DNA of 64,000 nt, taken from assembly GCF_001677475.2 (NCBI RefSeq), contig NZ_CP015229.1. The stretch is one strand, 5' to 3'. The stretch is from Escherichia coli. Its GTDB lineage: Bacteria; Pseudomonadota; Gammaproteobacteria; Enterobacterales; Enterobacteriaceae. Below the pieces are notes generated by a model. The model saw only the letters and a list, made by a program, of their open reading frames with translations. It did not search any database and was not told the DNA's origin. How positions within the stretch are numbered: the stretch's first letter is position 1; every line of letters starts with the position of its first letter. The position numbers and the translations under genes were made by a program. Below are positions 1 to 64,000 of the stretch, piece by piece.

Positions 1-1
1 A

Positions 2-799
2 GACGATGCTATCGCCTGGGGTAAAAAAAATGGCAAGACCCAGGAACAACAGGTGGTCGCAGCGTGTGACAAACTGGCGGTCAATTTCGGTGCTGAAATT
101 CTCAAAATCGTACCCGGTCGCGTGTCAACAGAAGTTGATGCACGCCTCTCTTTTGATAAAGAAAAGAGTATTGAGAAGGCGCGCCATCTGGTGGACTTGT
201 ATCAGCAACAAGGCGTTGAGAAATCACGCATTCTGATCAAACTGGCTTCGACCTGGGAAGGAATTCGCGCGGCAGAAGAGCTGGAAAAAGAAGGTATTAA
301 CTGCAACCTGACGCTGCTGTTTTCTTTTGCCCAGGCGCGGGCCTGTGCAGAAGCGGGCGTTTTTCTGATTTCGCCGTTTGTCGGGCGTATTTATGACTGG
401 TATCAGGCACGCAAGCCGATGGACCCGTATGTGGTGGAAGAAGATCCGGGTGTTAAATCGGTGCGCAATATCTACGACTACTATAAGCAACACCACTATG
501 AAACCATTGTGATGGGCGCGAGCTTCCGTCGCACCGAACAAATCCTCGCCTTAACCGGCTGCGATCGACTGACTATCGCACCGAATTTGCTGAAGGAGCT
601 GCAGGAAAAAGTTTCGCCAGTGGTACGTAAATTAATCCCACCTTCTCAGACGTTCCCACGCCCAGCTCCCATGAGCGAAGCGGAGTTCCGTTGGGAGCAC
701 AATCAGGATGCGATGGCGGTAGAAAAACTGTCTGAAGGCATTCGTCTGTTCGCCGTTGATCAACGCAAACTGGAAGATCTTCTTGCCGCCAAACTATAA
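2..799 (+). CDS. talA: transaldolase A, 5'-truncated at window edge
   Basis: Open frame from position 2 with no stop until 799; transaldolase-like sequence; immediately upstream of tktB as in K-12. Confidence 0.9.
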
Positions 800-818
800 A
801 CCAGCCACGGAGTGTTAT

Positions 819-2822
819 ATGTCCCGAAAAGACCTTGCCAATGCGATTCGCGCACTCAGTATGGATGCGGTACAAAAAGCCAATTCTGGTCATCCCGGCG
901 CGCCGATGGGCATGGCTGATATTGCCGAAGTGCTGTGGAACGATTTTCTTAAACATAACCCTACCGACCCAACCTGGTATGATCGCGACCGCTTTATTCT
1001 TTCCAACGGTCACGCGTCGATGCTGCTCTACAGTTTGCTACATCTGACCGGTTACGACCTGCCGCTGGAAGAACTGAAGAACTTCCGTCAGTTGCATTCG
1101 AAAACCCCAGGCCACCCGGAAATCGGCTATACGCCAGGTGTTGAAACCACCACCGGTCCACTTGGACAAGGTTTGGCGAACGCCGTCGGGCTGGCGATAG
1201 CAGAGCGTACGCTGGCGGCGCAGTTTAACCAGCCAGATCATGAAATTGTCGATCACTTCACCTATGTGTTTATGGGCGACGGCTGCCTGATGGAAGGTAT
1301 TTCCCACGAAGTCTGTTCGCTGGCGGGCACGCTGGGACTGGGCAAGCTGATTGGTTTTTACGATCACAACGGTATTTCGATTGATGGAGAAACTGAAGGC
1401 TGGTTTACCGACGATACAGCAAAACGTTTTGAAGCCTATCACTGGCATGTGATCCACGAGATCGACGGCCACGATCCGCAGGCGGTGAAGGAAGCGATCC
1501 TTGAAGCGCAAAGCGTGAAAGATAAGCCGTCGCTGATTATCTGCCGTACGGTGATTGGCTTTGGTTCGCCGAATAAAGCAGGTAAGGAAGAGGCGCACGG
1601 CGCACCGCTGGGTGAAGAAGAAGTGGCATTGGCACGGCAAAAACTGGGCTGGCACCATCCGCCATTTGAGATCCCTAAAGAGATTTATCACGCCTGGGAT
1701 GCCCGCGAAAAAGGCGAAAAAGCGCAGCAGAGCTGGAATGAGAAGTTTGCCGCGTATAAAAAGGCCCATCCGCAACTGGCAGAGGAGTTTACCCGTCGGA
1801 TGAGCGGCGGTTTGCCGAAGGACTGGGAGAAAACGACTCAGAAATATATCAATGAGTTACAGGCGAATCCGGCGAAAATCGCTACCCGTAAGGCTTCGCA
1901 AAATACGCTTAACGCTTACGGGCCAATGCTTCCTGAGTTGCTCGGCGGTTCGGCGGATCTGGCTCCCAGCAACCTCACCATCTGGAAAGGTTCTGTGTCG
2001 CTGAAGGAGGATCCGGCGGGCAACTACATTCACTACGGGGTGCGGGAATTTGGCATGACCGCTATCGCCAACGGCATCGCGCACCACGGCGGCTTTGTGC
2101 CGTATACCGCGACGTTCCTGATGTTTGTTGAATACGCCCGTAACGCCGCGCGGATGGCGGCACTGATGAAAGCGCGGCAGATTATGGTTTATACCCACGA
2201 CTCAATTGGTCTGGGCGAAGATGGTCCGACACACCAGGCTGTTGAGCAACTGGCCAGTCTGCGCTTAACGCCAAATTTCAGCACCTGGCGACCGTGCGAT
2301 CAGGTGGAAGCAGCGGTGGGCTGGAAGCTGGCGGTTGAGCGCCACAACGGACCGACGGCACTGATCCTCTCAAGGCAGAATCTGGCCCAGGTGGAACGTA
2401 CGCCGGATCAGGTTAAAGAGATTGCTCGTGGCGGTTATGTGCTGAAAGACAGCGGCGGTAAGCCAGATATTATTTTGATTGCTACCGGTTCAGAGATGGA
2501 AATCACCCTGCAAGCGGCAGAGAAATTAGCAGGAGAAGGTCGCAATGTTCGCGTGGTTTCCCTGCCCTCGACCGATATTTTCGACGCCCAGGATGAGGAA
2601 TATCGGGAGTCGGTGTTGCCTTCTAACGTTGCGGCTCGCGTGGCGGTGGAAGCAGGCATCGCCGATTACTGGTACAAGTATGTTGGTCTGAAAGGGGCAA
2701 TTGTCGGGATGACAGGTTATGGGGAATCTGCTCCGGCGGATAAGCTGTTCCCGTTCTTTGGCTTTACCGCCGAGAATATTGTGGCAAAAGCGCATAAGGT
2801 GCTGGGAGTGAAAGGTGCCTGA
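819..2822 (+). CDS. tktB: transketolase 2
   Basis: ORF 756..2822 trimmed to ATG at 819 (667 aa) with GGAG-type RBS at ~807; transketolase TPP-binding sequence. Confidence 0.93.
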
Positions 2823-2839
2823 TGGTGATCGCCTGATGC

Positions 2840-2900
2840 TGATTGCCGGATGCGACGCTGACGCGTCTTATCCGGCCTACAGCGTCTTATCCGGTCTACA
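2840..2900. repeat. REP (repetitive extragenic palindrome) element(s)
   Basis: gccggatgcgacgc...cgtcttatccggcctac motif repeated directly after the tktB stop. Confidence 0.75.
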
Positions 2901-2917
2901 TGTCCCCGCCATTTTGT

Positions 2918-3961
2918 TTAACGGGTGATCCACAACGTGGGCCAGGCGTCTGGCCCATGCCAGTTATCGCAGGTGGGTTCTGCGGCGTAACGCACCAGGC
3001 GAAAACGCTGACCGTCAAAGCGCCAGCGCGCCTGAATGCCACAATCGCTTAATCCGCGCCCTTTCGCTAAGGTCACCAGTTCACGCGATTTCTCATCAAA
3101 TGTTGCGTTCATCAGTTCCAGTTCATTCGTCTCCTGACCGTTGTTGAACGGCAAACGCAACCGAACCGGGCGCGAGGCCAGCGGCTTTTTACGCGACACA
3201 ATCCATGCCAAATCAATGGTGTTATAGGCCCCTGCCTCACAGCTAATCATCATCAGCGCTTTATCATCAGTCAGCGCAGTGACATTCACCTCACGACGCA
3301 ATGGATCAAGCGAGCAGCGCAGACCATTCATCCGCCAGTTTCCATAATCCAGCAAATCGTTGCGTTCTTCGAGTGAGAGTGGCGTCGGCGTTGGGTTAAC
3401 CACCACAACCTCTTTCAGCGCAGGCGCGGGCGGTACGCTGAGCGGCGGTTCGTCCCCTTTCTTGATCCAGGCGGTTTCACTGCCAACGCGCTTTTGCTGA
3501 GCATCAATAAACAACAACGCCGCTTTTAAGCCGCTCAGAGAAATGGTCTGATTGCCGTCGCGTAAGGTGATCGCCTTCCCTTCCTGAATTATCTGCAAAA
3601 ACGCGGTGATGGTTGCCGTATCATCGGTTACTAATAACCATGGTGAAATCCGCCACTTGTCACCACTTAACGCCAACGGCTCACCATCTAACAGCAGCCG
3701 TGGCGCTATCTCCCCTTCAGACGCATCCGGCGACTTCAACCCGCCGCGCTCAATACGTAAAACGGCATCAGTATGCGCCCCGGCGCTGCGGCTCAGGGTC
3801 ATCACCAGTCCATTATGATCGCCCGTATTGCGCGCCACACAAAAATTTTGATTATTACAGGTGACCTGCCAGTCGGAAAACGCCTGTTGCGCTGGTGCCG
3901 CCCACACCAAAGACGTCGGCAACAAAGCGAAAAAAAAGAGAAGGAAAATGCGATAGCGCAT
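2918..3961 (-). CDS. ypfG: DUF1176 periplasmic protein YpfG
   Basis: 347-aa ORF with N-terminal signal peptide (MRYRIFLLFFFALLPTSLVWA); K-12 position and length. Confidence 0.88.
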   Translation of the reverse strand: MRYRIFLLFFFALLPTSLVWAAPAQQAFSDWQVTCNNQNFCVARNTGDHNGLVMTLSRSAGAHTDAVLRIERGGLKSPDASEGEIAPRLLLDGEPLALSGDKWRISPWLLVTDDTATITAFLQIIQEGKAITLRDGNQTISLSGLKAALLFIDAQQKRVGSETAWIKKGDEPPLSVPPAPALKEVVVVNPTPTPLSLEERNDLLDYGNWRMNGLRCSLDPLRREVNVTALTDDKALMMISCEAGAYNTIDLAWIVSRKKPLASRPVRLRLPFNNGQETNELELMNATFDEKSRELVTLAKGRGLSDCGIQARWRFDGQRFRLVRYAAEPTCDNWHGPDAWPTLWITR

Positions 3962-4086
3962 GGACGGTACGACCCCAGAAGTTCAAACAAACAGCACAAG
4001 TCGTATCTTCGTTGCGCAGGTAACGTGGCTCAATCGGATTTGTCGGATTGAGCCAATAATAAACAACGAAATATTATTGTTATTTT

Positions 4087-4662
4087 TCAGTCCATTAAAT
4101 GTGACATTTGCAAATAGTTAAGCAATAACACCGTCTTACCGTCACGTATCTCGCCGGTTTTGATCATCTCCAGCGCCTGGCTGAACGGCAGCTCGAGCAC
4201 TTCAATATCTTCATCTTCGACACCGCCACCGGCGTTAGCGCGCTGATTGTCACTGTATTCGGCGATAAAAAAGTGGATTAGCTCAGTCACACCGCCTGGC
4301 GACATATACAGTTCAAATAATTTGCGCACTTCGCCCACTTCATAGCCCGTCTCTTCAATCGCTTCTTTGCGAATGCACACTTCCGGTTCGTCGTTATCCA
4401 GCAGCCCGGCGCAGGTTTCAATCAGCAGCCCGGTTTCATTGCCATTAACCCAGGTAGCGACACGGAACTGGCGAATCAGAACCACCGTCTTTTTCTTCGC
4501 GTTGTACAGGAGGATCGTCGCACCATTACCGCGATCGTAAACTTCACGTTTATGGCGGATAACTTCGCCATCTTTGCGCGTGAGATCGTAAGTAATGTTG
4601 TGCAGGGTGAAATAGTTATCGGAGAGAATTTTGTCTTTAATGAGGGTGATTTGTTGCGTCAT
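4087..4662 (-). CDS. nudK: GDP-mannose pyrophosphatase (Nudix hydrolase)
   Basis: ORF 4087..4689 trimmed to ATG at 4662 (191 aa); Nudix box GX5EX7REUXEEXGU visible ([13 protein letters not shown]). Confidence 0.9.
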
Positions 4663-4729
4663 ACCGACTCCACAGCGCGAAATGAACAATTATCTTACGC
4701 TGTGAAGTCGGGTTTGTCTGCGCAGGCTA

Positions 4730-6709
4730 TCAGTGAGATTTGACTGATTTTACCCCCAGCCAGTCAATAATCCCCTGTGCCGCATGACGCCCTTCTGCCA
4801 TTGCGGTAACCACCAGATCAGCACCACGCACGGCGTCGCCACCGGCGAAGATTTTCGGATTGGTGGTCTGGTAACGGTACTGGCTTTCCACATCCGCGAT
4901 GATGCGGCCCCATTTGTCTACCGTTACACCGTGCGACTCCAGCCACGGCATCCCGTGTGGATTGAAGCCAAACGCCATAATCACCGCATCGGCTGGCATG
5001 ACAAATTCACTGCCCTCAATCGGTACAGGTCGCCGACGCCCCTGGGCATCCGGCTCGCCAAGACGCGTGCGCAGGAAACGAATCCCGCAAACGTGACCTT
5101 GTTCATTCAGCTCAAGCGCCACCGGCTGGACGTTAAATTCGAAGTTGGCCCCCTCTTCGCGGGCGTTCTTCACCTCTTTCTTCGAGCCTGGCATGTTAGC
5201 TTCATCACGACGATAAGCGCAGGTGACGTTACTCGCGCCGTGGCGCAGCGCAGTACGCACACAGTCCATCGCGGTGTCGCCGCCGCCCAGTACCACGACG
5301 TTAAGTCCGGCGGTATTGATAAACGGCTCTTCCGGTAGCTCTTCGAGCCCCATCACCTGTTTAGTGTTGGCGATGAGGAACGGCAGCGCGTCATAAACGC
5401 CCGGCGCATCTTCATTGGGTAAACCCGCTTTCATGGAACGGTAAGTGCCTACGCCAACGAAGACCGCGTCGTATTGTTCCAAAAGCGAATCCAAAGAGAC
5501 ATCTTTACCCACTTCACAATTGAGTTCGAAGTGAATCCCCATCGCGCTGAAGATTTCCCGACGGCGTGCCAGCAGGGATTTATCCAGTTTGAAAGAAGGA
5601 ATGCCGAAAGTGAGCAAGCCACCGATTTCTGGATGGCGATCGTACACCGTCACCGCCACGCCATTGCGGGTCAGAACATCCGCACAGGCCAGCCCCGCCG
5701 GACCTGCACCGATAATCGCCACCCGCTTGTCCACTTTGGTGACATGGCTTAAGTCAGGACGCCAACCTTTCGCCAACGCCTGATCTGAAATGTAGCGTTC
5801 AATGTTGCCGATAGTTACTGCACCGTGCTCATCGCGAATAGTACAGGCACCTTCACACAAACGGTCTTGCGGACAAACGCGTCCGGTAATTTCCGGCAGG
5901 GTGTTGGTCTGGTGAGAAAGCTCGACGGCGGCGTCGATGTTTCCGGCTTTCACCAGTTCAATCCACTGCGGTATATGATTATGCAGCGGGCAGGTCCATT
6001 CACAAACGCTGTGCTCGCCGCATTTAAGGCAGCGCGAGGCTTCCCGTTGTGCCTGATCGGCACGGAATGGCAGATAAATTTCATCAAAACCGGTTTTGCG
6101 CGCTTCAATCGCCAGTTTATCCGGCTCGCCACGCGCGGGCGTTGCCTGCATTTGTTCGACTTTACTCATTACCGGCATTTCTTGTGCCGCGGTACTGGCA
6201 TGCCACGGTTGATGTTCCTGACGTGCGGTGCGCAAGCGGCGGGATTTCGCCATGCCGGAGAGTGCGGCGTCAGTGACCAGTTGCAGCGCGTCTGCCGGGC
6301 AATTCTCGACACAGGCAGGACCGTTTTCGCGCCCTGCACAAAGATCGCATTTATGCGCCGTGGCTTTTACTTTTCCTGCCGCGACGGGTGTTAGGACGAT
6401 TTGCATCGTACCAAACGGACAGGCCACCACGCAGGATTTACAGCCAATACACTTTTGCTGATTGACCTGAATGCTGTCATCAACGTGGCTGATTGCGCCA
6501 TTAGGGCAGCTACGGGCGCAGGGCGCATCTTCACAATGGTGACAGGTCACTGCACTACGTTGCTGCTGATGTTTGATAACCGTAATTCGGGGATGAAAAT
6601 GGTGTTGGCTCAGGACATGTTGCTCATCATTGTGAGCCATGACACAGGCGATTTCACAAGCATGACAACCCAGACATTGCTGACTGTTGGCCATAATAAA
6701 ACGATTCAT
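4730..6709 (-). CDS. aegA: Fe-S cluster plus FAD/NAD(P)-binding oxidoreductase AegA
   Basis: 659-aa ORF; N-terminal multiple CxxCxxCxxxCP ferredoxin motifs followed by a GltD-like pyridine-nucleotide-disulfide oxidoreductase domain (GAGPAG). Confidence 0.92.
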   Translation of the reverse strand: MNRFIMANSQQCLGCHACEIACVMAHNDEQHVLSQHHFHPRITVIKHQQQRSAVTCHHCEDAPCARSCPNGAISHVDDSIQVNQQKCIGCKSCVVACPFGTMQIVLTPVAAGKVKATAHKCDLCAGRENGPACVENCPADALQLVTDAALSGMAKSRRLRTARQEHQPWHASTAAQEMPVMSKVEQMQATPARGEPDKLAIEARKTGFDEIYLPFRADQAQREASRCLKCGEHSVCEWTCPLHNHIPQWIELVKAGNIDAAVELSHQTNTLPEITGRVCPQDRLCEGACTIRDEHGAVTIGNIERYISDQALAKGWRPDLSHVTKVDKRVAIIGAGPAGLACADVLTRNGVAVTVYDRHPEIGGLLTFGIPSFKLDKSLLARRREIFSAMGIHFELNCEVGKDVSLDSLLEQYDAVFVGVGTYRSMKAGLPNEDAPGVYDALPFLIANTKQVMGLEELPEEPFINTAGLNVVVLGGGDTAMDCVRTALRHGASNVTCAYRRDEANMPGSKKEVKNAREEGANFEFNVQPVALELNEQGHVCGIRFLRTRLGEPDAQGRRRPVPIEGSEFVMPADAVIMAFGFNPHGMPWLESHGVTVDKWGRIIADVESQYRYQTTNPKIFAGGDAVRGADLVVTAMAEGRHAAQGIIDWLGVKSVKSH

Positions 6710-6914
6710 AACGACCTTCTTTTTTGGTTGTAAAAACCTTATTCTTTATATGAGTGTTGTTATTACCCGACTTACAGGGGAATCGGCAATGTTCATGTGC
6801 CCAGAATAAGTAACTATTTCGCTATAAACTGTGGCAGATCAAATAATCCCATCACTGACTAAATTGTGTTTCAGCGAACTGGAACATTAATGATTTTTTG
6901 TGGAGAAGACGCGT

Positions 6915-8615
6915 GTGATTGTTAAACGACCCGTCTCGGCCAGTCTGGCCCGGGCCTTTTTTTACATTGTGCTGCTGTCGATTCTTTCCACGGGTATCGC
7001 TCTGCTAACTCTGGCGAGCAGTTTGCGCGATGCTGAGGCTATCAATATTGCCGGATCGCTGCGTATGCAGAGTTACCGCCTGGGCTACGACTTGCAAAGT
7101 GGCAGTCCACAACTCAATGCACATCGCCAGTTATTTCAGCAGGCACTGCATTCACCGGTATTAACCAACCTCAACGTCTGGTATGTGCCAGAAGCAGTAA
7201 AAACTCGCTATGCGCATCTGAATGCCAACTGGCTGGAGATGAATAATCGGCTCAGCAAGGGCGATTTGCCGTGGTATCAGGCCAATATTAATAATTATGT
7301 TAATCAGATAGACCTGTTCGTGCTGGCTTTACAGCACTACGCTGAACGCAAAATGCTGCTGGTGGTGGCGATTTCCCTGGCTGGCGGCATCGGTATTTTC
7401 ACGCTGGTCTTTTTTACTTTGCGCCGCATACGCCATCAGGTGGTTGCCCCGCTGAATCAGCTGGTTACCGCCAGTCAGCGTATTGAACACGGGCAGTTCG
7501 ACTCGCCGCCGCTGGATACCAGCCTGCCGAATGAGCTTGGCCTGCTTGCAAAAACCTTTAACCAGATGTCGAGCGAGCTGCATAAATTGTACCGTTCGCT
7601 GGAGGCGTCAGTAGAAGAAAAAACTCGCGATCTCCACGAGGCCAAGCGTCGTCTGGAGGTGTTGTATCAGTGTTCGCAGGCGCTGAACACCAGCCAGATT
7701 GATGTGCATTGTTTCCGCCATATTTTGCAGATTGTTCGCGACAATGAAGCGGCTGAATACCTGGAGTTAAATGTCGGTGAAAACTGGCGGATTAGCGAAG
7801 GGCAACCAAACCCGGAATTGCCGATGCAGATTTTACCGGTGACAATGCAAGAGACGGTTTACGGCGAACTGCACTGGCAAAATAGTCACGTTTCATCATC
7901 AGAACCGCTGCTTAACAGTGTTTCGTCGATGCTGGGACGCGGTTTGTACTTTAATCAGGCGCAGAAGCATTTTCAGCAGTTATTGTTGATGGAAGAACGT
8001 GCGACCATCGCCCGCGAATTGCACGACTCGCTGGCTCAGGTACTTTCTTACTTACGTATCCAGTTGACGTTACTGAAGCGTTCGATACCGGAAGATAATG
8101 CCACCGCACAAAGTATCATGGCCGATTTTTCCCAGGCGCTGAATGATGCTTATCGGCAGTTACGCGAGCTGTTAACTACTTTCCGCCTGACGCTGCAGCA
8201 GGCGGATCTCCCCTCCGCGTTGAGGGAAATGCTGGATACGTTACAAAATCAAACCAGCGCCAAACTGACCCTCGACTGCCGTCTGCCAACCCTGGCGCTG
8301 GATGCGCAAATGCAGGTGCATTTGTTGCAAATTATTCGCGAAGCGGTGCTGAATGCGATGAAGCACGCCAACGCCAGCGAAATCGCCGTTAGCTGCGTCA
8401 CCGCGCCGGATGGCAATCACACAGTCTATATTCGCGACAACGGGATTGGCATCGGTGAACCGAAAGAACCCGAAGGCCATTATGGTCTGAATATCATGCG
8501 CGAACGCGCGGAAAGATTGGGTGGGACGCTGACTTTTTCGCAACCTTCCGGCGGCGGCACGTTAGTGAGTATTAGCTTTCGCTCTGCGGAGGGTGAGGAA
8601 AGTCAGCTGATGTAA
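6915..8615 (+). CDS. narQ: nitrate/nitrite sensor histidine kinase NarQ
   Basis: ORF 6900..8615; likely GTG start at 6915 giving 566 aa (MIVKRPVSASLAR...); two TM segments, HAMP, histidine kinase domain. Confidence 0.9.
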   Translation: MIVKRPVSASLARAFFYIVLLSILSTGIALLTLASSLRDAEAINIAGSLRMQSYRLGYDLQSGSPQLNAHRQLFQQALHSPVLTNLNVWYVPEAVKTRYAHLNANWLEMNNRLSKGDLPWYQANINNYVNQIDLFVLALQHYAERKMLLVVAISLAGGIGIFTLVFFTLRRIRHQVVAPLNQLVTASQRIEHGQFDSPPLDTSLPNELGLLAKTFNQMSSELHKLYRSLEASVEEKTRDLHEAKRRLEVLYQCSQALNTSQIDVHCFRHILQIVRDNEAAEYLELNVGENWRISEGQPNPELPMQILPVTMQETVYGELHWQNSHVSSSEPLLNSVSSMLGRGLYFNQAQKHFQQLLLMEERATIARELHDSLAQVLSYLRIQLTLLKRSIPEDNATAQSIMADFSQALNDAYRQLRELLTTFRLTLQQADLPSALREMLDTLQNQTSAKLTLDCRLPTLALDAQMQVHLLQIIREAVLNAMKHANASEIAVSCVTAPDGNHTVYIRDNGIGIGEPKEPEGHYGLNIMRERAERLGGTLTFSQPSGGGTLVSISFRSAEGEESQLM

Positions 8616-8690
8616 TGCCTCTTATTGACCAAAGAATAGTGGCACTTAAGGTTCAGTATAAAAGGGCATGATAATTTACATTAACTCCTT

Positions 8691-8708
8691 TTTTTCTCCA
8701 CGATTGGC
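8691..8708 (+). promoter_or_regulatory. BaeR response-regulator binding box in acrD promoter
   Basis: tttttctccacgattggc ~70 bp upstream of the acrD ATG, matching the BaeR box consensus TTTTTCTCCATDATTGGC as I recall it. Confidence 0.6.
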
Positions 8709-8778
8709 TCGTACCTTGCCGCTACAGTGAAGCAAGTCAAGCCTACAACGATACGCAGAAACACGAGGTCCTCTTTTA

Positions 8779-11700
8779 ATGGCGAATTTCTTTATTGATC
8801 GCCCCATTTTTGCCTGGGTGCTGGCAATCCTGTTGTGTCTGACAGGTACCCTGGCGATTTTTTCATTGCCCGTTGAACAATACCCCGATCTCGCGCCACC
8901 GAATGTGCGAGTGACCGCTAACTATCCCGGCGCATCGGCCCAGACGCTGGAAAACACCGTGACCCAGGTTATCGAGCAAAATATGACCGGCCTCGATAAT
9001 CTGATGTATATGTCGTCTCAGAGCAGTGGTACCGGTCAGGCATCTGTCACTTTAAGTTTTAAAGCAGGCACCGATCCGGACGAAGCCGTGCAGCAAGTAC
9101 AAAACCAGCTGCAATCAGCCATGCGAAAGTTACCGCAGGCGGTGCAAAATCAGGGCGTGACGGTGCGTAAAACCGGCGATACCAACATTCTGACCATTGC
9201 CTTCGTCTCTACCGATGGTTCGATGGATAAACAGGATATTGCTGATTATGTTGCCAGTAATATTCAGGACCCGTTAAGCCGCGTGAATGGCGTCGGGGAT
9301 ATCGATGCCTATGGTTCGCAATATTCCATGCGTATCTGGCTGGACCCGGCGAAACTCAACAGTTTCCAGATGACGGCTAAAGATGTCACTGATGCCATTG
9401 AGTCACAGAACGCGCAGATTGCGGTTGGGCAACTTGGTGGTACACCTTCCGTCGATAAGCAGGCGCTCAACGCCACCATTAACGCCCAGTCACTGCTGCA
9501 AACACCAGAACAGTTCCGCGATATCACCTTGCGGGTGAATCAGGACGGCTCAGAGGTAAGGCTGGGCGATGTCGCCACCGTCGAAATGGGGGCGGAGAAA
9601 TACGATTATCTTAGCCGCTTCAATGGTAAACCAGCCTCCGGGCTGGGGGTAAAACTGGCCTCCGGCGCGAACGAAATGGCGACAGCGGAGCTGGTACTCA
9701 ATCGTCTCGACGAGCTGGCGCAGTATTTTCCACACGGACTGGAATACAAGGTGGCGTATGAAACCACCTCGTTTGTTAAAGCCTCCATTGAAGACGTGGT
9801 GAAAACGCTGCTGGAAGCTATCGCCCTGGTTTTCCTCGTTATGTATCTGTTCCTGCAAAACTTCCGCGCCACGCTGATACCCACTATCGCCGTGCCGGTG
9901 GTGTTGATGGGAACCTTCTCCGTACTATACGCCTTCGGTTACAGCGTCAACACATTAACCATGTTCGCGATGGTGCTGGCGATCGGTCTGCTGGTGGATG
10001 ATGCCATCGTGGTGGTGGAAAACGTCGAACGTATTATGAGTGAGGAAGGACTCACTCCTCGCGAAGCCACACGTAAATCGATGGGGCAGATCCAAGGGGC
10101 ACTAGTCGGGATTGCGATGGTTCTTTCGGCGGTATTTGTACCAATGGCCTTCTTCGGCGGCACCACCGGTGCCATCTATCGCCAGTTCTCTATTACCATT
10201 GTTGCGGCGATGGTGCTGTCTGTACTGGTAGCGATGATCCTCACTCCGGCTCTGTGTGCCACGCTACTTAAGCCACTGAAAAAAGGTGAGCATCACGGGC
10301 AAAAAGGCTTTTTTGCCTGGTTTAACCAGATGTTTAACCGCAACGCCGAACGCTACGAAAAAGGGGTGGCGAAAATTCTCCATCGTAGCCTGCGCTGGAT
10401 TGTGATTTATGTCCTGTTGCTTGGCGGCATGGTGTTCCTGTTCCTGCGTTTGCCGACGTCGTTCTTACCGCTGGAAGACCGGGGCATGTTTACTACCTCG
10501 GTACAATTGCCCAGCGGTTCAACCCAACAACAGACCCTGAAAGTCGTTGAGCAAATCGAGAAATATTACTTCACCCATGAAAAAGACAACATCATGTCGG
10601 TGTTTGCCACCGTTGGCTCTGGCCCTGGGGGCAACGGGCAAAACGTGGCGCGAATGTTTATCCGCCTGAAAGACTGGAGCGAACGCGACAGTAAGACCGG
10701 CACCTCATTTGCCATTATTGAACGTGCAACGAAGGCGTTTAACAAGATTAAAGAAGCTCGCGTTATCGCCAGCAGCCCGCCAGCAATTAGCGGTCTTGGC
10801 AGTTCTGCGGGTTTTGATATGGAGTTGCAGGACCACGCTGGAGCGGGTCACGATGCGCTGATGGCAGCACGTAACCAGTTGCTGGCGCTGGCGGCGGAAA
10901 ACCCGGAGCTAACCCGTGTGCGCCATAACGGCCTCGACGACAGTCCGCAGTTGCAGATTGATATCGACCAGCGTAAAGCTCAGGCGCTGGGCGTTGCTAT
11001 CGACGATATTAACGACACACTGCAAACCGCCTGGGGTTCGAGCTATGTGAATGACTTTATGGATCGCGGTCGCGTGAAGAAAGTCTATGTGCAGGCAGCT
11101 GCGCCGTATCGCATGCTGCCAGATGACATTAATCTCTGGTATGTCCGAAATAAAGATGGCGGCATGGTGCCCTTCTCTGCTTTCGCGACCTCACGCTGGG
11201 AGACAGGCTCACCGCGTCTGGAACGCTATAACGGTTATTCTGCGGTTGAGATTGTTGGGGAAGCCGCACCGGGGGTCAGTACCGGTACGGCGATGGATAT
11301 TATGGAATCGTTAGTGAAGCAGCTGCCAAACGGCTTTGGTCTGGAGTGGACGGCGATGTCGTATCAGGAGCGGCTTTCCGGCGCGCAGGCTCCGGCGCTG
11401 TACGCCATTTCCTTGCTGGTGGTATTCCTGTGTCTGGCGGCGCTGTATGAAAGCTGGTCGGTGCCGTTCTCGGTAATGCTGGTCGTGCCGCTGGGGGTTA
11501 TCGGCGCGCTGCTGGCAACCTGGATGCGCGGGCTGGAAAACGACGTTTACTTCCAGGTGGGCCTGTTAACGGTCATTGGTTTATCGGCGAAAAACGCCAT
11601 CCTGATCGTCGAGTTTGCTAACGAGATGAACCAAAAAGGCCACGACCTGTTTGAAGCGACGCTCCACGCCTGCCGTCAGCGTTTACGCCCGATTCTGATG

Positions 11701-11892
11701 ACCTCGCTGGCATTTATCTTCGGCGTATTGCCAATGGCAACCAGCACGGGTGCCGGTTCCGGTGGTCAGCATGCGGTGGGTACTGGCGTAATGGGCGGGA
11801 TGATTTCGGCCACTATTCTGGCTATTTACTTCGTGCCGCTGTTCTTTGTGCTGGTGCGCCGCCGCTTCCCGCTGAAGCCGCGCCCGGAATAA
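8779..11892 (+). CDS. acrD: RND-family aminoglycoside efflux pump AcrD
   Basis: 1037-aa ORF, 12-TM RND transporter ([19 protein letters not shown]...); K-12 length. Confidence 0.95.
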
Positions 11893-11896
11893 GCAA

Positions 11897-11930
11897 TAAA
11901 AAAGGCGACATGCCAATGTGTCGCCTTTTT
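11897..11930. terminator. bidirectional intrinsic terminator (acrD / ypfM)
   Basis: A-tract, GC stem ggcgaca/tgtcgcc, then T-tract (aaaaaaggcgacatgccaatgtgtcgccttttt). Confidence 0.75.
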
Positions 11931-11990
11931 CAACTTTCCGATTAAGAACCTGCTCAGCGGGTTCTTGCTGTTTGTACTTTGTCTCAGGAA

Positions 11991-12050
11991 TTACTTACGA
12001 AGCATAACTTCGATAAAGTCTTTCCAGTTCCCCAGTTCACGTTCAATCAT
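11991..12050 (-). CDS. ypfM: 19-aa small protein YpfM
   Basis: Minus-strand ATG at 12050 preceded by AGAGAGG RBS; translation MIERELGNWKDFIEVMLRK then TAA; not in the ORF track because of size. Confidence 0.8.
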   Translation of the reverse strand: MIERELGNWKDFIEVMLRK

Positions 12051-12412
12051 AACAACCTCTCTTATAATTATGGGTATTCTACGGAAACAATATACCGTGG
12101 TGAAGCTAATTTACTCGATTGCTGCGATGACTACCTCCGGGGGACAAACCTTATGTAAATACTATGGTCCTGCGGTGATGATTTGTATGTGATACACAGC
12201 AACATTTCGAGATATTCATACGGCATCTAATACTTATTTAATTCTGGTTAAAATACAGACAGATAACAAGATGAATATTCTTAATGTTTACGTTAAAAAT
12301 GTTTAATATTATTTAATAGTTGTTAATTTGAATACTTCAATAATGTTATATTTCCTGATAATCATTTGCAGGCAAAATGTTTTCACTCTTAAATGAGTAT
12401 TTATTCTCATAA

Positions 12413-12787
<375 letters not shown>

Positions 12788-12790
12788 TCT

Positions 12791-13918
12791 ATGTCGTGCC
12801 CGGTTATTGAGCTGACACAACAGCTTATTCGCCGCCCTTCCCTGAGTCCTGATGACGCAGGATGCCAGGCTTTGTTGATTGAACGTTTGCAGGCGATCGG
12901 TTTTACCGTTGAACGCATGGATTTTGCCGATACGCAGAATTTTTGGGCATGGCGTGGGCAGGGTGAAACGTTAGCCTTTGCCGGGCATACCGATGTGGTG
13001 CCGCCTGGCGACGCCGATCGTTGGATCAATCCGCCGTTTGAACCGACCATTCGTGACGGCATGTTATTCGGGCGCGGTGCGGCAGATATGAAAGGCTCGC
13101 TGGCGGCGATGGTGGTAGCTGCAGAACGCTTTGTCGCACAACATCCCAACCATACGGGACGACTGGCATTTCTGATCACCTCTGATGAAGAAGCCAGTGC
13201 CCACAACGGTACGGTAAAAGTCGTCGAAGCGTTAATGGCGCGTAATGAGCGTCTCGATTACTGCCTGGTCGGCGAACCGTCGAGTATCGAAGTGGTAGGT
13301 GACGTGGTGAAAAATGGTCGTCGCGGATCGTTAACCTGCAACCTTACCATTCATGGCGTTCAGGGGCATGTTGCCTACCCGCATCTGGCTGACAATCCGG
13401 TACATCGCGCAGCACCTTTCCTTAATGAATTAGTGGCTATTGAGTGGGATCAGGGCAATGAATTCTTCCCGGCGACCAGTATGCAGATTGCCAATATTCA
13501 GGCGGGAACGGGCAGTAACAACGTTATTCCGGGTGAACTGTTTGTGCAGTTTAACTTCCGCTTCAGCACCGAACTGACTGATGAGATGATCAAAGCGCAG
13601 GTACTTGCCCTGCTTGAAAAACATCAACTGCGCTATACGGTGGATTGGTGGCTTTCCGGGCAGCCATTTTTGACCGCGCGCGGTAAACTGGTGGATGCGG
13701 TCGTTAACGCGGTTGAGCACTATAATGAAATTAAACCGCAGCTACTGACCACAGGCGGAACGTCCGACGGGCGCTTTATTGCCCGCATGGGGGCGCAGGT
13801 GGTGGAACTCGGGCCGGTCAATGCCACTATTCATAAAATTAATGAATGTGTGAACGCTGCCGACCTGCAGCTACTTGCCCGTATGTATCAACGTATCATG
13901 GAACAGCTCGTCGCCTGA
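12791..13918 (+). CDS. dapE: succinyl-diaminopimelate desuccinylase
   Basis: 375-aa M20 peptidase-family ORF; starts 4 bp after the yffB stop. Confidence 0.94.
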
Positions 13919-13945
13919 TGGGTGGTTCTGCAAGAGGAAATAAGC

Positions 13946-14146
13946 ATGGACTGGCTGGCTAAATATTGGTGGATTCTGGTGATTGTCTTTTTGGTAGGCG
14001 TCCTGCTGAACGTGATTAAAGATCTCAAGCGCGTCGACCATAAGAAATTTCTCGCCAACAAGCCGGAGCTTCCCCCGCATCGTGATTTCAACGATAAGTG
14101 GGACGATGACGACGACTGGCCGAAAAAGGATCAACCGAAGAAGTAA
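13946..14146 (+). CDS. ypfN: UPF0370 small membrane protein YpfN
   Basis: ORF 13922..14146 trimmed to internal ATG (66 aa, [18 protein letters not shown]...), single TM helix, acidic tail. Confidence 0.8.
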
Positions 14147-14151
14147 GCTGA

Positions 14152-14216
14152 GCGGCCGGATAAGGCGTTAACGCCGCATCCGGCCATGATGCCTGATACG
14201 GTCTTATCAGGCCTAC
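14152..14216. repeat. REP element pair (BIME-like)
   Basis: gcggccggataaggcgttaacgccgcatccggcc plus a second palindromic unit between the ypfN and ypfH 3' ends. Confidence 0.75.
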
Positions 14217-14226
14217 CCGGCTATTA

Positions 14227-14925
14227 TTACATCATTTCAATCACATCATCATCGCCAGGCTTACCGCCACTTAGCGCTTCGTCGAAATAATGTTTCGGAA
14301 TGGTATAACGCAAGTGATCCAGGGCAAATTGCATACTGCGATTGTCGATCGCATGGCCTAAATCCTCCACGATATCCAGCGTCACGTCACCACCGGCACT
14401 GATTAACGCTTCCTGCGCCGCAACCGCATGCGCCAGATCGATAACCGGATCTTCACCACCATGAATCAAGTGAATTGTCGTGGCTGTAGACGCGGTTTCC
14501 GGCAGGCTCGCATAGCGTCCGTTAAAGGCAATGACGCGTGAGGCAAGGCCCGGTTCGGCTTTAATGCTCTCCAGCGCCATAATCGCGCCTTGAGAGAAAC
14601 CGATTAACGCCGTGGCGGTAGCCCCTACTCCGCTCTGTTTCTGCCAGTAGCGCACCGTCTCAATAAACGTCGGCATGATGGCATCCACACGCGCCTGGCG
14701 ATTATCTTCCGTAATACCCTGCACCGAAAACCACTGACGCCCCGCCGGATTACCGCTCGGCTCCGCGCCTCCGACACACACCACCAGCGCATCAGGAAAT
14801 AGCGGCGCAAACCAGCTACCTATTTCCCCCATTGCCACCGGGTTATCCCCGACACCGTGGAAAAGCAGTAACAACTGTTGCGCAGGTTTATCCGGGCTTT
14901 GAACAACAAAATGGTCATGTTTCAT
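14227..14925 (-). CDS. ypfH: esterase / alpha-beta hydrolase YpfH
   Basis: ORF 14227..14949 trimmed to 232 aa (MKHDHFVVQSP...); GFSQG serine-hydrolase motif. Confidence 0.88.
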   Translation of the reverse strand: MKHDHFVVQSPDKPAQQLLLLFHGVGDNPVAMGEIGSWFAPLFPDALVVCVGGAEPSGNPAGRQWFSVQGITEDNRQARVDAIMPTFIETVRYWQKQSGVGATATALIGFSQGAIMALESIKAEPGLASRVIAFNGRYASLPETASTATTIHLIHGGEDPVIDLAHAVAAQEALISAGGDVTLDIVEDLGHAIDNRSMQFALDHLRYTIPKHYFDEALSGGKPGDDDVIEMM

Positions 14926-14998
14926 GGCGAACTCCTTAACTGATGTCATTAATTTTACGCCGCTGACTCACAATGACCATGAGATAAAATTGAAGGAG

Positions 14999-17014
14999 TC
15001 AGTGAAAAAAATGCCATTGCGTTATGCGATCGCGCAGACGCTCAGTGCGAACATCATCAAGTGCGAACAGCGCCTGCGCGGCCTCTTCCCGCTGGCGAAC
15101 CAGTAACATCTTGCGGCCTGAAAGTTTAAGTGTGGTACATAACTGCGCGTCACTGGCGTTTTTCTGTAAACGCCCACGCAGCGCCGGTAATGCCAGTTCG
15201 CTGGTTTGTAACAGACGCATTAAGCAACCTAACGACGTTAATAGCGGACGATGAGCGAAAGCAAAACCGGCCAGTTCAAGCCAGTCGTCGTCAGAAAGGA
15301 CGGCATCGTTTAGTGGATCAACAGGGAGCGTTTCGCCATTCCACTGCGCGATAGTTTGCGCATCACGGCGTAAACGAAAATGCTCACGTTCTGCCAATTG
15401 TTTACCCGCTTCGCTAATCGGTAACAACGCCATCGCCGTATAGCAACCGCTGCTGGCTTCGCGATGATTACCCATTCGCACCAGCACAAAACCACAGCGT
15501 TGCCAGAAACGCCATAATTCCTCGGTGTAGCCAAAGCTTACCGAAAGGTAATCGAGGCCAAGCGTATATTGCAAAGCGCTGGCAATGAGCTGTTGCCCAA
15601 CGCCTTCGCCCTGACGCGCCGGATGGACTGCAATCCGGCTGACCCGCCGTCCGCGCAATGTCGCTGCCAGTGGATTGCTGCCGTGCGCCGCCAGCGACTG
15701 GGCCACCAGATTACCCCGAGGGCGACGAAAACCTGCCCATACCGCCTGACTGAGTTGTTGAGATAATCCCCCCTCATCCACCAGCCACAGCGCCCCGGCA
15801 ATCTCGTTTTCGCCAGCCGCCTGTAAAAAATGTTGCCCTGGTGCATCCATCATCCGGCGTAAATCCAGCGGCGAGGTCCGGTAGTGCGCGCCAGACAATA
15901 ATTGATAAACCTTTAACGGCGTTTCTGGCTCGCTTCGCCATAACGTCTGTTCAAATGCGGAAATGACGATATTGCCTTGTGGTGTGTGGGTGAAGTTTTC
16001 ATCGTCAAAAACCAGTGCCTCACTAACCATTTTTTCCAGCGGGCATCCCTGTGCCCAGCGGATCGGCTGTTGCAGTTCAAAACGGTGTAAATGCGGAAAG
16101 TGAGCGCAAAATTTCAGCAAAAAACCACGTCCTGTACCTTCGTAGCCCTGCACCGTAGTGGTTAACAACGTTCGAGGAAAACGCGATACCAGTTGATGCA
16201 ACAACGGCGCAGGTATGGCTGCGGCTTCATCGACCACCAGCCAGTCGGCTTGCTCATCGCTGGCTAACAAGGCATCCGGTGCAATAAAGCGAAACTTCTC
16301 GCCCGCAAATTGTGCCAGTACATCCGTTGCCGCTTTTGCGGGCGCGGTGACAATCGCACTGCCCGCAATACGAGAAATGAGTTGCCCTGCCAACGCCGAT
16401 TTACCGCGCCCACGCGCAGCCGTTACCGCTGCCACGCCCAATGGCATGGTCAGTAGCTGCTGTAAGAGTTGCTGTTGTTCTGGTTGTGGTGTGCCGGTCG
16501 CGGGGTGCCAGTCAGTACGGGGAGTAAAATGCGCCAACGAGAACGGCTGGTTTTGCCGCCAGAGAATAGCGTCGTTATCCGCCGTAAGTACGCGTTTGAG
16601 ATGCTGGACAAAATGCGGCGTCGCAATAGGGTCAGGGCAATCACTCCAGCGCAGCGAGTCGGCATCAGGTTGGTTTTCCCACTCTTCCCATACAGGGAGT
16701 AACAAAACCAGCCAACTTCCCGCTTTCAACGTTCCGCTAAGTGCCGCAAAGGCAGCGGCATCAAAGCCGTGGCGGGCGTCGAATACCGCATGCCGGAACT
16801 CGCGCCCAAGTAAAGTTTGTAGCGCCGAGGGTGAACTGTGGTTTTCAGCATCTGGCTGCGGCGAAATCCACAGCCAGTCGCCAGGTAAGGCATCACGCAA
16901 CTTAAGCGCATGAGCAAAACACCAACCCTCTTCCCCGCTCAACACCAGCAAGCGGCGGATCCCTTCACGTTTCATTTGCGCTGTTAATGTGTGAAGCGCA
17001 GTCAGTTCAGCCAT
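14999..17014 (-). CDS. tmcA: tRNA(Met) cytidine acetyltransferase TmcA
   Basis: 671-aa ORF; helicase-like Walker A (GRGKSA) followed by a GNAT acetyltransferase domain. Confidence 0.92.
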   Translation of the reverse strand: MAELTALHTLTAQMKREGIRRLLVLSGEEGWCFAHALKLRDALPGDWLWISPQPDAENHSSPSALQTLLGREFRHAVFDARHGFDAAAFAALSGTLKAGSWLVLLLPVWEEWENQPDADSLRWSDCPDPIATPHFVQHLKRVLTADNDAILWRQNQPFSLAHFTPRTDWHPATGTPQPEQQQLLQQLLTMPLGVAAVTAARGRGKSALAGQLISRIAGSAIVTAPAKAATDVLAQFAGEKFRFIAPDALLASDEQADWLVVDEAAAIPAPLLHQLVSRFPRTLLTTTVQGYEGTGRGFLLKFCAHFPHLHRFELQQPIRWAQGCPLEKMVSEALVFDDENFTHTPQGNIVISAFEQTLWRSEPETPLKVYQLLSGAHYRTSPLDLRRMMDAPGQHFLQAAGENEIAGALWLVDEGGLSQQLSQAVWAGFRRPRGNLVAQSLAAHGSNPLAATLRGRRVSRIAVHPARQGEGVGQQLIASALQYTLGLDYLSVSFGYTEELWRFWQRCGFVLVRMGNHREASSGCYTAMALLPISEAGKQLAEREHFRLRRDAQTIAQWNGETLPVDPLNDAVLSDDDWLELAGFAFAHRPLLTSLGCLMRLLQTSELALPALRGRLQKNASDAQLCTTLKLSGRKMLLVRQREEAAQALFALDDVRTERLRDRITQWHFFH

Positions 17015-17028
17015 CCCTGCCCCGGAAG

Positions 17029-17892
17029 TTAAATGCTTTTACCAAAAGTATTGCATTGTGCCGGATCGCCGCTGTCGAAACCACGTTTAAACCAGCTGTA
17101 GCGTTGCTGAGAAGTACCATGAGTGAAACTGTCTGGTACTACTCGCCCCTGACTTTGCTGTTGTAAACGGTCATCGCCGATGGCCTGCGCCGCGTTCAGC
17201 GCCTCTTCCAGATCGCCGGTTTCCAGAACACCTTGCTGCTGCATACTATGCCCCCAGACACCGGCAAAACAGTCGGCCTGGAGTTCCATACGCACAGATA
17301 AGCGGTTCACTTCCGCCTGCGTCGCGTTTTGTTGCAGTTGACGAACTTTCGGCTCGATGCCTAACAGTTTCTGCACATGATGACCGACTTCATGGGCGAT
17401 AACGTACCCCTGGGCAAAATCGCCATCCGCGCCAAGTTTGTCTTTCATGTCATCATAGAAAGAGAGATCGATATAAACCGTGCCATCCGCCGGGCAATAG
17501 AACGGTCCCATAATGGACTGGCCCGCCCCGCAGCCGGTGCGCGTCATTCCACGGTACATGACCAGCTTCGGTTGCTGATAGGTTTTACCCATCTTCTCGA
17601 ATTGCTGTCCCCAGGTGTCTTCCGTGGTTGCCAGAATCACCGAAGTGAATTTTGCGGCTTCGTCTTCATTAGGACTAATTGACCGTGTTGATTGCTGTTG
17701 GGAAACCGGCTGTCCGGTCATCAACCCGGTTAAATCAACGCCATAGTAGCCTGCAACCAGCACGACTATCAGTAAAATCAGCCCGCCTTTACCGCTTGGC
17801 AGGCGAAAACCGGGACCGCCCATAGACGGACCACCAGAGCTGTTGCGCCTGTCTTCAACATTATCACTTTCACGTCGCCCTTGCCAACGCAT
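17029..17892 (-). CDS. ypfJ: putative zinc metalloprotease YpfJ
   Basis: 287-aa ORF with N-terminal TM segment and HEVGHH zinc-binding motif. Confidence 0.88.
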
Positions 17893-18059
17893 AGATACCT
17901 CAACAATATATTCATTATAGAAATGATCGTAGGTGGTTCAGAGGAAGATTACCACAGGAAAGCGGGATGAAATGGCGGAGGAATGAGCGTTCAATGCACA
18001 TCTTCCGAGAGCGGTTGTCTTGCCGTGCCAGCTGCACGGCAAGATGATGAACAGAAAAA

Positions 18060-18773
18060 TCAGTCCAGCTGTACACCCAGGCGGCGGGCGACGGCTTCAT
18101 AGGCTTCGATCAGGCCACCGAGGCTCTGGCGGAAACGGTCTTTGTCCATTTTCTCCAGCGTTTCTTTGTCCCACAGGCGGCTGCCGTCCGGGGAGAACTC
18201 ATCGCCCAGTACCACTTCACCTTTGTACAGGCCAAACTCCAGTTTAAAGTCGACCAAAATCAGACCAGCATCATCGAACAGTTGTTTCAGCACGTCGTTC
18301 GCTTTGTAGGTCAGCTCTTTCATACGCGCCAGGTTCTCTTTGCTCACCCAGCCAAAGGTTTCGCAGTAAGATTCGTTGACCATCGGATCGTGCATGGCGT
18401 CGTTTTTCAGGAACAGATCGAACAGCGGCGGGTTCAGCTCAATACCTTCTTCGATTCCAAGACGTTTCACCAGAGAGCCAGCAGCACGGTTACGCACGAC
18501 ACACTCAACCGGCACCATATCCAGCTTTTTCACCAGACATTCGGTATCGGAGAGCAGACGCTCCATTTGAGTCGGGATACCCGCTTCAGCCAGTTTGCTC
18601 ATAATGAAGTAGTTGAACTTGTTGTTCACCATACCTTTGCGATCAAACTGCTCAATGCGCGCGCCATCCCCTGCTGACGTATCATTGCGGAATTCGAGCA
18701 CCAACAGGTCCGGGTTTTCCGTGCTGTATACGGTTTTCGCTTTACCACGATACAACTCAGCTTGCTTTTGCAT
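18060..18773 (-). CDS. purC: SAICAR synthetase
   Basis: ORF 18060..18782 trimmed to 237 aa ([16 protein letters not shown]...). Confidence 0.94.
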
Positions 18774-18825
18774 CTTTATCACTCCTGGGTGTGAATTAAC
18801 GTTTTAAAATCTTTTGCTGTCTGGT

Positions 18826-18874
18826 GTGCCGGATGTTTTGTCAGATGCGGCAAGAACGCCTTATCCGACCTACG
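18826..18874. repeat. REP-like palindromic element
   Basis: gtgccggatg...gcggcaagaacgccttatccgacctacg in the bamC-purC intergenic region. Confidence 0.55.
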
Positions 18875-18925
18875 TCCGACAAACAAATTTCGTGCGAATT
18901 ACCGCTAAAATCGCGTTTTCCTGCC

Positions 18926-18941
18926 GACGCACACGTTTGCG
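18926..18941 (-). promoter_or_regulatory. PurR operator (pur box) of purC
   Basis: acgcacacgtttgcgt (reverse complement ACGCAAACGTGTGCGT), 15/16 match to palindromic pur box consensus ACGCAAACGTTTGCGT, upstream of purC. Confidence 0.7.
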
Positions 18942-18985
18942 TATCATATCAGAAAAAAGGGCCGGATGACTCCAGCCCTATATTT

Positions 18986-20020
18986 TTACTTGCTAAACGC
19001 AGCCTGGAAGACAGCTACCAGCGCGTCGTTCTGACTCTGAGTCAGAGTATGACCTTTCGGATCGATGAACTGTAGGCTGCTGCGGTTATCTAAATCGCCA
19101 ACCTGCAGTTTATAGTCACCGGATGCCAGGCCTGGATCGCTCGCGCCCAGTTCCTGCCAGTCGCTGTCAGACAGCGGCTTATAAGTTACGGCCATGTTGC
19201 CCTGCGAACGGGTGCTGTCGGTCACTTTCATGCCCACTTTTTCCAGCGCCGCTGGCAGACGTCGCCAAACCACATTGAACGGCCCGCGTACGACCAGCAT
19301 TGGTAAACCGGTGTCATCAGCTGCACTTTGTACGTCCATAGTGGTGGAGGCACGATTTTGCGCAGCGTTCGCGGCGTCAGTGGCAGATTTATCCAGACCG
19401 GCGGAAATAACGTTCATCATCTCCGTGCTGTAACGCTGCATGGAAGCCGCGTCTGCAACCGGTTTGCCCGCCTGTTCCAGGTTCAGCAGTTTAACCGTAA
19501 CCGCCTGCTGATAACCCTGCGGCTTAACAGAGATTTGATAACGACCACGATACTGCTCGTCTTCGTCCAGACGGTTCCATTGTACCCAATCGGTGGTCAG
19601 TGTCTGACCAGCATCATCACGTTGGGTGATGGTGTAGCTTTTCGCCTGCAGCACGCTAACCACCTGCGGCCACAGAGTATTGCCACGACCATTTTCCACC
19701 AGCAATGAAGCGGTATCGCCCGTGAACTGGGTACGCGCGCCAGAAACCAGTGCCAGCGGCTGGGCTGGTGGACGAATGTCCAGCGCCTTACCGACAGCAC
19801 CACTACCGTTGGTCACCGGGATTGCATAATCACCGGAGGTCACCGGCAAAATCATTCCAGCCGGGGCATGAAGCTCCGCAAGCGGTGCCGCTTCCAGGTA
19901 GGCTTCATCACCACTGACCTGACGCTTATAGCGTGAGTCAGAACTACAGGCAGCGAGTAATAAAACAAGCGAAACACCCGCAACCTTTGCCAGGCGCGAC
20001 TTTTGAACAGAGTAAGCCAT
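18986..20020 (-). CDS. bamC: outer membrane protein assembly lipoprotein BamC
   Basis: 344 aa from second Met; lipoprotein signal with lipobox LLAAC. Confidence 0.93.
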
Positions 20021-20036
20021 CAAATCTCCCTAAACT

Positions 20037-20915
20037 TTACAGCAAACCGGCATGCTTAAGCGCCGCTCTGACCGTCTCACGACCACTGTCGGTGATTGGT
20101 GTCATTGGCAGGCGCAGCGTATCGGTCGCCACAAGACCCAGTTCCTTACATGCCCATTTCACCGGGATTGGATTGGGTTCGACAAATAGTTTGTTGTGTA
20201 ATGGCATCAGACGCTGATTAATAACGCGTGCCTCGGCAAAATGCCCTTCTGCTGCCAGTTTGCACATCTGGGCCATATCACGCGCTGCGACGTTAGCCGT
20301 AACGGAAATAACCCCATGACCGCCTAATTGCATGAAGTCCAGCGCGCTCGCATCATCGCCGCTCAGCAGAACAAAATCATCTGAAACCAGCTCTTTGATC
20401 TGGTTTACACGCGTTAAGTTCCCTGTTGCCTCTTTGATTCCGATAATATTTTTTACTTTCGCCAGACGGCCCACCGTTTCCGGGAGCAGATCGCAGCCAG
20501 TACGGGACGGCACATTATACAGAATTTGCGGCAGGTCAGTATGTTCAGCGATGGCTTTGAAATGCTGATACAAACCTTCTTGCGACGGACGATTGTAGTA
20601 AGGGGTTACCGTCAGGCAGCCGACGATACCACTGTCATTGAAGCGCTGCGTCAGGCTAATGGCTTCCGCAGTAGCGTTAGCGCCGGTCCCGGCAATCACC
20701 GGAATGCGCCCGTCAGCCAGCTCCAGCGTCATCATCACCACATCAGCATGTTCGTCATGATTTAAGGTAGCGGACTCGCCAGTGGTGCCAACAGAAACGA
20801 TCGCCGAAGTACCGCTGGCGACATGATAATCAATCAGTTTTTTCAAGCTAGCCCGACAGACATTACCTTTTTCATCCATCGGAGTAACAATCGCGACAAT
20901 ACTTCCCGTGAACAT
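20037..20915 (-). CDS. dapA: 4-hydroxy-tetrahydrodipicolinate synthase
   Basis: ORF 20037..20933 trimmed to 292 aa ([17 protein letters not shown]...). Confidence 0.94.
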
Positions 20916-21060
20916 GGGCCATCCTCTGTGCAAACAAGTGTCTCAATGGTACGTTTGGTATGGCATTAAAAGCAAGCAGACAGAACCGTTCTGATTGTTG
21001 TATGCATGTTTTTTTTATGCTTTCCTTAAGAACAACTCACCCATTAAAGGAATAACCAGT

Positions 21061-21633
21061 TTGACACTGTCATCGCAACATTATCTGGTGATCACTGCGT
21101 TGGGTGCCGATCGCCCTGGAATTGTGAACACCATCACCCGTCATGTCAGTAGTTGCGGCTGTAATATTGAAGACAGTCGCCTGGCGATGCTGGGAGAAGA
21201 GTTCACGTTTATTATGCTGCTTTCCGGTTCATGGAATGCCATTACTCTGATTGAATCAACGTTACCGTTGAAAGGTGCCGAGCTGGATCTTTTAATCGTG
21301 ATGAAGCGCACGACGGCGCGTCCGCGTCCGCCAATGCCAGCATCTGTCTGGGTTCAGGTCGATGTGGCAGACTCCCCGCATTTAATTGAACGCTTCACAG
21401 CACTTTTCGACGCGCATCATATGAACATTGCGGAGCTGGTGTCGCGCACGCAACCTGCTGAAAATGAACGGGCTGCGCAGTTGCATATTCAGATAACCGC
21501 CCACAGCCCCGCATCTGCGGACGCAGCAAATATTGAGCAAGCATTCAAAGCCCTATGTACAGAACTCAATGCACAAGGCAGTATTAACGTCGTCAATTAT
21601 TCCCAACATGATGAACAGGATGGAGTTAAGTAA
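21061..21633 (+). CDS. gcvR: glycine cleavage system transcriptional repressor GcvR
   Basis: ORF 20995..21633; probable TTG start at 21061 giving 190 aa (tandem ACT domains); start assignment uncertain. Confidence 0.8.
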   Translation: MTLSSQHYLVITALGADRPGIVNTITRHVSSCGCNIEDSRLAMLGEEFTFIMLLSGSWNAITLIESTLPLKGAELDLLIVMKRTTARPRPPMPASVWVQVDVADSPHLIERFTALFDAHHMNIAELVSRTQPAENERAAQLHIQITAHSPASADAANIEQAFKALCTELNAQGSINVVNYSQHDEQDGVK

Positions 21634-22103
21634 TGAATCCACTGAAAGCCGGTGATATCGCACCGAAATTTAGCTTGCCGGATCAAGACGGAGAACAAGT
21701 TAATTTGACCGACTTCCAGGGACAGCGTGTTCTGGTTTATTTCTACCCGAAAGCCATGACCCCCGGCTGTACCGTACAGGCCTGCGGCTTACGCGATAAC
21801 ATGGATGAGTTGAAAAAAGCGGGCGTTGATGTGCTGGGTATCAGCACCGATAAACCCGAAAAACTCTCCCGTTTTGCGGAAAAAGAGCTGCTTAACTTTA
21901 CGCTCCTGTCTGATGAGGACCACCAGGTGTGCGAACAATTCGGCGTCTGGGGTGAAAAGTCCTTCATGGGCAAAACCTACGATGGTATTCATCGCATCAG
22001 CTTCCTGATTGACGCTGATGGCAAAATCGAACATGTCTTTGACGATTTCAAAACCAGCAATCACCACGACGTTGTGCTGAACTGGCTGAAAGAACACGCC
22101 TGA
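21633..22103 (+). CDS. bcp: thiol peroxidase Bcp (peroxiredoxin)
   Basis: 156-aa ORF with peroxiredoxin active-site PGCT motif; ATG overlaps the gcvR stop by 1 nt. Confidence 0.94.
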   Translation: MNPLKAGDIAPKFSLPDQDGEQVNLTDFQGQRVLVYFYPKAMTPGCTVQACGLRDNMDELKKAGVDVLGISTDKPEKLSRFAEKELLNFTLLSDEDHQVCEQFGVWGEKSFMGKTYDGIHRISFLIDADGKIEHVFDDFKTSNHHDVVLNWLKEHA

Positions 22104-22298
22104 TTACTTTGCTCCATTCCGTGCTGGCTGCGCTTGCGGTCAGCACACCTCACTTCTCGTGATCAAGATCACATTCTTGCTTTCCCCTGCGACACGGGTG
22201 TCGAATTCATTTTTTGCTGAACGTTAATGACCATCATTTTTGTACCGTTCAGAATACAGTTAATTCATAACTTATTGAATATATTAAATTAATAAGAC

Positions 22299-22314
22299 TG
22301 GCATCCTTTATGCA
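22299..22314 (+). promoter_or_regulatory. sigma-54 (-24/-12) promoter of the hyf operon
   Basis: TGGCAT-ccttta-TGCA, GG and GC at canonical spacing, ~40 bp upstream of hyfA ATG; operon ends with sigma-54 activator gene hyfR. Confidence 0.7.
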
Positions 22315-22355
22315 ATATGAAATGCAATGTTTCATATCATTTTCAAGGAGCCGAC

Positions 22356-22973
22356 ATGAACCGCTTTGTGGTGGCCGAACCACTGTGGTGTACAGGATGT
22401 AATACCTGTCTCGCTGCCTGTTCGGACGTGCATAAAACGCAAGGTTTACAGCAACACCCGCGCCTGGCCCTGGCGAAGACGTCAACACTCACTGCCCCTG
22501 TCGTGTGTCATCACTGTGAGGAAGCCCCTTGCCTGCAGGTCTGCCCGGTCAATGCCATCTCCCAGAGGGATGATGCGATCCAACTCAACGAAAGCCTCTG
22601 TATTGGCTGCAAGCTTTGCGCCGTGGTCTGCCCATTTGGCGCAATCAGCGCTTCAGGAAGCCGTCCGGTGAATGCCCCTGCGCAATATGTTTTTCAGGCT
22701 GACGGCTCACTCAAAGACGGCGAAGAAAACGCGCCGACCCAACATGCTTTGCTGCGCTGGGAACCGGGTGTCCAGACCGTCGCGGTGAAATGCGACCTGT
22801 GTGATTTCTTGCCAGAAGGTCCGGCCTGCGTTCGCGCTTGCCCGAATCATGCGTTACGGCTGATCACCGACGATAGCCTGCAACGTCAGATGAAAGAAAA
22901 ACAGCGCCTTGCCGCAAGCTGGTTTGCCAATGGCGGGGAGGATCCCCTTTCCCTCACTCAGGAGCAACGCTAA
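22356..22973 (+). CDS. hyfA: hydrogenase-4 ferredoxin-type Fe-S subunit
   Basis: ORF 22317..22973 trimmed to ATG 22356 with AAGGAG RBS (205 aa); multiple CxxCxxCxxxCP motifs. Confidence 0.92.
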   Translation: MNRFVVAEPLWCTGCNTCLAACSDVHKTQGLQQHPRLALAKTSTLTAPVVCHHCEEAPCLQVCPVNAISQRDDAIQLNESLCIGCKLCAVVCPFGAISASGSRPVNAPAQYVFQADGSLKDGEENAPTQHALLRWEPGVQTVAVKCDLCDFLPEGPACVRACPNHALRLITDDSLQRQMKEKQRLAASWFANGGEDPLSLTQEQR

Positions 22974-24991
22974 TGGATGCCCTGCAATTATTAACCTGGT
23001 CGCTGATCCTCTATCTGTTTGCCAGTCTGGCTTCGCTGTTTTTACTCGGTCTGGACAGACTGGCTATTAAGCTTTCCGGCATCACATCGCTGGTGGGTGG
23101 CGTGATTGGCATCATCAGCGGAATTACGCAATTACATGCAGGCGTAACTTTAGTCGCCCGTTTTGCCACGCCTTTTGACTTTGCCGATTTAACCCTGCGA
23201 ATGGATAGCCTCTCGGCATTTATGGTGCTGGTTATCTCCTTGCTGGTGGTGGTTTGTTCGCTCTATTCATTGACTTATATGCGCGAATACGAGGGTAAAG
23301 GCGCGGCGGCGATGGGCTTCTTTATGAATCTTTTCATCGCATCGATGGTTGCCCTGCTGGTGATGGACAACGCTTTTTGGTTCATCGTGCTGTTTGAAAT
23401 GATGTCGCTGTCTTCCTGGTTTTTGGTCATTGCCAGGCAGGATAAAACGTCGATCAACGCTGGCATGCTCTACTTTTTTATCGCCCACGCCGGATCGGTG
23501 CTGATTATGATCGCTTTCTTGCTGATGGGGCGCGAAAGCGGCAGCCTCGATTTTGCCAGTTTCCGCACGCTTTCACTTTCTCCGGGGCTGGCGTCGGCGG
23601 TGTTCCTGCTGGCCTTTTTCGGTTTTGGCGCGAAAGCCGGGATGATGCCGTTGCACAGCTGGTTGCCACGCGCTCACCCTGCCGCACCATCGCACGCTTC
23701 GGCGTTGATGTCTGGCGTAATGGTCAAAATCGGTATTTTCGGCATCCTGAAAGTAGCGATGGATCTGCTGGCGCAAACGGGTTTGCCGCTGTGGTGGGGC
23801 ATTCTGGTGATGGCGATCGGCGCAATCTCCGCGCTCCTGGGCGTGCTGTATGCGCTGGCGGAACAGGATATCAAACGGCTGCTGGCCTGGAGTACCGTCG
23901 AAAACGTCGGCATTATTTTGCTGGCGGTCGGTGTGGCGATGGTCGGTCTGTCACTGCACGACCCGCTGCTCACCGTTGTTGGACTGCTCGGCGCGCTGTT
24001 TCATCTGCTCAACCATGCGCTGTTCAAAGGGCTGCTGTTTCTCGGCGCGGGTGCGATTATTTCGCGTTTGCATACCCACGACATGGAAAAAATGGGGGCA
24101 CTGGCGAAACGGATGCCGTGGACAGCCGCAGCATGCCTGATTGGTTGCCTCGCGATATCAGCCATTCCTCCGCTGAATGGTTTTATCAGCGAATGGTACA
24201 CCTGGCAGTCGCTGTTCTCACTAAGTCGTGTGGAAGCCGTAGCGCTACAACTTGCGGGTCCTATTGCTATGGTGATGCTGGCAGTCACTGGTGGGCTGGC
24301 AGTAATGTGCTTCGTCAAAATGTACGGTATTACTTTCTGTGGAGCGCCGCGCAGTACACACGCTGAAGAGGCACAGGAAGTGCCAAATACGATGATCGTC
24401 GCCATGCTACTGCTCGCGGCACTCTGCGTATTCATTGCGCTTAGTGCCAGTTGGCTGGCACCGAAGATAATGCACATTGCCCATGCGTTTACCAATACCC
24501 CTCCCGTCACTGTCGCCAGCGGAATAGCACTTGTACCCGGCACGTTTCATACACGGGTCACTCCCTCATTACTGTTGCTGTTACTACTGGCGATGCCTTT
24601 GCTGCCTGGCCTTTACTGGCTGTGGTGTCGTTCGCGCCGCGCAGCGTTTCGTCGCACAGGAGATGCCTGGGCATGCGGCTACGGCTGGGATAATGCGATG
24701 GCCCCGTCAGGCAATGGCGTGATGCAGCCGCTGCGTGTGGTCTTTTATGCGCTATTTCGTCTACGACAACAGCTCGACCCTACGCTGAGGCTGAACAAAG
24801 GTCTTGCGCACGTCACCGCCAGGGCTCAGAGCACAGAACCCTTCTGGGATGAGCGGGTGATCCGCCCCATCGTGAGCGCCACCCAACGGCTGGCCAAAGA
24901 AATACAGCATCTGCAAAGCGGCGACTTTCGTCTCTATTGCCTGTATGTGGTCGCCGCACTGGTTGTGCTGCTAATCGCTATTGCCGTCTAA
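22973..24991 (+). CDS. hyfB: hydrogenase-4 membrane subunit (NuoL/MrpA-like antiporter)
   Basis: 672-aa polytopic membrane ORF; 1-nt overlap with hyfA stop. Confidence 0.93.
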   Translation: MDALQLLTWSLILYLFASLASLFLLGLDRLAIKLSGITSLVGGVIGIISGITQLHAGVTLVARFATPFDFADLTLRMDSLSAFMVLVISLLVVVCSLYSLTYMREYEGKGAAAMGFFMNLFIASMVALLVMDNAFWFIVLFEMMSLSSWFLVIARQDKTSINAGMLYFFIAHAGSVLIMIAFLLMGRESGSLDFASFRTLSLSPGLASAVFLLAFFGFGAKAGMMPLHSWLPRAHPAAPSHASALMSGVMVKIGIFGILKVAMDLLAQTGLPLWWGILVMAIGAISALLGVLYALAEQDIKRLLAWSTVENVGIILLAVGVAMVGLSLHDPLLTVVGLLGALFHLLNHALFKGLLFLGAGAIISRLHTHDMEKMGALAKRMPWTAAACLIGCLAISAIPPLNGFISEWYTWQSLFSLSRVEAVALQLAGPIAMVMLAVTGGLAVMCFVKMYGITFCGAPRSTHAEEAQEVPNTMIVAMLLLAALCVFIALSASWLAPKIMHIAHAFTNTPPVTVASGIALVPGTFHTRVTPSLLLLLLLAMPLLPGLYWLWCRSRRAAFRRTGDAWACGYGWDNAMAPSGNGVMQPLRVVFYALFRLRQQLDPTLRLNKGLAHVTARAQSTEPFWDERVIRPIVSATQRLAKEIQHLQSGDFRLYCLYVVAALVVLLIAIAV

Positions 24992-25001
24992 GGAAATCAC
25001 C

Positions 25002-25949
25002 ATGAGACAAACTCTTTGCGACGGATATCTGGTCATTTTTGCGTTAGCACAGGCCGTGATTCTGCTGGTGCTAACCCCGCTTTTTACGGGTATTTCCCGG
25101 CAGATACGCGCGCGAATGCACTCCCGTCGCGGACCGGGGATCTGGCAGGATTATCGCGATATCCACAAACTGTTTAAACGCCAGGAAGTTGCGCCAACAT
25201 CTTCAGGTCTGATGTTCCGCCTGATGCCGTGGGTATTAATCAGCAGCATGCTGGTGCTGGCGATGGCCCTACCACTATTTATTACTGTTTCCCCTTTTGC
25301 GGGCGGCGGCGATCTGATCACCCTTATCTATCTTCTTGCCCTGTTTCGTTTTTTCTTTGCTCTTTCCGGGCTGGATACCGGAAGCCCGTTTGCGGGAGTC
25401 GGTGCCAGTCGCGAGTTGACGCTCGGCATTCTGGTCGAACCCATGCTCATTCTCTCACTGCTGGTATTGGCGCTGATAGCGGATTCCACGCATATCGAGA
25501 TGATCAGCAAGACGCTGGCGACGGGCTGGAACTCGCCGCTAACCACCGTACTGGCGTTACTGGCCTGTGGTTTTGCCTGCTTCATTGAGATGGGAAAAAT
25601 TCCCTTTGATGTTGCTGAAGCAGAACAGGAATTACAGGAAGGCCCGCTGACCGAATATTCCGGTGCCGGGCTGGCGTTGGCGAAATGGGGGCTGGGGCTG
25701 AAACAGGTCGTGATGGCAGCACTGTTTGTGGCCCTGTTTCTGCCCTTTGGGCGCGCGCAAGAACTTTCTCTCGCCTGCCTGCTGACTTCTCTTGTCGTTA
25801 CGCTGCTCAAGGTTTTGCTGATTTTTGTTCTGGCCTCTATCGCAGAAAACACGCTGGCACGCGGGCGTTTTTTACTCATTCACCATGTGACCTGGCTTGG
25901 CTTCAGCCTTGCTGCGCTTGCCTGGGTCTTCTGGTTAACCGGTCTGTAA
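25002..25949 (+). CDS. hyfC: hydrogenase-4 membrane subunit (NuoH-like)
   Basis: ORF 24981..25949 trimmed to ATG 25002 (315 aa). Confidence 0.9.
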   Translation: MRQTLCDGYLVIFALAQAVILLVLTPLFTGISRQIRARMHSRRGPGIWQDYRDIHKLFKRQEVAPTSSGLMFRLMPWVLISSMLVLAMALPLFITVSPFAGGGDLITLIYLLALFRFFFALSGLDTGSPFAGVGASRELTLGILVEPMLILSLLVLALIADSTHIEMISKTLATGWNSPLTTVLALLACGFACFIEMGKIPFDVAEAEQELQEGPLTEYSGAGLALAKWGLGLKQVVMAALFVALFLPFGRAQELSLACLLTSLVVTLLKVLLIFVLASIAENTLARGRFLLIHHVTWLGFSLAALAWVFWLTGL

Positions 25950-25965
25950 GGAGCACTGACGGAAT

Positions 25966-27405
25966 ATGGAAAATCTTGCTCTGACGACGTTATTGCTGCC
26001 TTTTATCGGCGCACTGGTCGTTTCGTTTTCGCCACAACGTCGGGCCGCCGAATGGGGGATTTTGTTCGCCGCGCTGACCACGCTGTGCATGTTGTCGCTG
26101 ATCTCCGCGTTTTATCAGGCCGATAAAGTTGCCGTCACGTTGACGTTGGTCAACGTGGGGGATGTGGCGTTGTTTGGCCTGGTCATTGATCGCGTGAGTA
26201 CGCTGATTCTGTTTGTGGTGGTGTTCCTCGGTTTGCTGGTCACGATCTACTCCACGGGTTATCTGACGGATAAAAATCGCGAACACCCGCATAACGGCAC
26301 GAATCGTTATTACGCATTTTTGCTGGTGTTTATCGGCGCGATGGCGGGACTGGTACTCTCCTCGACGCTGCTCGGTCAGTTGTTGTTTTTTGAAATTACG
26401 GGCGGCTGCTCCTGGGCGTTGATCAGTTATTACCAGAGCGATAAAGCGCAGCGTTCAGCACTAAAAGCGTTGCTTATCACTCATATCGGTTCGTTGGGGT
26501 TGTATCTTGCCGCCGCCACGCTGTTTTTGCAGACCGGAACGTTTGCGCTCAGCGCGATGAGCGAGTTACACGGCGACGCACGCTATCTGGTTTATGGTGG
26601 CATCCTGTTTGCCGCGTGGGGGAAATCGGCCCAGCTACCGATGCAAGCGTGGCTACCGGATGCAATGGAAGCGCCAACACCGATCAGCGCCTATCTCCAC
26701 GCCGCATCGATGGTGAAAGTGGGCGTTTACATTTTTGCCCGTGCCATTATCGACGGCGGCAATATCCCGCATGTGATTGGCGGCGTTGGCATGGTTATGG
26801 CACTGGTCACCATTCTTTATGGCTTCCTGATGTATTTGCCACAGCAGGATATGAAGCGGTTGCTGGCCTGGTCGACCATCACTCAACTTGGCTGGATGTT
26901 CTTCGGCTTGTCGCTCTCCATCTTCGGCTCGCGGCTGGCGCTGGAGGGTAGCATCGCCTACATCGTCAACCACGCATTCGCTAAAAGCCTGTTTTTCCTT
27001 GTAGCAGGTGCACTGAGTTACAGCTGCGGCACGCGCTTGTTGCCGCGTCTGCGTGGCGTATTGCACACCCTGCCATTGCCTGGCGTGGGTTTCTGCGTGG
27101 CAGCGCTGGCAATTACCGGCGTGCCGCCGTTCAACGGCTTCTTCAGTAAATTCCCGCTGTTTGCTGCCGGTTTTGCGTTGTCAGTGGAGTACTGGATCCT
27201 GCTGCCCGCCATGATTCTGCTGATGACTGAATCGGTCGCTAGTTTCGCCTGGTTTATTCGCTGGTTTGGTCGCGTCGTGCCTGGCAAACCTAGCGAGGCC
27301 GTCGCCGATGCCACACCGCTACCAGGGTCAATGCGCCTGGTGTTGATTGTACTGATTGTGATGTCGCTGATTTCCAGCGTAATCGCCGCGACCTGGTTGC
27401 AGTAA
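25966..27405 (+). CDS. hyfD: hydrogenase-4 membrane subunit (NuoM/N-like antiporter)
   Basis: 479-aa polytopic membrane ORF. Confidence 0.93.
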   Translation: MENLALTTLLLPFIGALVVSFSPQRRAAEWGILFAALTTLCMLSLISAFYQADKVAVTLTLVNVGDVALFGLVIDRVSTLILFVVVFLGLLVTIYSTGYLTDKNREHPHNGTNRYYAFLLVFIGAMAGLVLSSTLLGQLLFFEITGGCSWALISYYQSDKAQRSALKALLITHIGSLGLYLAAATLFLQTGTFALSAMSELHGDARYLVYGGILFAAWGKSAQLPMQAWLPDAMEAPTPISAYLHAASMVKVGVYIFARAIIDGGNIPHVIGGVGMVMALVTILYGFLMYLPQQDMKRLLAWSTITQLGWMFFGLSLSIFGSRLALEGSIAYIVNHAFAKSLFFLVAGALSYSCGTRLLPRLRGVLHTLPLPGVGFCVAALAITGVPPFNGFFSKFPLFAAGFALSVEYWILLPAMILLMTESVASFAWFIRWFGRVVPGKPSEAVADATPLPGSMRLVLIVLIVMSLISSVIAATWLQ

Positions 27406-27416
27406 GGAGATGATGA

Positions 27417-28067
27417 ATGACCGGTTCTATGATCGTAAATAATCTGGCGGGACTGATGATGCTGACATCACTGTTTGTGATTAGCGTCAAAAGCTATCGC
27501 CTGTCATGCGGATTTTACGCCTGCCAGTCACTGGTGCTGGTGTCTATTTTCGCCACCCTCTCGTGCCTGTTCGCCGCAGAGCAACTGCTGATCTGGTCCG
27601 CCAGCGCCTTTATCACCAAAGTGCTGCTGGTACCGTTAATCATGACTTACGCTGCACGAAATATTCCCCAGAACATCCCGGAAAAAGCGTTATTCGGTCC
27701 GGCAATGATGGCACTGCTCGCGGCGTTAATTGTCCTGCTTTGCGCATTTGTCGTTCAGCCCGTGAAGCTACCGATGGCTACCGGGCTGAAACCGGCGCTG
27801 GCGGTGGCGTTAGGTCATTTTCTGCTTGGCCTGCTGTGCATTGTCAGCCAGCGCAATATCCTGCGGCAAATTTTTGGTTACTGCCTGATGGAAAACGGCT
27901 CCCATCTGGTGCTGGCGCTTCTAGCCTGGCGTGCACCGGAACTGGTGGAAATTGGTATCGCTACCGACGCCATCTTCGCCGTCATTGTAATGGTGTTACT
28001 GGCAAGAAAAATATGGCGTACCCACGGCACGCTGGACGTGAACAACTTGACCGCGCTGAAGGGATAA
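27417..28067 (+). CDS. hyfE: hydrogenase-4 membrane subunit
   Basis: 216-aa hydrophobic ORF. Confidence 0.92.
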
Positions 28068-28071
28068 TGAG

Positions 28072-29652
28072 ATGAGTTATTCTGTGATGTTCGCTTTACT
28101 CCTGCTCACGCCGCTACTTTTTTCGCTGCTCTGTTTTGCCTGCCGGAAACGGGGACACTCTGCGACTCGCACGGTGACAGTACTACATGGCTTAGGGATC
28201 ACACTGCTGCTGATTCTGGCACTGTGGGTGGTCCAAACCGCCGCTGATGCGGGAGAAATATTCGCTGCGGGACTGTGGCTTCACATTGATGGCCTGGGCG
28301 GTTTGTTCCTCGCCATTCTTGGTGTGATTGGCTTTCTCACCGGTGTTTACTCGATTGGCTACATGCGTCATGAAGTGGCACACGGCGAGCTTTCACCCGT
28401 TACGCTGTGCGATTACTACGGTTTCTTCCATCTGTTTTTGTTCACCATGCTGCTGGTTGTTACCAGCAATAACCTGATTGTGATGTGGGCGGCAATCGAA
28501 GCCACCACCTTAAGCTCGGCGTTTCTGGTAGGCATTTACGGTCAGCGTTCATCGCTGGAAGCTGCATGGAAGTACATCATTATTTGTACTGTTGGTGTCG
28601 CTTTTGGTCTGTTCGGTACCGTGCTGGTATACGCCAACGCCGCCAGCGTTATGCCGCAGGCAGAAATGGCGATATTCTGGAGCGAGGTTCTTAAGCAATC
28701 GTCCTTGCTTGACCCAACATTAATGCTGTTGGCCTTTGTGTTTGTGCTAATTGGCTTTGGCACCAAAACCGGGCTTTTTCCCATGCACGCCTGGCTGCCG
28801 GATGCTCACAGTGAAGCGCCGAGTCCGGTCAGCGCCCTGCTCTCCGCCGTATTGCTGAACTGCGCGCTGTTGGTGCTTATTCGCTATTACATCATTATTT
28901 GCCAGGCCATCGGCAGCGATTTCCCCAACCGGTTGTTGCTCATCTTCGGCATGTTGTCGGTTGCCGTGGCGGCATTTTTCATTCTGGTACAGCGGGACAT
29001 TAAGCGTCTGCTGGCGTACTCCAGCGTGGAGAACATGGGACTGGTCGCGGTGGCGATAGGCATTGGCGGGCCGCTGGGAATTTTTGCCGCGCTGCTGCAC
29101 ACCTTAAACCACAGTCTGGCAAAAACGCTGTTGTTCTGCGGTTCCGGCAATGTACTGCTCAAGTACGGCACGCGCGATCTCAACGTCGTCTGTGGGATGC
29201 TCAAAATCATGCCATTTACCGCCGTGTTGTTTGGCGGCGGTGCGCTGGCGCTGGCCGGGATGCCGCCCTTCAACATTTTTCTTAGCGAATTTATGACCGT
29301 TACCGCCGGACTGGCGCGTAATCATCTGCTGCTTATCGTCCTGCTGTTATTGCTGTTAACGCTGGTGCTGGCGGGCCTGGTACGGATGGCTGCGCGGGTG
29401 TTAATGGCGAAACCGCCGCAGGCCGTTAACCGGGGTGAACTTGGCTGGTTGACCACCTCGCCAATGGTGATTCTGCTGGTCATGATGCTGGCGATGGGAA
29501 CGCATATTCCACAACCTGTCATCAGGATCCTGGCTGGCGCTTCCACTATAGTCCTCTCAGGGACGCACGACCTGCCTGCACAACGTAGCACCTGGCATGA
29601 TTTTTTGCCTTCAGGCACCGCATCTGTTTCGGAGAAACACAGTGAACGTTAA
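28072..29652 (+). CDS. hyfF: hydrogenase-4 membrane subunit (NuoN/M-like antiporter)
   Basis: 526-aa polytopic membrane ORF. Confidence 0.93.
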
Positions 29653-31357
29653 TTCATCGTCAAATCGTGGCGAAGCGATTCTCGCCGCCCTGAAAACGCA
29701 GTTCCCCGGCGCGGTGCTGGATGAAGAGCGACAAACGCCTGAACAGGTCACCATTACGGTGAAAATCAATCTGCTGCCTGACGTTGTGCATTATCTTTAT
29801 TATCAACATGATGGCTGGCTTCCAGTCCTGTTTGGCAACGACGAGCGGACACTTAACGGTCATTACGCAGTTTATTATGCCCTTTCTATGGAAGGGGCCG
29901 AAAAATGCTGGATCGTGGTGAAGGCACTGGTCGATGCCGACAGTCGGGAGTTTCCGTCAGTCACACCGCGCGTCCCTGCCGCGGTCTGGGGCGAGCGAGA
30001 AATTCGCGATATGTACGGGCTGATTCCGGTTGGCCTGCCGGATCAGCGTCGGCTGGTGTTGCCCGATGACTGGCCGGAAGATATGCATCCGCTGCGCAAA
30101 GACGCGATGGATTATCGACTGCGCCCTGAACCGACGACTGATACCGAAACGTATCCGTTTATCAACGAGGGCAACAGCGATGCGCGGGTGATCCCTGTCG
30201 GCCCGCTGCATATCACCTCCGATGAACCAGGTCACTTCCGCTTGTTTGTGGATGGCGAGCAAATTGTCGATGCTGATTACCGCCTGTTTTATGTCCATCG
30301 CGGCATGGAGAAACTGGCAGAAACGCGGATGGGCTACAACGAAGTGACCTTCTTGTCGGACCGCGTGTGTGGGATTTGCGGTTTTGCCCACAGTGTGGCC
30401 TATACCAACTCGGTTGAAAATGCACTGGGGATTGAGGTGCCGCAACGAGCGCATACTATTCGCTCGATTCTGCTGGAAGTCGAACGGCTGCATAGTCATT
30501 TGCTCAACCTTGGCCTCTCCTGCCATTTTGTTGGTTTTGATACCGGCTTTATGCAATTTTTCCGCGTGCGGGAAAAGTCGATGACGATGGCGGAATTGCT
30601 GACCGGGTCGCGTAAAACCTACGGTCTGAATCTGATTGGTGGTGTTCGCCGCGATATTCTCAAAGAGCAACGTCTGCAAACGCTGAAACTGGTGCACGAG
30701 ATGCGCGCCGACGTGTCGGAGCTGGTAGAGATGCTGCTTGCCACGCCGAATATGGAACAACGCACTCAGGGCATTGGCATTCTCGACCGACAAATCGCCC
30801 GTGATTATAGCCCCGTAGGGCCGCTGATCCGCGGCAGTGGCTTTGCCCGTGATTTGCGCTTTGATCACCCCTACGCCGACTACGGCAATATTCCAAAAAC
30901 GCTGTTTACCTTTACCGGCGGCGATGTCTTCTCCCGCGTGATGGTCCGTGTCAAAGAGACGTTTGATTCGCTGGCAATGCTGGAATTTGCCCTCGACAAC
31001 ATGCCAGATACCCCACTGCTGACCGAAGGCTTTAGCTATAAACCTCACGCATTCGCGCTGGGCTTTGTTGAAGCGCCACGTGGTGAAGACGTGCACTGGA
31101 GCATGCTCGGTGATAACCAAAAATTGTTCCGCTGGCGCTGTCGTGCCGCCACCTACGCCAACTGGCCAGTGCTACGTTACATGCTGCGCGGCAATACCGT
31201 TTCTGACGCACCGCTGATTATCGGTAGCCTTGATCCCTGCTACTCCTGTACCGACCGTGTGACGCTGGTTGATGTGCGCAAGCGCCAGTCAAAAACCGTG
31301 CCGTATAAAGAGATCGAACGCTACGGCATTGATCGTAACCGTTCGCCGCTGAAGTAA
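29642..31357 (+). CDS. hyfG: hydrogenase-4 [NiFe] large catalytic subunit
   Basis: ORF 29597..31357; preferred start GTG 29642 (GGAG RBS 7 nt upstream, overlaps hyfF end); NuoC/NuoD-like fusion with N-terminal CxxC and C-terminal DPCxxC Ni-binding motifs. Exact start uncertain. Confidence 0.9.
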
Positions 31358-31366
31358 GGACAGAAG

Positions 31367-31912
31367 ATGCTGAAGTTACTGAAAACTATTATGCGCGCCG
31401 GAACCGCGACGGTGAAATATCCCTTCGCGCCACTGGAAGTCAGCCCAGGCTTTCGCGGGAAACCGGACCTGATGCCCAGCCAATGTATTGCCTGCGGTGC
31501 CTGCGCCTGTGCTTGTCCGGCAAATGCGCTGACTATCCAGGCCGACGACCAGCAAAATACGCGCACCTGGCAGCTCTATCTGGGGCGTTGTATTTACTGC
31601 GGACGTTGTGAAGAAGTGTGCCCGACCAGAGCCATTCAGCTTACCAATAACTTTGAACTGACCGTCACCAATAAAGCCGATCTCTATACCCGCGCGACGT
31701 TCCATCTACAACGTTGCAGCCGTTGCGAACGCCCGTTTGCCCCGCAAAAAACCGTCGCACTGGCTGCAGAACTGTTGGCACAGCAACAAAATGCACCACA
31801 AAACCGCGAAATGTTACGGGCGCAAGCGAGCGTCTGCCCGGAATGCAAACAACGCGCGACGCTGATCAACGACGACACAGATGAACCGCTGGTGGCTAAG
31901 GAGCAGCTATGA
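31367..31912 (+). CDS. hyfH: hydrogenase-4 Fe-S subunit (NuoI-like)
   Basis: 181-aa ORF with two CxxCxxCxxxCP motifs. Confidence 0.93.
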
Positions 31913-32667
31913 GTCCAGTGCTTACACAACATGTCAGCCAGCCCATCACGCTGGACGAGCAAACGCAAAAGATGAAGCAGCATTTGTTACAGGATATACG
32001 TCGCTCGGCCTACGTTTATCGCGTCGATTGCGGCGGCTGCAACGCCTGCGAAATCGAAATTTTTGCCGCCATCACACCCGTATTCGACGCAGAACGTTTT
32101 GGCATTAAGGTTGTTTCATCACCGCGTCACGCCGATATTTTGTTATTTACTGGCGCAGTCACCCGGGCGATGCGTATGCCTGCACTTCGGGCATATGAGT
32201 CTGCCCCCGATCATAAAATCTGTGTTTCCTACGGCGCATGCGGTATCGGCGGCGGTATTTTCCACGATCTTTACAGCGTCTGGGGCGGCAGCGACACCAT
32301 TGTCCCCATTGATGTTTGGATCCCCGGCTGCCCGCCAACACCGGCCGCCACCATTCACGGTTTCGCCGTGGCGCTCGGTTTGCTGCAACAGAAGATTCAC
32401 GCGGAGGATTATCGCGATCCCACCGGGGTGACCATGCAACCGCTGTGGCCGCAGATCCCGCCATCACAGCGTATCGCCATTGAGCGAGAAGCGAGGCGGC
32501 TGGCGGGCTATCGTCAGGGGCGAGAAATTTGCGATCGGCTCCTGCGCCATTTAAGCGACGATCCTACAGGAAATCGGGTTAACACCTGGTTGCGCGAAGC
32601 CGACGATCCGCGTCTCAATAGTATCGTTCAGCAACTCTTTCGCGTTCTCCGGGGGTTACATGGCTGA
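31909..32667 (+). CDS. hyfI: hydrogenase-4 small subunit (NuoB-like)
   Basis: 252-aa ORF overlapping hyfH stop by 4 nt; NuoB-like cysteines. Confidence 0.93.
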
Positions 32668-33073
32668 GGAGTGCAGGGAAATTGTTTTCTGGACGCTGCG
32701 AAAAAAATTTATCGCCAGTAGCGACGAGATGCCGGAACACAGCTCCCAAGTAATGTATTACTCGTTGGCTATCGGTCATCACGTTGGCGTGATTGATTGT
32801 CTGAATGTCGCCTTCCGCTGCCCACTGACGGAATACGAAGATTGGCTTGCACTGGTCGAAGAGGAGCAAGCCCGACGTAAGATGCTGGGGGTGATGACTT
32901 TTGGTGAGATTGTTATTGACACCAGCCACACCGCCCTGTTGACCCGGGCATTCGCGCCACTGGCGGATGACGCGACGTCTATGTGGCAGGCGCGTAGCAT
33001 TCAATTCATTCATCTGTTGGATGAAATTGTGCAGGAACCGGCCATCTATCTGATGGCCAGAAAAATTGCGTGA
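32660..33073 (+). CDS. hyfJ: hydrogenase-4 maturation/accessory protein (HycH-like)
   Basis: 137-aa ORF overlapping hyfI end. Confidence 0.9.
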
Positions 33074-33102
33074 GAAGGATTTCTCATTAATAAGGACTGT
33101 TG

Positions 33103-35115
33103 ATGGCTATGTCAGACGAGGCGATGTTTGCCCCGCCGCAAGGAATAACAATTGAAGCGGTAAACGGAATGCTCGCGGAGCGGTTAGCGCAGAAACACGG
33201 CAAGGCGTCTTTATTACGCGCCTTCATCCCGCTGCCGCCGCCGTTCAGCCCGGTACAACTTATTGAACTGCATGTTCTCAAAAGCAACTTCTATTACCGC
33301 TACCATGATGATGGCAGCGATGTGACGGCAACAACAGAGTATCAGGGTGAGATGGTCGATTATTCGCGCCACGCCGTCCTTCTCGGCAGTAGTGGAATGG
33401 CGGAGCTACGCTTTATTCGCACCCACGGCAGTCGTTTTACTCCCCAGGATTGCACACTGTTTAACTGGCTGGCACACATAATCACTCCGGTTCTGCAATC
33501 ATGGCTCAATGATGAAGAACAGCAGGTGGCGCTGCGTTTGCTGGAGAAAGATCGCGATCATCATCGGGTACTGGTGGATATCACTAATGCAGTGTTGTCA
33601 CATCTTGATCTCGACGATCTGATCGCTGACGTCGCTCGTGAGATCCATCATTTTTTCGGTCTGGCTTCAGTCAGTATGGTACTGGGCGATCATCGAAAGA
33701 ACGAGAAGTTCAGCCTGTGGTGCAGCGATCTTTCTGCCTCACATTGTGCGTGTCTGCCACGCTGTATGCCTGGCGACAGTGTATTGCTGACACAAACGCT
33801 ACAAACCCGACAACCGACCTTGACGCACCGTGCAGACGATCTGTTTCTCTGGCAACGCGACCCGTTATTACTCTTACTTGCATCTAACGGCTGCGAATCT
33901 GCGCTCCTGATACCGCTTACCTTTGGCAACCATACACCGGGTGCATTGTTGCTGGCGCATACCTCTTCCACTCTCTTTAGTGAGGAAAACTGCCAGCTAC
34001 TACAACACATAGCCGATCGCATCGCTATTGCCGTTGGCAATGCCGATGCCTGGCGCAGCATGACCGATTTGCAGGAAAGCTTGCAGCAAGAAAACCACCA
34101 GCTTAGCGAGCAGCTCCTTTCGAATCTGGGCGTCGGTGACATTATCTATCAAAGCCAGGCAATGGAAGACCTGCTCCAGCAGGTAGATATTGTGGCGAAG
34201 AGCGACAGTACGGTGTTGATTTGTGGTGAAACCGGAACCGGCAAAGAGGTGATCGCCAGAGCGATCCATCAACTTAGCCCACGACGCGACAAGCCACTGG
34301 TCAAAATCAACTGCGCTGCCATCCCCGCCAGTCTTCTGGAAAGTGAGTTATTCGGTCATGACAAAGGGGCATTTACTGGTGCGATTAATACCCATCGTGG
34401 TCGTTTTGAAATTGCCGATGGCGGCACGTTGTTTCTCGATGAAATTGGCGATCTGCCGTTAGAACTTCAGCCTAAACTGCTGCGCGTATTGCAGGAACGG
34501 GAGATTGAGCGTCTCGGCGGGAGTAGAACGATCCCGGTAAATGTCAGAGTCATTGCCGCCACCAACCGTGATTTGTGGCAAATGGTTGAAGATCGCCAGT
34601 TTCGCAGCGATCTCTTTTATCGCCTGAATGTCTTCCCACTGGAACTGCCGCCACTGCGCGACCGTCCGGAAGATATCCCTCTTTTAGCAAAGCATTTCAC
34701 GCAAAAAATGGCGCGCCATATGAATCGCGCAATTGACGCCATCCCGACCGAGGCGCTACGCCAGTTGATGTCGTGGGACTGGCCGGGCAACGTGCGCGAG
34801 CTGGAAAACGTGATTGAGCGAGCGGTACTACTGACTCGCGGTAACAGTCTGAATTTACATCTTAATGTCCGACAAAGCCGTTTACTGCCGACGCTAAATG
34901 AAGATTCAGCGCTTCGCAGTTCAATGGCGCAGTTACTGCACCCGACGACGCCAGAGAATGACGAAGAAGAACGTCAGCGCATTGTTCATGTATTGCGAGA
35001 AACCAATGGCATTGTTGCCGGGCCCCGTGGCGCGGCGACGCGATTAGGAATGAAGCGCACCACGCTGCTGTCACGAATGCAGCGGCTGGGGATCTCGGTT
35101 CGCGAGGTGTTGTAA
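33103..35115 (+). CDS. hyfR: sigma-54-dependent transcriptional activator of hyf operon
   Basis: 670 aa from ATG 33103; GAF-like N-terminus, AAA+ sigma-54 interaction domain ([14 protein letters not shown]), C-terminal HTH. Confidence 0.93.
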
Positions 35116-35136
35116 TCTGTTTTTGCAGGAGTATGC

Positions 35137-35985
35137 ATGAGAAACAAACTCTCTTTCGACTTGCAGTTGAGCGCCAGAAAAGCGGCAATCGCTGAACGGA
35201 TTGCCGCCCATAAAATTACCCGCAGCAAAGTGTCGGTCTTTTTAATGGCGATGTCCGCAGGCGTGTTTATGGCGATCGGATTTACTTTTTACCTTTCCGT
35301 TATCGCCGATGCCCCGTCTTCACAGGCATTAACCCATCTGGTGGGCGGCCTTTGCTTTACACTTGGCTTTATTTTGCTGGCGGTTTGCGGCACCAACCTG
35401 TTCACCTCGTCGGTAATGACGGTAATGGCAAAAAGTCGGGGCGTTATTAGTTGGCGAACTTGGCTGATTAATGCACTTCTGGTGGCCTGCGGTAATCTGG
35501 CAGGTATTGCCTGTTTCAGTTTGTTAATCTGGTTTTCCGGGCTGGTGATGAGTGAAAACGCGATGTGGGGAGTCGCGGTTTTACACTGCGCCGAGGGCAA
35601 AATGCATCATACATTTACTGAATCTGTCAGCCTCGGCATTATGTGCAATCTGATGGTTTGCCTGGCGCTGTGGATGAGTTATTGCGGGCGTTCATTATGC
35701 GACAAAATCGTCGCCATGATTTTGCCCATCACCCTGTTTGTCGCCAGTGGCTTTGAGCACTGTATCGCCAATTTGTTTGTGATTCCGTTCGCCATTGCCA
35801 TTCGCCATTTCGCCCCTCCCCCCTTCTGGCAACTGGCTCACAGTAGCGCAGACAATTTTCCGGCACTGACGGTCAGCCATTTTATTACCGCCAATCTGCT
35901 CCCGGTGATGCTGGGTAATATTATCGGCGGTGCAGTGCTGGTGAGTATTTGTTATCGGGCTATTTATTTACGTCAGGAACCCTGA
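35137..35985 (+). CDS. focB: formate channel (FNT family)
   Basis: 282-aa polytopic membrane ORF with formate/nitrite transporter-family sequence. Confidence 0.92.
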   Translation: MRNKLSFDLQLSARKAAIAERIAAHKITRSKVSVFLMAMSAGVFMAIGFTFYLSVIADAPSSQALTHLVGGLCFTLGFILLAVCGTNLFTSSVMTVMAKSRGVISWRTWLINALLVACGNLAGIACFSLLIWFSGLVMSENAMWGVAVLHCAEGKMHHTFTESVSLGIMCNLMVCLALWMSYCGRSLCDKIVAMILPITLFVASGFEHCIANLFVIPFAIAIRHFAPPPFWQLAHSSADNFPALTVSHFITANLLPVMLGNIIGGAVLVSICYRAIYLRQEP

Positions 35986-35990
35986 AAAAT

Positions 35991-36018
35991 CAGCCCGGCG
36001 AAACAGTTCGTCGGGCTG
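35991..36018. terminator. intergenic stem-loop between convergent focB and perM
   Basis: cagcccggcgaaacagttcgtcgggctg inverted repeat; no strong T-tract, so termination efficiency uncertain. Confidence 0.5.
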
Positions 36019-36022
36019 AAGA

Positions 36023-37084
36023 TTAATCTTGCGCGATTTGCCCATCGGGCCAGGCGTGAATCACGGCTTTGATCAGCGTCGCCAACGGAATGGCGAAGAA
36101 TACGCCCCAGAATCCCCACAAACCACCGAAGATCACCACCGATAAAATAATCACCAGCGGATGCAGGTTAACCGCTTCGGAGAACAACACCGGCACTAGC
36201 AGGTTGCCGTCCAGCGCCTGAATGATCAGATACACCGCGAAGCAGCTCCAGAATTCCGTGCCAGCACCAAACTGGAATAGCGCCACGCCAACCACCGGAA
36301 TGGTCACCACAAATGCGCCAATGTACGGAATAAGTACCGAGAAGCCGACCAGCACAGCCAGCAGCAGCGAATAGTTCAGCCCGAAGAGTAAGAATCCCAG
36401 CCAGGTGGCGATCCCCACCACGATCATCTCCAGCACTTTGCCGCGGATATAGTTGGTGATTTGTTGATTCATCTCCTTCCATACCTGTCCTGCCAGTCCA
36501 CGGTTACGTGGCAGCACCCGGCGAACGGCGTTCAGCATCTGCTCTTTGTCTTTCAGCAGGAAGAAGACCATCAATGGTACCAGCACCAGATAGACGGCAA
36601 TGGTCAGCAAACCGACCAGCGAGGCGAGGGAAATTTTCACCACCGAATCGCCCATGGTCAGCATCCGACTGCGCATATTTTCGGCCATTGCATCAATAAT
36701 GCCCGCGTCCATTAACGCCGGATAGCGGCGCGGCAACGTGGCGGCAAAGTCAGAAAGCTTATTGAGCATCCCCGGCATATCGCGGATTAAGTAGATGCCC
36801 TGTTGCCAGGCGATAGGCAGTACCACGAACGCCATCAGTAGCAATATACCGACGAAAACCACCAATACAATCGACGTCGCCCAGCGGCGGGAGCAGCCAA
36901 TAGATTGCAGGCGCACGGTTGGCCATTCCAGCAAATAGGCCAGCACAATAGCCACCAGCAACGGAGCAAGCAGGCCACTAAAGAAAAAGATAATGCCAAA
37001 TCCGGCAACTAAAATAACCAGCAAGGCAATCGCTTCCGGGTCGCTAAAACGGCGGCGATACCATTGCATCAACATTTCGAGCAT
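36023..37084 (-). CDS. perM: AI-2E family permease PerM
   Basis: 353-aa polytopic membrane ORF; K-12 position and length. Confidence 0.9.
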   Translation of the reverse strand: MLEMLMQWYRRRFSDPEAIALLVILVAGFGIIFFFSGLLAPLLVAIVLAYLLEWPTVRLQSIGCSRRWATSIVLVVFVGILLLMAFVVLPIAWQQGIYLIRDMPGMLNKLSDFAATLPRRYPALMDAGIIDAMAENMRSRMLTMGDSVVKISLASLVGLLTIAVYLVLVPLMVFFLLKDKEQMLNAVRRVLPRNRGLAGQVWKEMNQQITNYIRGKVLEMIVVGIATWLGFLLFGLNYSLLLAVLVGFSVLIPYIGAFVVTIPVVGVALFQFGAGTEFWSCFAVYLIIQALDGNLLVPVLFSEAVNLHPLVIILSVVIFGGLWGFWGVFFAIPLATLIKAVIHAWPDGQIAQD

Positions 37085-37296
37085 AAAGACCTTCCCTGAA
37101 CCTCAAGAGCGGGATTGCGATCCGCAATTGTATCGAAATGTCACAAAAAAGACTTCGCTTTTTATGACGGATTCAGGAAACTGAAAAGTCATTTGAGTGG
37201 GCTAATCTTCGCCGTTACACTCAAAGGCGGCGCGGTGGGAACGATATTTCACAGTATCGGTCAAATGACTATCTCCAGAAATACAGGATAGAGGTT

Positions 37297-38760
37297 ATGT
37301 TCAGGCAGTTGAAAAAAAACCTGGTTGCAACCCTCATTGCTGCCATGACCATTGGTCAGGTAGCCCCGGCGTTTGCCGACAGCGCAGACACCTTGCCGGA
37401 TATGGGAACCTCCGCAGGAAGCACGCTTTCCATTGGTCAGGAAATGCAGATGGGCGACTATTATGTCCGCCAGCTACGCGGCAGCGCGCCGTTAATTAAT
37501 GACCCGCTGTTAACGCAATATATTAATTCGCTGGGGATGCGTCTGGTTTCGCATGCCAATTCGGTTAAGACACCGTTTCATTTCTTTCTGATCAACAACG
37601 ACGAAATTAACGCCTTTGCTTTCTTTGGCGGCAACGTGGTGCTGCACTCTGCCCTGTTCCGTTATTCCGATAACGAAAGCCAACTGGCTTCAGTTATGGC
37701 GCACGAAATCTCCCACGTCACCCAACGTCACCTGGCGCGAGCGATGGAAGATCAGCAGCGCAGCGCGCCGCTGACCTGGGTCGGCGCGTTAGGTTCTATT
37801 TTACTGGCGATGGCCAGTCCGCAGGCGGGGATGGCTGCGCTGACCGGTACACTGGCGGGAACGCGCCAGGGGATGATCAGTTTCACCCAGCAAAATGAAC
37901 AGGAAGCGGACCGCATTGGTATTCAGGTGCTGCAACGCTCGGGATTCGATCCGCAGGCGATGCCGACCTTCCTCGAAAAATTGCTCGATCAGGCGCGTTA
38001 CTCCTCGCGTCCGCCGGAAATTTTATTGACTCACCCGTTGCCGGAAAGTCGTCTGGCAGATGCCCGCAACCGTGCTAATCAGATGCGCCCGATGGTGGTG
38101 CAGTCGTCGGAGGATTTCTATCTGGCGAAAGCGCGCACACTGGGGATGTATAATTCCGGACGTAATCAGCTCACCAGTGATTTGCTGGATGAATGGGCGA
38201 AAGGAAACGTTCGTCAGCAACGAGCGGCGCAATATGGTCGTGCTCTACAGGCGATGGAAGCCAATAAATACGACGAGGCGCGTAAAACGCTGCAACCGTT
38301 ACTGGCGGCAGAACCTGGCAATGCATGGTATCTCGATCTGGCTACCGATATCGATCTTGGGCAAAACAAAGCCAATGAGGCGATCAATCGTCTGAAAAAT
38401 GCCCGTGATTTGCGCACCAATCCGGTGTTGCAGCTCAACCTGGCGAACGCTTATCTGCAAGGCGGCCAACCACAAGAAGCGGCCAATATTCTCAATCGCT
38501 ACACCTTTAATAATAAAGATGACAGCAATGGCTGGGATTTACTGGCACAGGCGGAGGCCGCGCTAAATAACCGCGATCAGGAACTGGCTGCGCGAGCAGA
38601 AGGTTATGCGCTCGCCGGGCGACTCGATCAGGCCATTTCCTTGTTGAGTAGCGCCAGTTCTCAGGTGAAATTAGGCAGCCTGCAACAAGCGCGTTACGAT
38701 GCGCGCATCGACCAGTTGCGCCAGCTGCAAGAACGCTTTAAGCCTTATACCAAGATGTAA
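37297..38760 (+). CDS. bepA: beta-barrel assembly-enhancing protease BepA (M48 peptidase plus TPR)
   Basis: 487-aa ORF, signal peptide, HEISH zinc motif, C-terminal TPR repeats. Confidence 0.93.
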
Positions 38761-38780
38761 TTCGCATTAAAGGAAGAACA

Positions 38781-39140
38781 ATGACCAAACAGGTAAAAAT
38801 CTACCATAACCCACGCTGTTCAAAGAGCCGGGAAACGCTGAACCTGCTGAAAGAAAACGGCGTGGAGCCAGAAGTGGTGCTCTACCTTGAGACACCCGCC
38901 GATGCGGCAACGCTGCGCGATTTGCTGAAAATGCTGGGGATGAATAGCGCCCGTGAATTGATGCGCCAGAAAGAGGATCTTTATAAAGAACTGAACCTGG
39001 CTGACAGTTCGCTTAGCGAAGAGGCGCTGATTCAGGCAATGGTGGATAATCCGAAGCTGATGGAGCGCCCGATTGTGGTCGCGAATGGCAAAGCGCGGAT
39101 TGGTCGTCCACCGGAGCAGGTACTGGAAATCGTGGGTTAA
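38781..39140 (+). CDS. yfgD: ArsC-family arsenate reductase-like protein YfgD
   Basis: 119-aa ORF with N-terminal active-site Cys (YHNPRCSKSR). Confidence 0.9.
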   Translation: MTKQVKIYHNPRCSKSRETLNLLKENGVEPEVVLYLETPADAATLRDLLKMLGMNSARELMRQKEDLYKELNLADSSLSEEALIQAMVDNPKLMERPIVVANGKARIGRPPEQVLEIVG

Positions 39141-39169
39141 GATGTGCTCCATCGCTAGTTGAAGCACAT

Positions 39170-39264
39170 TGCCGGATGCGACGCTTGCCACGTCTTATCC
39201 GGCCTACGAATACTATGGATTAACTTCGCGTAGTTCGGATAAGGCGTTCGCGCCGCATCCGACA
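39170..39264. repeat. BIME (two inverted REP units)
   Basis: tgccggatgcgacgcttgccacgtcttatccggcctacg and cggataaggcgttcgcgccgcatccgaca between yfgD and hda. Confidence 0.8.
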
Positions 39265-39277
39265 ATAAACACCTTAT

Positions 39278-39979
39278 CTACAACTTCAGAATTTCTTTCA
39301 CAAACGGAATGGTCAGCTTACGTTGCGCGGTAATCGACGCACGATCCAACTGATCCAACGTCATAAATAGCGTGCGCATTTCTCTGTCGAGCCGCTTCAG
39401 CAAGAAACGCCCCACATCTTCCGGCAGTTCAAAACCACGCAAACGCGCGCGTAACTGTAGCGCCTGCAACTTATCTTCATCAGAAAGTGGCTGCAATTTG
39501 TAGATCTGCCCCCAGTCGAGACGCGACGCGAGATCCGGTAATCCAAGATTCAACTGCCGCGGTGGACGATCGCCGGTGATTAACAACCGTGTTTTGCCCG
39601 ATTCCAGAATTCGATTGTAGAGATCGAAAATCGCCATCTCCCACAACTCATCGCCTGCAATACACTCAATGTTGTCGATACAGACCAGCGACAAATGCTC
39701 CATACCGTCGAGCACTTCCGGAACAAACCAGGTGCGTTTATCCAGCGGGACATAGCCCACCGCATCGCCACGCTGCGACAATTCCGCGCAAGCCGCGTGC
39801 AGCAGATGGCTGCGCCCCGCGCCTTCGCGTGCCCAGAGATAGATGTAACCGCTATGTTCCTGACGCAGCACGTTTTGCAGCGCGGCCAGTAAAGAGGAGT
39901 TATCCCCCGGCCAGAAACTTGCAAAGGTTTCGTCGTCAGGAAGATAAAGTGGCAAAGAGAGCTGTGCCGGTGTGTTCAG
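39278..39979 (-). CDS. hda: DnaA regulatory inactivator Hda
   Basis: ORF track gives 248 aa from an upstream start; functional K-12 Hda is 233 aa from a non-AUG (CUG) start at ...LNTPAQLSL; end chosen accordingly. AAA+ Walker motifs present. Confidence 0.85.
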
Positions 39980-40073
39980 AGATACCTCAACCAGGATTTC
40001 ACAAAATCGCGAGAAGTTTACCACAGAATCCCATGATGTTTGAACCGGGCAGCAATACTGCCCGGTCGGTACA

Positions 40074-41363
40074 TTATTTGTCTGTTATATCCGCGTCTTC
40101 TGCGTCCAGCACCACTTCTTCAGGGCGCAGCACACTAATCAGTTTGAAGATCAAACTTAAGCCGATACCGACGATGGTCGCCAGCGCCATACCTTTCAAC
40201 TCCGCCGCGCCGATGTTTACCTTCGCGCCACTGACACCGATGATCAAAATCACGGAAGTCAGGATCAGGTTCTGTGCTTTGTTGTAATCCACTTTCGATT
40301 CGATCAAAACACGAATACCGGAAGCCCCGATGACACCATAAAGCAGCAGCGAAACGCCGCCCATCACCGGCAATGGGATCATCTGGATAGCAGCAGCCAG
40401 TTTACCGACGCAGGAAAGCAGGATAGCGAAAATCGCCGCCCCGCCGATAACCCAGGTACTGTAAACACGGGTGATCGCCATCACGCCAATGTTTTCCCCG
40501 TAGGTGGTGTTTGGCGTGGAGCCAAAGAAGCCGGAGATCACGGTCGACAAGCCGTTAGCAAACATCGAACGGTGCAGACCTGGATCGCGCAGCAGATCTT
40601 TTTTGACGATATTAGCCGTTACTACCAGGTGCCCTACGTGTTCGGCAATAACCACTAACGCCGCTGGCAGAATTGTCAGAATGGCAAACCACTCGAAGCG
40701 CGGCGTATAGAGGGTTGGCAGCGCAAACCAGTGAGCATTAATAATCGGCGTGGTATCGACAATTCCCATTGCGAAAGAGAGCGCGTAGCCCACCAGCACG
40801 CCAATTAAAATCGGGATAATTGCCAGGAAACCACGAAACAGCACGGAACCTAAAACCGTAACCGCCAGGGTGGTAATGGAGATGATGATGGTTTTGGAGT
40901 CTGGCGTTTGCCCTTCAGCCGGGAGTAAACCCGCCATACCGGCAGCTACGCCCGCCAGCTCCAGACCGATGACGGCAACGATTGCGCCCATTGCCGCAGG
41001 TGGAAACAGCACGTCCAGCCAGCCGGTCCCCGCTTTCTTCACGATAAAAGAAACCAGGCAGAACAGCACGCCGCACATAATAAAGCCGCCCAGCGCGACT
41101 TCATACCCCAACGGCAACAGTAACAATACCGGTGAAATAAAGGCAAAGCTGGAACCAAGATAAGCCGGAATTTTCCCTTTACAGATGAAGAGATACAGCA
41201 GCGTTCCAATACCGTTAAATAACAGTACAGTCGCCGGGTTAATATGAAATAAGACGGGCACCAGGACGGTTGCACCAAACATGGCGAACAAATGTTGCAA
41301 ACTAAGCGGGATTGTCTGTAAAAGTGGCGGTCTTTCACTCACCCCGATAGCACGGCGCGTCAT
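40074..41363 (-). CDS. uraA: uracil:H+ symporter
   Basis: ORF 40074..41405 trimmed to 429 aa ([15 protein letters not shown]...); NCS2-family membrane protein. Confidence 0.93.
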
Positions 41364-41402
41364 AGTATTATCCTCTGTATTATGTGTTATAGGCGCTTTA
41401 CT

Positions 41403-41431
41403 CAAAAAAAAGCCGACTCTTAAAGTCGGCT
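41403..41431 (-). terminator. intrinsic terminator/attenuator between upp and uraA
   Basis: On minus strand: aaagccgactttaagagtcggctttttttt directly after the upp stop. Confidence 0.75.
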
Positions 41432-41448
41432 TTAATTATTTTTATTCT

Positions 41449-42075
41449 TTATTTCGTACCAAAGATTTTGTCACCGGCATCGCCGAGGCCCGGAATAATG
41501 TATCCGTGCTCGTTCAGTCCCTGGTCAATCGATGCAGTATACAGTTCGACGTCCGGGTGCGCTTTTTCCAGCGCAGCGATACCTTCTGGCGCAGCTACCA
41601 GCACCAGAACTTTGATGCTGCTGCAGCCCGCTTTTTTCAGCAGGTCGATGGTCGCGATAACGGAACCACCGGTTGCCAGCATTGGGTCAACGATCAGCGC
41701 CATACGCTCATCGATGTTAGAAACCAGTTTCTGGAAGTACGGTACCGGCTCCAGCGTTTCTTCATTACGGTACATACCGACGACGCTGATACGCGCGCTC
41801 GGAACGTTTTCCAGCACACCGTCCATCATCCCCAGACCCGCACGCAGAATTGGCACAACGGTAATTTTCTTACCTTTGATCTGGTCGATTTCTACCGGGC
41901 CGTTCCAGCCTTCGATAGTTACTTTTTCCGTTTCGAGGTCGGCGGTCGCTTCGTAAGTCAGCAGGCTACCCACTTCGGAAGCGAGTTCGCGAAAGCGCTT
42001 GGTGCTGATATCTTGCTCACGCATCAGTCCCAGCTTGTGTTTGACGAGTGGGTGTTTGACTTCCACGATCTTCAT
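41449..42075 (-). CDS. upp: uracil phosphoribosyltransferase
   Basis: ORF 41449..42102 trimmed to 208 aa ([14 protein letters not shown]...); RBS GGAG. Confidence 0.94.
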
Positions 42076-42100
42076 ACTCTTTCTCCTTTGAGGGGCAGCC

Positions 42101-42114
42101 ACAAAAAAAATCGA
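42101..42114 (-). promoter_or_regulatory. upp initially transcribed U-tract (UTP-sensitive reiterative transcription site)
   Basis: Minus-strand GATTTTTTTTG lies ~25 nt upstream of the upp RBS. Confidence 0.55.
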
Positions 42115-42319
42115 CGGATTATACCTCCTTTCTTCAAGGCGGCAATATTATTTTCGTTGACTTTAGTCAAAATGATAACGGTTTGAGATAAAGTTATTTT
42201 ATATTCAAATGGTTATGGGAGAAGATTATTCCATCCGAAAACGATCCTTTGCCCTGGTACAAGTATTCTTTCGCCGCGCGCCTGGGGAAAAGACGTGCAA
42301 AAAGGTTGTGTAAAGCAGT

Positions 42320-42335
42320 CTCGCAAACGTTTGCT
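42320..42335 (+). promoter_or_regulatory. PurR operator (pur box) of purMN
   Basis: tcgcaaacgtttgctt, close match to pur box consensus, ~65 bp upstream of purM start. Confidence 0.75.
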
Positions 42336-42381
42336 TTCCCTGTTAGAATTGCGCCGAATTTTATTTTTCTACCGCAAGTAA

Positions 42382-43436
<1,055 letters not shown>

Positions 43437-43437
<1 letters not shown>

Positions 43438-44075
43438 TGAATATTGTGGTGCTTATTTCCGGCAACGGAAGTAATTTACAGGCAATTATTGACGCCTGTA
43501 AAACCAACAAAATTAAAGGCACCGTACGGGCAGTTTTCAGCAATAAGGCCGACGCGTTCGGCCTTGAACGCGCCCGCCAGGCGGGTATTGCAACGCATAC
43601 GCTCATCGCCAGCGCGTTTGACAGTCGTGAAGCCTATGACCGGGAGTTGATTCATGAAATCGACATGTACGCACCCGATGTGGTCGTGCTGGCTGGTTTT
43701 ATGCGCATTCTCAGCCCGGCGTTTGTCTCCCACTATGCCGGGCGTTTGCTGAACATTCACCCTTCTCTGCTGCCGAAATATCCCGGATTACACACCCATC
43801 GTCAGGCGCTGGAAAATGGCGATGAAGAGCACGGTACATCGGTGCATTTCGTCACCGATGAACTGGACGGTGGCCCGGTTATTTTACAGGCGAAAGTCCC
43901 GGTATTTGCTGGTGATACGGAAGATGACATTACCGCCCGCGTGCAAACCCAGGAACACGCTATTTATCCACTGGTGATTAGCTGGTTTGCCGATGGTCGT
44001 CTGAAAATGCACGAAAACGCCGCGTGGCTGGATGGTCAACGTCTGCCGCCGCAGGGCTACGCTGCCGACGAGTAA
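43437..44075 (+). CDS. purN: GAR transformylase
   Basis: 212-aa ORF; ATG overlaps purM stop by 1 nt. Confidence 0.94.
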
Positions 44076-44246
44076 TACCCCCGTAATTAAAGCGCCAGCT
44101 CTGCCGCTGGCGTTTTTCAATTCACCTGTAAATCGCAAGCTCCAGCAGTTTTTTTCCCCCTTTTCTGGCATAGTTGGACATCTGCCAATATTGCTCGCCA
44201 TAATATCCAGGCAGTGTCCCGTGAATAAAACGGAGTAAAAGTGGTA

Positions 44247-47859
<3,613 letters not shown>

Positions 47860-47865
47860 TACTTT

Positions 47866-47892
47866 GCGGGCCGACGAGAAATGTCGGCCCGC
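47866..47892. terminator. GC-rich stem-loop between convergent ppx and pdeF
   Basis: gcgggccgacgagaaatgtcggcccgc inverted repeat; weak T-tract. Confidence 0.55.
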
Positions 47893-47897
47893 ATTAT

Positions 47898-50141
47898 TCA
47901 GGCACTTTCGCGAATGGGTTCGATTTCATTCAACGTATCAATTAACGGCTGCGGCTTACCAATAAGATAACCCTGCATATAATCGATCCCCAAAGAGAGC
48001 ACCGCCTCGCGGATCTCTTCGTTTTCAACGTACTCTGCCACTACCAGCATTTTCTTCATTCGCGCCAGGTGGCAAATCGATGCCACTATCTGATAATCCA
48101 GACTATTTGACACAATATTGCGGATAAAACTGCCGTCAATTTTAAGCAGATCGGCATTCACATTTTTAAGCCGCGCATAGCTGGCGTAGCCGGTGCCGAA
48201 ATCATCAATCGCAATCTGGCAGCCTAATTCCTGAAGATGCTGCAAGGTGATTTGCGCCTGCTTAACATTGGTCAGAGCATTACTTTCGGTGACTTCAAAA
48301 ATAAGTTGCCACGCTTCAATCTGATATTTAGCCAGCAACTGACTGACTTCAACAGGAAAACGAGCCTGACATACCGAGGTTGGAGACAGATTAATAGCAA
48401 AACGGTGAGCGGGCATCTTCGCTCTGTTTTCAGCCATAAATTGCAGCGTATGCTCAATGACCCACATGTCGATACTCGACGATAAACCAAATTCGTGCGC
48501 GACCGGCAAGAAGCTATCGGGGCTGATCAATTCATCATTCTCACCTTTCATGCGCAGAAGAATTTCATGGTAAACATCACCACGCATACCGGTAATCGGC
48601 TGGGCCATCAGGAAAAAATGGTTGTGTTCCAGCGCCTGCTGTAGTCGATTCATCATCGCGACTTTATCTTTCAATTCGCGTTGCAAATACATTGCCCCGC
48701 GACGCTGCATATTTTCCGGGGCGTTGGTCACGATGGAAAGTTCGGCGACCGTATTTAGCTCTCCCAGCAGCAGGTAGATATGATTCACTGGCGAGCGCAC
48801 ATAGCAGTAACTGACGCCAATCTGCGGTTGCATCGGCATGCCATCCCAAAAGAAACGAAATTGCTTGAGATGGCTATCCAGTGCGGTAATGCGCTCCTGG
48901 TGCGATTCTGTATTCAGTCGCAGCGCGAGATCGTTACCCGAAAGCTGATAAACATCTTCACCCGGTTCCAGCAAGGGTGACAGCCAGTGAGAAAGTTTTT
49001 GCTTGTATTGAATCCGCAGCATGATGCCATAGTTCTTAACCAGCATTTCCATGCCAGGGATGCGTAAATAACAAAGCGCAGACCAGGGGGCATCACGCAA
49101 CGCGCGATTCAGGGCGCGAACATTTGGCAGATGAACCACCGGGTCCACATACGCAAGCCGCTGAATGCGTCTGACTACCGTTCTCTGACGGGTTGCCAGT
49201 ACAGCCATATAATTGACAATAAAAGAGAATACCAGATAACTGGAGGAGGTTATGGTCAGCTGCGTGGTATAGCCAGGATAAATGGGAATGTAATTTTGAT
49301 AGCTGTGGATGCTGATCATCAACACGACCGCCCAGAGCAGCGAAATCAGCTTATAACCATAGCGCATCGCTCCCCACATCATCAGGGGCAGCAATAATGA
49401 CAAGGTATAGTTGGTGCTAAAAATTGTGCTTTTTTCATTTAACGGCATGCATAACAGCAACAGTAAAGCACCTAATGCCAGTAGCCAGAGTGCGAACTCT
49501 TTTTTGGTGACTTTGACATCAACCTGCTGTTTTAATTGCGAATAATAGCTACGTAAATAAAATGGATTTCGCACTACCCGAATGATGAAGTAGCACAGCG
49601 GGACACCGATCAGATTACCCACCAGTAAGGCCTGATAATTGATTAAAGTCCCGAGGTTAAAAGGCATGACACCGACCAGATTTTCTCTACTCGCCAGTAA
49701 TCCTACAAATGCGGCAAACTGGAAAAGTATCAGAAACAGCGTTGCAGGAAACACAATCTGCCAGAATATACGCTGGGAAATTAAACGGGTATCACCATGT
49801 GAAACGTTGTTACGCCGGGGAGTAAAGACCCTGTAACCGCCCCAACAGAGAATGATAATGATAATAAAATTAGCCGTTAACGAGAGCGTTTCGTAAAAAC
49901 CCAGCTCTGAATATTTGCGGACAAAAATCCCTAAGGCGATCCCTGGCAATGCCGCCCAGCTGAAAAACATCATCATGCTGATCATCAGTGCCAGAGGCAG
50001 ATAAAAGAGAAAAACCTCACCGGAAGAAATATGCGCGAAAGTATTGATGTGGCCGAAAATGGGCAAGATTAAAGAAGGCAGGAACAGCGGAAGCCCCCAC
50101 CATTTATCACGTATTTTTATATAGGTTGCATTCAGTTTCAT
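47898..50141 (-). CDS. pdeF: c-di-GMP phosphodiesterase PdeF (MASE1 - degenerate GGDEF - EAL)
   Basis: 747-aa ORF; hydrophobic N-terminal half and C-terminal EAL domain (QPITGMRGDVYHEILLRM...). Confidence 0.92.
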   Translation of the reverse strand: MKLNATYIKIRDKWWGLPLFLPSLILPIFGHINTFAHISSGEVFLFYLPLALMISMMMFFSWAALPGIALGIFVRKYSELGFYETLSLTANFIIIIILCWGGYRVFTPRRNNVSHGDTRLISQRIFWQIVFPATLFLILFQFAAFVGLLASRENLVGVMPFNLGTLINYQALLVGNLIGVPLCYFIIRVVRNPFYLRSYYSQLKQQVDVKVTKKEFALWLLALGALLLLLCMPLNEKSTIFSTNYTLSLLLPLMMWGAMRYGYKLISLLWAVVLMISIHSYQNYIPIYPGYTTQLTITSSSYLVFSFIVNYMAVLATRQRTVVRRIQRLAYVDPVVHLPNVRALNRALRDAPWSALCYLRIPGMEMLVKNYGIMLRIQYKQKLSHWLSPLLEPGEDVYQLSGNDLALRLNTESHQERITALDSHLKQFRFFWDGMPMQPQIGVSYCYVRSPVNHIYLLLGELNTVAELSIVTNAPENMQRRGAMYLQRELKDKVAMMNRLQQALEHNHFFLMAQPITGMRGDVYHEILLRMKGENDELISPDSFLPVAHEFGLSSSIDMWVIEHTLQFMAENRAKMPAHRFAINLSPTSVCQARFPVEVSQLLAKYQIEAWQLIFEVTESNALTNVKQAQITLQHLQELGCQIAIDDFGTGYASYARLKNVNADLLKIDGSFIRNIVSNSLDYQIVASICHLARMKKMLVVAEYVENEEIREAVLSLGIDYMQGYLIGKPQPLIDTLNEIEPIRESA

Positions 50142-50268
50142 AGATGCTCAGCAGAATCCCCCACATCCTGAAGGAGGTGTATTCAGACAGGCATCCCACC
50201 TGACTTCGAATGATGATTATTCATCACTATAGAGAGCATTAATTCTAAGTGTCATATGAAAGTTCCAA

Positions 50269-50282
50269 TTGATATATATCAA
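50269..50282. promoter_or_regulatory. FNR binding site upstream of pdeF
   Basis: ttgatatatatcaa is a perfect TTGAT-N4-ATCAA palindrome ~130 bp upstream of the pdeF start codon. Confidence 0.7.
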
Positions 50283-50492
50283 ACAAAATAACCCTGATTA
50301 ATGAATTATTACGTTTATCATGTTAATTCATCATTATTACATCATCATTGTAAATAATTAAATTAACTTCCATAACATTAAAATATGTATCCACTGACGC
50401 TTTTTTACATAACGAAGAATTGACCATTTTGTCCTGTTGTGCCTTAATGTAAGTACCGTCCACTGCGTGGGACATACTTCAAGGAACCTTTT

Positions 50493-50684
50493 GTGAGTCA
50501 GGCAACCAGTATGCGAAAACGACACCGATTTAACAGTCGCATGACCCGTATCGTACTGCTCATCAGCTTTATCTTCTTCTTTGGCCGTTTTATCTACTCG
50601 TCCGTCGGTGCATGGCAGCACCATCAGAGCAAAAAAGAAGCTCAGCAATCCACACTCTCCGTCGAATCACCGGTACAACGTTAG
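50493..50684 (+). CDS. yfgG: 63-aa small membrane protein YfgG
   Basis: ORF encoding MSQATSMRKRHRFNSRMTRIVLLISFIFFFGRFIYSS... with one TM helix; flanked by very AT-rich DNA. Confidence 0.8.
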   Translation: MSQATSMRKRHRFNSRMTRIVLLISFIFFFGRFIYSSVGAWQHHQSKKEAQQSTLSVESPVQR

Positions 50685-50994
50685 CGGTTACCTTCTCCAC
50701 TTTCACAGAACATAACGGCACCTCGCTGTCGGATGCTTTTGCTCTTTGGGATTATCAAAGCGGCAGATATTCTTTCATCTTAAATTTTACGTCTTTGTCC
50801 TGACTGATGTTTATCCTGTTTGGCTGCGAAATAAATATAAAATTAATACATATGTTTTAATGATGTATTTTTATAAATTATTTTCCACGTGAATTTTAAT
50901 AAATTTAATCTATTCCTTTATACGCAATACATTTACTTTCCTCTTTTGATGATCTTAAATGTCTTATTTTTCGTAATGTGTATAACAAGGAATA

Positions 50995-51513
50995 GTGATG
51001 AAATTTAAAAAATGTCTTCTGCCTGTGGCAATGTTAGCGTCATTCACTCTGGCAGGATGCCAGTCAAATGCTGATGATCATGCCGCCGATGTTTATCAAA
51101 CCGATCAACTGAATACCAAACAAGAAACTAAAACCGTTAATATTATTTCCATTCTTCCCGCAAAAGTTGCCGTAGACAACTCCCAAAATAAACGAAACGC
51201 ACAAGCCTTCGGCGCGCTTATTGGTGCAGTCGCTGGCGGTGTAATCGGCCACAACGTGGGGTCTGGCAGCAATTCCGGAACGACGGCAGGTGCAGTTGGC
51301 GGCGGAGCTGTAGGCGCGGCAGCAGGTTCTATGGTGAATGATAAAACCTTAGTGGAAGGTGTTTCTCTAACGTATAAGGAAGGCACCAAAGTGTATACCT
51401 CCACCCAGGTGGGTAAAGAGTGCCAGTTTACGACAGGTTTAGCCGTTGTTATTACCACGACGTATAACGAAACGCGTATTCAGCCAAATACGAAATGTCC
51501 TGAAAAGAGCTAA
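50995..51513 (+). CDS. yfgH: outer-membrane lipoprotein YfgH (glycine-zipper)
   Basis: 172-aa ORF; lipobox LAGC; Gly-rich zipper GAVAGGVIGHNVGSGSNSGTTAGAVGGGAVGAAAGS. Confidence 0.88.
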   Translation: MMKFKKCLLPVAMLASFTLAGCQSNADDHAADVYQTDQLNTKQETKTVNIISILPAKVAVDNSQNKRNAQAFGALIGAVAGGVIGHNVGSGSNSGTTAGAVGGGAVGAAAGSMVNDKTLVEGVSLTYKEGTKVYTSTQVGKECQFTTGLAVVITTTYNETRIQPNTKCPEKS

Positions 51514-51528
51514 TGATCAGGAGGAGTC

Positions 51529-52068
51529 ATGAAGAAAGTTTTTCTTTGCGCCATCTTAGCCTCCTTAAGCTATCCGGCTATCGCCTCATCATTGCAGGAT
51601 CAACTCTCGGCTGTCGCAGAAGCGGAACAGCAAGGTAAAAATGAAGAGCAAAGGCAGCATGACGAATGGGTCGCGGAGCGCAACAGGGAAATCCAGCAAG
51701 AGAAGCAACGTCGCGCAAACGCCCAGGCCGCGGCTAATAAAAGAGCGGCAACGGCAGCGGCGAATAAGAAAGCTCGTCAGGATAAACTGGACGCCGAAGC
51801 CTCTGCGGACAAAAAACGCGATCAAAGTTATGAAGATGAGCTACGCAGCTTAGAGATTCAGAAACAAAAACTGGCGCTGGCAAAAGAAGAAGCCCGCGTT
51901 AAGCGAGAAAACGAATTTATCGATCAGGAACTGAAGCACAAAGCTGCGCAAACCGATGTGGTGCAATCTGAAGCTGACGCAAACAGGAATATGACTGAGG
52001 GCGGTCGAGATCTGATGAAAAGCGTGGGCAAAGCAGAAGAGAACAAATCGGACAGCTGGTTTAACTAA
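51529..52068 (+). CDS. yfgI: signal-peptide protein YfgI, highly charged predicted coiled coil
   Basis: 179-aa ORF; signal peptide then K/E/R/Q/A-rich low-complexity sequence. Confidence 0.88.
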   Translation: MKKVFLCAILASLSYPAIASSLQDQLSAVAEAEQQGKNEEQRQHDEWVAERNREIQQEKQRRANAQAAANKRAATAAANKKARQDKLDAEASADKKRDQSYEDELRSLEIQKQKLALAKEEARVKRENEFIDQELKHKAAQTDVVQSEADANRNMTEGGRDLMKSVGKAEENKSDSWFN

Positions 52069-52105
52069 GCGATGTCAGTAATTTCAAGCCTATGATTCGT
52101 GAGTA

Positions 52106-52140
52106 TAAAAAACCCTCTGTAGTAACAGAGGGTTTTGTTC
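52106..52140. terminator. bidirectional intrinsic terminator (yfgI / guaA)
   Basis: aaaaaaccctctgtagtaacagagggttttgtt: A-tract, stem, T-tract between convergent genes. Confidence 0.8.
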
Positions 52141-52160
52141 ATTCATAGTGCAGGGTCAAA

Positions 52161-53738
52161 TCATTCCCACTCAATAGTCGCTGGTGGCTTGCCGCTGATG
52201 TCATACACCACGCGGGAAATACCGTTCACTTCATTGATAATGCGGTTGGAAACGCGACCGAGGAAGTCATACGGCAGGTGCGCCCAGTGTGCGGTCATAA
52301 AGTCGATGGTTTCGACAGCACGCAGAGAAACAACCCAGTCATACTTACGACCATCGCCCATTACACCAACGGAACGTACCGGCAGGAAGACGGTGAACGC
52401 CTGGCTGACTTTGTCGTACAGGTCCGCTTTACGCAGTTCTTCAATAAAGATGGCGTCAGCACGGCGCAGCAGGTCGCAGTACTCTTTCTTCACTTCGCCC
52501 AGTACACGAACGCCGAGGCCTGGTCCCGGGAACGGGTGACGGTACAGCATGTCGTACGGCAGGCCCAGCTCCAGACCAATCTTACGCACTTCGTCTTTGA
52601 ACAGCTCTTTCAGCGGTTCAACCAGCCCCATCTTCATCTCTTTCGGCAGGCCGCCCACGTTGTGGTGAGATTTGATGACGTGTGCTTTACCGGTTGCAGA
52701 CGCCGCAGATTCGATAACGTCAGGGTAGATAGTACCCTGCGCCAGCCACTTCACGTCTTCCAGTTTCAGCGCTTCTTCATCGAATACTTCAACGAAAACG
52801 CGCCCGATGATTTTACGTTTTGCTTCCGGATCGTTTTCGCCAGCCAGCGCTGACAGGAAGCGATCTTCTGCCGGAACGTGAACAATATTGAGACCAAAGT
52901 GATCGCCAAACATATCCAGAACCTGCTCTGCTTCGTTGAGGCGCAGCAGGCCATTGTCGACGAATACGCAAGTCAGGTTTTTACCGATAGCGCGGTGCAG
53001 CAGCATTGCGGTTACGGAGGAATCCACACCACCAGAGAGGCCGAGGATGACTTTATCGTCGCCTACCTGCTCGCGGATGCGAGCTACAGCATCGTCGATA
53101 ATTTTCGCTGGCGTCCACAGGGCTTCACACTGGCAGATATCACGCACAAAACGCTCCAGCATGCGCATACCCTGGCGGGTGTGAGTCACTTCCGGGTGGA
53201 ACTGTACGCCATAGAAGCGTTTTTCTTCGTTAGCCATAATGGCAAACGGGCAGCTTTCGGTGCTGGCTACGGTGACGAAGTCGGACGGGATAGCGGTAAC
53301 TTTATCGCCGTGGCTCATCCAGACATCGAGCAGCGGTTTACCGTCTGCGGTCAGCGCATCTTCGATACCGCGAACCAGGGCGCTGTCGTTTACGACTTCA
53401 ACCTGCGCGTAGCCAAATTCACGTTCGTTAGAGGCTTCAACGTGACCGCCCAACTGCATTGCCATGGTCTGCATACCATAGCAAACGCCGAATACCGGTA
53501 CGCCTGCTTCAAAAACATACTGCGGCGCACGCGGGCTGTTTTCTTCGGTGGTGCTTTCCGGGCCGCCGGAAAGAATAATGCCGCTTGGATTGAAGTCACG
53601 AATTTGTGCTTCTGTCACATCCCATGCCCACAGTTCGCAGTAAACGCCCAGCTCACGCACGCGGCGCGCAACCAGTTGAGTATACTGGGAACCGAAGTCC
53701 AGAATGAGGATGCGATGCTTATGAATGTTTTCCGTCAT
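52161..53738 (-). CDS. guaA: GMP synthase (glutamine-hydrolysing)
   Basis: 525-aa ORF; class-I glutamine amidotransferase domain and ATP pyrophosphatase SGGVDSS motif. Confidence 0.95.
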
Positions 53739-53806
53739 TGACGCTTATTCCGAGGCAAGTGAAACAGATAATATAAATCGCCCGACATGAAGTCGGGCGA
53801 AGAGAA

Positions 53807-55273
53807 TCAGGAGCCCAGACGGTAGTTCGGGGACTCTTTAGTAATGGTCACGTCGTGAACGTGGCTTTCCTGAATGCCCGCACCGCTGATACGTACAAAC
53901 TCCGCTTTAGTACGCAGTTCGTCGATAGTACCACAGCCGGTCAGACCCATACAGGAGCGCAGGCCGCCCATCTGCTGGTGAATGATCTCTTTCAGGCGAC
54001 CTTTATAAGCTACGCGACCTTCGATACCTTCCGGCACCAGTTTGTCGGCTGCGTTATCGCTCTGGAAATAACGGTCAGAGGAACCTTTGGACATCGCGCC
54101 CAGGGAACCCATACCACGGTACGATTTGTAAGAACGGCCCTGGTAGAGTTCAATTTCACCCGGAGATTCTTCAGTACCCGCCAGCATGGAACCCACCATT
54201 ACCGCGCTTGCGCCAGCGGCGATAGCTTTGGCGATGTCACCGGAGAAGCGAATACCACCATCTGCGATAACCGGAATACCTGTGCCTTCCAGCGCTTCAA
54301 CTGCGTCAGCAACGGCAGTGATCTGCGGAACACCTACGCCAGTAACGATACGAGTCGTACAGATAGAACCAGGGCCGATACCGACTTTAACCGCGCTGCA
54401 ACCAGCTTCTGCCAGAGCGCGTGCACCTGCAGCTGTTGCCACGTTGCCGCCGATGATTTGCAGATCCGGATATTTAGCACGGGTTTCACGGATACGTTGC
54501 AGTACACCTTCTGAGTGACCGTGGGAGGAGTCTATCAGCAGAACGTCAACGCCTGCGGCAACCAGCGCATCAACACGCTCTTCGTTACCCGCACCTGCGC
54601 CAACCGCTGCACCAACACGCAGACGGCCTTGCTCGTCTTTACAGGCGTTCGGTTTACGTTCCGCTTTCTGGAAGTCTTTCACGGTGATCATGCCGATCAG
54701 GTGGAATTCGTCATCAACCACCAGCGCTTTTTCAACGCGTTTTTCGTGCATTTTTGCGAGCACAACTTCACGGGCTTCACCTTCACGCACGGTTACCAGA
54801 CGTTCTTTCGGCGTCATGTAAACGCTAACCGGCTGGCTCAGGTCGGTAACAAAACGCACGTCACGACCGGTGATAATACCCACCAGTTCGTTTTCTTCGG
54901 TAACGACCGGATAGCCCGCAAAACCGTTACGCTCGGTCAGTTCTTTCACTTCGCGCAGCGTCGTGGTTGGCAGAACAGTCTGCGGATCAGTCACCACACC
55001 AGATTCGTGTTTTTTCACACGGCGAACTTCTTCTGCCTGGCGTTCAATGGACATGTTTTTGTGGATAAAGCCGATACCGCCTTCCTGAGCCAGAGCAATA
55101 GCCAGGCGCGCTTCCGTTACGGTATCCATTGCTGCGGAAAGCATAGGTATATTCAGACGAATAGTTTTCGTCAGCTGGGTGCTGAGGTCAGCAGTATTCG
55201 GCAGAACAGTAGAGTGAGCAGGAACGAGGAGAACGTCGTCAAACGTCAGAGCTTCTTTAGCGATACGTAGCAT
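53807..55273 (-). CDS. guaB: IMP dehydrogenase
   Basis: ORF 53807..55342 trimmed to 488 aa ([21 protein letters not shown]...); CBS pair and catalytic IGPGSICTT motif. Confidence 0.95.
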
Positions 55274-55404
55274 GGGCAATATCTCGACCAGAGTGGTTAA
55301 TAAATATTGCCGCGGCATTATACAGAGCGTAACCGATTGCATCTACCCCTTTTTGCAAAAAATGCTTGCTATCCCCGAAGGGCGGGTTACTATCGACTGA
55401 ATAA

Positions 55405-56811
<1,407 letters not shown>

Positions 56812-56878
56812 GCCGATATGATGCGCCAGCATCGCATCCGGCACTGGCTCCCAGGCCACGCCAGATGCGCCATGCTGG
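56812..56878. repeat. REP-like palindromic element at xseA 3' junction
   Basis: gccgatatgatgcgccagcatcgcatccggcac... fills the gap between the xseA stop and the stop of the convergent giant gene. Confidence 0.6.
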
Positions 56879-59800
56879 TTACTGGAAGCAGGTAACCAGA
56901 CCCGGTTTATTCATTAGCGTGATACTACAATCCTGTGCTCCAGTGCCTTCGTCCATCCCACACTGTTGAGAGGACAAATAAGGAAAACTTGGTGAAGACG
57001 GCCATCCCAGTGAATTAAAAACAGTATGCAACAACTCTAATTCATTGTATGTCGGTGCATTTTCTATGCTGCCACACTGCCTTGCGATATCCCATTTACT
57101 GGCATCAATGATATGTGCAGAAGCCCAGTTTTCGTAGTTAATAAACGGTGAGGATACGGGATTAGCCCCGGACGGCAATTCCGTCGTTAACAACGGTCGA
57201 TGTAGCGATTTACCATTCACCACTACCGTGTCTGCCATATGTCCCCAAAAGTGCGCCGAGGAAACATTCGGGCTGGTTGGCACCGTAAAAATAGCGTCCA
57301 GCGTGTCTGTCGCGGAAGCGTAATTAGCCAGAGTAACCGTCAGTGGCGTTTTATAACCAGGGGTATTATCCTGGCGGAGCGTAAAACTTGCCGTCCCATC
57401 AGCGCCTGTCATGCCACTAATGGTATTACCGCTTTCACTCAGCGTAATAGCCGAACCAGATAACGGCTGAACGATGAGATCGTCCATCGCCACCACATCA
57501 CCATACAACGTTGCCCCAGCGTTACGCGGCGATGCCTCACCACGTTTCAAAGTAAACTCCACATTCGGCACCGTATTCCCGGCGCTGTCTTTCACCGTCA
57601 CGGTAACGGGCATGGCTTCGCCTTTTTTCACTTTCGCCGCCTGGCTGTCAGCATCAAACGCTGTTGAGGTCAGTGTGACGCTGGAAACCGTCGCGCGCGC
57701 AGACACCAGGCACGCCTGATAAGCGGTATTAACATTCAATGTCGTCAAGCCATTTTTCATATCGAGCGACTGATTTTTGCCATCTGTAGTCTTATCCTGC
57801 GCCCACCAGCCATAATAAACTGACCAGCCAGTTTCCGTCGTAAAGGTGTTATTGGGATAACGTTGATACAGTGACTTCATATCGCTGAGCAACGGTTGTC
57901 GTGCTTCTTCACAGGGGCTGAGGCTGGCATTTGCTTTGGTTGTTGCTGAGAAATAGGGCCAGTCCTCATTATTGTTACTGATTTTATTCACCCCGGAGGT
58001 CGATGGCAGCTCTTTCCACAATTTCGGTCGTTCAAAGACGGTTCCATTTGCCGCTGTCACCGTTTCTGGCATATGGCCCCAGTAGTTGGCATCCGGAGTG
58101 TCAGGGCTGGTGACCACGGTAAATATCAGGTCCAGGTTTGACGTGATCTGCGGATCTTGTGCAAGCGAGACCGTAAACGGCGTTGCCAGGCCAGTGGTGT
58201 TGTTTTGCGTAACATTGAACGTCACAGTGCCATCACTGCCGGTAAAGCCAAGCCATTTTGCCGTATCCTGAGCAAAGGAAATGCTGGCTGCTGTCGGTGT
58301 GACGACATTTACAATAAGATCATCTGCCGAAGTAGATGAGGGCTTATTCCCTGTACGGTTTTTCGACTGCGCCCGCTGAAGCGTCACGCTCTCACCACTC
58401 ACCAGGTTGCCATTTTGGTCTTTTACTGTCACGACTAACGGGATTGTCTCGCCCTTTTTCGCCGATGCCGAAGGTGTGCCACCGTTGCTGGCGGTTTTCG
58501 TCTCATCAAATGCGGCTGACGTGAGAGTCACGCTTGATGATAAAGCGTGAGGCTGCGTCAGACAAAGCATCAGAGCAGACGGATAGAGAGAAGATGAAGG
58601 TTGTCCTGTTTTCAGGTTAATGACCTGATAATACCAGGACGTGCCACTAAGAGTAAGCTCATAAGTCCACCAGTTTCCGGCTGTTGTCGGCACCCCCAGA
58701 TCTGTCGTTATCGCCCCGTTAGGGTGATCGTTATAAAGCCCCTGCAACTCGCTGAGGCGCGGTTGATATTCCAGTGGGCAATCTGCCGTCGCTTTTTGAG
58801 TGTTGGATATATATGACCATGTCTCATTATTACCATTTACCGAGCTCCCCGAAGTTGCTTCCGCTGCCAGTAATGGGCGCTTGAAGGTCACGCCTGCCGA
58901 GCTGGTAAACGTTTCCGGCATATGGCCCCAGTATTTCGCTTTTGGCGAATCCGGGCTGGTTATCACCGTGAAAATGACATCCAGCGTGGCGCTTTTTGAG
59001 GTGTCGCGCATCAATGTTGCAGTGAGCGGGGTTGCGAACCCATAACTGCCGTTTTGGCTGACCTCAAACGTAGCTTTACCATCGCTTCCTGTCTTCAGAA
59101 GAGCCTGCGTCCCATCCTCATACAAGATTGACGTTACCCCGGTAGGCTCCAAAGGCACGATGGTAAGATCATCTGCAGAGGCATTGTACGCAGCTTTAGC
59201 GCGATTCAGCGCAGTCCCACGTTTAAGGTTAAAGCTGGCACCTGGCAGTGGATTGCCTGCGCTATCTCGCACCGTAACCGTCATCGGGATAACCTCTCCC
59301 TTCTTCGCCGTTGCACTGGGCCTGCCATCATTGCTCGCCGTTTTCGTTGCATCCTCTGCCGTTGAGGTCATCTCAATAGAAGCCGCCTCTGGATGAGGGT
59401 TTACCAGGCACAGCATTAATGCCGAGGTGGTTGAAGACGCTCTTCCACTTGATCCATTTAACAGAGAAATATATTGATCGTACCACTTACCCGCATATGC
59501 CACCACGTCGTAAGCCCACCAGTAGCTATTCACTGGAATACCCAGATCGGTCTTTATCGCACGACTTGGATGTTCGTCGTACAATGCCTGGAGTTCGCTT
59601 AACAGCGGTTGATAATGTACATCGCACCCGCTTTTATCTGCATCCCCCTTTGTTGCCGATTTCAACAATCCCCATGTTTCATTGTCTTCTATGACTCCAG
59701 ATTCTGACGATGTTTCGCTCTTGAGTAGTGGACGCCTGAAGGCAATCCCGGAACGCGTAGTGAACGTTTCCGCCATATGCCCCCAGTAACTTGCCAGGGG

Positions 59801-62800
59801 AGTATCCGGGCTGGTTATCACAGTAAACATCACCGGTAATTTGTTGGATTCCAGGCTCGACTGATAGGCCTGAGCGTACACATTGGTTACCAGGCCTATA
59901 GAATCATCCTGCTTTACCGTAAACGTGGCCGTTCCATCCGCGCCCGTCACCGCATAAAGCAAGATTGATGAACTATCCATTCTTGCCGACGTCCCCGCGG
60001 CGTTGATTACGGTGATAGTTCTGTTCAACATCAGTGTATTCTGGCGATTTGTCGATCCTTCACGTTTGAGAATAAACGGAACATTTGGTACGACATTTCC
60101 CTGCGCATCTTTGGTCACCACGCGAATCACCGCGTCGTCACCTTTTTTCCGTTTTAGTGCGCTGAGGGTTTCGTCAACTTTGACAAATTGTGTCGAATCG
60201 TTCGCTTCGACAATAATTTGGCTGGTCATCGCCACTGGGGTAGCCCGACAGCTTAGCAGACCTATACTGCTTGGCATGATCTCCGATTCATAACCAGTCT
60301 TCAACGAAACCGCTTTAAAATTAAAGGCTTGAGTATAATAGGCGACTGCCGTACTGGAGATATAGGCACGTGATACAGGCCATCCCGTAACGTCATGTAT
60401 TGGCGTGTAACCTTCATCGGCATACAATGACTCAAGTTCATTGTCAGCCGGGACATATCCTGCACCGCAACCATTTACAGATGTGTTGTTCGACTGGTCC
60501 GGCGAGAACAGTGACCATTCCTCTCCATCTTCCTGAAAATAGTTTCGACTAGCTGTAACGGTAAGCTCATCTTGCAATAACGGTCTTTTATAAATAAGCC
60601 CGCCAGCACCGGTCATCGTTTCGGCCATATGCCCCCAGAATTTTGCTTTAGGGGTATCGGGGCTGGTTATCACCGTAAAGACCACCGGAAGCATTGATTT
60701 TACGTTATTATCTGTATCCAGCATGGCGGTCAGTTCGGTTTTTAAACCTGTGGTATTGTCCTGTTTCAGTGCAAGTGTTGTCGTACCATCTGCGCCGGTA
60801 ACGCCATAAATCAGTGCTGTTGTTGAGGAAAAATTACTCTGCGTATTACCCCAGGCATCCGTCACGATGAGCGCGCCTGCTGTCACCGTTGTAGACGCAT
60901 TTGCCCGATTGACGCTAAGGTTACGTTTAAGCGTAAACGCGGTATTTCCCACCGGGTTACCCTGCGCATCTTTAGTGGTCACGCGAACCACGACTTCTTC
61001 CCCTTTTTTCGCTTTGACAACATTATTCGTACTGTCAAATTTTGTAGGGTCCGCAGCCTCAAGAACGATTTGGCTTGCCTTAACGATCGGCGTCGTCTGG
61101 CAGGTAAGCAGTTCTTTTGTGGCCGATGGAATTATCGAACTGGTACCTGAACTGAGATTGACGGCCTTGAAGTCACGCTGTTCCAGACTACTGCTGCCTG
61201 TCGTGCTGGTAAGGTAACTTGAGGCGACGGGCCAGCCCTGAACCGTTTTCATCGCATTGCCGCGGTTAGCTTCATACAATGACTCCAGCCCAACCTGAGA
61301 GGGAACATATTCACTACCGCAACCATTAGAGGATGTGCTTGTCGCCTGAGTTTGGGTAAATTGCGCCCAGTCCTCATTCTCTTCTGCAATCGCTGTTCGA
61401 CCCGACGTACTGGATAACTCTTTCAACAATAATGGGCGCTTAAAGACCGTTCCATCCGCAGCCGTCACCGTTTCCGGCATATGTCCCCACATTTTCGCTT
61501 TATTGCTGTCCGGGCTGGTGACAACGGTAAAAATGGTATCGAGGGTCGCTTTTTTCGTTGTGTCTGAATAGAGCGCGGCGGTCAGCGACGTTTTCGTGCC
61601 ATGGGTATCCGGGCGGGTAATAGTGAGAATTTTAGTGCCATCGCTGCCGGCCATCGCGCTGTATGCTGCGGCGGTATCATTGAGCGAAGTTTCATCCGCC
61701 AGGCCACTATTGATCACAACCGGCGCAACCAGCGCATCACCGCTACCGGCAATGTGTTTTTCGTTTGATCGGGTATAACCATCGCCACGCTTCAGGGTAA
61801 AAGGCATATCACCCAATGGATTGCCCTGAGCATCTTTTACCGTCACCTTCACCTGTAGCGTTTCGCCTTTTTTCAGCTTCGCCGCATTTGCTGCCGCGTT
61901 CCACTGCGCCGGGTCCACCACTTCCAGCGTAATGCTGTTGGCAGGATTGTTAGCCGTCGTCAGGCAACTGACATAAACCGCCGTGCTACCGCCAACGGTC
62001 CGCGCGCCATCGTTGAGGGCTATGGTGTAGTAATGCGGCACCTGATCCGCGGGCGAACTGCTCCAGTAGGGCTGACGCTGCGTTGGCCAACCGTGTACCG
62101 TTTGAACGGCGTTACCGCTGTAAGCATCATAGAGCGCGTTAAGCTGGGAACGGCGTGGGAGCATATTGGCACCACAGCCACCTTTACTGGTGCTGGAAGT
62201 GTTGGCCTGGCTAACGCGCGACCACACTTCGTTATTTTCCGTTAATGTGCCGTCCGGGCTGGACACTTCCGCAGCCAGCCGGGATCGGGCAAAGGTTAAT
62301 GCATCGACGGTAATCGTCTCATCCATATGCCCCCACATCTGCGCGCCAACCGCATCCGGACTGGTGAGCGTAGTGAAAATCACATTGTAATTAACAGTAT
62401 TGGGAATATAGGAGTTTACAGGCGCAATATTCAGCGGCGTCGCTAAGCCCACACCTTGCGGTTGCTTAATTTCCACAGTAGCAAAACCCTGCGCATCCGT
62501 AGTACCTGCATAGACTAAAGACGGTTGCGATGTTCCGTAGAGCGTGCCATTCATCTCGATTGCGCCGCGGGTTGGATCATCGAAACCCGTGGTCTGCCCC
62601 TGACGATTTTTCCCCATATCTTTCGTGATGGTGAACGCGGTATACGGCACGGGCGCATTATTCAAGGCATTAAAGGTGCGTACCGTCATGGTAATCGTTT
62701 CACCCACTTTCGCCTGCGCTCTGCTGCTTGTGGAAACATCATGATCGGTGGTCGCAGCAATCTGGGCGACCATCTCATTGCCCGAACAAGAAAGGTAGTT

Positions 62801-64000
62801 TTGCTTAAAGCCGGAATAGGTGTCGATGTTGCCCGTGGCCAGGTTCACCGACGCATGCGACGTCTCTTCCACCGCACTAAGATACGCTTTTTGCAACGTT
62901 GGCCAGCCATATTCGGTGCCGATGACATTGGCTGGATGTGCGGCAAACAAACTGTGCAATGAGCTTTGGCTCGGAATATGACCTAAACCACACTCAGCCT
63001 GCATACTGCTATTCTGATCAAACAGCGCCCAGTCTTCGTTATTTTCCCGCACTGCTCCCAGTTCGTTGTCGGTTTCATCCGCCAACCGTGGGCGTTTAAA
63101 GATATTGTTCGCTTCAATAATGCCTAACATATGTCCCCACATCCGCGCTTTGTCGGAATCAGGGCTGGTGATCACCGTAAAAATAACGTCTTTCTCATCC
63201 GAAGCGGTAAAATCACTGCGCATTTTCGCGGTGATGTGAGTTTTCACCCCCACTCCGCCTGGCTGGGTCAGCGTCAGAGAGGCCTCTCCGTTAGCATCAG
63301 TGATCCCTTCATAGATATGGGCGTCAACTTTGCGAACGTTACTGCCGCCATCAATTTGTACCGGGTGCGTCTCCCACGCGGCGTCAGTTTGATTCTTACG
63401 GTTAACGCCGTCATCCAGATGCAGCGAAAAGTAGTAGTAAGCCAGCGGCTGATCGTTGTTCTTGCTATCGGTAATCGTCAGGCGTAAAGAAGCCTCTTCC
63501 CCCACCTTTACTTTCATCGCTTTTATCGTCGAATCATAACTGCCCGGCGTCAGTACCAGCTTCGGTTCAACATCGGGCGCTTCTTTATCGACACAGCTCA
63601 CAATAAACGTCGTATCGTCCGGTTTTTGCGCTTCGCTGCGGTTCGAAACATCCGCCGCATGGTGCTGGCCGCTCATCCCCGCCAGTGATGACCAGTAGTA
63701 GTTCCCCTGCATCGGCCAACCAGCCACATCCTGCACTGACGTTGGCACCACCGTCGCCAGCGCACCGAACTGACGCATTCCGGGCAAAATGTCGCAATGT
63801 TTATCCGCGCCGCTCCAGGTAAAGGTGGACCAGGTTTCATTGTGATCGTTAACCGTACCGTCTTCATTATCGACTTCCGCCGCCAGTTTTGGTCGACTAA
63901 AAGTGTAATCACGGGCCTTCAGCGTATCGGGCATATGACCCCACATTGTAGCCTGCGGGACATCCGGGCTGGTGAGGACGGTAAAGATCACTGCCGTTTC
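56879..64000 (-). CDS. giant tandem-repeat surface protein, RatA/RatB-like (bacterial Ig-like Big_1 domains alternating with a conserved Cys-containing module); C-terminal >2370 aa only, 5' end beyond window
   Basis: Single minus-strand ORF with no stop from the window edge to TAA at 56879; nine ~805-855 bp repeats each encoding FTV(I/V)TSPD..WGHM..NE.W..C..LY..GWP then KKGE..VTV.D..GN..F.LKR..G.DGT..F; codon usage like host; not present at this site in K-12. Confidence 0.85.
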   Translation of the reverse strand, partial: ETAVIFTVLTSPDVPQATMWGHMPDTLKARDYTFSRPKLAAEVDNEDGTVNDHNETWSTFTWSGADKHCDILPGMRQFGALATVVPTSVQDVAGWPMQGNYYWSSLAGMSGQHHAADVSNRSEAQKPDDTTFIVSCVDKEAPDVEPKLVLTPGSYDSTIKAMKVKVGEEASLRLTITDSKNNDQPLAYYYFSLHLDDGVNRKNQTDAAWETHPVQIDGGSNVRKVDAHIYEGITDANGEASLTLTQPGGVGVKTHITAKMRSDFTASDEKDVIFTVITSPDSDKARMWGHMLGIIEANNIFKRPRLADETDNELGAVRENNEDWALFDQNSSMQAECGLGHIPSQSSLHSLFAAHPANVIGTEYGWPTLQKAYLSAVEETSHASVNLATGNIDTYSGFKQNYLSCSGNEMVAQIAATTDHDVSTSSRAQAKVGETITMTVRTFNALNNAPVPYTAFTITKDMGKNRQGQTTGFDDPTRGAIEMNGTLYGTSQPSLVYAGTTDAQGFATVEIKQPQGVGLATPLNIAPVNSYIPNTVNYNVIFTTLTSPDAVGAQMWGHMDETITVDALTFARSRLAAEVSSPDGTLTENNEVWSRVSQANTSSTSKGGCGANMLPRRSQLNALYDAYSGNAVQTVHGWPTQRQPYWSSSPADQVPHYYTIALNDGARTVGGSTAVYVSCLTTANNPANSITLEVVDPAQWNAAANAAKLKKGETLQVKVTVKDAQGNPLGDMPFTLKRGDGYTRSNEKHIAGSGDALVAPVVINSGLADETSLNDTAAAYSAMAGSDGTKILTITRPDTHGTKTSLTAALYSDTTKKATLDTIFTVVTSPDSNKAKMWGHMPETVTAADGTVFKRPLLLKELSSTSGRTAIAEENEDWAQFTQTQATSTSSNGCGSEYVPSQVGLESLYEANRGNAMKTVQGWPVASSYLTSTTGSSSLEQRDFKAVNLSSGTSSIIPSATKELLTCQTTPIVKASQIVLEAADPTKFDSTNNVVKAKKGEEVVVRVTTKDAQGNPVGNTAFTLKRNLSVNRANASTTVTAGALIVTDAWGNTQSNFSSTTALIYGVTGADGTTTLALKQDNTTGLKTELTAMLDTDNNVKSMLPVVFTVITSPDTPKAKFWGHMAETMTGAGGLIYKRPLLQDELTVTASRNYFQEDGEEWSLFSPDQSNNTSVNGCGAGYVPADNELESLYADEGYTPIHDVTGWPVSRAYISSTAVAYYTQAFNFKAVSLKTGYESEIMPSSIGLLSCRATPVAMTSQIIVEANDSTQFVKVDETLSALKRKKGDDAVIRVVTKDAQGNVVPNVPFILKREGSTNRQNTLMLNRTITVINAAGTSARMDSSSILLYAVTGADGTATFTVKQDDSIGLVTNVYAQAYQSSLESNKLPVMFTVITSPDTPLASYWGHMAETFTTRSGIAFRRPLLKSETSSESGVIEDNETWGLLKSATKGDADKSGCDVHYQPLLSELQALYDEHPSRAIKTDLGIPVNSYWWAYDVVAYAGKWYDQYISLLNGSSGRASSTTSALMLCLVNPHPEAASIEMTSTAEDATKTASNDGRPSATAKKGEVIPMTVTVRDSAGNPLPGASFNLKRGTALNRAKAAYNASADDLTIVPLEPTGVTSILYEDGTQALLKTGSDGKATFEVSQNGSYGFATPLTATLMRDTSKSATLDVIFTVITSPDSPKAKYWGHMPETFTSSAGVTFKRPLLAAEATSGSSVNGNNETWSYISNTQKATADCPLEYQPRLSELQGLYNDHPNGAITTDLGVPTTAGNWWTYELTLSGTSWYYQVINLKTGQPSSSLYPSALMLCLTQPHALSSSVTLTSAAFDETKTASNGGTPSASAKKGETIPLVVTVKDQNGNLVSGESVTLQRAQSKNRTGNKPSSTSADDLIVNVVTPTAASISFAQDTAKWLGFTGSDGTVTFNVTQNNTTGLATPFTVSLAQDPQITSNLDLIFTVVTSPDTPDANYWGHMPETVTAANGTVFERPKLWKELPSTSGVNKISNNNEDWPYFSATTKANASLSPCEEARQPLLSDMKSLYQRYPNNTFTTETGWSVYYGWWAQDKTTDGKNQSLDMKNGLTTLNVNTAYQACLVSARATVSSVTLTSTAFDADSQAAKVKKGEAMPVTVTVKDSAGNTVPNVEFTLKRGEASPRNAGATLYGDVVAMDDLIVQPLSGSAITLSESGNTISGMTGADGTASFTLRQDNTPGYKTPLTVTLANYASATDTLDAIFTVPTSPNVSSAHFWGHMADTVVVNGKSLHRPLLTTELPSGANPVSSPFINYENWASAHIIDASKWDIARQCGSIENAPTYNELELLHTVFNSLGWPSSPSFPYLSSQQCGMDEGTGAQDCSITLMNKPGLVTCFQ

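Follow-up and report, generated by a model that had tools for sequence, protein, structure and literature searches.

Two unrelated AT-rich regions most probably flank yfgG in this Escherichia coli genome, a reading to which we give a probability of roughly 70%: on the left an ancestral control region, and on the right the DNA upstream of an exchangeable, presumably H-NS-silenced yfgH-yfgI cassette. The initial annotation had joined yfgG and both spacers into one mini-island. These boundaries were wrong, since yfgG is ancestral and the variable unit spans 50685-52160.

Organization of the locus

The window (the whole stretch of 64,000 nucleotides that was analysed) represents the E. coli ppk-ppx-pdeF-yfgG-yfgH-yfgI-guaA-guaB region. 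The relevant features are the following, with the basis of each call in brackets:

47898..50141, minus strand: pdeF (yfgF), cyclic-di-GMP phosphodiesterase with MASE1 and EAL domains (ORF, RefSeq, Pfam)
50142..50492, no strand: spacer 1, divergent pdeF/yfgG regulatory region (GC content, conservation of length and footprints)
50226..50255, minus strand: second predicted sigma-70-like promoter, ATGACA-18-TATAGT, facing pdeF (pattern scan, 10/12 matches)
50242..50247, minus strand: pdeF -10 element TAGAAT (same as the -10 in the passage of PMC3718329 that quotes it)
50269..50282, no strand: FNR box TTGATATATATCAA of the class II FNR-dependent pdeF promoter (pattern, literature)
50323..50475, minus strand: 50-aa ORF WP_000017552.1, hypothetical protein according to PGAP (annotation)
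50420..50448, plus strand: yfgG promoter (hexamers from a genomic SELEX study)
50493..50684, plus strand: yfgG, 63-aa DUF2633 small membrane protein (Pfam, synteny)
50685..50994, no strand: spacer 2, AT-rich region upstream of yfgH-yfgI (GC content, A/T runs)
50995..51513, plus strand: yfgH, SlyB-like glycine-zipper outer-membrane lipoprotein, first cassette gene (Pfam, structure match)
51529..52068, plus strand: yfgI, DUF5384 protein with signal peptide, second cassette gene (Pfam)
52069..52160, no strand: spacer 3, convergent yfgI/guaA spacer, right edge of the cassette (fold, identity drop)
52109-52136, both strands: bidirectional terminator hairpin within spacer 3 (folding)
52161..53738, minus strand: guaA (GMP synthase), conserved right flank (ORF, annotation)

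The left flank, pdeF, is transcribed away from spacer 1. yfgI starts 16 bases past the end of yfgH, and the hairpin behind it folds with -22.8 kcal/mol on the plus strand (z = -7.8) and -18.2 kcal/mol on the minus strand (z = -6.1). The 50-aa ORF WP_000017552.1 is probably not a gene: it overlaps the yfgG promoter, matched no Pfam or NCBIfam family, and its matches beyond E. coli are all partial and weak.

The three small proteins had been described as a 63-aa membrane peptide, a glycine-zipper lipoprotein and a secreted protein, in agreement with the Pfam matches, the lipobox and the signal peptide found here. Calling them poorly characterised, as the initial annotation did, is partly outdated. 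YfgG, which matches DUF2633 with 97.6 bits (Pfam cut-off 25), has been linked to nickel and cobalt tolerance, and YfgH has been described as a stress-induced stabiliser of the outer membrane.

YfgH carries the lipobox LAGC in its translation and a glycine zipper 2TM domain (PF05433, 33.2 bits, cut-off 24.2). It aligns nearly full length with SlyB, likewise a glycine-zipper lipoprotein (structure 7OJF, E = 4e-10 over residues 8-163). However, SlyB lacks a DUF5384 partner, whereas YfgH is paired with YfgI, and according to a preprint SlyB and YfgH fail to cross-complement. YfgH also scores against the surface-exclusion lipoprotein TraT (PF05818, 28.1 bits; TraT chains in the PDB, E = 0.013-0.14). 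Since the Pfam score stays below the cut-off of 31, YfgH is not a member of the TraT family, and the likeness is a resemblance only. YfgI matches DUF5384 with 208.2 bits (cut-off 25), and we found no relative of it with a solved structure. The DUF5384 family is small, with 258 clusters and named members almost all from Enterobacteriaceae.

Base composition

Both spacers are AT-rich compared with their surroundings, as had been proposed: the GC content is 33.9% in spacer 1 and 30.6% in spacer 2, against 46.6% in pdeF, 54.4% in guaA and 52.1% in the window as a whole. A sliding GC plot, suggested as a check, bears this out. Windows of 300 bp with less than 33% GC occur at three places in the 64 kb, namely both spacers and 12041-12580. 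Among the 20 intergenic regions of at least 60 bp (mean 43.7%), spacer 2 has the lowest and spacer 1 the third-lowest GC content. Relative to intergenic regions of at least 150 bp (mean 40.7%, sd 6.0), spacer 1 lies about 1.1 sd and spacer 2 about 1.7 sd below the mean, which places them in the AT-rich tail, yet not at an extreme.

The long A/T runs noted earlier are real. The A/T string quoted as an example lies at 50844-50886 and has 14% GC. Of the four longest runs of pure A/T in the window, three (20, 19 and 18 nt) fall within 50829-50909.

In the coding sequences, yfgH has the lowest GC3 of the 47 genes (41.6%, z = -3.2), and yfgI is marginal (50.6%, z = -1.4). GC3 is normal for yfgG (z = -0.6) and for pdeF (z = -0.8), although the overall GC content of pdeF is the lowest of the 47. 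The compositionally anomalous and variable unit is 50685-52160, consisting of spacer 2, yfgH, yfgI and the terminator.

The pdeF/yfgG control region

The AT-richness of spacer 1 is due to its role as a dense divergent regulatory region and not to a foreign origin. Its length varies from 312 to 366 bp across the 18 homologous spacers measured, and an alignment of 16 sequences showed that the footprints of both promoters are kept: the FNR box, the pdeF -10, and the -35 and extended -10 of yfgG. The FNR box TTGATATATATCAA is the sole exact TTGAT-N4-ATCAA in the 64 kb (0.10 expected), and almost every locus with pdeF has a TTGAY-N4-RTCAA box in the corresponding spacer. PMC3718329, in the passage quoting Lacey et al. 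2010, gives the FNR box of pdeF (yfgF) as centred at -41.5. With this spacing, transcription of pdeF would start near 50234. Here the centre of the box lies 31 bp from the centre of the TAGAAT -10, which fits the published architecture, and most of the 16 spacers in the alignment retain the -10, in the form ATTCTA or ATTTTA. The promoter is thus the published class II FNR-dependent one, with no difference. It accounts for part of spacer 1, but not for its AT-rich centre. The available main text of the FNR ChIP-seq study by Myers 2013 does not mention these genes.

For the second predicted promoter facing pdeF, the genomic SELEX study gives identical hexamers (ATGACA, TATAGT) for yfgF. The yfgG promoter consists of a -35 TTGACC (50420-50425), a TG (50440-50441) and a -10 CTTAAT (50443-50448), that is, an extended -10 element with C at -13. 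When the 16 sequences are aligned, AATTGACC and TGCCTTAAT stand out as conserved blocks. The published yfgG transcription start, K-12 position 2627275, lies 38 bp before the start codon and corresponds to about 50455 here. Binding of RNA polymerase to the spacer is reported in vitro for the sigma-70 form and in vivo for the sigmaS form (ChIP-seq peak). In one gallium-selected population, an IS5 insertion in this spacer reached a frequency of 0.5.

A hairpin in the yfgG 5' UTR appears to covary across genera. The E. coli version folds no more stably than shuffled sequence (z = +0.95), and we did not retain it as a feature.

Synteny and divergence

We surveyed synteny in 80 species, anchored on GuaA (82-99% protein identity). 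yfgG lies near guaA in 24 of the 80 species, mostly together with pdeF-ppx-ppk, and yfgH with yfgI was found in this set only in E. albertii. yfgG adjoins pdeF-ppx-ppk in Enterobacter, Citrobacter, Kluyvera, Leclercia, Cedecea, Siccibacter, Pluralibacter and Salmonella; in Pantoea it stands beside ppx. Judged from these comparisons, yfgG, spacer 1 and pdeF are vertically inherited and syntenic across Enterobacteriaceae, and not members of an islet.

Across species, the distance between guaA and yfgG varies from 119 bp to 9.4 kb, with some junctions empty and the cargo unrelated between genera. Elsewhere it holds an MFS transporter, NapC/NirT cytochrome and molybdopterin oxidoreductase genes, an MscS-type channel, Sel1-repeat, CHAT, GNAT and RelE-family proteins, or a LysR regulator. 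At the same locus, yfgHI was found in Escherichia, Salmonella bongori, S. enterica (decayed), C. portucalensis and Pseudocitrobacter cyperus; it is present in some Salmonella and Citrobacter and absent or decayed in others. A YfgH homologue accompanied yfgI at every chromosomal, phage and plasmid locus that we inspected, the yfgH of S. enterica being a remnant. Of the proposed yfgGHI group, then, yfgG proved to be conserved across the family, while yfgH-yfgI is patchy.

Between E. coli and E. albertii, nucleotide identity is 92.0% in guaA and 94.3% in yfgG, but 77.5% in yfgH, 77.4% in yfgI, 59.8% in spacer 3 and 54.5% in spacer 2, which is essentially unalignable. The divergence steps up sharply at the stop codons of yfgG and guaA. 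Across the five chromosomal copies compared (E. coli, E. albertii, C. portucalensis, S. bongori and P. cyperus), identities range from 81 to 89% for YfgH and from 70 to 85% for YfgI, while PdeF is 61-75% identical to that of E. coli in the four comparators for which it was available. By sequence identity, the E. albertii proteins (85%) are no closer to E. coli than those of the distant P. cyperus (84-85%), whose PdeF is 61% identical. As pairwise identities, not a tree reconciliation, the YfgH and YfgI values are flat and show no relation to how distant the hosts are.

Within E. coli the region belongs to the core genome: 5401 of 5426 complete genomes cover 80% or more of it. Spacer 2 shows comparatively high diversity, 717 genomes having only 90-95% identity. 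Taken together, yfgH-yfgI and the AT-rich region upstream behave as lineage-restricted, exchangeable DNA.

It is very improbable that the whole of 50142-51000, yfgG with both spacers, is a single horizontally acquired, H-NS-silenced mini-island. The AT-richness of both spacers, the low overall GC content of pdeF, and H-NS binding at the yfgF/yfgG spacer in vitro and at yfgH in vivo would agree with such an island. However, the synteny and footprint data already contradict it: yfgG keeps its place beside pdeF-ppx-ppk in many genera and beside ppx in Pantoea, and the length and regulatory footprints of spacer 1 are kept across genera. The normal GC3 of yfgG and pdeF also speaks against it, as does the 94% identity of yfgG to E. 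albertii, against 54-77% for the block that begins at its stop codon. The proposed horizontal acquisition is therefore supported from 50685 onward, by patchy distribution, GC3, divergence and mobile copies, and not supported for 50142-50684, on synteny and footprints.

Spacer 2 and the expression of yfgHI

Two matches of at least 8/10 to TCGATAAATT, which we take to be the published high-affinity motif of H-NS, fall in spacer 2 (0.33 expected) and none in spacer 1; alone, this is weak evidence. Low GC upstream of yfgH (29-33%) recurs in phage P7 and in E. albertii, S. bongori and C. portucalensis. From ChAP-seq of K-12, SE11 and SE15, Higashi et al. 2016 (PLoS Genet, PMC4720273, S2 Table) report H-NS binding for yfgH and the yfgHI transcription unit, where the signal overlaps the coding sequence of yfgH in one or more of the three strains. 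In the column for predicted horizontally transferred genes, the same table codes yfgH as 'L/N', which presumably means that both Lawrence-Ochman and Nakamura predicted transfer. In vitro, a genomic SELEX study found H-NS bound to the yfgF/yfgG spacer, but the same study found H-NS on 36% of divergent spacers carrying constitutive promoters. H-NS binding, as the initial annotation had suspected, is thus published for spacer 1 in vitro and for yfgH in vivo. In the searchable literature we found no report of de-repression of yfgH, yfgI, yfgG or pdeF in an hns mutant.

A preprint estimates about 7 copies of YfgH per cell in LB, i.e. an almost silent gene, and reports strong induction by depletion of LpxC, LptD or BamA. 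This literature answers the earlier suggestion to look at expression under envelope stress. Low basal expression together with stress induction is consistent with silencing, although it is not proof. Spacer 2 is likely the region where H-NS nucleates and silences, and H-NS binding is presumably the cause of the silence of yfgHI.

The promoter of yfgH would lie in spacer 2. A scan of the spacer for the sigma-70 consensus gave no match on the plus strand, and boxes for sigmaE, CpxR, PhoP and RcsB, checked by eye, were nothing convincing. The best candidate found by eye, TTTACT-17-TTAAAT at 50933-50961 (8/12), is too weak to assert, and an FNR-type box TTGATgatcTTAAA at 50946-50959 (8/10 positions) is too near the start codon. 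A SELEX peak for FlhDC has been reported within the spacer. Behind yfgG, the lone terminator candidate is weak and folds no better than shuffled sequence (z = -0.7), so some of the transcription of yfgHI could start at the yfgG promoter and read through.

It is also very doubtful that spacer 2 conceals a functional element missed by annotation, for instance a small RNA or a small protein. A stretch of 310 bp without a plus-strand sigma-70 consensus promoter leaves room for one, and the spacer does contain small ORFs of 44-63 aa and palindromic A/T segments. However, an Rfam scan of 49800-52400 at a permissive threshold gave no match at the family threshold (the lone match was a eukaryotic lncRNA model, E = 0.83, far under the cut-off). 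The 5' part of the spacer folds no better than shuffled sequence (z = -0.7), and the failure to align even with E. albertii argues against any conserved RNA or ORF.

Mobile relatives and signs of insertion

Homologues of the pair occur on mobile elements. In phage P7, upf50.5 is 69% identical to YfgH and upf50.0 is 47.5% identical to YfgI, in the same order, lipoprotein then DUF5384. They are accessory, moron-like genes of P1-family phage-plasmids, with the immunity region (c4-icd-ant) on one side and the late operon on the other. The upstream region in P7 is of similar kind (about 280 bp, 30.6% GC), but it cannot be aligned with the E. coli spacer. A YfgI homologue was found in 200 PLSDB records. 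One large plasmid with yfgHI homologues that we inspected is IncY P1-like, and small mobilizable (ColE1-type) plasmids also carry the pair.

In other E. coli strains, the yfgI/guaA spacer has received prophage TL-2011b or a VPA1262-family gene. We found no tRNA gene in 40000-60000, no direct or inverted repeat of at least 8 nt common to both cassette edges, and no integrase-like ORF at the cassette in the ORF list. A repeat search of 50100-51050 returned only short two-copy A/T-rich matches at chance level. Lacking integrase, tRNA gene and flanking direct repeats, the cassette gives no indication of a recent site-specific insertion.

Origin of the cassette

The preferred reading, two unrelated AT-rich regions of which the right one belongs to an exchangeable cassette, would account for these observations as follows. 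Spacer 1 is an old divergent control region, housing the FNR promoter of pdeF and the yfgG promoter, with an AT-rich centre that can bind H-NS in vitro. The yfgH-yfgI envelope cassette occupies the variable yfgG-guaA junction, which it would have entered in an ancestor of the Escherichia/Salmonella/Citrobacter group; later it would have been lost, decayed or exchanged between lineages, and related copies travel on P7-type phage-plasmids and small ColE1-type plasmids. The timing and direction of transfer are inferred. H-NS would nucleate on the long A/T tracts of spacer 2 and spread into yfgH, a spread that would keep yfgHI almost silent in ordinary growth. Damage to the outer membrane would activate or counter-silence a weak yfgHI promoter through some regulator.

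The most serious alternative involves no horizontal transfer. The spacers would be ordinary AT-rich promoter DNA, yfgHI an old vertical pair that is often lost, and the mobile copies chromosome-derived; the fast evolution of yfgHI would follow from weak expression and H-NS binding, in line with the finding of Higashi 2016 (PMC4720273) that genes bound by H-NS evolve more rapidly. We consider it unlikely, though it deserves to be taken seriously. Five genera or species have the cassette at one and the same locus; att-like repeats, integrase genes and tRNA genes are absent; the spacers are only 1.1-1.7 sd below the intergenic mean; and YfgI is 79% identical to its Citrobacter counterpart, similar to the 75% of PdeF. 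Much of the pattern would follow from a single ancient presence, repeated losses and rapid evolution, with no need for later exchange. However, such a history does not readily accommodate the outlying GC3 of yfgH, the step in divergence exactly at the cassette edges, or E. albertii proteins that differ from E. coli as much as the P. cyperus ones do, despite the 61% identity of PdeF in the latter. Moreover, the junction clearly turns over, with cargo differing by genus, and the pair is demonstrably carried by mobile elements.

The cassette resembles the H-NS-bound, anciently acquired core genes described in PMC4720273 (xenogeneic silencing of the Navarre type). Like these, yfgH has an AT-rich upstream region and low GC3, is found in nearly all E. 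coli while being more diverse than its flanks, and is almost silent in LB, yet inducible. It differs in that yfgHI is tiny (about 1.5 kb, two genes) and has no mobility genes or att sites.

A more far-reaching idea, which we put forward tentatively and think unlikely, is that yfgH-yfgI is a domesticated mobile envelope module, silenced by H-NS and released by outer-membrane stress, and that yfgG-guaA is a standing recombination hotspot for cargo swapping. If so, the function of the mobile pair would be to reshape or seal the outer membrane, for instance in exclusion or in protection against envelope attack, a role that would fit the weak resemblance to TraT.

Significance

The locus is ordinary and nearly all of it has been documented: the genes, the FNR promoter, the sigmaS/sigma-70 promoter of yfgG, H-NS binding and the transferred-gene label of yfgH are already published. 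The significance beyond a tidy annotation is small and lies in three modest additions. The boundary is corrected, with a variable, compositionally odd unit at 50685-52160 and ancestral yfgG and spacer 1; the guaA-yfgG junction emerges as a hotspot that turns over in Enterobacteriaceae, and E. coli still gains insertions between yfgI and guaA; and yfgHI homologues are found on P7-type phage-plasmids and small plasmids. This could be of use to groups that study YfgH as an outer-membrane stress factor, as it suggests YfgI as a partner and H-NS as a silencer, and suggests the phage and plasmid homologues of yfgHI as candidates for related functions.

Base composition of the locus

ORF calls and a comparison with 5,426 complete E. 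coli genomes identified ppk, ppx, pdeF (yfgF, minus strand), yfgG, yfgH, yfgI, guaA and guaB at 44-55 kb of the window. The 2 kb from 50100 to 52100 have a match in 5,425 of the 5,426 genomes and are covered to at least 80% in 5,401. Being present in nearly all genomes, this is core E. coli DNA.

The initial annotation had described 50142-51000, including yfgG, as an AT-rich mini-island whose composition resembled that of H-NS-silenced, horizontally acquired DNA. It was right about the composition of the two spacers: spacer 1 (50142-50492, between pdeF and yfgG) has 33.9% GC and spacer 2 (50685-50994, between yfgG and yfgH) 30.6%, compared with 52.1% for the whole window, though both values lie inside the intergenic range, at its AT-rich end. 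A crude gene call (longest non-overlapping ORFs) left 20 intergenic regions, among which spacer 2 ranked lowest in GC and spacer 1 third-lowest. They fall 1.7 and 1.1 sd, respectively, below the mean of the intergenic regions of at least 150 bp (40.7%, sd 6.0). Spacer 2 also holds three of the window's four longest A/T-only runs; the A/T string quoted in the annotation is found at 50844-50886. Windows of 300 bp with less than 33% GC occur in just three places in the 64 kb, namely the two spacers and 12041-12580. The third AT-rich spot, in the acrD/ypfM/yffB region, has 33.8% GC over 538 bp (11893-12430), and the ypfM/yffB spacer is also marked as H-NS-bound (Shimada 2014).

Spacer 1 is an old regulatory region and yfgG an ancestral gene

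We used GuaA as an anchor to collect 80 species genomes with 10-kb flanks and located the window proteins in them. In this sample, yfgG adjoins pdeF-ppx-ppk in Enterobacter, Citrobacter, Kluyvera, Leclercia, Cedecea, Siccibacter and Pluralibacter, and in Pantoea it adjoins ppx. The 18 pdeF-yfgG spacers that were measured are 312-366 bp long, most with a GC content clearly below that of the flanking genes. An alignment of 16 of these spacers revealed the following footprints.

Conserved elements of spacer 1 (window coordinates)
50184-50204, conserved block of 21 nt in the pdeF 5' UTR, CAGACAGGCATCCCACCTGAC
50242-50247, pdeF -10 element, ATTCTA on the plus strand
50269-50282, FNR box, TTGATATATATCAA
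50418-50425, AATTGACC, which includes the yfgG -35 element
50440-50448, TGCCTTAAT, which includes the extended -10 element of yfgG

TTGATATATATCAA is the sole exact TTGAT-N4-ATCAA in the window (0.1 expected), and a TTGAY-N4-RTCAA box was found again in the homologous spacer of nearly all pdeF-carrying loci. The box and the -10 element match the published yfgF promoter, which is class II and FNR-dependent, with the box at -41.5 and a -10 of TAGAAT (PMC3718329). For yfgG, genomic SELEX gave the hexamers TTGACC-17-CTTAAT (PMC3946193), and the published transcription start, at about 50455 in the window, sits beneath an RNA polymerase-sigmaS ChIP-seq peak (PMC4447067). The gene itself has an ordinary GC3 (z = -0.6) and is 94.3% identical to its E. 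albertii counterpart at the nucleotide level. The synteny across genera, the kept spacer length, the footprints and these two properties of yfgG all speak against a foreign origin; spacer 1 is an ancient regulatory region.

Some further features of this region were observed. The block CAGACAGGCATCCCACCTGAC, kept across the 16 species, contains an inverted repeat CAGG...CCTG. A 50-aa PGAP 'hypothetical protein' (WP_000017552.1; 50323-50475, minus strand) overlaps the yfgG promoter; it had no match among Pfam and NCBIfam families, shows little conservation beyond E. coli and is probably an artefact of gene calling in AT-rich sequence. The 5' end of the transcript of yfgG carries a small GC-rich hairpin (50457-50473, plus strand) with apparent covariation of one pair between genera (CCCA...TGGG and CCCG...CGGG); its stability in E. 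coli is no better than that of shuffled sequence (z = +0.95). In five Pantoea/Erwinia loci (L028, L032, L034, L036, L045), a yfgG (DUF2633) homologue lies about 120-150 bp upstream of mgtE in the same orientation (for example L032:7188-7424 and L032:5635-7068, minus strand). The channel MgtE, which passes divalent cations, has 476-478 aa in these loci. Given this adjacency and the nickel and cobalt tolerance phenotype published for YfgG, the protein may modulate a magnesium, cobalt or nickel transporter.

The anomalous unit begins at the yfgG stop codon

Nucleotide identity with E. albertii is 92% for guaA and guaB and 94% for yfgG, and drops to 54.5% in spacer 2, 77.5% in yfgH, 77.4% in yfgI and 59.8% in the yfgI/guaA spacer. 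This step bounds the divergent block by the stop codons of yfgG and guaA (50685-52160). Within it, yfgH has the lowest GC3 (41.6%, z = -3.2) and yfgI the third-lowest (z = -1.4) among the 47 genes called in the window. With low GC3, divergence and a patchy distribution, the mini-island interpretation holds for the yfgH-yfgI pair (yfgHI) and fails for yfgG and spacer 1.

Compared with a K-12-like strain (L001), 47100-55100 is 99.1-99.5% identical from pdeF to yfgG and 96.5-98.0% from spacer 2 through guaB. This drop suggests that a recombination breakpoint within the species lies close to the yfgG stop codon.

The guaA-yfgG junction is a variable site

In the 80-species sample, E. albertii alone has yfgH and yfgI. 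The guaA-yfgG gap varies in size, from 119 bp in Cedecea and 216 bp in Siccibacter (both empty sites with just the guaA terminator) to 9.4 kb, and its cargo is unlike from genus to genus. It includes genes for an MFS transporter, a NapC/NirT cytochrome, molybdopterin oxidoreductases, an MscS-type channel, Sel1-repeat, CHAT, GNAT and RelE-family proteins, a LysR regulator and MgtE. The yfgI/guaA site is still active in E. coli. In strain VCSW5 a large VPA1262-family gene (L002 5185-8001) follows yfgI, where guaA comes directly in the window, and in an O103:H25 strain prophage TL-2011b lies between the two genes. The 'complete genome' record of this phage (L092, NC_019445.1) contains host DNA (a pdeF fragment, yfgG, yfgH and yfgI) and so shows that the phage integrated between these two genes. 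A strong bidirectional hairpin at 52109-52136, predicted by RNA folding, would terminate both yfgI and guaA.

A YfgI search returned 258 protein clusters, those named by organism being almost all Enterobacteriaceae: E. coli, E. marmotae, E. albertii, Pseudocitrobacter cyperus, Citrobacter portucalensis, S. bongori, some S. enterica and Enterobacter hormaechei. S. bongori, P. cyperus and C. portucalensis have the pair at the yfgG-guaA junction, the last with an additional MscS-type channel gene. The S. enterica cassette is decayed; in one genome (L095 6635-7486) yfgH is a remnant (34% coverage) and yfgI is truncated to 161 aa. This agrees with a published account in which srgIL, the S. Typhi orthologues, include a pseudogene and Typhimurium has no copy (PMC11619404). 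Full-coverage E. coli YfgI clusters differ in length (160-194 aa, mostly 170-179), for which indels in the Ala/Lys-rich central part could be the reason.

Among five chromosomal copies, pairwise identity is 81-89% for YfgH and 70-85% for YfgI. Both proteins are 85% identical to E. coli in E. albertii and 84% in P. cyperus, whose PdeF is only 61% identical. On these comparisons, yfgHI identities do not follow host relatedness.

Mobile copies of yfgHI

Phage P7 carries the pair as upf50.5 (69% identical to YfgH) and upf50.0 (47.5% to YfgI), between the c4-icd-ant immunity region and the late sit operon. Its record (L093, NC_050152.1) itself notes their similarity to E. coli proteins, and further P1-family phage records have the same pair. 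In PLSDB, 200 records contain a YfgI homologue; they are mostly non-mobilizable plasmids, those listed being mostly of 80-150 kb, and the one large plasmid that we inspected was IncY with P1-type genes. The pair also occurs on mobilizable plasmids and contigs of 5-7.5 kb, one typed ColRNAI (76% and 62-68% identity). The RefSeq name 'DNA methyltransferase' for the YfgH homologue in both the P7 and TL-2011b records looks like a misannotation.

The DNA upstream of yfgH has 29-33% GC in P7 and in all the chromosomal contexts, and these sequences are not alignable. The AT-richness therefore looks like a maintained feature of the yfgH promoter region and more than a leftover from the donor. In P7 we noticed an FNR/CRP-like palindrome, TTGATATAAGTCAA (L093 4398-4411, same position in L090), some 65 bp upstream of upf50.5, with no convincing -10 element at class II spacing.

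H-NS binding and expression

Binding of H-NS is documented by genomic SELEX for the yfgF/yfgG spacer (PMC3946193) and by ChAP-seq for yfgH and the yfgHI transcription unit (Higashi et al. 2016, S2 Table); from this we infer silencing of these genes. In the SELEX study, 36% of the divergent spacers that have constitutive promoters contained H-NS sites, so the site in spacer 1 is not specific to foreign DNA. Higashi et al. code yfgH as 'L/N' in their transferred-gene column, capitals that probably stand for positive predictions by two methods, those of Lawrence-Ochman and of Nakamura. According to a 2025 preprint, the YfgH protein is an outer-membrane lipoprotein with an estimated ~7 copies per cell in LB, strongly induced on depletion of LpxC, LptD or BamA. 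SdiA regulates the S. Typhi orthologues of yfgHI; an E. coli yfgHI fusion gave no response (PMC11619404). A weak FlhDC SELEX peak is reported at spacer 2.

IS insertions are a classic route to relief of H-NS repression. An IS5 insertion in the yfgF/yfgG spacer, which reached a frequency of 0.5 in one gallium-selected population, may be connected with such relief.

On what we take to be the likeliest mechanism, spacer 1 holds two divergent promoters with conserved core elements. FNR switches pdeF on under anaerobic conditions, the yfgG promoter is bound by RNA polymerase carrying sigma-70 (in vitro) or sigmaS (in vivo), and the AT-rich middle can bind H-NS, which would modulate both. The long A/T tracts of spacer 2 would serve as an H-NS nucleation site, from which a filament would run into the low-GC3 yfgH. 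A consensus scan of spacer 2 found no good sigma-70 consensus at the yfgH promoter, which is therefore probably activator-dependent; it would be turned on by outer-membrane stress.

No element of the locus lacks a precedent, and most have been described at the locus itself: the FNR promoter, the sigmaS/sigma-70 yfgG promoter, H-NS binding, the transferred-gene prediction, the YfgG nickel/cobalt phenotype and the function of YfgH. To these we add a corrected boundary of the variable unit, evidence for the guaA-yfgG junction as a cross-genus hotspot, and a link of yfgHI to small plasmids.

Follow-up and report, generated by a model that had tools for sequence, protein, structure and literature searches.

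The FNR box of the Escherichia coli pdeF (yfgF) promoter: a known site, its conserved layout and a conserved leader downstream of it

The palindrome TTGATATATATCAA, found at positions 50269-50282 of the 64-kb stretch of E. coli DNA analysed here (64,000 nucleotides, hereafter the window), is almost certainly the FNR operator of the class II, FNR-activated promoter of pdeF (yfgF). This 14-mer is the published FNR binding site of pdeF, and the finding is thus correct and already known; FNR control of pdeF has been in print since 2010, with ChIP-seq confirmation following in 2013, and finding the site again adds no new biology. What is established here is the site itself, its geometry and its conservation, and the new contribution of the analysis, a modest one, is a phylogenetic footprint of the promoter.

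The palindrome lies in the E. coli ppk-ppx-pdeF / yfgG-yfgH-yfgI / guaA-guaB region, and RefSeq names the gene downstream of it pdeF in 5,423 of 5,426 complete E. coli genomes. Pfam searches of the PdeF protein found MASE1 and EAL domains and detected no GGDEF domain at E<=0.001, in agreement with published accounts of a degenerate GGDEF domain (PMC3718329) and with the label of degenerate-GGDEF/EAL protein given in the earlier note. The features on which the promoter assignment rests are as follows:

47898..50141, minus strand: pdeF (yfgF) coding sequence, 747 aa, with MASE1, degenerate GGDEF and EAL domains (open reading frame, translation, Pfam and RefSeq)

50142..50492, no strand: pdeF-yfgG intergenic region, 351 bp, 34% GC (from composition; reported to be H-NS associated)

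50269..50282, no strand, serving the minus-strand pdeF promoter: FNR box TTGATATATATCAA, a perfect palindrome centred at about -41.5

50242..50247, minus strand: TAGAAT, -10 hexamer of the class II FNR-dependent pdeF promoter (from sequence; named as -10 in PMC3718329)

50234, minus strand: probable pdeF transcription start (+1), placed from the geometry and the published -41.5 and uncertain by a few nucleotides

50142..50233, minus strand: pdeF 5' leader, about 93 nt when the putative start at 50234 is counted (placed from that start and the ATG at 50141)

50226..50255, minus strand: alternative sigma-70-like promoter ATGACA-18-TATAGT, overlapping the FNR promoter (consensus scan; Escherichia only)

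All 10 of the specified positions of the 14-mer agree with TTGAT-N4-ATCAA, and a search of both strands of the window returned 50269-50282 as the sole exact occurrence. Using 100 dinucleotide-preserving shuffles, the chance expectation for an exact site in the window was calculated to be 0.10, with nine of the shuffles holding at least one match, while 0.0013 exact sites would be expected in the 351-bp intergenic region given its local base composition. Sites with one mismatch were no commoner in the window than chance would have them (3 found vs 2.59 expected), so only the perfect site is notable. FNR half-sites start with TTGA and CRP half-sites typically with GTGA; both half-sites of the box, TTGAT and ATCAA, are of the FNR type. 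The earlier note had described a perfect TTGAT-N4-ATCAA palindrome some 130 bp upstream of the pdeF start in an AT-rich intergenic setting, and each part of this description was upheld: the match is complete and unique in the window, 127 nt separate the end of the box from the pdeF ATG (50141, minus strand), and the spacer has a GC content of 34% vs 52% for the window.

Read on the minus strand, the spacing between the box and the hexamer TAGAAT is exactly 21 nt. Numbering the final base of the box as -35 puts the box centre at -41.5 and TAGAAT at -13 to -8; a start at the purine nearest the -10 hexamer would shift the centre to about -38.5 to -40.5. Judged by sequence, box, 21-nt spacing and TAGAAT have the layout of a class II FNR-activated promoter, for which we infer the exact start site and the polymerase contacts. 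The overlapping ATGACA-18-TATAGT promoter, which was also predicted independently (Shimada 2014), was considered as the main pdeF promoter and rejected, as the upstream alignment showed no conservation of it outside Escherichia.

Across the 351-bp spacer, the window differs from K-12 at three positions (50241, 50264 and 50464), with the box and the -10 hexamer unchanged. Position 50241, just past the -10 hexamer, is T in the window and C in K-12, and position 50264 lies within the spacer between the box and the -10 hexamer. A promoter core of 76 nt (50225-50300) showed at least 99% identity to the window in only 4 of 5,402 complete E. coli genomes, and the best match to the window over 801 nt among complete E. 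coli genomes was 99.5%. The rarity of such matches indicates that the source strain carries uncommon variants beside, not inside, the conserved elements.

In vivo FNR occupancy and FNR-dependent anaerobic expression have been demonstrated by others. In K-12, yfgF is FNR-activated and maximally expressed anaerobically from a class II promoter with a box at -41.5 (TTGAT--ATCAA) and the -10 hexamer TAGAAT (PMC3718329); this promoter is credited, in the account relayed by Lacey et al. 2013 (PMC3718329), to Lacey, Partridge and Green 2010 (Microbiology 156:2873). The RegulonDB curation table has an entry giving FNR as Activator of yfgF under Anaerobiosis. Myers et al. 2013 (PMC3688515) reported an FNR ChIP-seq/ChIP-chip peak at yfgF/yfgG (Tables S5 and S6); the predicted site under this peak is exactly TTGATATATATCAA, with a PWM score of 16.08, and the peak was assigned to yfgF as the estimated target. 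In exponential-phase glucose minimal medium, FNR was bound and yfgF expression showed no fnr-dependent change (their Table S9), so FNR occupancy does not always activate yfgF. In an hns stpA mutant, the FNR ChIP signal rose from 0.35 to 1.68 (Table S7), and only in this mutant was a +O2/-O2 ratio of 0.23 obtained for yfgF, corresponding to approximately 4-fold higher expression anaerobically (Table S11; PMC3688515). The pdeF-yfgG spacer was likewise flagged 'HNS' in Shimada 2014, and Sarenko et al. 2017 found PdeF to be undetectable aerobically, which they ascribed to anaerobic induction.

Overall, FNR control of pdeF is real, yet condition-dependent and countered by H-NS. In the Lacey 2010 work, induction of yfgF was reportedly greatest in stationary phase at 28 °C. 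The proposal of anaerobic, FNR-dependent control made in the earlier note is thereby supported by the K-12 promoter work (PMC3718329), the RegulonDB table, the ChIP data and the conserved layout. Of the two experiments it had suggested, FNR ChIP is answered by the published yfgF/yfgG peak containing this very 14-mer (Myers 2013), and fnr-dependent expression likewise has a positive answer, anaerobic activation being on record for K-12 (PMC3718329). The output is modulated by H-NS and by growth conditions: no such activation was seen in the wild type in glucose minimal medium (Myers 2013, Table S9).

As an independent test, pdeF orthologue loci were retrieved by protein sequence, and the search was therefore blind to the motif. 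Upstream regions of 500 nt were then scanned, with up to two mismatches allowed, for 14 full-length orthologues (PdeF 57-93% identical) from Escherichia spp., Enterobacter asburiae, two Phytobacter species, several Kluyvera species and one Enterobacteriaceae isolate. A box with no more than one mismatch was found at 117-136 nt from the ATG in 14 of the 14, the chance of a box in that position range being approximately 0.002-0.003 per lineage as estimated from shuffled upstream regions. The same arrangement, with TTGA[TC]-N4-[AG]TCAA upstream, was present on all five pdeF-carrying metagenome contigs (5/5). In a MAFFT alignment, the boxes and a TA(G/A)AAT hexamer lined up unaided as invariant islands.

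Taken over 20 pdeF loci drawn from Escherichia, Enterobacter, Phytobacter, Kluyvera and the metagenome contigs, TTGA[TC]-N4-[AG]TCAA was followed by exactly 21 nt and then TA[AG]AAT in 20/20. TTGA and TCAA were invariant in all of them, while N4 was variable, giving nine distinct 14-mers across the pdeF loci. Among 11 representatives, the two half-sites and the -10 hexamer each had a majority-base fraction of 0.95, compared with 0.61 for N4, 0.61 for the 21-nt spacer and 0.54-0.57 for the flanks. Conserved elements amid diverging surroundings are the pattern that would be expected if purifying selection maintained a functional class II FNR promoter. The footprint shows anaerobic control of pdeF to be ancestral and under selection, despite the weak induction seen under standard laboratory conditions.

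Occupancy of the box by FNR could nevertheless be mostly silent, with H-NS dominating the region and pdeF driven mainly by other inputs such as the overlapping sigma-70 promoter or sigma-S. Consistent with such a situation are the binding observed without fnr-dependent change in glucose minimal medium (Myers 2013, Table S9), the restriction of the ChIP increase and of oxygen-dependent yfgF expression to the hns stpA mutant, the sigma-S RNA polymerase ChIP peak reported inside the spacer and the 'constitutive' RpoD promoter predicted there (Shimada 2014). We nonetheless regard it as unlikely, given the FNR-dependent anaerobic activation in K-12 (PMC3718329) and the fact that the alternative promoter is not conserved beyond Escherichia. 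In addition, box, 21-nt spacing and -10 hexamer are strictly kept across genera, which argues for selection on the activating layout. That the palindrome is an AT-rich chance word, or the site of another CRP/FNR-family protein such as CRP, is effectively refuted: a spacer of 34% GC does favour A/T-rich words and FNR and CRP sites are related, yet the expectation is only 0.0013 sites even with the local composition, the half-sites are kept in 20/20 loci while their AT-rich surroundings diverge, they read TTGA and not the CRP-typical GTGA, and FNR occupies the site in ChIP (Myers 2013).

Since the perfect palindrome sits within a divergent spacer, it might also, or instead, govern yfgG(-yfgH-yfgI) as a two-way FNR site. 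yfgG was the divergent neighbour in 19 of the 19 orthologue loci checked, and its expression in the wild type is approximately 2.2-fold higher anaerobically (ratio 0.453; Myers 2013, Table S12). Measured from the box centre, however, its start and predicted promoter are some 180 nt away, beyond the positions from which class I or class II activation operates, and no conserved -10-like hexamer is found at 21 nt on the yfgG side of the box. Furthermore, the peak was assigned to yfgF by Myers 2013, and a term search of the portion of their fnr-dependent Table S8 that was available did not return yfgG. Two-way control was rejected as the main reading on the strength of the distance of about 180 nt and the lack of a conserved -10 hexamer on the yfgG side, and we consider it quite improbable. 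The operator of the pdeF promoter thus stays the preferred assignment for the palindrome.

On the opposite side of the spacer, the yfgG start codon is at 50493 on the plus strand, preceded by its own predicted promoter, gene and promoter together covering 50420-50684:

50420..50456, plus strand: yfgG promoter TTGACC-17-CTTAAT and transcription start (promoter predicted in Shimada 2014; start 2627275 in PMC4447067)

The start 2627275, given in older K-12 coordinates, maps to about position 50456 of the window. The offset between K-12 and window coordinates was confirmed by a site in the guaB/xseA spacer, which falls exactly where predicted, at 55421. Myers 2013 placed this weaker FNR-type site, TTGATCTCGCTCAC (55421-55434), beneath a peak of FNR ChIP-seq for which expression did not change in an fnr-dependent way. 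For the pdeF-yfgG spacer, PgrR (YcjZ) SELEX binding has been reported alongside the sigma-S RNA polymerase ChIP peak. Between the box and yfgG, a 50-aa open reading frame (WP_000017552.1; window 50323-50475, minus strand) is annotated by PGAP in some E. coli genomes. It had no Pfam match, is missing from the K-12 annotation, shows 82-90% amino-acid identity within Escherichia and overlaps the yfgG promoter; it is probably not a real gene. Lastly, in pdeF locus L095 (6526-6590 of metagenome contig PPYF01613013.1) only about 64 nt separate the box from the beginning of the YfgG tblastn match, a distance of about 205-211 nt in all other loci; this locus may have a shorter spacer, or the aligned stretch may include sequence ahead of the real YfgG start.

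As a side observation, separate from the FNR site, the upstream-region alignment revealed a pdeF leader conserved above the level of the promoter:

50136..50204, minus strand: conserved leader element, about 70 nt (two upstream/leader alignments, a covariance model at 80.2 bits and pair counts)

Within this element, the block CAGGU(G/U)GGAUGCCUG is invariant except at the G/U position, and so is GCAUCU, the six nucleotides directly before the pdeF AUG, the two nucleotides preceding it being usually GA. In minimum-free-energy folds of leaders from five genera, (U)GGAUGC repeatedly pairs with GCAUCU(A), and nested within the predicted helix is an inner hairpin that has a CCC/GGG core, genus-specific flanks and GGA in its loop. 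GGA was present both in the invariant block and in the inner-hairpin loop of all 17 distinct leaders. More specifically, the loop reads GGAUG in Escherichia and in loci L095, L193 and L184, with CA in front of it (CAGGAUG) in Escherichia, L095 and L193. We take this GGAUG loop to resemble the CsrA consensus. Cultures used for CsrA CLIP-seq in E. coli and Salmonella were reportedly aerobic. PdeF is not detectably expressed aerobically, and the absence of yfgF, pdeF, b2503 and STM2503 from the accessible parts of those CLIP-seq supplements therefore says little.

A covariance model built on the element gave one match per locus, at 61-84 bits, and 87.9% of cells were paired in the pair counts vs 33-53% when the partners were slid. 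In the inner hairpin, compensatory changes were seen in three pairs, and the covariation score was reached by 1-3 of 500 shuffles, bearing in mind that related sequences can exceed shuffles without any structure. The long-range GGAUGC/GCAUCU helix never varies among the leaders, and its complementarity was equalled by 23% of shuffled leaders, so that this helix is not established. The E. coli leader fold was not unusually stable (z = -0.29), an Rfam scan of 50000-50600 returned no family at E<=1, and no description of the element was found in the literature searched. When the 15-mer block was looked up in metagenomes, 115 of the 120 matches listed were chance matches unrelated to pdeF, and the five among those listed that precede a PdeF homologue were exactly the five with GCAUCUAUG downstream; the predominance of chance matches among those listed indicates that no dispersed repeat family is involved.

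Two further observations concern the leader. A tiny upstream open reading frame, AUG CCU GUC UGA (50170-50181, minus strand), lies inside the invariant block. Its AUG is conserved in all genera and, as read from the sequences, it mostly has three codons; it extends to 13 codons in Enterobacter asburiae and, with a stop overlapping the pdeF AUG, to 17 in the MGYG-HGUT-00110 isolate. Closer to the 5' end, E. coli has a hairpin, GUGAUGAAUAAUCAUCAU (50209-50228, minus strand), and in Kluyvera this position is taken by a GC-rich hairpin of unrelated sequence, CCGCG...CGCGG, which suggests that structure may be kept here without sequence conservation; such a 5'-proximal hairpin might protect the 5' end.

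The sequence conservation of the pdeF leader appears solid and the support for RNA structure within it is modest. Candidate identities for the element are a structured RNA, a target of CsrA or of an sRNA, the tiny upstream open reading frame and a DNA operator downstream of the start. We tentatively put forward, as a possibility that is less probable than its opposite, that FNR is only the first layer of control and that this leader, conserved across Enterobacteriaceae genera more than the promoter or the coding sequence, acts as a post-transcriptional switch gating PdeF synthesis once anaerobic transcription has taken place. Such a switch might work by sequestering the translation start, through CsrA or an sRNA that relieves or reinforces the block, or through the tiny upstream open reading frame. 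If functional, the leader would matter more, as it might help to account for the mismatch between FNR occupancy and the output of pdeF.

For the promoter, we propose that FNR holding a [4Fe-4S] cluster would dimerise when oxygen is lacking and would then bind the palindrome, which overlaps the -35 region with its centre about 41.5 bp upstream of the presumed start. Bound FNR would recruit and activate sigma-70 RNA polymerase at TAGAAT, 21 nt downstream, and in the predicted transcript the leader, about 93 nt long, would precede the pdeF message, which encodes a membrane c-di-GMP phosphodiesterase with MASE1, degenerate-GGDEF and EAL domains. Oxygen would inactivate FNR and thereby turn the promoter off. 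H-NS on the AT-rich spacer would lower the access of FNR, making induction dependent on conditions. In this way the site ties oxygen sensing by FNR to c-di-GMP signalling and hence to motility, surface remodelling and peroxide tolerance.

Several known systems can be set beside the promoter of the window. The yfiD site TTGATTTAAATCAA (Myers 2013, Table S6) is, like that of pdeF, a consensus 14-bp box with in vivo FNR occupancy, the PWM scores being high for both, 17.25 for yfiD and 16.08 for pdeF. Textbook class II FNR promoters show strong, constitutive anaerobic induction, whereas the output of pdeF is weak, condition-dependent and subject to interference by H-NS. In the yfgF promoter of Salmonella Enteritidis, for which class II was inferred, the box at -41.5 and the -10 hexamer are retained (PMC3718329); the elements there are TTGAC--ATCAA and TACAAT, where the window has a perfect TTGAT half-site and TAGAAT. 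The TTGAC half-site variant is also found in most of the Kluyvera loci. Closest of all is the K-12 yfgF class II promoter (Lacey 2010, as relayed in PMC3718329), which represents the same locus, with the box TTGATATATATCAA, the hexamer TAGAAT and an identical spacing, and from which the promoter of the window shows no functional difference.

Follow-up and report, generated by a model that had tools for sequence, protein, structure and literature searches.

The closest described relative of YfgH, the protein considered here, is SlyB, an outer-membrane lipoprotein of Escherichia coli that belongs to the PCP family (PDB 7ojf and 7ojg) and for which three phospholipid-binding residues are described. 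In the SlyB literature its hairpin is described as two transmembrane helices and the remainder of the protein as a periplasmic domain. Furthermore, the IncF surface-exclusion lipoprotein TraT (PDB 9fs5, 9fsm and 9e2v) possesses, like YfgH, a Gly/Ala-rich helical hairpin followed by beta strands. TraT assembles into rings (decamers), and an extracellular position was reported for its ring domain (PMC11733297). SlyB and YfgH are not mentioned in the TraT structure papers. The E. coli lipoproteins YiaD, OsmB and YmgG have the glycine-zipper motif in common with YfgH but none of them matches it over the full length; YiaD contains an OmpA-like domain, and YfgH shows weak similarity to the N-terminal portion of the YiaD model. 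Cor, Llp and Bor are small outer-membrane lipoproteins encoded by accessory genes of temperate phages and expressed from the prophage. They are single genes, whereas yfgH and yfgI form a two-gene cassette (yfgHI).

A connection of yfgH with the envelope was described already in 2011, when synthetic sickness with lptD, vancomycin-induced bulging and lowered outer-membrane protein levels were reported (Babu et al. 2011, PMC3219608). According to a preprint of the Raivio laboratory from December 2025, YfgH-His fractionates with the outer membrane and a yfgH deletion is sensitive to SDS/EDTA and shows raised NPN permeability. The gene is induced by knockdown of lpxC, lptD or bamA, overexpression of YfgH rescues these knockdowns, and plasmid-borne YfgH alone complements the deletion (bioRxiv 10.64898/2025.12.22.696046). 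The SDS/EDTA sensitivity is shared with slyB mutants, and BamA, LptD and porins are co-purified with YfgH as well as with SlyB; the suppressors differ, with clsA for yfgH versus the Mla pathway for slyB. In the same preprint AlphaFold 3 predicts SlyB-like rings of YfgH, for which the authors concede that there is no strong biochemical evidence, and cardiolipin is proposed as the enclosed lipid; yfgI, an operon and TraT are not mentioned (bioRxiv 10.64898/2025.12.22.696046). That YfgH is a SlyB-like outer-membrane lipoprotein is already known from the RefSeq annotation and this preprint. A role in outer-membrane integrity, as proposed in a first-pass annotation of the locus, is therefore borne out by published experiments. 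The deletion phenotype suggested there as a check exists in the literature, and a cytoplasmic localisation, named there as counter-evidence, is contradicted by the fractionation.

For the second gene less has been published. In 2024 the pair was treated as an operon, yfgHI, with the orthologs srgIL in Salmonella Typhi; YfgH was called 'SlyB-like', and control of the pair by SdiA/AHL was found in Typhi and not in E. coli (PMC11619404). The only phenotype published for yfgI concerns a mutant whose survival on nalidixic acid was 7 % of the wild type and near normal on ampicillin and kasugamycin, which was interpreted as a defect in the DNA-damage response (PMC3536626).

The window analysed here is a stretch of 64,000 nucleotides of an E. 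coli genome (assembly GCF_001677475.2, contig NZ_CP015229.1). It contains the gene order pdeF, a 50-codon open reading frame (ORF), yfgG, yfgH, yfgI and guaA (Table 1). The name yfgH given by the first-pass annotation is correct, as shown by megablast of positions 50400-52200 and in agreement with RefSeq. This region was found in 5425 of 5426 complete E. coli genomes with 95-99.2 % identity, and yfgH is a core gene of E. coli. The maximum identity of the 1.8 kb among these genomes is 99.2 %, with 30 genomes reaching 99 %; at the protein level YfgH and YfgI nevertheless agree to 100 % with their counterparts in an O103:H25 strain.

Table 1 The yfgHI locus and its neighbourhood. Positions refer to the window; aa amino acids, nt nucleotides, CDS coding sequence, 2TM two transmembrane helices
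Feature	Position	Strand	Remarks
pdeF	47898-50141	-	
50-codon ORF	50323-50475	-	RefSeq hypothetical protein; divergent from yfgG
yfgG	50493-50684	+	YfgG 63 aa, single hydrophobic segment; DUF2633, 97.6 bits
Candidate yfgH promoter	50932-50960	+	TTTACT 50932-50937, 17-nt spacer, TTAAAT 50955-50960; inside block conserved in Escherichia
yfgH Shine-Dalgarno sequence	50987-50991	+	AAGGA
yfgH CDS	50995-51513	+	172 aa from GTG 50995; alternative ATG 50998; stop 51511-51513
Lipoprotein signal peptide	50995-51060	+	ends in lipobox LAGC, aa 19-22, nt 51049-51060
N-terminal part of split beta domain	51061-51210	+	aa 23-72, conserved VLPAKV strand; aligns with SlyB 20-60
Glycine-zipper helical hairpin	51211-51330	+	aa 73-112; aligns with SlyB 2TM hairpin
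C-terminal part of beta domain	51331-51510	+	aa 113-172; Cys143/Cys168 and ETRIQPN; pLDDT 85-96
yfgH-yfgI spacer	51514-51528	+	15 nt; Shine-Dalgarno sequence GGAGG 51520-51524
yfgI CDS	51529-52068	+	179 aa; DUF5384
Hairpin, 12-bp stem	52109-52136		after yfgI; flanking A-tract and T-tract
guaA	52161-53738	-	

The spacer between yfgG and yfgH (50685-50994, 310 bp) is AT-rich, with a GC content of 27.7 % at 50750-51049. In an alignment of six Escherichia upstream regions conservation is limited to its last ~110 nt. The alignment and the composition profile suggest, with low confidence, that the TTTACT-17 nt-TTAAAT arrangement within this block could serve as the yfgH promoter; a consensus promoter scan of the + strand upstream of yfgH reported neither this candidate nor any other promoter. 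Boxes for sigma-E, CpxR or RcsB were not seen upstream of yfgH on inspection by eye. The sole PhoP-like feature, a repeat TGTTTA-3 nt-TGTTTG at about 50808-50822, was rejected for its wrong spacing.

In the spacer between yfgH and yfgI the consensus scan found no promoter or terminator on the + strand. Downstream of yfgI an 85-nt segment (52066-52150) that holds the hairpin folds with z = -5.07, a value matched by 0 of 200 shuffles. The hairpin, with its A- and T-tracts, is likely a bidirectional terminator common to yfgI on the + strand and guaA on the - strand. Because a terminator consensus is missing between the genes and a strong hairpin follows yfgI, yfgH and yfgI can be regarded as one transcription unit.

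The N-terminus of YfgH reads MMKFKKCLLPVAMLASFTLAGC. It displays all the sequence features of a bacterial lipoprotein (charged n-region, h-region and a lipobox [LVI][ASTVI][GAS]C): in MMKFKK-CLLPVAMLASFT-LAGC a lysine-rich n-region and a hydrophobic h-region are followed by the lipobox, as the first-pass annotation had stated. The lipobox cysteine is at least 90 % conserved in 60 representatives of the YfgH family. The residue at position +2 is Gln and not Asp, which fits sorting to the outer membrane.

The Gly/Ala-rich zipper of ~40 aa described by the first-pass annotation exists exactly as a 40-aa segment with 14 Gly, 9 Ala and 4 Ser. It does not adjoin the lipobox, however, since 50 residues intervene, and the picture of a simple segment behind the lipobox has to be replaced by a helical hairpin that is inserted into a split beta domain. 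YfgH contains 9 GxxxG motifs, a count that was reached by 0 of 10,000 shuffles of the mature protein. The hairpin is composed of two GxxxGxxxGxxxG ladders, G73/77/81/85 and G99/103/107/111, with the polar loop HNVGSGSNSGTT between them. All eight ladder glycines are invariant in 19 YfgH homologs of 64-98 % identity, and four of them (G76, G80, G102 and G106) retain a conservation of at least 90 % among the 60 representatives, whose identity goes down to 28 %.

An HMM search, which had been proposed as a check, places YfgH in a glycine-zipper family above the gathering threshold: Pfam PF05433 (Rick_17kDa_Anti, Glycine zipper 2TM) matches residues 72-113 with profile positions 2-42 of 43 at 33.2 bits (cutoff 24.2). 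The models PF13441 (YMGG-like glycine zipper; 22.5 bits, cutoff 28.9) and PF13488 (Gly-zipper_Omp; 21.2 bits, cutoff 25) stay below threshold. Of the Pcp/SlyB/YmgG-like assignment made at first, the SlyB/Pcp-like part stands and the YmgG-like part has to be dropped. Matches to Lysis_col and MltD were set aside, being confined to the region of the signal peptide and lipobox.

The best PDB sequence match of YfgH is SlyB (7ojf; phmmer E = 4e-10, residues 8-163 against 6-154). It is kept by a search with the YfgH family profile (E = 1.2e-9). A first structure model, built on a shallow alignment of the 19 close homologs, had a pLDDT of 40.7 and was discarded. The second AlphaFold 2 model was calculated for a fused YfgH-linker-YfgI chain with 30 paired rows from the yfgHI loci treated below and 58 unpaired family representatives, and reached a mean pLDDT of 78 and a pTM of 0.40. 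Here the beta strands flanking the hairpin have block-mean pLDDT values of 81-96, with a strand at 24-40 (mature-chain numbering; 81-91) in the N-terminal beta part. The hairpin helices, 42-67 and 72-91 in the same numbering, are predicted with moderate confidence (56-63). Compared with the PDB by Foldseek, the YfgH model gives SlyB chain 7ojf_A as the only significant match (E = 1e-8, probability 1.00), with a TM-score of 0.67 normalised to SlyB over 147 aligned columns. Because of these matches in both sequence and fold, YfgH can be considered a full-length SlyB-type protein.

Both proteins consist, in the same order, of a lipobox, an N-terminal beta part, a two-helix glycine-zipper hairpin and a C-terminal beta part, and they are of similar length (172 aa for YfgH, 155 aa for SlyB). 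However, the identity between them is only ~22 %, and there are further differences. The YfgH family has a conserved cysteine pair (at least 90 % at Cys142/Cys167 in numbering from the ATG, which are Cys143/Cys168 from the GTG) and the motif ETRIQPN, with R160, Q162, P163 and N164 at least 90 % conserved; both are absent from the stretch of SlyB that is aligned by sequence. The cysteine pair likely forms a disulfide in the periplasm. Finally, unlike SlyB, YfgH is always accompanied by the partner gene yfgI. The family is small, with 461 representative clusters at E <= 1e-3 among 1.84 billion, and taxonomically patchy. The PHROGs family phrog_1277 matches YfgH over its full length with 369 bits, yet it is labelled 'DNA methyltransferase', and the same label is found on YfgH homologs in the RefSeq phage records NC_019445.1, NC_050152.1, NC_031129.1 and NC_042128.1. 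This looks like a propagated annotation error.

YfgI matches Pfam PF17358 (DUF5384) with 208.2 bits (cutoff 25) at residues 33-178, covering the full profile. At the N-terminus about aa 1-19/20 form a signal peptide typical of signal peptidase I substrates, which ends in AIA and lacks a lipobox. Charged residues make up about 40 % of YfgI, and the protein is rich in Ala, Glu, Gln and Lys; an N-terminal SLQDQLAAVA motif and the C-terminal half are the conserved parts. In the fused model YfgI is one uninterrupted helix at model residues 179-331, with block-mean pLDDT values of at least 90 over about 190-290; the predicted helix of ~150 residues would be ~22 nm long at 1.5 Å per residue. Since the pTM of the model is as low as 0.40, the position of YfgI relative to YfgH is not predicted and no contact can be claimed from it. 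A PDB sequence search gave no match for YfgI. Matches to the NCBIfam models for TolA and MutL (10.4 and 9.1 bits) were read as compositional. Defence-system matches were found by PADLOC for neither YfgH nor YfgI.

The linkage of the two genes was followed with an alignment of YfgI homologs as query against one genome per species (GTDB, 100,044 species), which gave 32 loci. They come from Escherichia species, Pseudocitrobacter, Citrobacter, Kluyvera, seven Xenorhabdus species and Pantoea, and furthermore from Pseudomonas duriflava, Cellvibrio, Haemophilus, Actinobacillus, Nitrosomonas, Parvibaculum, Swaminathania and other Alphaproteobacteria. Together with others collected, 48 loci from Gamma-, Beta- and Alphaproteobacteria were available. 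A YfgH homolog lies directly upstream of YfgI on the same strand in every one of them (48/48; HMM searches of six-frame ORFs), with a median gap of 15 nt, and the arrangement is identical in loci reached with YfgH as query. The idea of a two-gene module, voiced at first for the window alone, is strongly supported by this count. The pairing is strong comparative evidence for one functional unit and not for physical contact. In the second locus of Escherichia sp. E1V33 YfgH gives two separate HMM matches whose coordinates suggest a frameshift, and in Xenorhabdus szentirmaii there are two separate matches of YfgI; such split matches may reflect decay of extra copies or sequencing errors.

The pair is also found on mobile elements. 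By tblastn, YfgH homologs were detected in 205 and YfgI homologs in 200 plasmid records, with a nearly equal genus split, and an identical set of 13 phage records is matched by both proteins. The counterpart of the pair in phage P7 is upf50.5/upf50.0 (69 and 47.5 % identity), with the c4-icd-ant immunity region on one side and the late tail-tube operon on the other; the P7 annotation already notes its similarity to E. coli proteins. This version of the pair, carried by P7/P1-like phage-plasmids, occurs at >=99 % identity in 164 of the 5426 complete E. coli genomes (3 %), almost always on plasmids. Other copies lie at the edges of myovirus-type prophages and adjoin tail-fibre or tail-fibre-assembly genes, one of them also AbiH. 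Xenorhabdus and Pantoea carry the pair in chromosomal contexts that are not phage-related. On a mobilisable ColRNAI plasmid of Citrobacter (NZ_CP056189.1, 4196 bp) nothing was found beyond mobilisation genes and a yfgHI-like pair; the YfgI homolog spans the origin of the record and is hence missing from its gene table. On related E. coli plasmids of 7.5 kb the cassette is joined by IS1 and by an ORF for a distant CptA/EptB-like phosphoethanolamine transferase of 536 aa. In one of them (NZ_CP073991.1, ColRNAI) this AT-rich ORF is located at 2773-4383 beside the cassette and IS1. RefSeq annotates only its C-terminal 421 aa, as phosphoethanolamine transferase; the best NCBIfam model is CptA with 118 bits (cutoff 404), and the MCR models give 38-52 bits (cutoffs at least 1100).

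From these data, the product of yfgH is probably a SlyB paralog, an outer-membrane lipoprotein with its glycine hairpin in the membrane, whose gene forms an operon with the obligate partner yfgI. YfgH would be cleaved by signal peptidase II, lipidated at Cys22 and sorted to the outer membrane, where the hairpin with its two ladders would insert into the membrane. The beta strands that flank the hairpin would combine into one small domain, which is periplasmic in SlyB. By analogy with the cryo-EM rings of SlyB, neighbouring hairpins might pack through their glycine faces, so that ring-shaped palisades of YfgH could fence off lipids and outer-membrane proteins under membrane stress. yfgI would be co-transcribed and the highly charged YfgI secreted. 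The sequence features, the homology and fold relationship to SlyB, the linkage of the genes and their distribution come from the present analysis, and the localisation, mutant phenotypes and co-purifying proteins from the literature; ring formation, the topology of the YfgH domain, a physical interaction of YfgH with YfgI and the role of YfgI are inferred. A periplasmic location is expected for YfgI; should YfgH and YfgI touch each other, the YfgH domain must therefore be periplasmic as in SlyB, and the surface with the cysteine pair and ETRIQPN would be a reasonable candidate for a docking site.

A wider reading, which we consider possible but doubtful, takes yfgHI as a self-contained mobile module of two proteins that reinforces or remodels the outer membrane, with a ring of YfgH, YfgI docked to it and the chromosomal copy domesticated. 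In such a module YfgI, probably a coiled-coil oligomer, would dock on the disulfide-braced periplasmic ETRIQPN surface of YfgH and would either control the assembly of the ring or tie it to the cell wall or the inner membrane. Temperate phages and small plasmids would carry the pair for protection of the host envelope or for sequestration of receptors (lysogenic conversion or exclusion), and yfgHI on the E. coli chromosome would be the domesticated version. With respect to the probable SlyB-type lipoprotein and its partner, complementation by YfgH alone and the nalidixic-acid phenotype of yfgI do not point to a joint function.

These last two observations would be expected if yfgI were a mere neighbour, YfgH acting alone and YfgI having an unrelated function, for instance in DNA damage tolerance; the silence of the YfgH preprint about yfgI is in line with this as well. 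Such a coincidence is nevertheless improbable in view of an adjacency without exception over three proteobacterial classes, plasmids and phages at a median gap of 15 nt. In addition, the two genes travel together and are the sole cargo found on the 4.2-kb plasmid, and the signal peptide of YfgI is ill-suited to a direct role in DNA repair. Sensitivity to nalidixic acid can also stem from a greater permeability of the outer membrane.

It is similarly unlikely that YfgH is TraT-like, that is, a lipid-anchored helical barrel with a surface-exposed beta domain that functions in DNA or phage exclusion or in serum resistance and not in membrane repair. The Pfam model for TraT (PF05818) matches YfgH at residues 61-157, which extends past the zipper (E = 2e-6), but its 28.1 bits are below the cutoff of 31. 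Likewise, 10 of the 60 family members match TraT at E <= 1e-3 and TraT chains rank second and third in the PDB by sequence (E = 0.013-0.14) and by fold; they drop out of the profile search, however, and the Foldseek match is marginal (E = 0.04-0.08, TM-score 0.21-0.24, with E = 0.04 and 0.24 at best, rmsd 14 Å). Both proteins are carried by mobile elements, the yfgHI pair by phage-plasmids, by prophage edges beside tail-fibre genes and AbiH and by small mobilisable plasmids. On the other hand, the solved TraT chains have 225-261 aa compared with 172 aa of YfgH, YfgI with its ordinary Sec signal peptide is expected in the periplasm, and chromosomal yfgH has a stress-protection phenotype (bioRxiv 10.64898/2025.12.22.696046; PMC3219608). 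The remaining idea, that the Gly/Ala-rich stretch is a flexible low-complexity linker in an ordinary periplasmic lipoprotein which does not insert into the membrane, would suit the simple composition of the segment and the moderate confidence of the hairpin in the monomer model, but is very improbable given the strict i, i+4 register of the glycines in two ladders, the conservation of G76, G80, G102 and G106, a GxxxG count that shuffling did not reproduce and the alignment with a SlyB hairpin that is two transmembrane helices in the solved structure.

For the probable SlyB-type lipoprotein with its partner the consequences are as follows. The published model of YfgH leaves out yfgI, a gene that was never separated from yfgH in the loci examined. 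In the literature searched, neither the obligate pairing nor the mobility of yfgHI on phage-plasmids, prophages and small plasmids was found, apart from the similarity noted in the P7 annotation, and the same is true for the cysteine pair and ETRIQPN as features specific to YfgH. If YfgI is necessary for the assembly or anchoring of rings, the SlyB-type nanodomain model gains a periplasmic component, and mobile copies might affect the susceptibility to detergents, peptides or phages. In one set of small plasmids the neighbour of the pair is a gene whose product is distantly homologous to enzymes that modify LPS with phosphoethanolamine. The pairing and the mobile copies could guide work on the stabilisation of damaged outer membranes in Gram-negative bacteria.

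Some database matches that resemble phage carriage have another origin. All 80 IMG/VR loci kept have 99-100 % identity to YfgI of the window, and most of them are viral contigs of 10-50 kb that break off 531 nt upstream of yfgI and thus close to the start of yfgH. They were therefore read as boundary artefacts of a prophage integrated next to yfgI. In other strains the yfgI-guaA spacer (52069-52160) apparently serves as an attachment site for prophages; in the window itself it is free of a prophage. The same explanation applies to the 100 % match in 'phage TL-2011b': in this record pdeF'-yfgG-yfgH-yfgI is host flank, and phage lysis genes come next.

Follow-up and report, generated by a model that had tools for sequence, protein, structure and literature searches.

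How could an exported and highly charged protein of Escherichia coli, YfgI, affect survival on nalidixic acid, and does its label as a DNA damage response protein describe what it does? The gene is an ORF with an ATG start and 179 codons plus stop, identified by ORF calling and translation at 51529..52068 (+) of the window, by which we mean the whole stretch of 64,000 nucleotides analysed. RefSeq names this feature yfgI, ‘DUF5384 family protein’, and the product matches Pfam DUF5384 (PF17358) across the entire model (positions 1–145/145, E 7.5e-62, 208.2 bits against a gathering cut-off of 25 bits) as well as PHROG 1094. The name assigned by a first-pass annotation made from the sequence is therefore correct, and the peptide it quoted corresponds exactly to residues 33–130 of YfgI. 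No family besides DUF5384 was found in the Pfam search at E ≤ 1, and NCBIfam and PADLOC yielded no model for YfgI. yfgI is a core E. coli gene, the region being matched in 5421/5426 complete E. coli genomes at 95–99% identity or more. It is also an already known, annotated and non-essential gene, on which the literature is thin; what is added here is its pairing with yfgH, the modular architecture of the protein, and reasons to regard the ‘DNA damage’ label as indirect.

The gene order is pdeF (yfgF), yfgG, yfgH, yfgI, followed by guaA and guaB on the opposite strand. The features of the locus are as follows.

50995..51513, + strand: yfgH, upstream operon partner of yfgI, encoding a SlyB-like outer-membrane lipoprotein
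51514-51528: yfgH–yfgI gap, 15 nt between the yfgH stop and the yfgI start
51519..51526, + strand: strong Shine-Dalgarno sequence AGGAGGAG of yfgI, read directly from the sequence
51529..52068, + strand: yfgI coding sequence (DUF5384 / PHROG 1094)
52109..52136, no strand assigned: hairpin between the convergent yfgI and guaA, flanked by an A-run and a T-run

yfgH and yfgI form a conserved two-gene operon, with a 15-nt gap, a Shine-Dalgarno sequence and a terminator after yfgI. The hairpin at 52109-52136 has a 12 bp stem (dG -20.6 kcal/mol, z -5.86), and 0/200 shuffles were as stable. It was found by direct folding and was not reported by a simple terminator scan, a miss that the fold suggests is due to the A-run and T-run pairing together, leaving no free T tail. 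Given its position between convergent genes, the hairpin is probably a bidirectional intrinsic terminator.

Composition, predicted export and modular architecture of YfgI

The first-pass annotation had described a secreted protein dominated by K, E, R, Q, A and D, and this description holds: these residues make up 62.6% of full YfgI and 66.7% of the mature form, compared with a mean of 34.1 +/- 6.4% in the window ORFs of at least 150 aa (n=60), among which YfgI ranks first for this fraction and lowest for the hydrophobic fraction. Charged residues account for 39.6% of mature YfgI. The N-terminus conforms, by rule, to the signal peptide that had been proposed (MKK, a hydrophobic core, then AIA/SS), a pattern common to homologues; the call rests on n/h/c-region and -3/-1 rules. 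There is no further hydrophobic segment after it. Judged by the same kind of rule, YfgI has the features of a Sec-exported soluble periplasmic protein, and export to the periplasm is predicted.

No lipobox ([LVI][ASTVI][GAS]C) is present in YfgI, and family members show AxA-type cleavage sites. Cys7 lies in VFLC, outside the lipobox consensus, and is not conserved beyond Escherichia. PMC12086679 describes the products of srgIL/yfgHI as ‘two small lipoproteins’, which would accordingly be true for YfgH only; YfgH carries the lipobox LAGC.

The YfgI family is small: an exhaustive HMMER search against 1.84 billion representatives returned only 252 clusters at E ≤ 0.001. Alignments and region-by-region analysis divide the protein into four parts, namely a signal peptide, an N-terminal motif, a variable spacer and a C-terminal domain, which are listed here together with a tract inside the spacer.

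51529..51585, + strand: Sec-type signal peptide, residues 1-19, predicted signal peptidase I site AIA/SS
51586..51627, + strand: N-terminal motif of mature YfgI, residues 20-33, SSLQDQLSAVAEAE, family pattern SLxxQIxAV
51628..51807, + strand: charged Ala/Gln-rich helical spacer, residues 34-93, the low-complexity part of YfgI
51721..51762, + strand: indel-prone tract in the spacer, residues 65-78, AQAAANKRAATAAA (AQAAANKRAATAAANKK), from comparison of E. coli alleles
51808..52065, + strand: C-terminal domain, residues 94-179, DKxRDQxYEDxLRxLEI ... NDxIDxELK ... TDVIQSxADAxRNxSxG ... GKA ... WFx

Mean pairwise identity was 0.28 in the signal peptide, 0.39 in the N-terminal motif, 0.24 in the spacer and 0.53 in the C-terminal domain. 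The spacer ranges from 37 to 72 aa across the family, with a pooled composition of 30% A, 15% Q, 14% R, 14% E and 8% K. The C-terminal domain is 86–87 aa long in 70/76 homologues; L135, A140, A149 and G158 are invariant in the alignment, many other positions of the domain are near-invariant, and in most of the family the last three residues are W-F, an aromatic pair, and one more. This conserved domain was not recognised in the first-pass annotation, which called the protein as a whole low-complexity: that description suits residues ~34–93 but not residues 94–179, where a conserved domain with invariant positions is found.

The composition suits an account in which YfgI is a largely disordered, LEA-like hydrophilic stress protectant of the periplasm that acts without a specific partner. 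Extreme hydrophilicity and charge, the low-complexity spacer and weak amphipathicity (hydrophobic moment 0.07–0.35 over most of the length) are all in keeping with it. We nevertheless consider such a protectant very improbable, given a C-terminal domain of near-fixed length with invariant residues, a conserved N-terminal motif, the strict linkage to yfgH described below, and a glycine content that, at 2.5% of mature YfgI, falls below the hydrophilin criterion. Hydrophilins are defined by Gly >6%.

Natural alleles bear on how the spacer is used. E. coli YfgI alleles of 177, 175, 173, 172 and 170 aa carry in-frame deletions of 2, 4, 6, 7 and 9 residues respectively, all within residues 65–78, although Tandem Repeats Finder detected no tandem repeat in yfgI despite this indel-prone, Ala-rich tract. 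That indels which are not multiples of a heptad are tolerated speaks for the spacer being a connector exposed to solvent, and against its belonging to a bundle that depends on register. Another widespread E. coli allele has a 7-bp frameshifting deletion just past the signal peptide (window-equivalent 51596-51602); it was present in 989 collection blocks and is assigned to O145:H28 by one source. S. Typhimurium is reported to be without the yfgH–yfgI pair (PMC11619404). Together, the frameshifted allele and this absence indicate that yfgI is dispensable.

Long helix and coiled coil

The first-pass annotation had predicted a long periplasmic coiled coil from what it took to be heptad-like patterns. 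The helix is retained as a prediction: given 53 diverse homologues as input, AlphaFold2 modelled the monomer as a single continuous helix over residues 21–177 (157 residues, mean pLDDT 88, pTM 0.50), with the spacer helical at pLDDT 96–98. If straight, this helix would be ~23 nm long, reckoned at 1.5 Å per residue. The coiled coil, in contrast, found no backing, as heptads were no better than in shuffled sequences. Best-register hydrophobic a/d occupancy was 0.25–0.62, and when four heptad statistics were compared with 2000 composition-matched shuffles for mature YfgI, the spacer and the C-terminal domain, a fraction of 0.07–0.89 of shuffles reached the observed value. Lpp, the positive control, gave 0.99–1.0, with 0/2000 shuffles reaching the observed value. 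Hydrophobic residues at a/d positions of YfgI are thus not enriched above composition, as they would be in a canonical coiled coil.

These data make it unlikely that YfgI works as Lpp does, as a canonical coiled coil that homo-oligomerises in the periplasm and owes its function to its own bundle. The uninterrupted 157-residue helix modelled at high confidence would suit this idea, as would the a/d occupancy of 0.62 around residues 84–125 and the small conserved residues A140, S147, A149, G158 and G167, which could allow tight helix packing. Heptad statistics at shuffle level, where Lpp exceeded all 2000 shuffles, count against it, as do core hydrophobic residues amounting to only ~7–8% of the spacer and the natural in-frame indels of 2, 4, 6 and 9 residues, which would break a continuous register. 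The C-terminal domain by itself might still homo-oligomerise. Nor does the spacer resemble an ER/K single alpha-helix (SAH), since only four opposite-charge i/i+4 pairs were counted in its 60 residues (0.07 per residue); it is Ala/Gln-rich and does not alternate E with K.

YfgI has no solved relative by sequence or fold. Foldseek of the monomer model against the PDB gave zero matches, which is expected of a single helix, and a sequence search of the PDB with the family profile gave chance-level matches only.

Pairing with yfgH on chromosomes and mobile DNA

YfgH consists of a lipobox (LAGC, followed by Q), a glycine-zipper hairpin and a C-terminal domain, near the end of which the family alignment reveals a subfamily signature of two invariant cysteines and NETRIQPN. 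In Pfam it matches Rick_17kDa_Anti / Gly-zipper families, with TraT matched below threshold; among structures it matches SlyB (7OJF) over its full length (E 3.9e-10), and TraT (9E2V, 9FS5) only weakly. Of the two proteins, YfgH is the more conserved.

The gene directly preceding yfgI, on the same strand, is a yfgH homologue in 76/79 occurrences of yfgI homologues, a set that combines a scan of 73 loci with metagenomic loci and the window, and that contains a few near-duplicate loci and so is not fully non-redundant. ORFs were called around each occurrence and searched with YfgH. The 73 loci came from a profile scan (13-sequence alignment) of one genome per species, and include Enterobacterales, Xenorhabdus, Pantoea, Rahnella, many Pseudomonas, Photobacterium and Shewanella, besides Haemophilus and Actinobacillus (Pasteurellaceae), Tolumonas, Zobellella, Nitrosomonas, Parvibaculum, Acetobacter and several MAGs. 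Occurrences thus span the alpha-, beta- and gamma-proteobacteria. The gap between the genes ranged from -4 to 54 nt over the 76 homologous pairs and was most often 15 nt. The window itself shows the same two-gene module, with a SlyB-like lipoprotein gene upstream, on the same strand, at a short distance. In three distant homologues chosen independently (33–48% identity), yfgH was upstream in all. This near-obligate pairing was not recognised in the first-pass annotation.

The exceptions (3/79) were a 409-aa fusion protein, a fragment without a signal peptide and a truncated symbiont copy. Nearly all YfgH partners have a lipobox followed by Q or A, the few that do not being truncated or ambiguous ORF calls, and by the +2 rule YfgH would therefore be expected to be an outer-membrane lipoprotein. 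The symbiont exception, a YfgI of an Enterovibrio symbiont with a lipobox and no yfgH, was considered as a natural fusion of a YfgH signal to YfgI; it was rejected, being truncated C-terminally and flanked by transposase-like ORFs.

YfgH is probably oligomeric. Modelled with YfgI as one fused 1:1 chain, YfgH-(GGGGS)6-YfgI, on 38 paired sequences, the two gave a pTM of 0.38 in AlphaFold2, and the C-terminal domain of YfgI was less confident in this 1:1 model than in the monomer model. The fused model thus lends no support to a confident 1:1 complex, though YfgI may still bind an oligomeric ring of YfgH.

The pair is also common on mobile DNA. tblastn with YfgI matched 200 plasmid records and 13 phage records; YfgH matched 201 plasmid records and the identical 13 phage records, with the same breakdown by host and mobility, indicating that yfgH and yfgI co-occur one-to-one on mobile DNA. 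Most plasmid matches were to non-mobilisable records of 64–150 kb. Copies on most plasmids encode YfgI ~48–49% identical, and YfgH 67% identical, to the window proteins; for the copies on P1/P7-type phages the values are 47.5% and 67%. Carriers include P7, SJ46, RCS47 and ~190 P1-like phage-plasmids. In phage P7 the pair corresponds to upf50.5/upf50.0, with the c4-icd-ant immunity region on one side and the late tail operon on the other, and Upf50.0, annotated with a signal peptide, shares 47.5% identity with YfgI over 178 residues. Small mobilisable plasmids of ColE1 type (3.9–7.5 kb) also carry the pair, in one case adjoining a CptA-like LPS phosphoethanolamine transferase and in another an alpha-type carbonic anhydrase. 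One metagenomic copy sits among ParA, PemK and Aca2 genes.

Two 100%-identical ‘phage’ matches (TL-2011b) were rejected as phage-borne yfgI, as they represent the host flank of a prophage; the TL-2011b prophage integrates between yfgI and guaA, a site reported previously (PMC10050402). A scan of viral contigs with YfgH was likewise discarded as a linkage test, having been swamped by near-identical E. coli prophage predictions drawn so widely that they took in the host yfgH.

Given such a distribution, yfgHI might be cargo of mobile elements that was domesticated in its chromosomal form, with a role at the cell surface in exclusion or protection (TraT-like surface exclusion, serum resistance and the exclusion of superinfecting phage are examples). 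The phage-plasmid and mobilisable ColE1-type carriers just described are what such cargo would lead one to expect, as are the position of the P7 copy next to the immunity I region, the metagenomic copy among ParA, PemK and Aca2 genes, the weak similarity of YfgH to TraT, and the control of the S. Typhi orthologue by SdiA (PMC11619404). We nonetheless think it improbable as the explanation of yfgHI: PADLOC defence models match neither YfgH nor YfgI, the pair is chromosomal core in E. coli and chromosomal in many Pseudomonas and other genera, and the phenotypes of YfgH loss concern outer-membrane integrity, with no phage or plasmid challenge involved (PMC3219608; preprint 10.64898/2025.12.22.696046). 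A cargo origin is compatible with YfgI acting as a partner of YfgH, since it addresses selective benefit and not mechanism.

Phenotypes, proposed role and relation to known systems

The link between yfgI and nalidixic acid mentioned in the first-pass annotation is real in the literature: survival of a yfgI deletion mutant relative to wild type was 7% on nalidixic acid, 98% on kasugamycin and 74% on ampicillin (PMC3536626). The nalidixic-acid phenotype of the yfgI mutant comes from one screen. Our reading of the literature turned up no assay of outer-membrane permeability in a yfgI mutant.

Taken at face value, the phenotype would give YfgI a true part in the DNA damage response or in ‘nalidixic acid resistance’, which is how some databases name it. 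The low survival on nalidixic acid beside near-normal survival on kasugamycin and ampicillin is in line with this, and the function ‘DNA damage response’ had been predicted by phyletic profiling before the assay was done (PMC3536626). Several observations nevertheless render a direct role in DNA damage most unlikely. The conserved Sec signal peptide places YfgI outside the cytoplasm, and an exported protein is unable to repair DNA directly; its near-constant partner is an outer-membrane lipoprotein; and Pfam, NCBIfam and PADLOC gave no match related to nucleic acids or repair. In Salmonella, SdiA-dependent expression of srgIL caused no shift in sensitivity to nalidixic acid or UV (PMC11619404). 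S. Typhi SrgL (T0350) is described as the yfgI orthologue, encoded in the sdiA-regulated srgIL operon; SdiA/AHL control applies to srgIL of Typhi and not to yfgHI of E. coli (PMC11619404). That the yfgI gene almost always follows yfgH probably points to envelope protection rather than DNA repair.

The function of YfgH is better documented. In a genetic interaction map, yfgH showed an aggravating interaction with lptD and vancomycin sensitivity, linking it to outer-membrane integrity (PMC3219608). A preprint of 2025 (10.64898/2025.12.22.696046) reports that loss of YfgH confers sensitivity to detergent and EDTA, that YfgH co-purifies with BamA, LptD and porins, and that it stabilises outer-membrane proteins and lipid under envelope stress, for which SlyB-like rings are proposed. 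In that work YfgH alone complements the phenotypes, and yfgI is never mentioned.

We therefore favour, with moderate confidence, the view that YfgI and YfgH are partners in stabilising the outer membrane, with YfgI acting from the periplasm, and that the nalidixic-acid phenotype of yfgI is an envelope effect. Hydrophobic quinolones are kept out mainly by the LPS/lipid barrier, and hydrophilic drugs use porins. Nalidixic acid is hydrophobic, and how readily it enters depends on the lipid barrier of the outer membrane; for ampicillin and kasugamycin, porins are the main route. An exported protein, a partner that stabilises the outer membrane and a hydrophobic drug are together the reason for reading the phenotype in this way.

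YfgI would be synthesised with its Sec signal peptide, lose it by cleavage near A19/S20 and be released into the periplasm as a mature protein of ~160 residues and about 18 kDa, predicted to be all-helical and ~23 nm long if it forms one straight helix. This mature form would present a conserved N-terminal motif, an exposed Ala/Gln/Arg/Glu spacer and a conserved C-terminal domain of ~86–87 residues. Its most likely working partner is YfgH, the SlyB-like lipoprotein of the outer membrane, and where YfgH assemblies face the periplasm YfgI may serve as an adaptor or strut; on this view, a yfgI mutant would be hypersensitive to nalidixic acid because its outer membrane is a weaker barrier to this hydrophobic drug. 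Gene identity, the layout of the operon, the three parts of mature YfgI, the synteny and the presence on mobile elements can be read from the sequences, and export and helical shape are predicted. That YfgI physically binds YfgH, that it is a strut or adaptor, and that the phenotype is one of permeability is what we infer from these.

A bolder and more tentative proposal is that YfgI may be an obligate subunit of a two-component SlyB-type system, in which its C-terminal domain or N-terminal motif would dock on the Cys/NETRIQPN tail of YfgH while the spacer (~23 nm total) would project from YfgH rings toward peptidoglycan or the inner membrane. Were this so, yfgHI would constitute a portable ‘outer-membrane bracing’ module, spread between hosts by phage-plasmids and small plasmids.

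The partnership, if correct, has practical consequences. YfgH has recently been proposed as a SlyB-like stabiliser in work that passes over its near-constant downstream gene; if YfgI is its partner, then pull-downs, oligomer models and complementation of YfgH should include YfgI, and ‘nalidixic acid resistance / DNA damage response’, as databases label YfgI, probably describes a secondary permeability effect. P1-type phage-plasmids and small ColE1-type plasmids would, in that event, be spreading an envelope-hardening module.

Among known proteins, the members of DUF5384 / PHROG 1094, including P7 Upf50.0 and S. Typhi SrgL, are true homologues of YfgI. The gene for Upf50.0, like yfgI, follows a gene for a YfgH-like lipoprotein. 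SrgL differs from YfgI in its regulation, which depends on SdiA/AHL in Typhi but not in E. coli (PMC11619404).

Long, Ala- and charge-rich periplasmic helices of a length comparable to envelope spacings occur in Lpp and TolA domain II. YfgI is like these only in being a long periplasmic helix, as predicted, although the composition of its spacer resembles that of TolA domain II. Neither has sequence homology to YfgI, and unlike Lpp, YfgI has no heptad pattern and no lipid or transmembrane anchor of its own.

The remaining comparisons concern YfgH. The E. coli slyB locus is not known to contain a gene for a YfgI-like partner of SlyB, nor is such a partner known to have been described for TraT. 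The weak similarity to TraT (PDB 9E2V, 9FS5), which is below the Pfam threshold, is to YfgH and not to YfgI; traT and yfgHI are alike in being carried on plasmids, yfgHI being found on phage-plasmids as well. SlyB (PDB 7OJF, 7OJG) marks the functional neighbourhood of YfgI, in that it is homologous to YfgH over its full length and both are tied to stabilisation of the outer membrane under stress. The two cysteines and NETRIQPN of the YfgH subfamily are not obvious in the aligned SlyB sequence, and the SlyB/YfgH glycine-zipper lipoproteins are a family apart from YfgI, to which they are not homologous.

Insertion site and mobile copies of yfgHI

The intergenic region between yfgI and the convergent guaA is an integration hotspot. 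Host yfgG, yfgH and yfgI lie at the ends of the phage TL-2011b record and of dozens of IMG/VR 'viral' contigs, strain VCSW5 carries at this site an island that includes a gene for a 'VPA1262 family protein', and phage insertion here has also been described (PMC10050402). The site is empty in the window.

The yfgI–guaA hotspot
Window 52069-52160: intergenic region
L084: phage TL-2011b record
L001 7385-13262: locus with the hotspot
L086-L165: loci with the hotspot

The gene pair is also the main cargo of mobilisable ColE1-type plasmids in E. coli and Salmonella, which are small (3.9-7.5 kb). On one such plasmid yfgHI is accompanied by an LPS phosphoethanolamine transferase that is CptA-like and not a member of the MCR family; on a different one it is accompanied by an alpha-type carbonic anhydrase.

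ColE1-type plasmid copies of yfgHI
L083 3593-6967: plasmid copy
L085 400-2379: plasmid copy

Extra copies were seen in two further settings: Pseudomonas alkylphenolica has two tandem copies of the entire yfgH-yfgI pair (L050, 2772-3883 and 4420-5531), and in Escherichia sp. E1V33 a second copy, diverged to 61% identity, sits at a separate locus (L021).

Genes adjoining yfgHI

Of 20 Pseudomonas-type loci, 19 have a third gene downstream of yfgI in the same orientation, and in the twentieth this gene lies upstream. In L076, the example read, its product is a predicted small lipoprotein (LLLAAC...) of about 105-118 aa, for which a Pfam search returned zero matches; the gene may be a lineage-specific third component. 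Next to the pair in 16 loci lies a gene for a large membrane GGDEF/EAL (c-di-GMP) protein; these loci come from Escherichia, Citrobacter, Pantoea, Tolumonas, Zobellella and some Pseudomonas. These neighbours vary in domain content, being MASE1-EAL in E. coli (PdeF) whereas those of Pseudomonas are PAS-GGDEF-EAL; whether they are orthologous is uncertain, and they may stand beside yfgHI by chance.

Neighbour genes
L076 3261-3617, and 19 further loci (L046-L079): Pseudomonas-type third gene
Window 47898-50141: pdeF, GGDEF/EAL neighbour
L065 5703-8585: GGDEF/EAL neighbour

Variant and unusual forms of the protein

Compared with the 179-aa form, E. coli yfgI alleles of 170-177 aa have lost 2, 4, 6, 7 or 9 codons in frame; every one of these losses falls within a single Ala-rich tract, in which Tandem Repeats Finder detected no formal repeat.

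Indel tract of yfgI
Window 51721-51762: Ala-rich tract, AQAAANKRAATAAANKK

A further, widespread allele (protein P0056; L166 1445-1600), present in 989 collection blocks and assigned by one source to O145:H28, has a 7-bp deletion (AGGATCA) at the position equivalent to window 51596-51602. With it goes part of the conserved SLQDQL motif, and the frame is shifted right behind the signal peptide; gene callers choose another start, and the 169-aa product that they give has no signal peptide. In the lineage bearing P0056, yfgI is probably a pseudogene.

Three homologues depart from the usual DUF5384 architecture. P0237 (L002 1508-2737) is a 409-aa metagenomic fusion, with the DUF5384 C-terminal region at residues 272-407 and an N-terminal region of 270 residues, in helical-looking repeats rich in Asp, Asn, Ala and Lys, that has neither a signal peptide nor a Pfam match; its locus lacks yfgH upstream. 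The homologue of Candidatus Enterovibrio escacola (L081 5001-5513), likewise with no yfgH upstream, has at its start a lipobox and an N-terminus resembling that of YfgH (FTGCQITG), which looks as though the YfgH signal had been joined to YfgI through an internal deletion. Since this protein is truncated C-terminally and surrounded by transposase-like ORFs, the locus is probably decaying. Finally, in the distant homologue P0223 (223 aa) a predicted transmembrane helix (WIWKLVASILGIILIGIISFFGFGYY) replaces the usual W-F-x C-terminus, which hints that the C-terminal end may be close to a membrane.

Labelling of phage YfgH-like proteins

In RefSeq phage records and in PHROG 1277, the YfgH-like outer-membrane lipoprotein bears the name 'DNA methyltransferase'. 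This appears to be a propagated misannotation, because the phage protein has a lipobox and is homologous to SlyB.

Apparently mislabelled genes
L082 4476-4997: P7 upf50.5, YfgH-like lipoprotein
L084 2355-2870: YfgH-like lipoprotein

Follow-up and report, generated by a model that had tools for sequence, protein, structure and literature searches.

A probable BIME remnant between the convergent stop codons of xseA and a RatA-like adhesin gene at the sinH-sinI-ratA island of Escherichia coli

Introduction

REP elements of E. coli are imperfect palindromes of 29-37 nt that carry a GTAG tag and an internal AA-GC bulge, and they are divided into the classes y, z1 and z2 (PMC8266576). PMC12306157 summarises REPs as stabilising the mRNA upstream of them, and cites work in which REPs no more than 15 nt from a stop codon are reported to stall ribosomes, with down-regulation of the gene upstream (ref. 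17 in PMC12306157).

The genomic region between xseA and yfgJ (GR17) has been described as the ila cluster, sinH-sinI-ratA, of ExPEC, which is considered a relative of the Salmonella island CS54 (PMC12928451; PMC3591323). In Salmonella, the homologous CS54 island also adjoins xseA (PMC3591323; PMC12928451).

Here, we describe the short spacer that separates xseA from the RatA-like gene of this island in a stretch of 64,000 nt of E. coli DNA, hereafter the window. We compare the spacer with known REP and BIME copies, with its counterparts in other genomes and with the K-12 junction, and consider which roles it could have at the 3′ ends of the two genes.

Results

Gene arrangement around the spacer

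xseA and the RatA-like gene are convergent, and the gap between their 3′ ends occupies 56812-56878 from stop to stop (Table 1). It measures 67 nt, one fewer than the 68 bp given by an initial annotation of the window. The convergent stops on which that annotation was built are present as described, a TAG at 56809-56811 on the + strand for xseA and a TAA at 56881-56879 on the - strand for the giant gene.

The xseA product matches the Pfam family Exonuc_VII_L (2.8e-114). For the giant gene, the C-terminal 1200 aa were tested; this portion scores 2102.7 bits against the NCBIfam RatA-like model NF011844, below the model's full-length cut-off of 3870, and contains Pfam InvE_AD and BIg21 repeats. 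The RatA-like protein of relatives has about 2680 aa. Two mechanical ORFs (75 and 74 aa) were also noted on the - strand at 56632-56873, antisense to the 3′ end of xseA and reaching into the gap.

The guaA-guaB-yfgGHI segment (50000-55400) shares 95-99% identity with 5425 of 5426 complete E. coli genomes. The closest complete genome, BEC1-S17-ESBL-09 (BEC1), carries guaB, xseA, the adhesin gene (8043 nt), sinI, sinH, yfgJ and der in this order. The sinH-sinI-ratA (ila / CS54-like) island has the RatA-like gene as its first gene.

Table 1. Coordinates of the genes, repeat parts and predicted structures at the xseA/RatA-like spacer of the window.
Feature	Position	Strand	Description
xseA (exonuclease VII large subunit)	55435-56811	+	458 aa; ORF, RefSeq annotation of homologous loci
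A7 run	56791-56797	+	Encodes the conserved Lys-Lys of the XseA C-terminus; U7 on the - strand
REP1	56808-56843	+	36 nt: GTAG GCCG-AT AT GATGC GCCA GCATC GC ATCCGGC A
GTAG tag of REP1	56808-56811	+	Its TAG is the xseA stop codon
Direct repeats GATGCGCCA	56820-28, 56864-72	+	Two copies of 9 nt, 44 nt apart
Long imperfect hairpin (predicted)	56825-56879	both	22 pairs between the 3′ arm of REP1 and half-REP2; dominant structure
Putative BIME linker CTGGCTCCCAGGCCA	56844-56858		15 nt; apical small stem of the long hairpin
Putative half-REP2 CGCCAGATGCGCCATGCTGG	56859-56878	+	20 nt; 5′ half of an inverted REP (iREP orientation)
Additional hairpin CTGGTTAC / GTAACCAG	56875-56899		8-9 bp; spans the RatA-like stop codon and the codons just before it
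RatA-like giant adhesin gene	56879-63991 and beyond, off the window end (64000)	-	ORF

Sequence of the spacer

We conclude from its sequence that the gap is very probably a partly decayed BIME, made up of a REP whose GTAG tag contains the xseA stop codon, a linker, and an inverted half-REP that is truncated at the RatA-like stop. The earlier description of the gap as "REP-like" was thus correct and understated, the element being a bona fide REP to which a linker and one half of an inverted REP are joined.

The first repeat, REP1, shares 35 of 37 positions with the canonical, GTAG-tagged REP found between yhaL and cyuA (GTAGGCCGGATAAGATGCGCCAGCATCGCATCCGGCA), from which it differs by a 1-nt deletion in the lower stem and by a bulge changed from AA to AT. 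The position of the bulge is kept, with AT standing opposite GC, while the lower stem has lost one G; the AA itself is retained in the alleles of PSUO2 and O145. Within the window, the reverse complement of a canonical REP at 2844-2880 (TGCCGGATGCGACGCTGACGCGTCTTATCCGGCCTAC) agrees with REP1 at 32 of 37 positions, and the differences located in the upper stem are mutually complementary. GTAG lies directly 5′ of the palindrome, whose 36 nt fold on their own, on the + strand, into a stem-loop of -16.3 kcal/mol (z -2.5). The stem takes the register GATGC-GCCA-GCATC, with 5 bp and a 4-nt loop; below it come the internal bulge and then GCCG(G)AT/ATCCGGC as the lower stem. The core GATGCGCCAGCATCGCATC is located at 56820-56838, and the stem is to be read in this canonical register, not as GATGCG/CGCATC. 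We take REP1 to belong to class z2, judging from the consensus.

The remainder of the spacer points to the same family. Half-REP2 matches the reverse complement of REP1 at 16 of 20 positions; the CTAC tail is missing, and the repeat runs directly up to the RatA-like stop codon. The segment 56808-56882, which comprises REP1, the linker, the half-REP and the first 4 nt of ratA, matches the nfeR-aer BIME at 59 of 77 positions, linker included. When 77 nt that span the gap were used as a blastn query, 96,375 places were matched, distributed over 5425 of the 5426 E. coli genomes (median 18 per genome), and the matched places are unannotated spacers. The element therefore has many dispersed near-identical copies per genome, mostly extragenic. 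Other canonical REP/BIME copies lie in the window at about 2844-2900, 14151-14216, 18840-18873 and 39170-39264, and served as internal references.

Two further candidate readings of the sequence were set aside. A continuation of REP2 into the RatA-like coding sequence, where TTA-CTGG resembles TTATCCGG, was rejected, as this is CFQ-stop coding sequence that is conserved in the EC958 allele, which is without REP2. Membership of an sRNA family was ruled out as well: the sole match in an Rfam search was naRNA4 (RF02564, a REP-derived nucleoid-associated RNA), at 23.4 bits and E = 0.36, far under its gathering score of 59.5, and nothing in the entire window reached a gathering threshold in Rfam.

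In species-representative genomes, a strict scan for the REP1-linker motif gave one match, in Escherichia sp. E1V33, and none outside Escherichia. This non-coli genome has an xseA-REP-adhesin junction of the O145-type allele (its locus 1560-1760), which extends the arrangement beyond E. coli proper.

Predicted folding

For the segment 56824-56880, the predicted folding energy is -33.5 kcal/mol (+ strand) and -36.9 kcal/mol (- strand), with z of -5.2 and -5.1; no shuffle out of 200 reached these values. One long imperfect hairpin dominates the prediction, and its base reaches 56879, inside the RatA-like stop codon. Across six alleles, 91.7% of the cells of this hairpin are paired and two pairs show compensatory changes (C-G to U-A; A-U / G-C), while 9 of its 22 pairs are unpaired in at least one allele. 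The helix of REP1 itself showed no compensatory change in the allele comparison, and in PSUO2 and O145 the upper stem of this helix is disrupted.

That the predicted structure is dominated by this long hairpin, and not by the canonical REP fold, is a feature that could be indicative of a chance palindrome or of a locus-specific regulatory hairpin outside the REP family, as could the missing CTAC tail of the second repeat. Such an origin has next to no probability, being refuted by the 35/37 agreement with canonical REPs, by the approximately 18 related places in each genome and by a linker homologous to that of another BIME. A decayed BIME that folds into a long hairpin is the reading we retain.

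The additional hairpin over the end of the RatA-like gene (Table 1) is perfect in the window only. A56894 is replaced by C in BEC1, KY1497 and PSUO2, which disrupts the stem, and O145 differs further; we dropped this hairpin as a conserved element and consider it probably incidental.

Allelic variation at the site

The site is structurally unstable across strains, with indels between short repeats and differing REP content in the island alleles. A more canonical head, GTAGACCGGATAAG, is found in PSUO2 and strain 8178, and the PSUO2 and O145 alleles share the head GTAG(A/G)CCGGA(T/A)AAG at the same site. KY1497 (its locus 485-591) has lost 9 nt of the REP head (GTAGGCCGG), which leaves a gap of 59 nt. 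Strain 550 (its locus 485-547) has an additional deletion of 44 nt, exactly between the two GATGCGCCA repeats, and a gap of 15 nt; in this strain, the annotation gives the RatA-like gene as a pseudogene, interrupted by an internal stop.

EC958, which represents the ST131-type island allele (its locus 6204-6256), carries a different, unrelated spacer of 53 nt, in which a CCTGATA...TATCAGG palindrome supplies a TGA stop for xseA. On its sequence, this palindrome looks like a degenerate REP without the GTAG tag. In addition to two canonical REPs, the 119-nt spacer of LP5-1 (its locus 1713-1831) contains a GGCCGCCGTAGGCGGCC hairpin, and 13 plasmid records match a 32-nt piece of this spacer.

The TAG that ends xseA is that of the REP GTAG tag in the window and in the BEC1, PSUO2/8178, O145 and LP5-1 alleles, and in KY1497 and strain 550 it is the in-frame TAA of the REP's GGATAAG that ends the gene. 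The natural occurrence of alleles of 59, 53 and 15 nt argues that strains can do without this exact element, which may be neutral.

Comparison with the K-12 junction

In K-12, the genes xseA and yfgJ share a 4-nt overlap (TTAA), with no spacer and no REP between them. Among the 5426 genomes, this K-12-type junction, without island and without REP, is present in 3668; the window-type REP junction is found in 960, the EC958 type in 742 and the LP5-1 type in 10.

The initial annotation had taken the palindrome as the marker of the left junction of a segment foreign to K-12, and had suggested aligning it with the K-12 xseA-yfgJ junction in order to define the breakpoint. In a physical sense the claim stands, and the alignment bears it out in that the sequence is absent from K-12. 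No defined breakpoint emerged, however. The last motif shared with K-12, CGTAAAAA at 56788-56795, ends about 12 nt upstream of the REP, and the last 340 nt or so of xseA are strongly diverged from the K-12 gene: sliding identity is about 97% early in xseA, ~80% from about 56470, 68% at 56620-56710 and ~55% beyond. The XseA C-terminus accordingly reads …RKKTANS* in the window and …RKKVH* in K-12. Because identity to K-12 falls gradually from about 56470, some 340 nt upstream, the REP in the gap is not a sharp breakpoint. In these alignments, it is the physical left (xseA-proximal) end of the sinH-sinI-ratA island and does not qualify as a defined breakpoint or boundary element.

A more active part at the junction has to be weighed here, in which the REP would have been a recombination or integration site, either as the target of the sinH-sinI-ratA insertion or as the substrate of a deletion that gave rise to the K-12 state. 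Its distance of only ~12 nt from the last motif common to K-12 is compatible with such a part, as are the deletions mediated by short repeats inside the element (44 nt in strain 550) and the roles in genome plasticity with which REP/BIME elements are credited (PMC8266576). We nevertheless regard it as highly improbable. The right island junction, from the sinH promoter to the yfgJ stop, is AT-rich and no REP was found in it, which leaves the gap REP without a partner for a deletion between repeats; nor were direct repeats seen flanking the island. The yfgJ flank of the island-positive BEC1 has ~80% identity to K-12, and with the 3′ end of xseA the flanks lie at about 55-80% identity over hundreds of nt, which indicates old diverged haplotypes and not a recent site-specific event. 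In addition, the homologous CS54 island stands beside xseA in Salmonella too (PMC3591323; PMC12928451), and other island alleles of E. coli have different REPs at the same site.

Transcription termination

A second role proposed in the initial annotation was that of a shared bidirectional terminator. Several properties of the gap invite the idea of an intrinsic (Rho-independent) terminator serving both the xseA and the ratA-like transcripts, namely a very stable GC-rich hairpin on each strand, a placement between convergent genes and the upstream A7 run of the + strand, which is U7 on the - strand. A scan of 55300-58300 for consensus terminators returned 0 sites, where shuffled sequence would be expected to give 3.8. 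None of the stems in the gap region is followed by a T-run on the + strand; on the - strand, the U7 comes 10 nt after the REP tag and 14 nt after the palindrome, and only a weak 4-bp hairpin (-3.7 kcal/mol) precedes it. A GC-rich hairpin with an immediate U-tract was therefore not found on either strand, and because neither strand has a U-tract adjoining a stem, an intrinsic bidirectional terminator is unsupported and we judge it very unlikely.

This weak hairpin, a CGGC...GCCG pairing followed by the U7 on the - strand, was considered as a terminator by itself and is unconvincing, as its fold amounts to only -3.7 kcal/mol. A GC-skew inspection for rut-like C-rich tracts gave a mild, uninformative signal. 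Termination of the two transcripts probably is Rho-dependent or takes place further on, and not at the gap element.

Possible roles of the hairpin

From what is known of REP biology, the repeat could have reached the 3′-3′ spacer by spreading as an element, selfish or domesticated, of the TnpA-REP system. REP1 may be inactive as a substrate of TnpA-REP (RAYT), because the bulge and GTAG are reported to be essential for TnpA-REP activity.

When transcribed from either side, the stem-loop of about -35 kcal/mol would most likely act as a passive barrier to 3′-to-5′ exonucleases, and such a barrier would stabilise the transcripts of xseA and of the ratA operon at their 3′ ends. A function as mRNA stabiliser, which the initial annotation had offered as an alternative to a terminator, is thus plausible; by our analysis, a measurable stabilising effect of this kind has roughly an even chance of existing.

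The distance to the stop codons suggests another possible effect. The REP structure begins 0 nt from the xseA stop, and on the opposite strand the hairpin ends at 56879 in the RatA-like stop. With a stop codon at each of its ends, and hence inside the 15-nt limit reported for REPs, the structure may slow ribosomes as they terminate and reduce the amount of XseA or RatA produced, although we see this as possible and rather doubtful. A combination of the two effects, in which one BIME hairpin would work as a two-way post-transcriptional valve that stalls ribosomes and protects 3′ ends for both xseA and the ratA-sinI-sinH operon, is an improbable extension. If it did operate, lineages would have their adhesin or ExoVII output adjusted by the indel alleles of 67, 59, 53 and 15 nt.

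Discussion

The element is an ordinary REP/BIME copy. Its kind has been described already, as have the roles it is likely to have and the island in which it lies. Its particulars are tidy and unsurprising: a stop codon taken from a GTAG tag, a hairpin extending from stop to stop, and indel alleles that arise between short repeats. They show that, on its xseA side, a known ExPEC adhesin island is padded by unstable REP/BIME debris that supplies the stop of xseA. This can be of use for typing island haplotypes and for engineering or transcript mapping at the locus; beyond annotation it matters little, and it opens no new question on REP biology.

The locus corresponds to the described xseA..yfgJ region, or ila cluster, in its neighbours and gene order, and its giant gene matches the NCBIfam RatA-like model. 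Relative to the cluster as described, the present finding concerns the 67-nt spacer at the xseA end, which varies among island alleles.

With the E. coli REP, of the z2 class as we assign it, REP1 has in common the GTAG tag, the lower stem, the position of the internal bulge, the GATGC/GCATC upper stem with its GCCA loop, the location in the 3′ spacer of a gene and the existence of many near-identical copies. It is 36 nt long where the class has 37, and it differs in the deleted base of the lower stem, in the AT bulge and in its overlap with the xseA stop codon. The order of a REP, a linker and the start of an oppositely oriented REP is that of a BIME. In the gap, by contrast, the second REP is a 20-nt 5′ half without the CTAC end, there is no tandem reiteration, and the dominant predicted fold joins the 3′ arm of REP1 and half-REP2 into a single long hairpin. 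Finally, the gap agrees with the REPs described as stalling ribosomes near stop codons in work cited by PMC12306157 (ref. 17 therein), lying 0 nt from the xseA stop and placing its hairpin at the RatA-like stop; compared with them, the two convergent stops borne on one structure form a particular arrangement of this locus and not a described class.

Follow-up and report, generated by a model that had tools for sequence, protein, structure and literature searches.

A ratA-like gene closing the sinH-sinI-ratA island of Escherichia coli encodes nine C-type-lectin-like adhesion domains in tandem

Altogether, our analysis identifies the last 7122 nt of the window, the 64,000-nt stretch of Escherichia coli DNA under study, as the 3′ part of the E. 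coli ratA-like gene, which in orthologous loci comes last in the sinH-sinI-ratA island. It encodes nine C-type-lectin-like adhesion domains in a row, of the type found at the tip of Yersinia InvE and spaced by BIg21 domains. We favor, as reasonably probable, a model whereby RatA-like is a Sec-exported, multivalent, lectin-like adhesin that is predicted to be passed over the outer membrane by SinH. The gene itself is already known and annotated: it has a curated family model and Pfam domains, a homologous domain has a solved structure, and phenotypes have been published at the level of the locus. Annotation-wise, it is routine.

The ratA-like gene occupies positions 56879–64000 on the minus strand as a single uninterrupted frame that runs for 2373 sense codons to a stop codon (56879–56881) and does not close by base 64000, in agreement with an earlier note on this DNA, which had described a minus-strand ORF of more than 2370 residues still open at the window edge. 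The first possible start within this ORF gives its listed extent of 56879..63991(-). The chance of so long a stop-free frame is (61/64)^2373, or ~1e-50, and chance therefore cannot account for it. The window holds the 3′ 88% of the gene; the 5′ ~920 nt lie beyond the edge, and the region past base 64000 is described here from orthologous loci, chiefly that of E. coli N3, the exact 90-nt sequence at the window end having 0 matches among 100,044 species-representative genomes. On the other side lies xseA, preceded by guaB and guaA as usual in E. coli, and the spacer that follows it contains a REP-like palindrome (gatgcgccagcatcgcatc). A scan of positions 56600–57100 for promoter and terminator consensus sequences gave no match, the spacer thus being without a predicted terminator, and an Rfam scan of the whole window gave no match at the gathering score. 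The GC content of ratA-like (51.5%) shows no anomaly relative to the remaining window (52.2%), so that a recent foreign origin is unsupported by composition.

Table 1 The ratA-like gene, its flank and its domains. Coordinates are positions in the window; unless stated otherwise, residues (aa) are numbered along the 2373-residue translation.
Feature	Coordinates	Strand	Remarks
ratA-like gene, 3′ 7122 nt	56879..64000	-	residues 308-2679 of the 2679-aa orthologue, plus stop
xseA	55435..56811	+	conserved island flank; convergent with ratA-like
Spacer, 67 bp	56812..56878	.	separates the convergent stops of xseA and ratA-like
InvE_AD 1	63590..63967	-	aa 12-137; Pfam E 2.4e-28
BIg21	63170..63490	-	aa 171-277; Pfam E 6.8e-24
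InvE_AD 2	62783..63163	-	aa 280-406; Pfam E 6.6e-29
BIg21	62369..62704	-	aa 433-544; Pfam E 4e-24
InvE_AD 3	61961..62359	-	aa 548-680; Pfam E 3.1e-32
BIg21	61520..61867	-	aa 712-827; Pfam E 6.7e-25
InvE_AD 4	61100..61513	-	aa 830-967; Pfam; in the AlphaFold2-modelled unit
BIg21	60668..61003	-	aa 1000-1111; Pfam; in the AlphaFold2-modelled unit
InvE_AD 5	60248..60661	-	aa 1114-1251; Pfam, domain split across two queries
BIg21	59816..60139	-	aa 1288-1395; Pfam E 5.1e-18
InvE_AD 6	59405..59809	-	aa 1398-1532; Pfam E 9.9e-32
BIg21	58961..59299	-	aa 1568-1680; Pfam E 1.7e-23
InvE_AD 7	58589..58954	-	aa 1683-1804; Pfam E 7.5e-34
BIg21	58112..58453	-	aa 1850-1963; Pfam E 1.4e-23
InvE_AD 8	57710..58105	-	aa 1966-2097; Pfam E 1.5e-31
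BIg21	57281..57622	-	aa 2127-2240; Pfam E 8.3e-23
InvE_AD 9, C-terminal	56960..57271	-	aa 2244-2347; Pfam

The assignment to RatA-like comes from the NCBIfam equivalog NF011844 ("RatA-like protein"), with which the translation scores 4711.5 bits (cutoff 3870) despite the first 307 model positions being missing, aligning in one colinear stretch over model positions 308–2683 of 2683. By contrast, the models for Salmonella RatA (NF011843; 1613.2 bits, cutoff 3700) and RatB (NF011842; 1918.1 bits, cutoff 4079) each align in five separate stretches and fall short of their cutoffs. The RatA/RatB-type identity proposed in the earlier note is therefore to be read as RatA-like and as neither of the two Salmonella proteins. 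The closest known protein is RatA-like of the E. coli ila locus (NF011844 / PRK15316; WP_116836398.1, strain N3), encoded by the same gene with the same nine-module architecture and the same xseA flank. The N3 gene (8040 nt, 2679 aa) is the best DNA match to the window allele among 5426 complete E. coli genomes (96.8% identity over the gene), and the proteins are 96% identical and colinear over residues 308–2679 with one single-residue indel. This divergence is mosaic, units 5–8 having 91–95% amino acid identity and the others 97–99%. RatA and RatB of the Salmonella enterica CS54 island share the overall plan (signal peptide, N-domain and repeated BIg21 + InvE_AD units) and the site, adjoining xseA and downstream of sinH-sinI (PMC3739510), but align well only with the first ~1130–1165 residues of the window translation (units 1–4), and their models have 1860 and 2435 positions as against 2683 for RatA-like. 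E. coli also differs from Salmonella CS54 in having one rat gene and no shdA.

Within the 2373 residues, Pfam finds nine InvE_AD domains (PF05689; E 1e-16 to 1e-39) and eight BIg21 domains (PF05688; E 1e-18 to 1e-25) in strict alternation (Table 1). The BIg21 partner of adhesion domain 1 falls past base 64000; hence, of the nine tandem pairs of an Ig segment and a ~150-aa module that had been read from the sequence, all nine adhesion modules stand but only eight complete Ig partners lie in the window. The Ig segments are Ig-like by both Pfam and fold; in Pfam they belong to BIg21, the Big_1 match being only marginal (best E 0.0014). The units start with FT(V)xTSP(D/N) at residues 6, 274, 542, 824, 1108, 1392, 1677, 1960 and 2238, giving a period of 268–285 aa, and the terminal unit comprises 136 residues (aa 2238–2373) with four cysteines as against the usual two. 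Pairwise, the nine units are only 32–46% identical in protein and their DNA matches are short (75–83%); the units are therefore old and diverged rather than recently amplified, and the same values rule out a slippage-prone tandem DNA repeat. Among the columns without variation across the nine copies are F1, T2, T5, S6, P7, W15-G16-H17-M18, R32, L35, E38, E53, W55, C71, P77, L85, G99 and C144, so that each adhesion domain has two conserved cysteines (C71 and C144).

Support for this architecture also comes from structure prediction, which the earlier note had suggested for one unit. The AlphaFold2 model of unit 4 (adhesion domain and next BIg21) is confident (pLDDT 95.9, pTM 0.87). In fold comparison, its Ig part resembles the Ig domains of invasin, intimin and FdeC and those of macroglobulin type, and the adhesion domain has a C-type-lectin-like fold; the pair thus reproduces the Ig-like passenger ending in a C-type-lectin-like tip of inverse autotransporters. 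Together with the Pfam matches, this bears out that the Ig segments are Ig-like and that the ~150-aa module has the Lcl/lectin-like character once suggested for it from the sequence alone. The likeness lies in the fold: the Pfam Lcl_C match, to the C-terminal domain of Legionella Lcl, is marginal (E 0.13), sequence identity to Lcl, C-type-lectin-like and FGE-like folds is only ~10–17%, and the signature of RatA-like (FTVxTSPD, WGHM, RP.L..E, NE.W, C, LY, GWP, C) differs from that of Lcl and C-type lectins. Because the Ca2+- and sugar-ligating motifs EPN/QPD and WND are missing from the adhesion domains (by inspection, they appear in neither the consensus nor the invariant columns of an alignment of 48 repeat units excised from family members returned by two database searches), glycan binding would be a guess from the fold.

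Out of 1.84 billion cluster representatives, a search with a profile of the unit returned no more than 450 proteins (E up to 0.001), and the unit occurs in two architectures. In the Rat type, a leader of ~150–190 residues is followed by BIg21 and two to ten further units; in the other, proteins of ~700–2300 residues carry a lone BIg21 + adhesion domain pair at the C-terminus in the style of InvE. Yersinia pseudotuberculosis InvE (PDB 5N40, for which a literature search returned no relevant paper) has one tip domain on a passenger attached to its own beta-barrel, whereas RatA-like has nine in tandem and is barrel-less. RatA-like is an inverse-autotransporter passenger "tip" domain multiplied ninefold without a barrel of its own.

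A detectable relative of ratA-like is present in 1739 of the 5426 complete E. coli genomes and a colinear full-length copy in 936, placing carriage between roughly a sixth and a third. The best matches comprise 378 at 95–97% identity, ~551 near 85% and ~810 that are more divergent and cover part of the gene. All copies (1741 places in total) are chromosomal, with a single copy in 1737 of the 1739 genomes, and they are labeled "adhesion domain-containing protein" or "DUF823 domain-containing adhesin". The description as non-K-12 content is correct in that yfgJ and der directly follow xseA in K-12, where ratA-like is absent, but in E. coli as a whole the gene is common and already annotated. Relative to the N3 orthologue, dN/dS is 0.29 overall, and ratA-like is under purifying selection. 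Synonymous divergence from N3 ranges from 0.01 to 0.13 per unit and is highest in units 5–8; this unevenness together with the dN/dS is what a functional surface-type gene shows when its alleles recombine within the gene. That the window copy is instead a decaying pseudogene, broken beyond the window edge or left behind without sinH or sinI, appears improbable to us: broken copies do occur elsewhere (an IS3-family insertion disrupts the gene in strain EcPF15, and rat or sinH is split in two E. coli loci described below) and the 5′ end lies past the window edge, but 7.1 kb run without interruption, the family-model alignment is colinear with a single one-residue indel relative to the orthologue, and the dN/dS stands against decay.

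The genomic setting of ratA-like is conserved. Inside the window xseA is seen convergent with ratA-like, and the sinI and sinH side is read from related loci. The order in N3 is xseA, adhesion domain-containing protein, SinI family protein, sinH, a yfgJ-type zinc ribbon and der. Scanning species-representative genomes with an alignment of the Rat N-terminus gave 19 loci from Escherichia (including E. albertii and E. whittamii), Citrobacter, Pseudocitrobacter, Superficieibacter and Leminorella. Sufficient upstream DNA is present at 17 loci from at least five genera, namely 16 from the scan and that of N3 (L001), and at every one of them sinH, sinI and rat follow each other in this order on one strand with short gaps; in at least 13 of the 17, the island is located between yfgJ/der and xseA. 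Leminorella has two rat genes in tandem, sinH is split beside an intact rat in E. coli E69 (L010), and rat itself is split in another E. coli locus (L012). SinH is accepted by its own equivalog model, and SinI has matches to the SinI family, to the SinH C-terminus and, weakly, to the ZirU family (E 5e-7). The E. coli island has been described as the CS54-derived "ila" cluster (sinH, sinI and ratA) between xseA and yfgJ (PMC12928451), reported in UPEC and APEC (PMC12928451, PMC12525524), with an earlier account from STEC O117 (PMC3739510). The orthologous loci and these accounts (PMC12928451, PMC3739510) support a location of the gene at the site equivalent to that of CS54, as the earlier note had proposed from the proximity of xseA.

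About 306 N-terminal residues of RatA-like lie past the window edge. In N3, this part consists of a Sec-type signal peptide (MSLTLNKILVLCALLISAMLPGWSWA), a Pfam-less region and the first BIg21, and the region after the signal peptide in orthologues is a small beta domain. N3 residues 1–213 have no Pfam match and contain neither a barrel nor a TPS domain, and the NCBIfam inverse-autotransporter models match SinH but not the orthologous RatA-like N-terminus. The orthologue N-terminus thereby rules out both an inverse autotransporter with its barrel beyond the window and a classical substrate of two-partner secretion (TpsA, type Vb; Haemagg_act). We found no structural relative of the N-domain, and the Rat N-terminal region has been called highly divergent (PMC4943183).

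BLASTP of the RatA-like N-terminus gave no match to SinH, but with SinI it aligned the residues right after both signal peptides (E 0.021, for a single comparison). At this place, 85 non-redundant SinI proteins have the consensus LKSGQWQIVSxSTGTIQGTVPW and Rat proteins have LK(S/G)GxWQxLxxxTGAINGTxP, giving a motif of 22 residues with which both begin once mature, LK(S/G)GxWQ......T(G/D)xIxGTxP; in RatA-like it is read from orthologues, as it falls outside the window. A matrix built from Rat only has its best site at residues 25–39 in 79 of the 85 SinI proteins (median z ~7 versus shuffles), and among 1539 ORFs of 20 loci only Rat and SinI exceed a score of 17, the top unrelated ORF reaching 14.6. 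A variant with "EF" rather than "xI" before GT co-varies between SinI and Rat within a locus, which may be the signature of one clade. AlphaFold gives the motif segment a pLDDT below 50, as would be expected for a flexible extension. The motif is not mentioned in the literature examined on the Rat/SinI family and is possibly new. We speculate, tentatively and from sequence conservation, that SinH could use it as a cargo-recognition tag to pick and export both barrel-less partners.

In our model, RatA-like would leave the cytoplasm via Sec, and in the periplasm the two conserved cysteines of each adhesion domain would pair as a disulfide. SinH, an inverse autotransporter, would then act as the outer-membrane translocator, in the way of ZirT for ZirS/ZirU, with the 22-residue motif common to SinI as the candidate recognition tag for this step. 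Outside the cell, RatA-like would serve as an extended multivalent adhesin, its nine diverged lectin-like modules attaching to ligands of the host or matrix, which are probably glycans, during colonization of the gut or urinary tract. The operon logic of sinH-sinI-rat is the same as that of Salmonella ZirT-ZirS/ZirU, in which a barrel protein precedes partners that lack a barrel and are exported by Sec, and Heinz et al. proposed Rat-like proteins and SinI as substrates of inverse autotransporters by comparison with that system (PMC4943183); Goh et al. raised the same possibility for IatB, the E. coli SinH orthologue (PMC6714894). Export by ZirT has experimental precedent (cited in PMC4943183), whereas export of SinI and Rat by SinH has been put forward by analogy (PMC4943183, PMC6714894), and RatA-like is ~10 times the size of ZirS or ZirU.

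Alternatively, the same adhesin might cross the outer membrane independently of SinH, by another secretion system, in vesicles or through lysis, with sinH, sinI and rat encoding independent surface factors that share an island. IatB mediates biofilm formation even when the downstream gene is missing (PMC6714894), the barrel lumen of inverse autotransporters is reportedly filled by the linker of the same protein, a mechanistic difficulty for any translocase role (PMC4943183), sinH is split beside an intact rat in E. coli E69, and the orthologues have no canonical TPS domain. We nevertheless consider such a route unlikely, given that the sinH-sinI-rat order, with short gaps and on one strand, is kept at every one of the 17 informative loci from different genera, the mature N-terminal motif common to the two barrel-less proteins of the operon, and the ZirT-ZirS/ZirU precedent (cited in PMC4943183).

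Even less probable, in our estimate, is that RatA-like is no host adhesin and remains periplasmic or envelope-associated, for example as a scaffold or as a lectin for glycans of its own cell. The orthologues do show only a Sec signal and no recognizable outer-membrane targeting domain, and a Salmonella ratA mutant (Kingsley 2003) reportedly had no colonization phenotype. On the other hand, surface-displayed inverse autotransporters such as InvE end distally in this same pair of BIg21 and adhesion domain, as do the many proteins of the family with a single adhesion domain, and a stalk of ~18 domains suits a reach beyond the cell surface. Colonization and invasion phenotypes have, moreover, been reported for the locus (PMC12928451, PMC10048834).

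Returning to the surface adhesin that we favor, the view of the family as essentially uncharacterized applies to its ligand and export, but mutant phenotypes are on record both for the UPEC locus and for Salmonella ratB. According to the summaries in which these reports are cited, UPEC ila mutants are attenuated in mouse urinary-tract infection (PMC12928451, citing Shea et al. 2022) and Salmonella ratB mutants have a defect in cecal colonization of mice (PMC10048834, citing Kingsley et al. 2003); phenotypes of the locus are also summarized in PMC3739510. SinH is being pursued as a vaccine antigen against ExPEC (PMC9937491, PMC12525524), and ratA-like encodes the largest protein of the island to which this vaccine candidate belongs. 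Nine diverged lectin-like tip domains on one stalk and an N-terminal motif common to SinI offer experimental handles on the system. If the motif does act as a tag, it would establish a two-partner secretion pathway that is built on type Ve and has a recognizable signal, and make the long-standing hypothesis of ZirT and SinH as "translocases" directly testable.

The divergence of the RatA-like gene from its closest orthologue is mosaic along the gene: repeat units 5–8 (window 57290–60679) are 91–95% identical at the amino-acid level with a dS of 0.09–0.13, whereas units 1–4 and 9 (window 60680–63985 and 56882–57289) are 97–99% identical with a dS of 0.01–0.08. Because divergence is distributed across the units in this way, our results suggest recombination between rat alleles. 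The flank of the sinH-sinI-rat island also looks recombinogenic; among 5426 complete E. coli genomes, the adjoining guaA-guaB-xseA stretch reaches 97.7% identity at best, and 1267 genomes lie at 90–95%. The window comes from a poorly represented lineage, and its core genes (1–56811) have a best identity of 98.3–98.7% to any of these genomes. Part of the region from the hyf operon to pdeF (window 25001–50000) is variable among E. coli, since only 4288 of the 5426 genomes cover at least 80% of it. In the spacer between xseA and the ratA-like gene, which holds a REP-like palindrome, a consensus scan found no intrinsic terminator.

The island itself differs among genomes in gene number, disruptions and unit counts, with about 6 to 10 adhesion domains per protein across its copies. 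Leminorella carries two rat genes in tandem (L019:9881-20553), resembling the ratA and ratB pair of Salmonella. Among E. coli strains, sinH is split in E69 (L010:5850-8837), the rat gene is frameshifted in SCPM-O-B-8794 (L012:9995-16419), and in EcPF15 (H20) the gene is broken by an IS3-family element. A sinH-sinI-rat locus was also present on a 3119-bp contig (L002, JAIJJM010000381.1) of a 'Collinsella sp.' metagenome-assembled genome; the N-terminus of its rat product is 100% identical to that of E. coli N3, and the contig almost certainly belongs to E. coli and was binned incorrectly.

Positions of the shared N-terminal motif in the E. coli N3 locus (L001) and of the spacer palindrome
Feature	Position	Strand	Remark
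Motif in RatA-like	L001:28735-28806	(-)	residues ~27-50
Motif in SinI	L001:29830-29900	(-)	residues ~28-51
REP-like palindrome gatgcgccagcatcgcatc	within window 56812-56878		67-bp spacer; xseA and ratA-like stops convergent

Directly behind their signal peptides, Rat and SinI proteins have in common a 22-residue motif, LK(S/G)GxWQ......T(G/D)xIxGTxP. In the related loci L004–L020 it likewise lies where the rat and sinI ORFs begin, and of the 1539 ORFs that the loci contain, only those of these two families have it. Rat and SinI of one locus switch jointly between the EF and xI variants of the motif. The motif may serve both proteins as a shared tag through which the inverse autotransporter SinH would export them.
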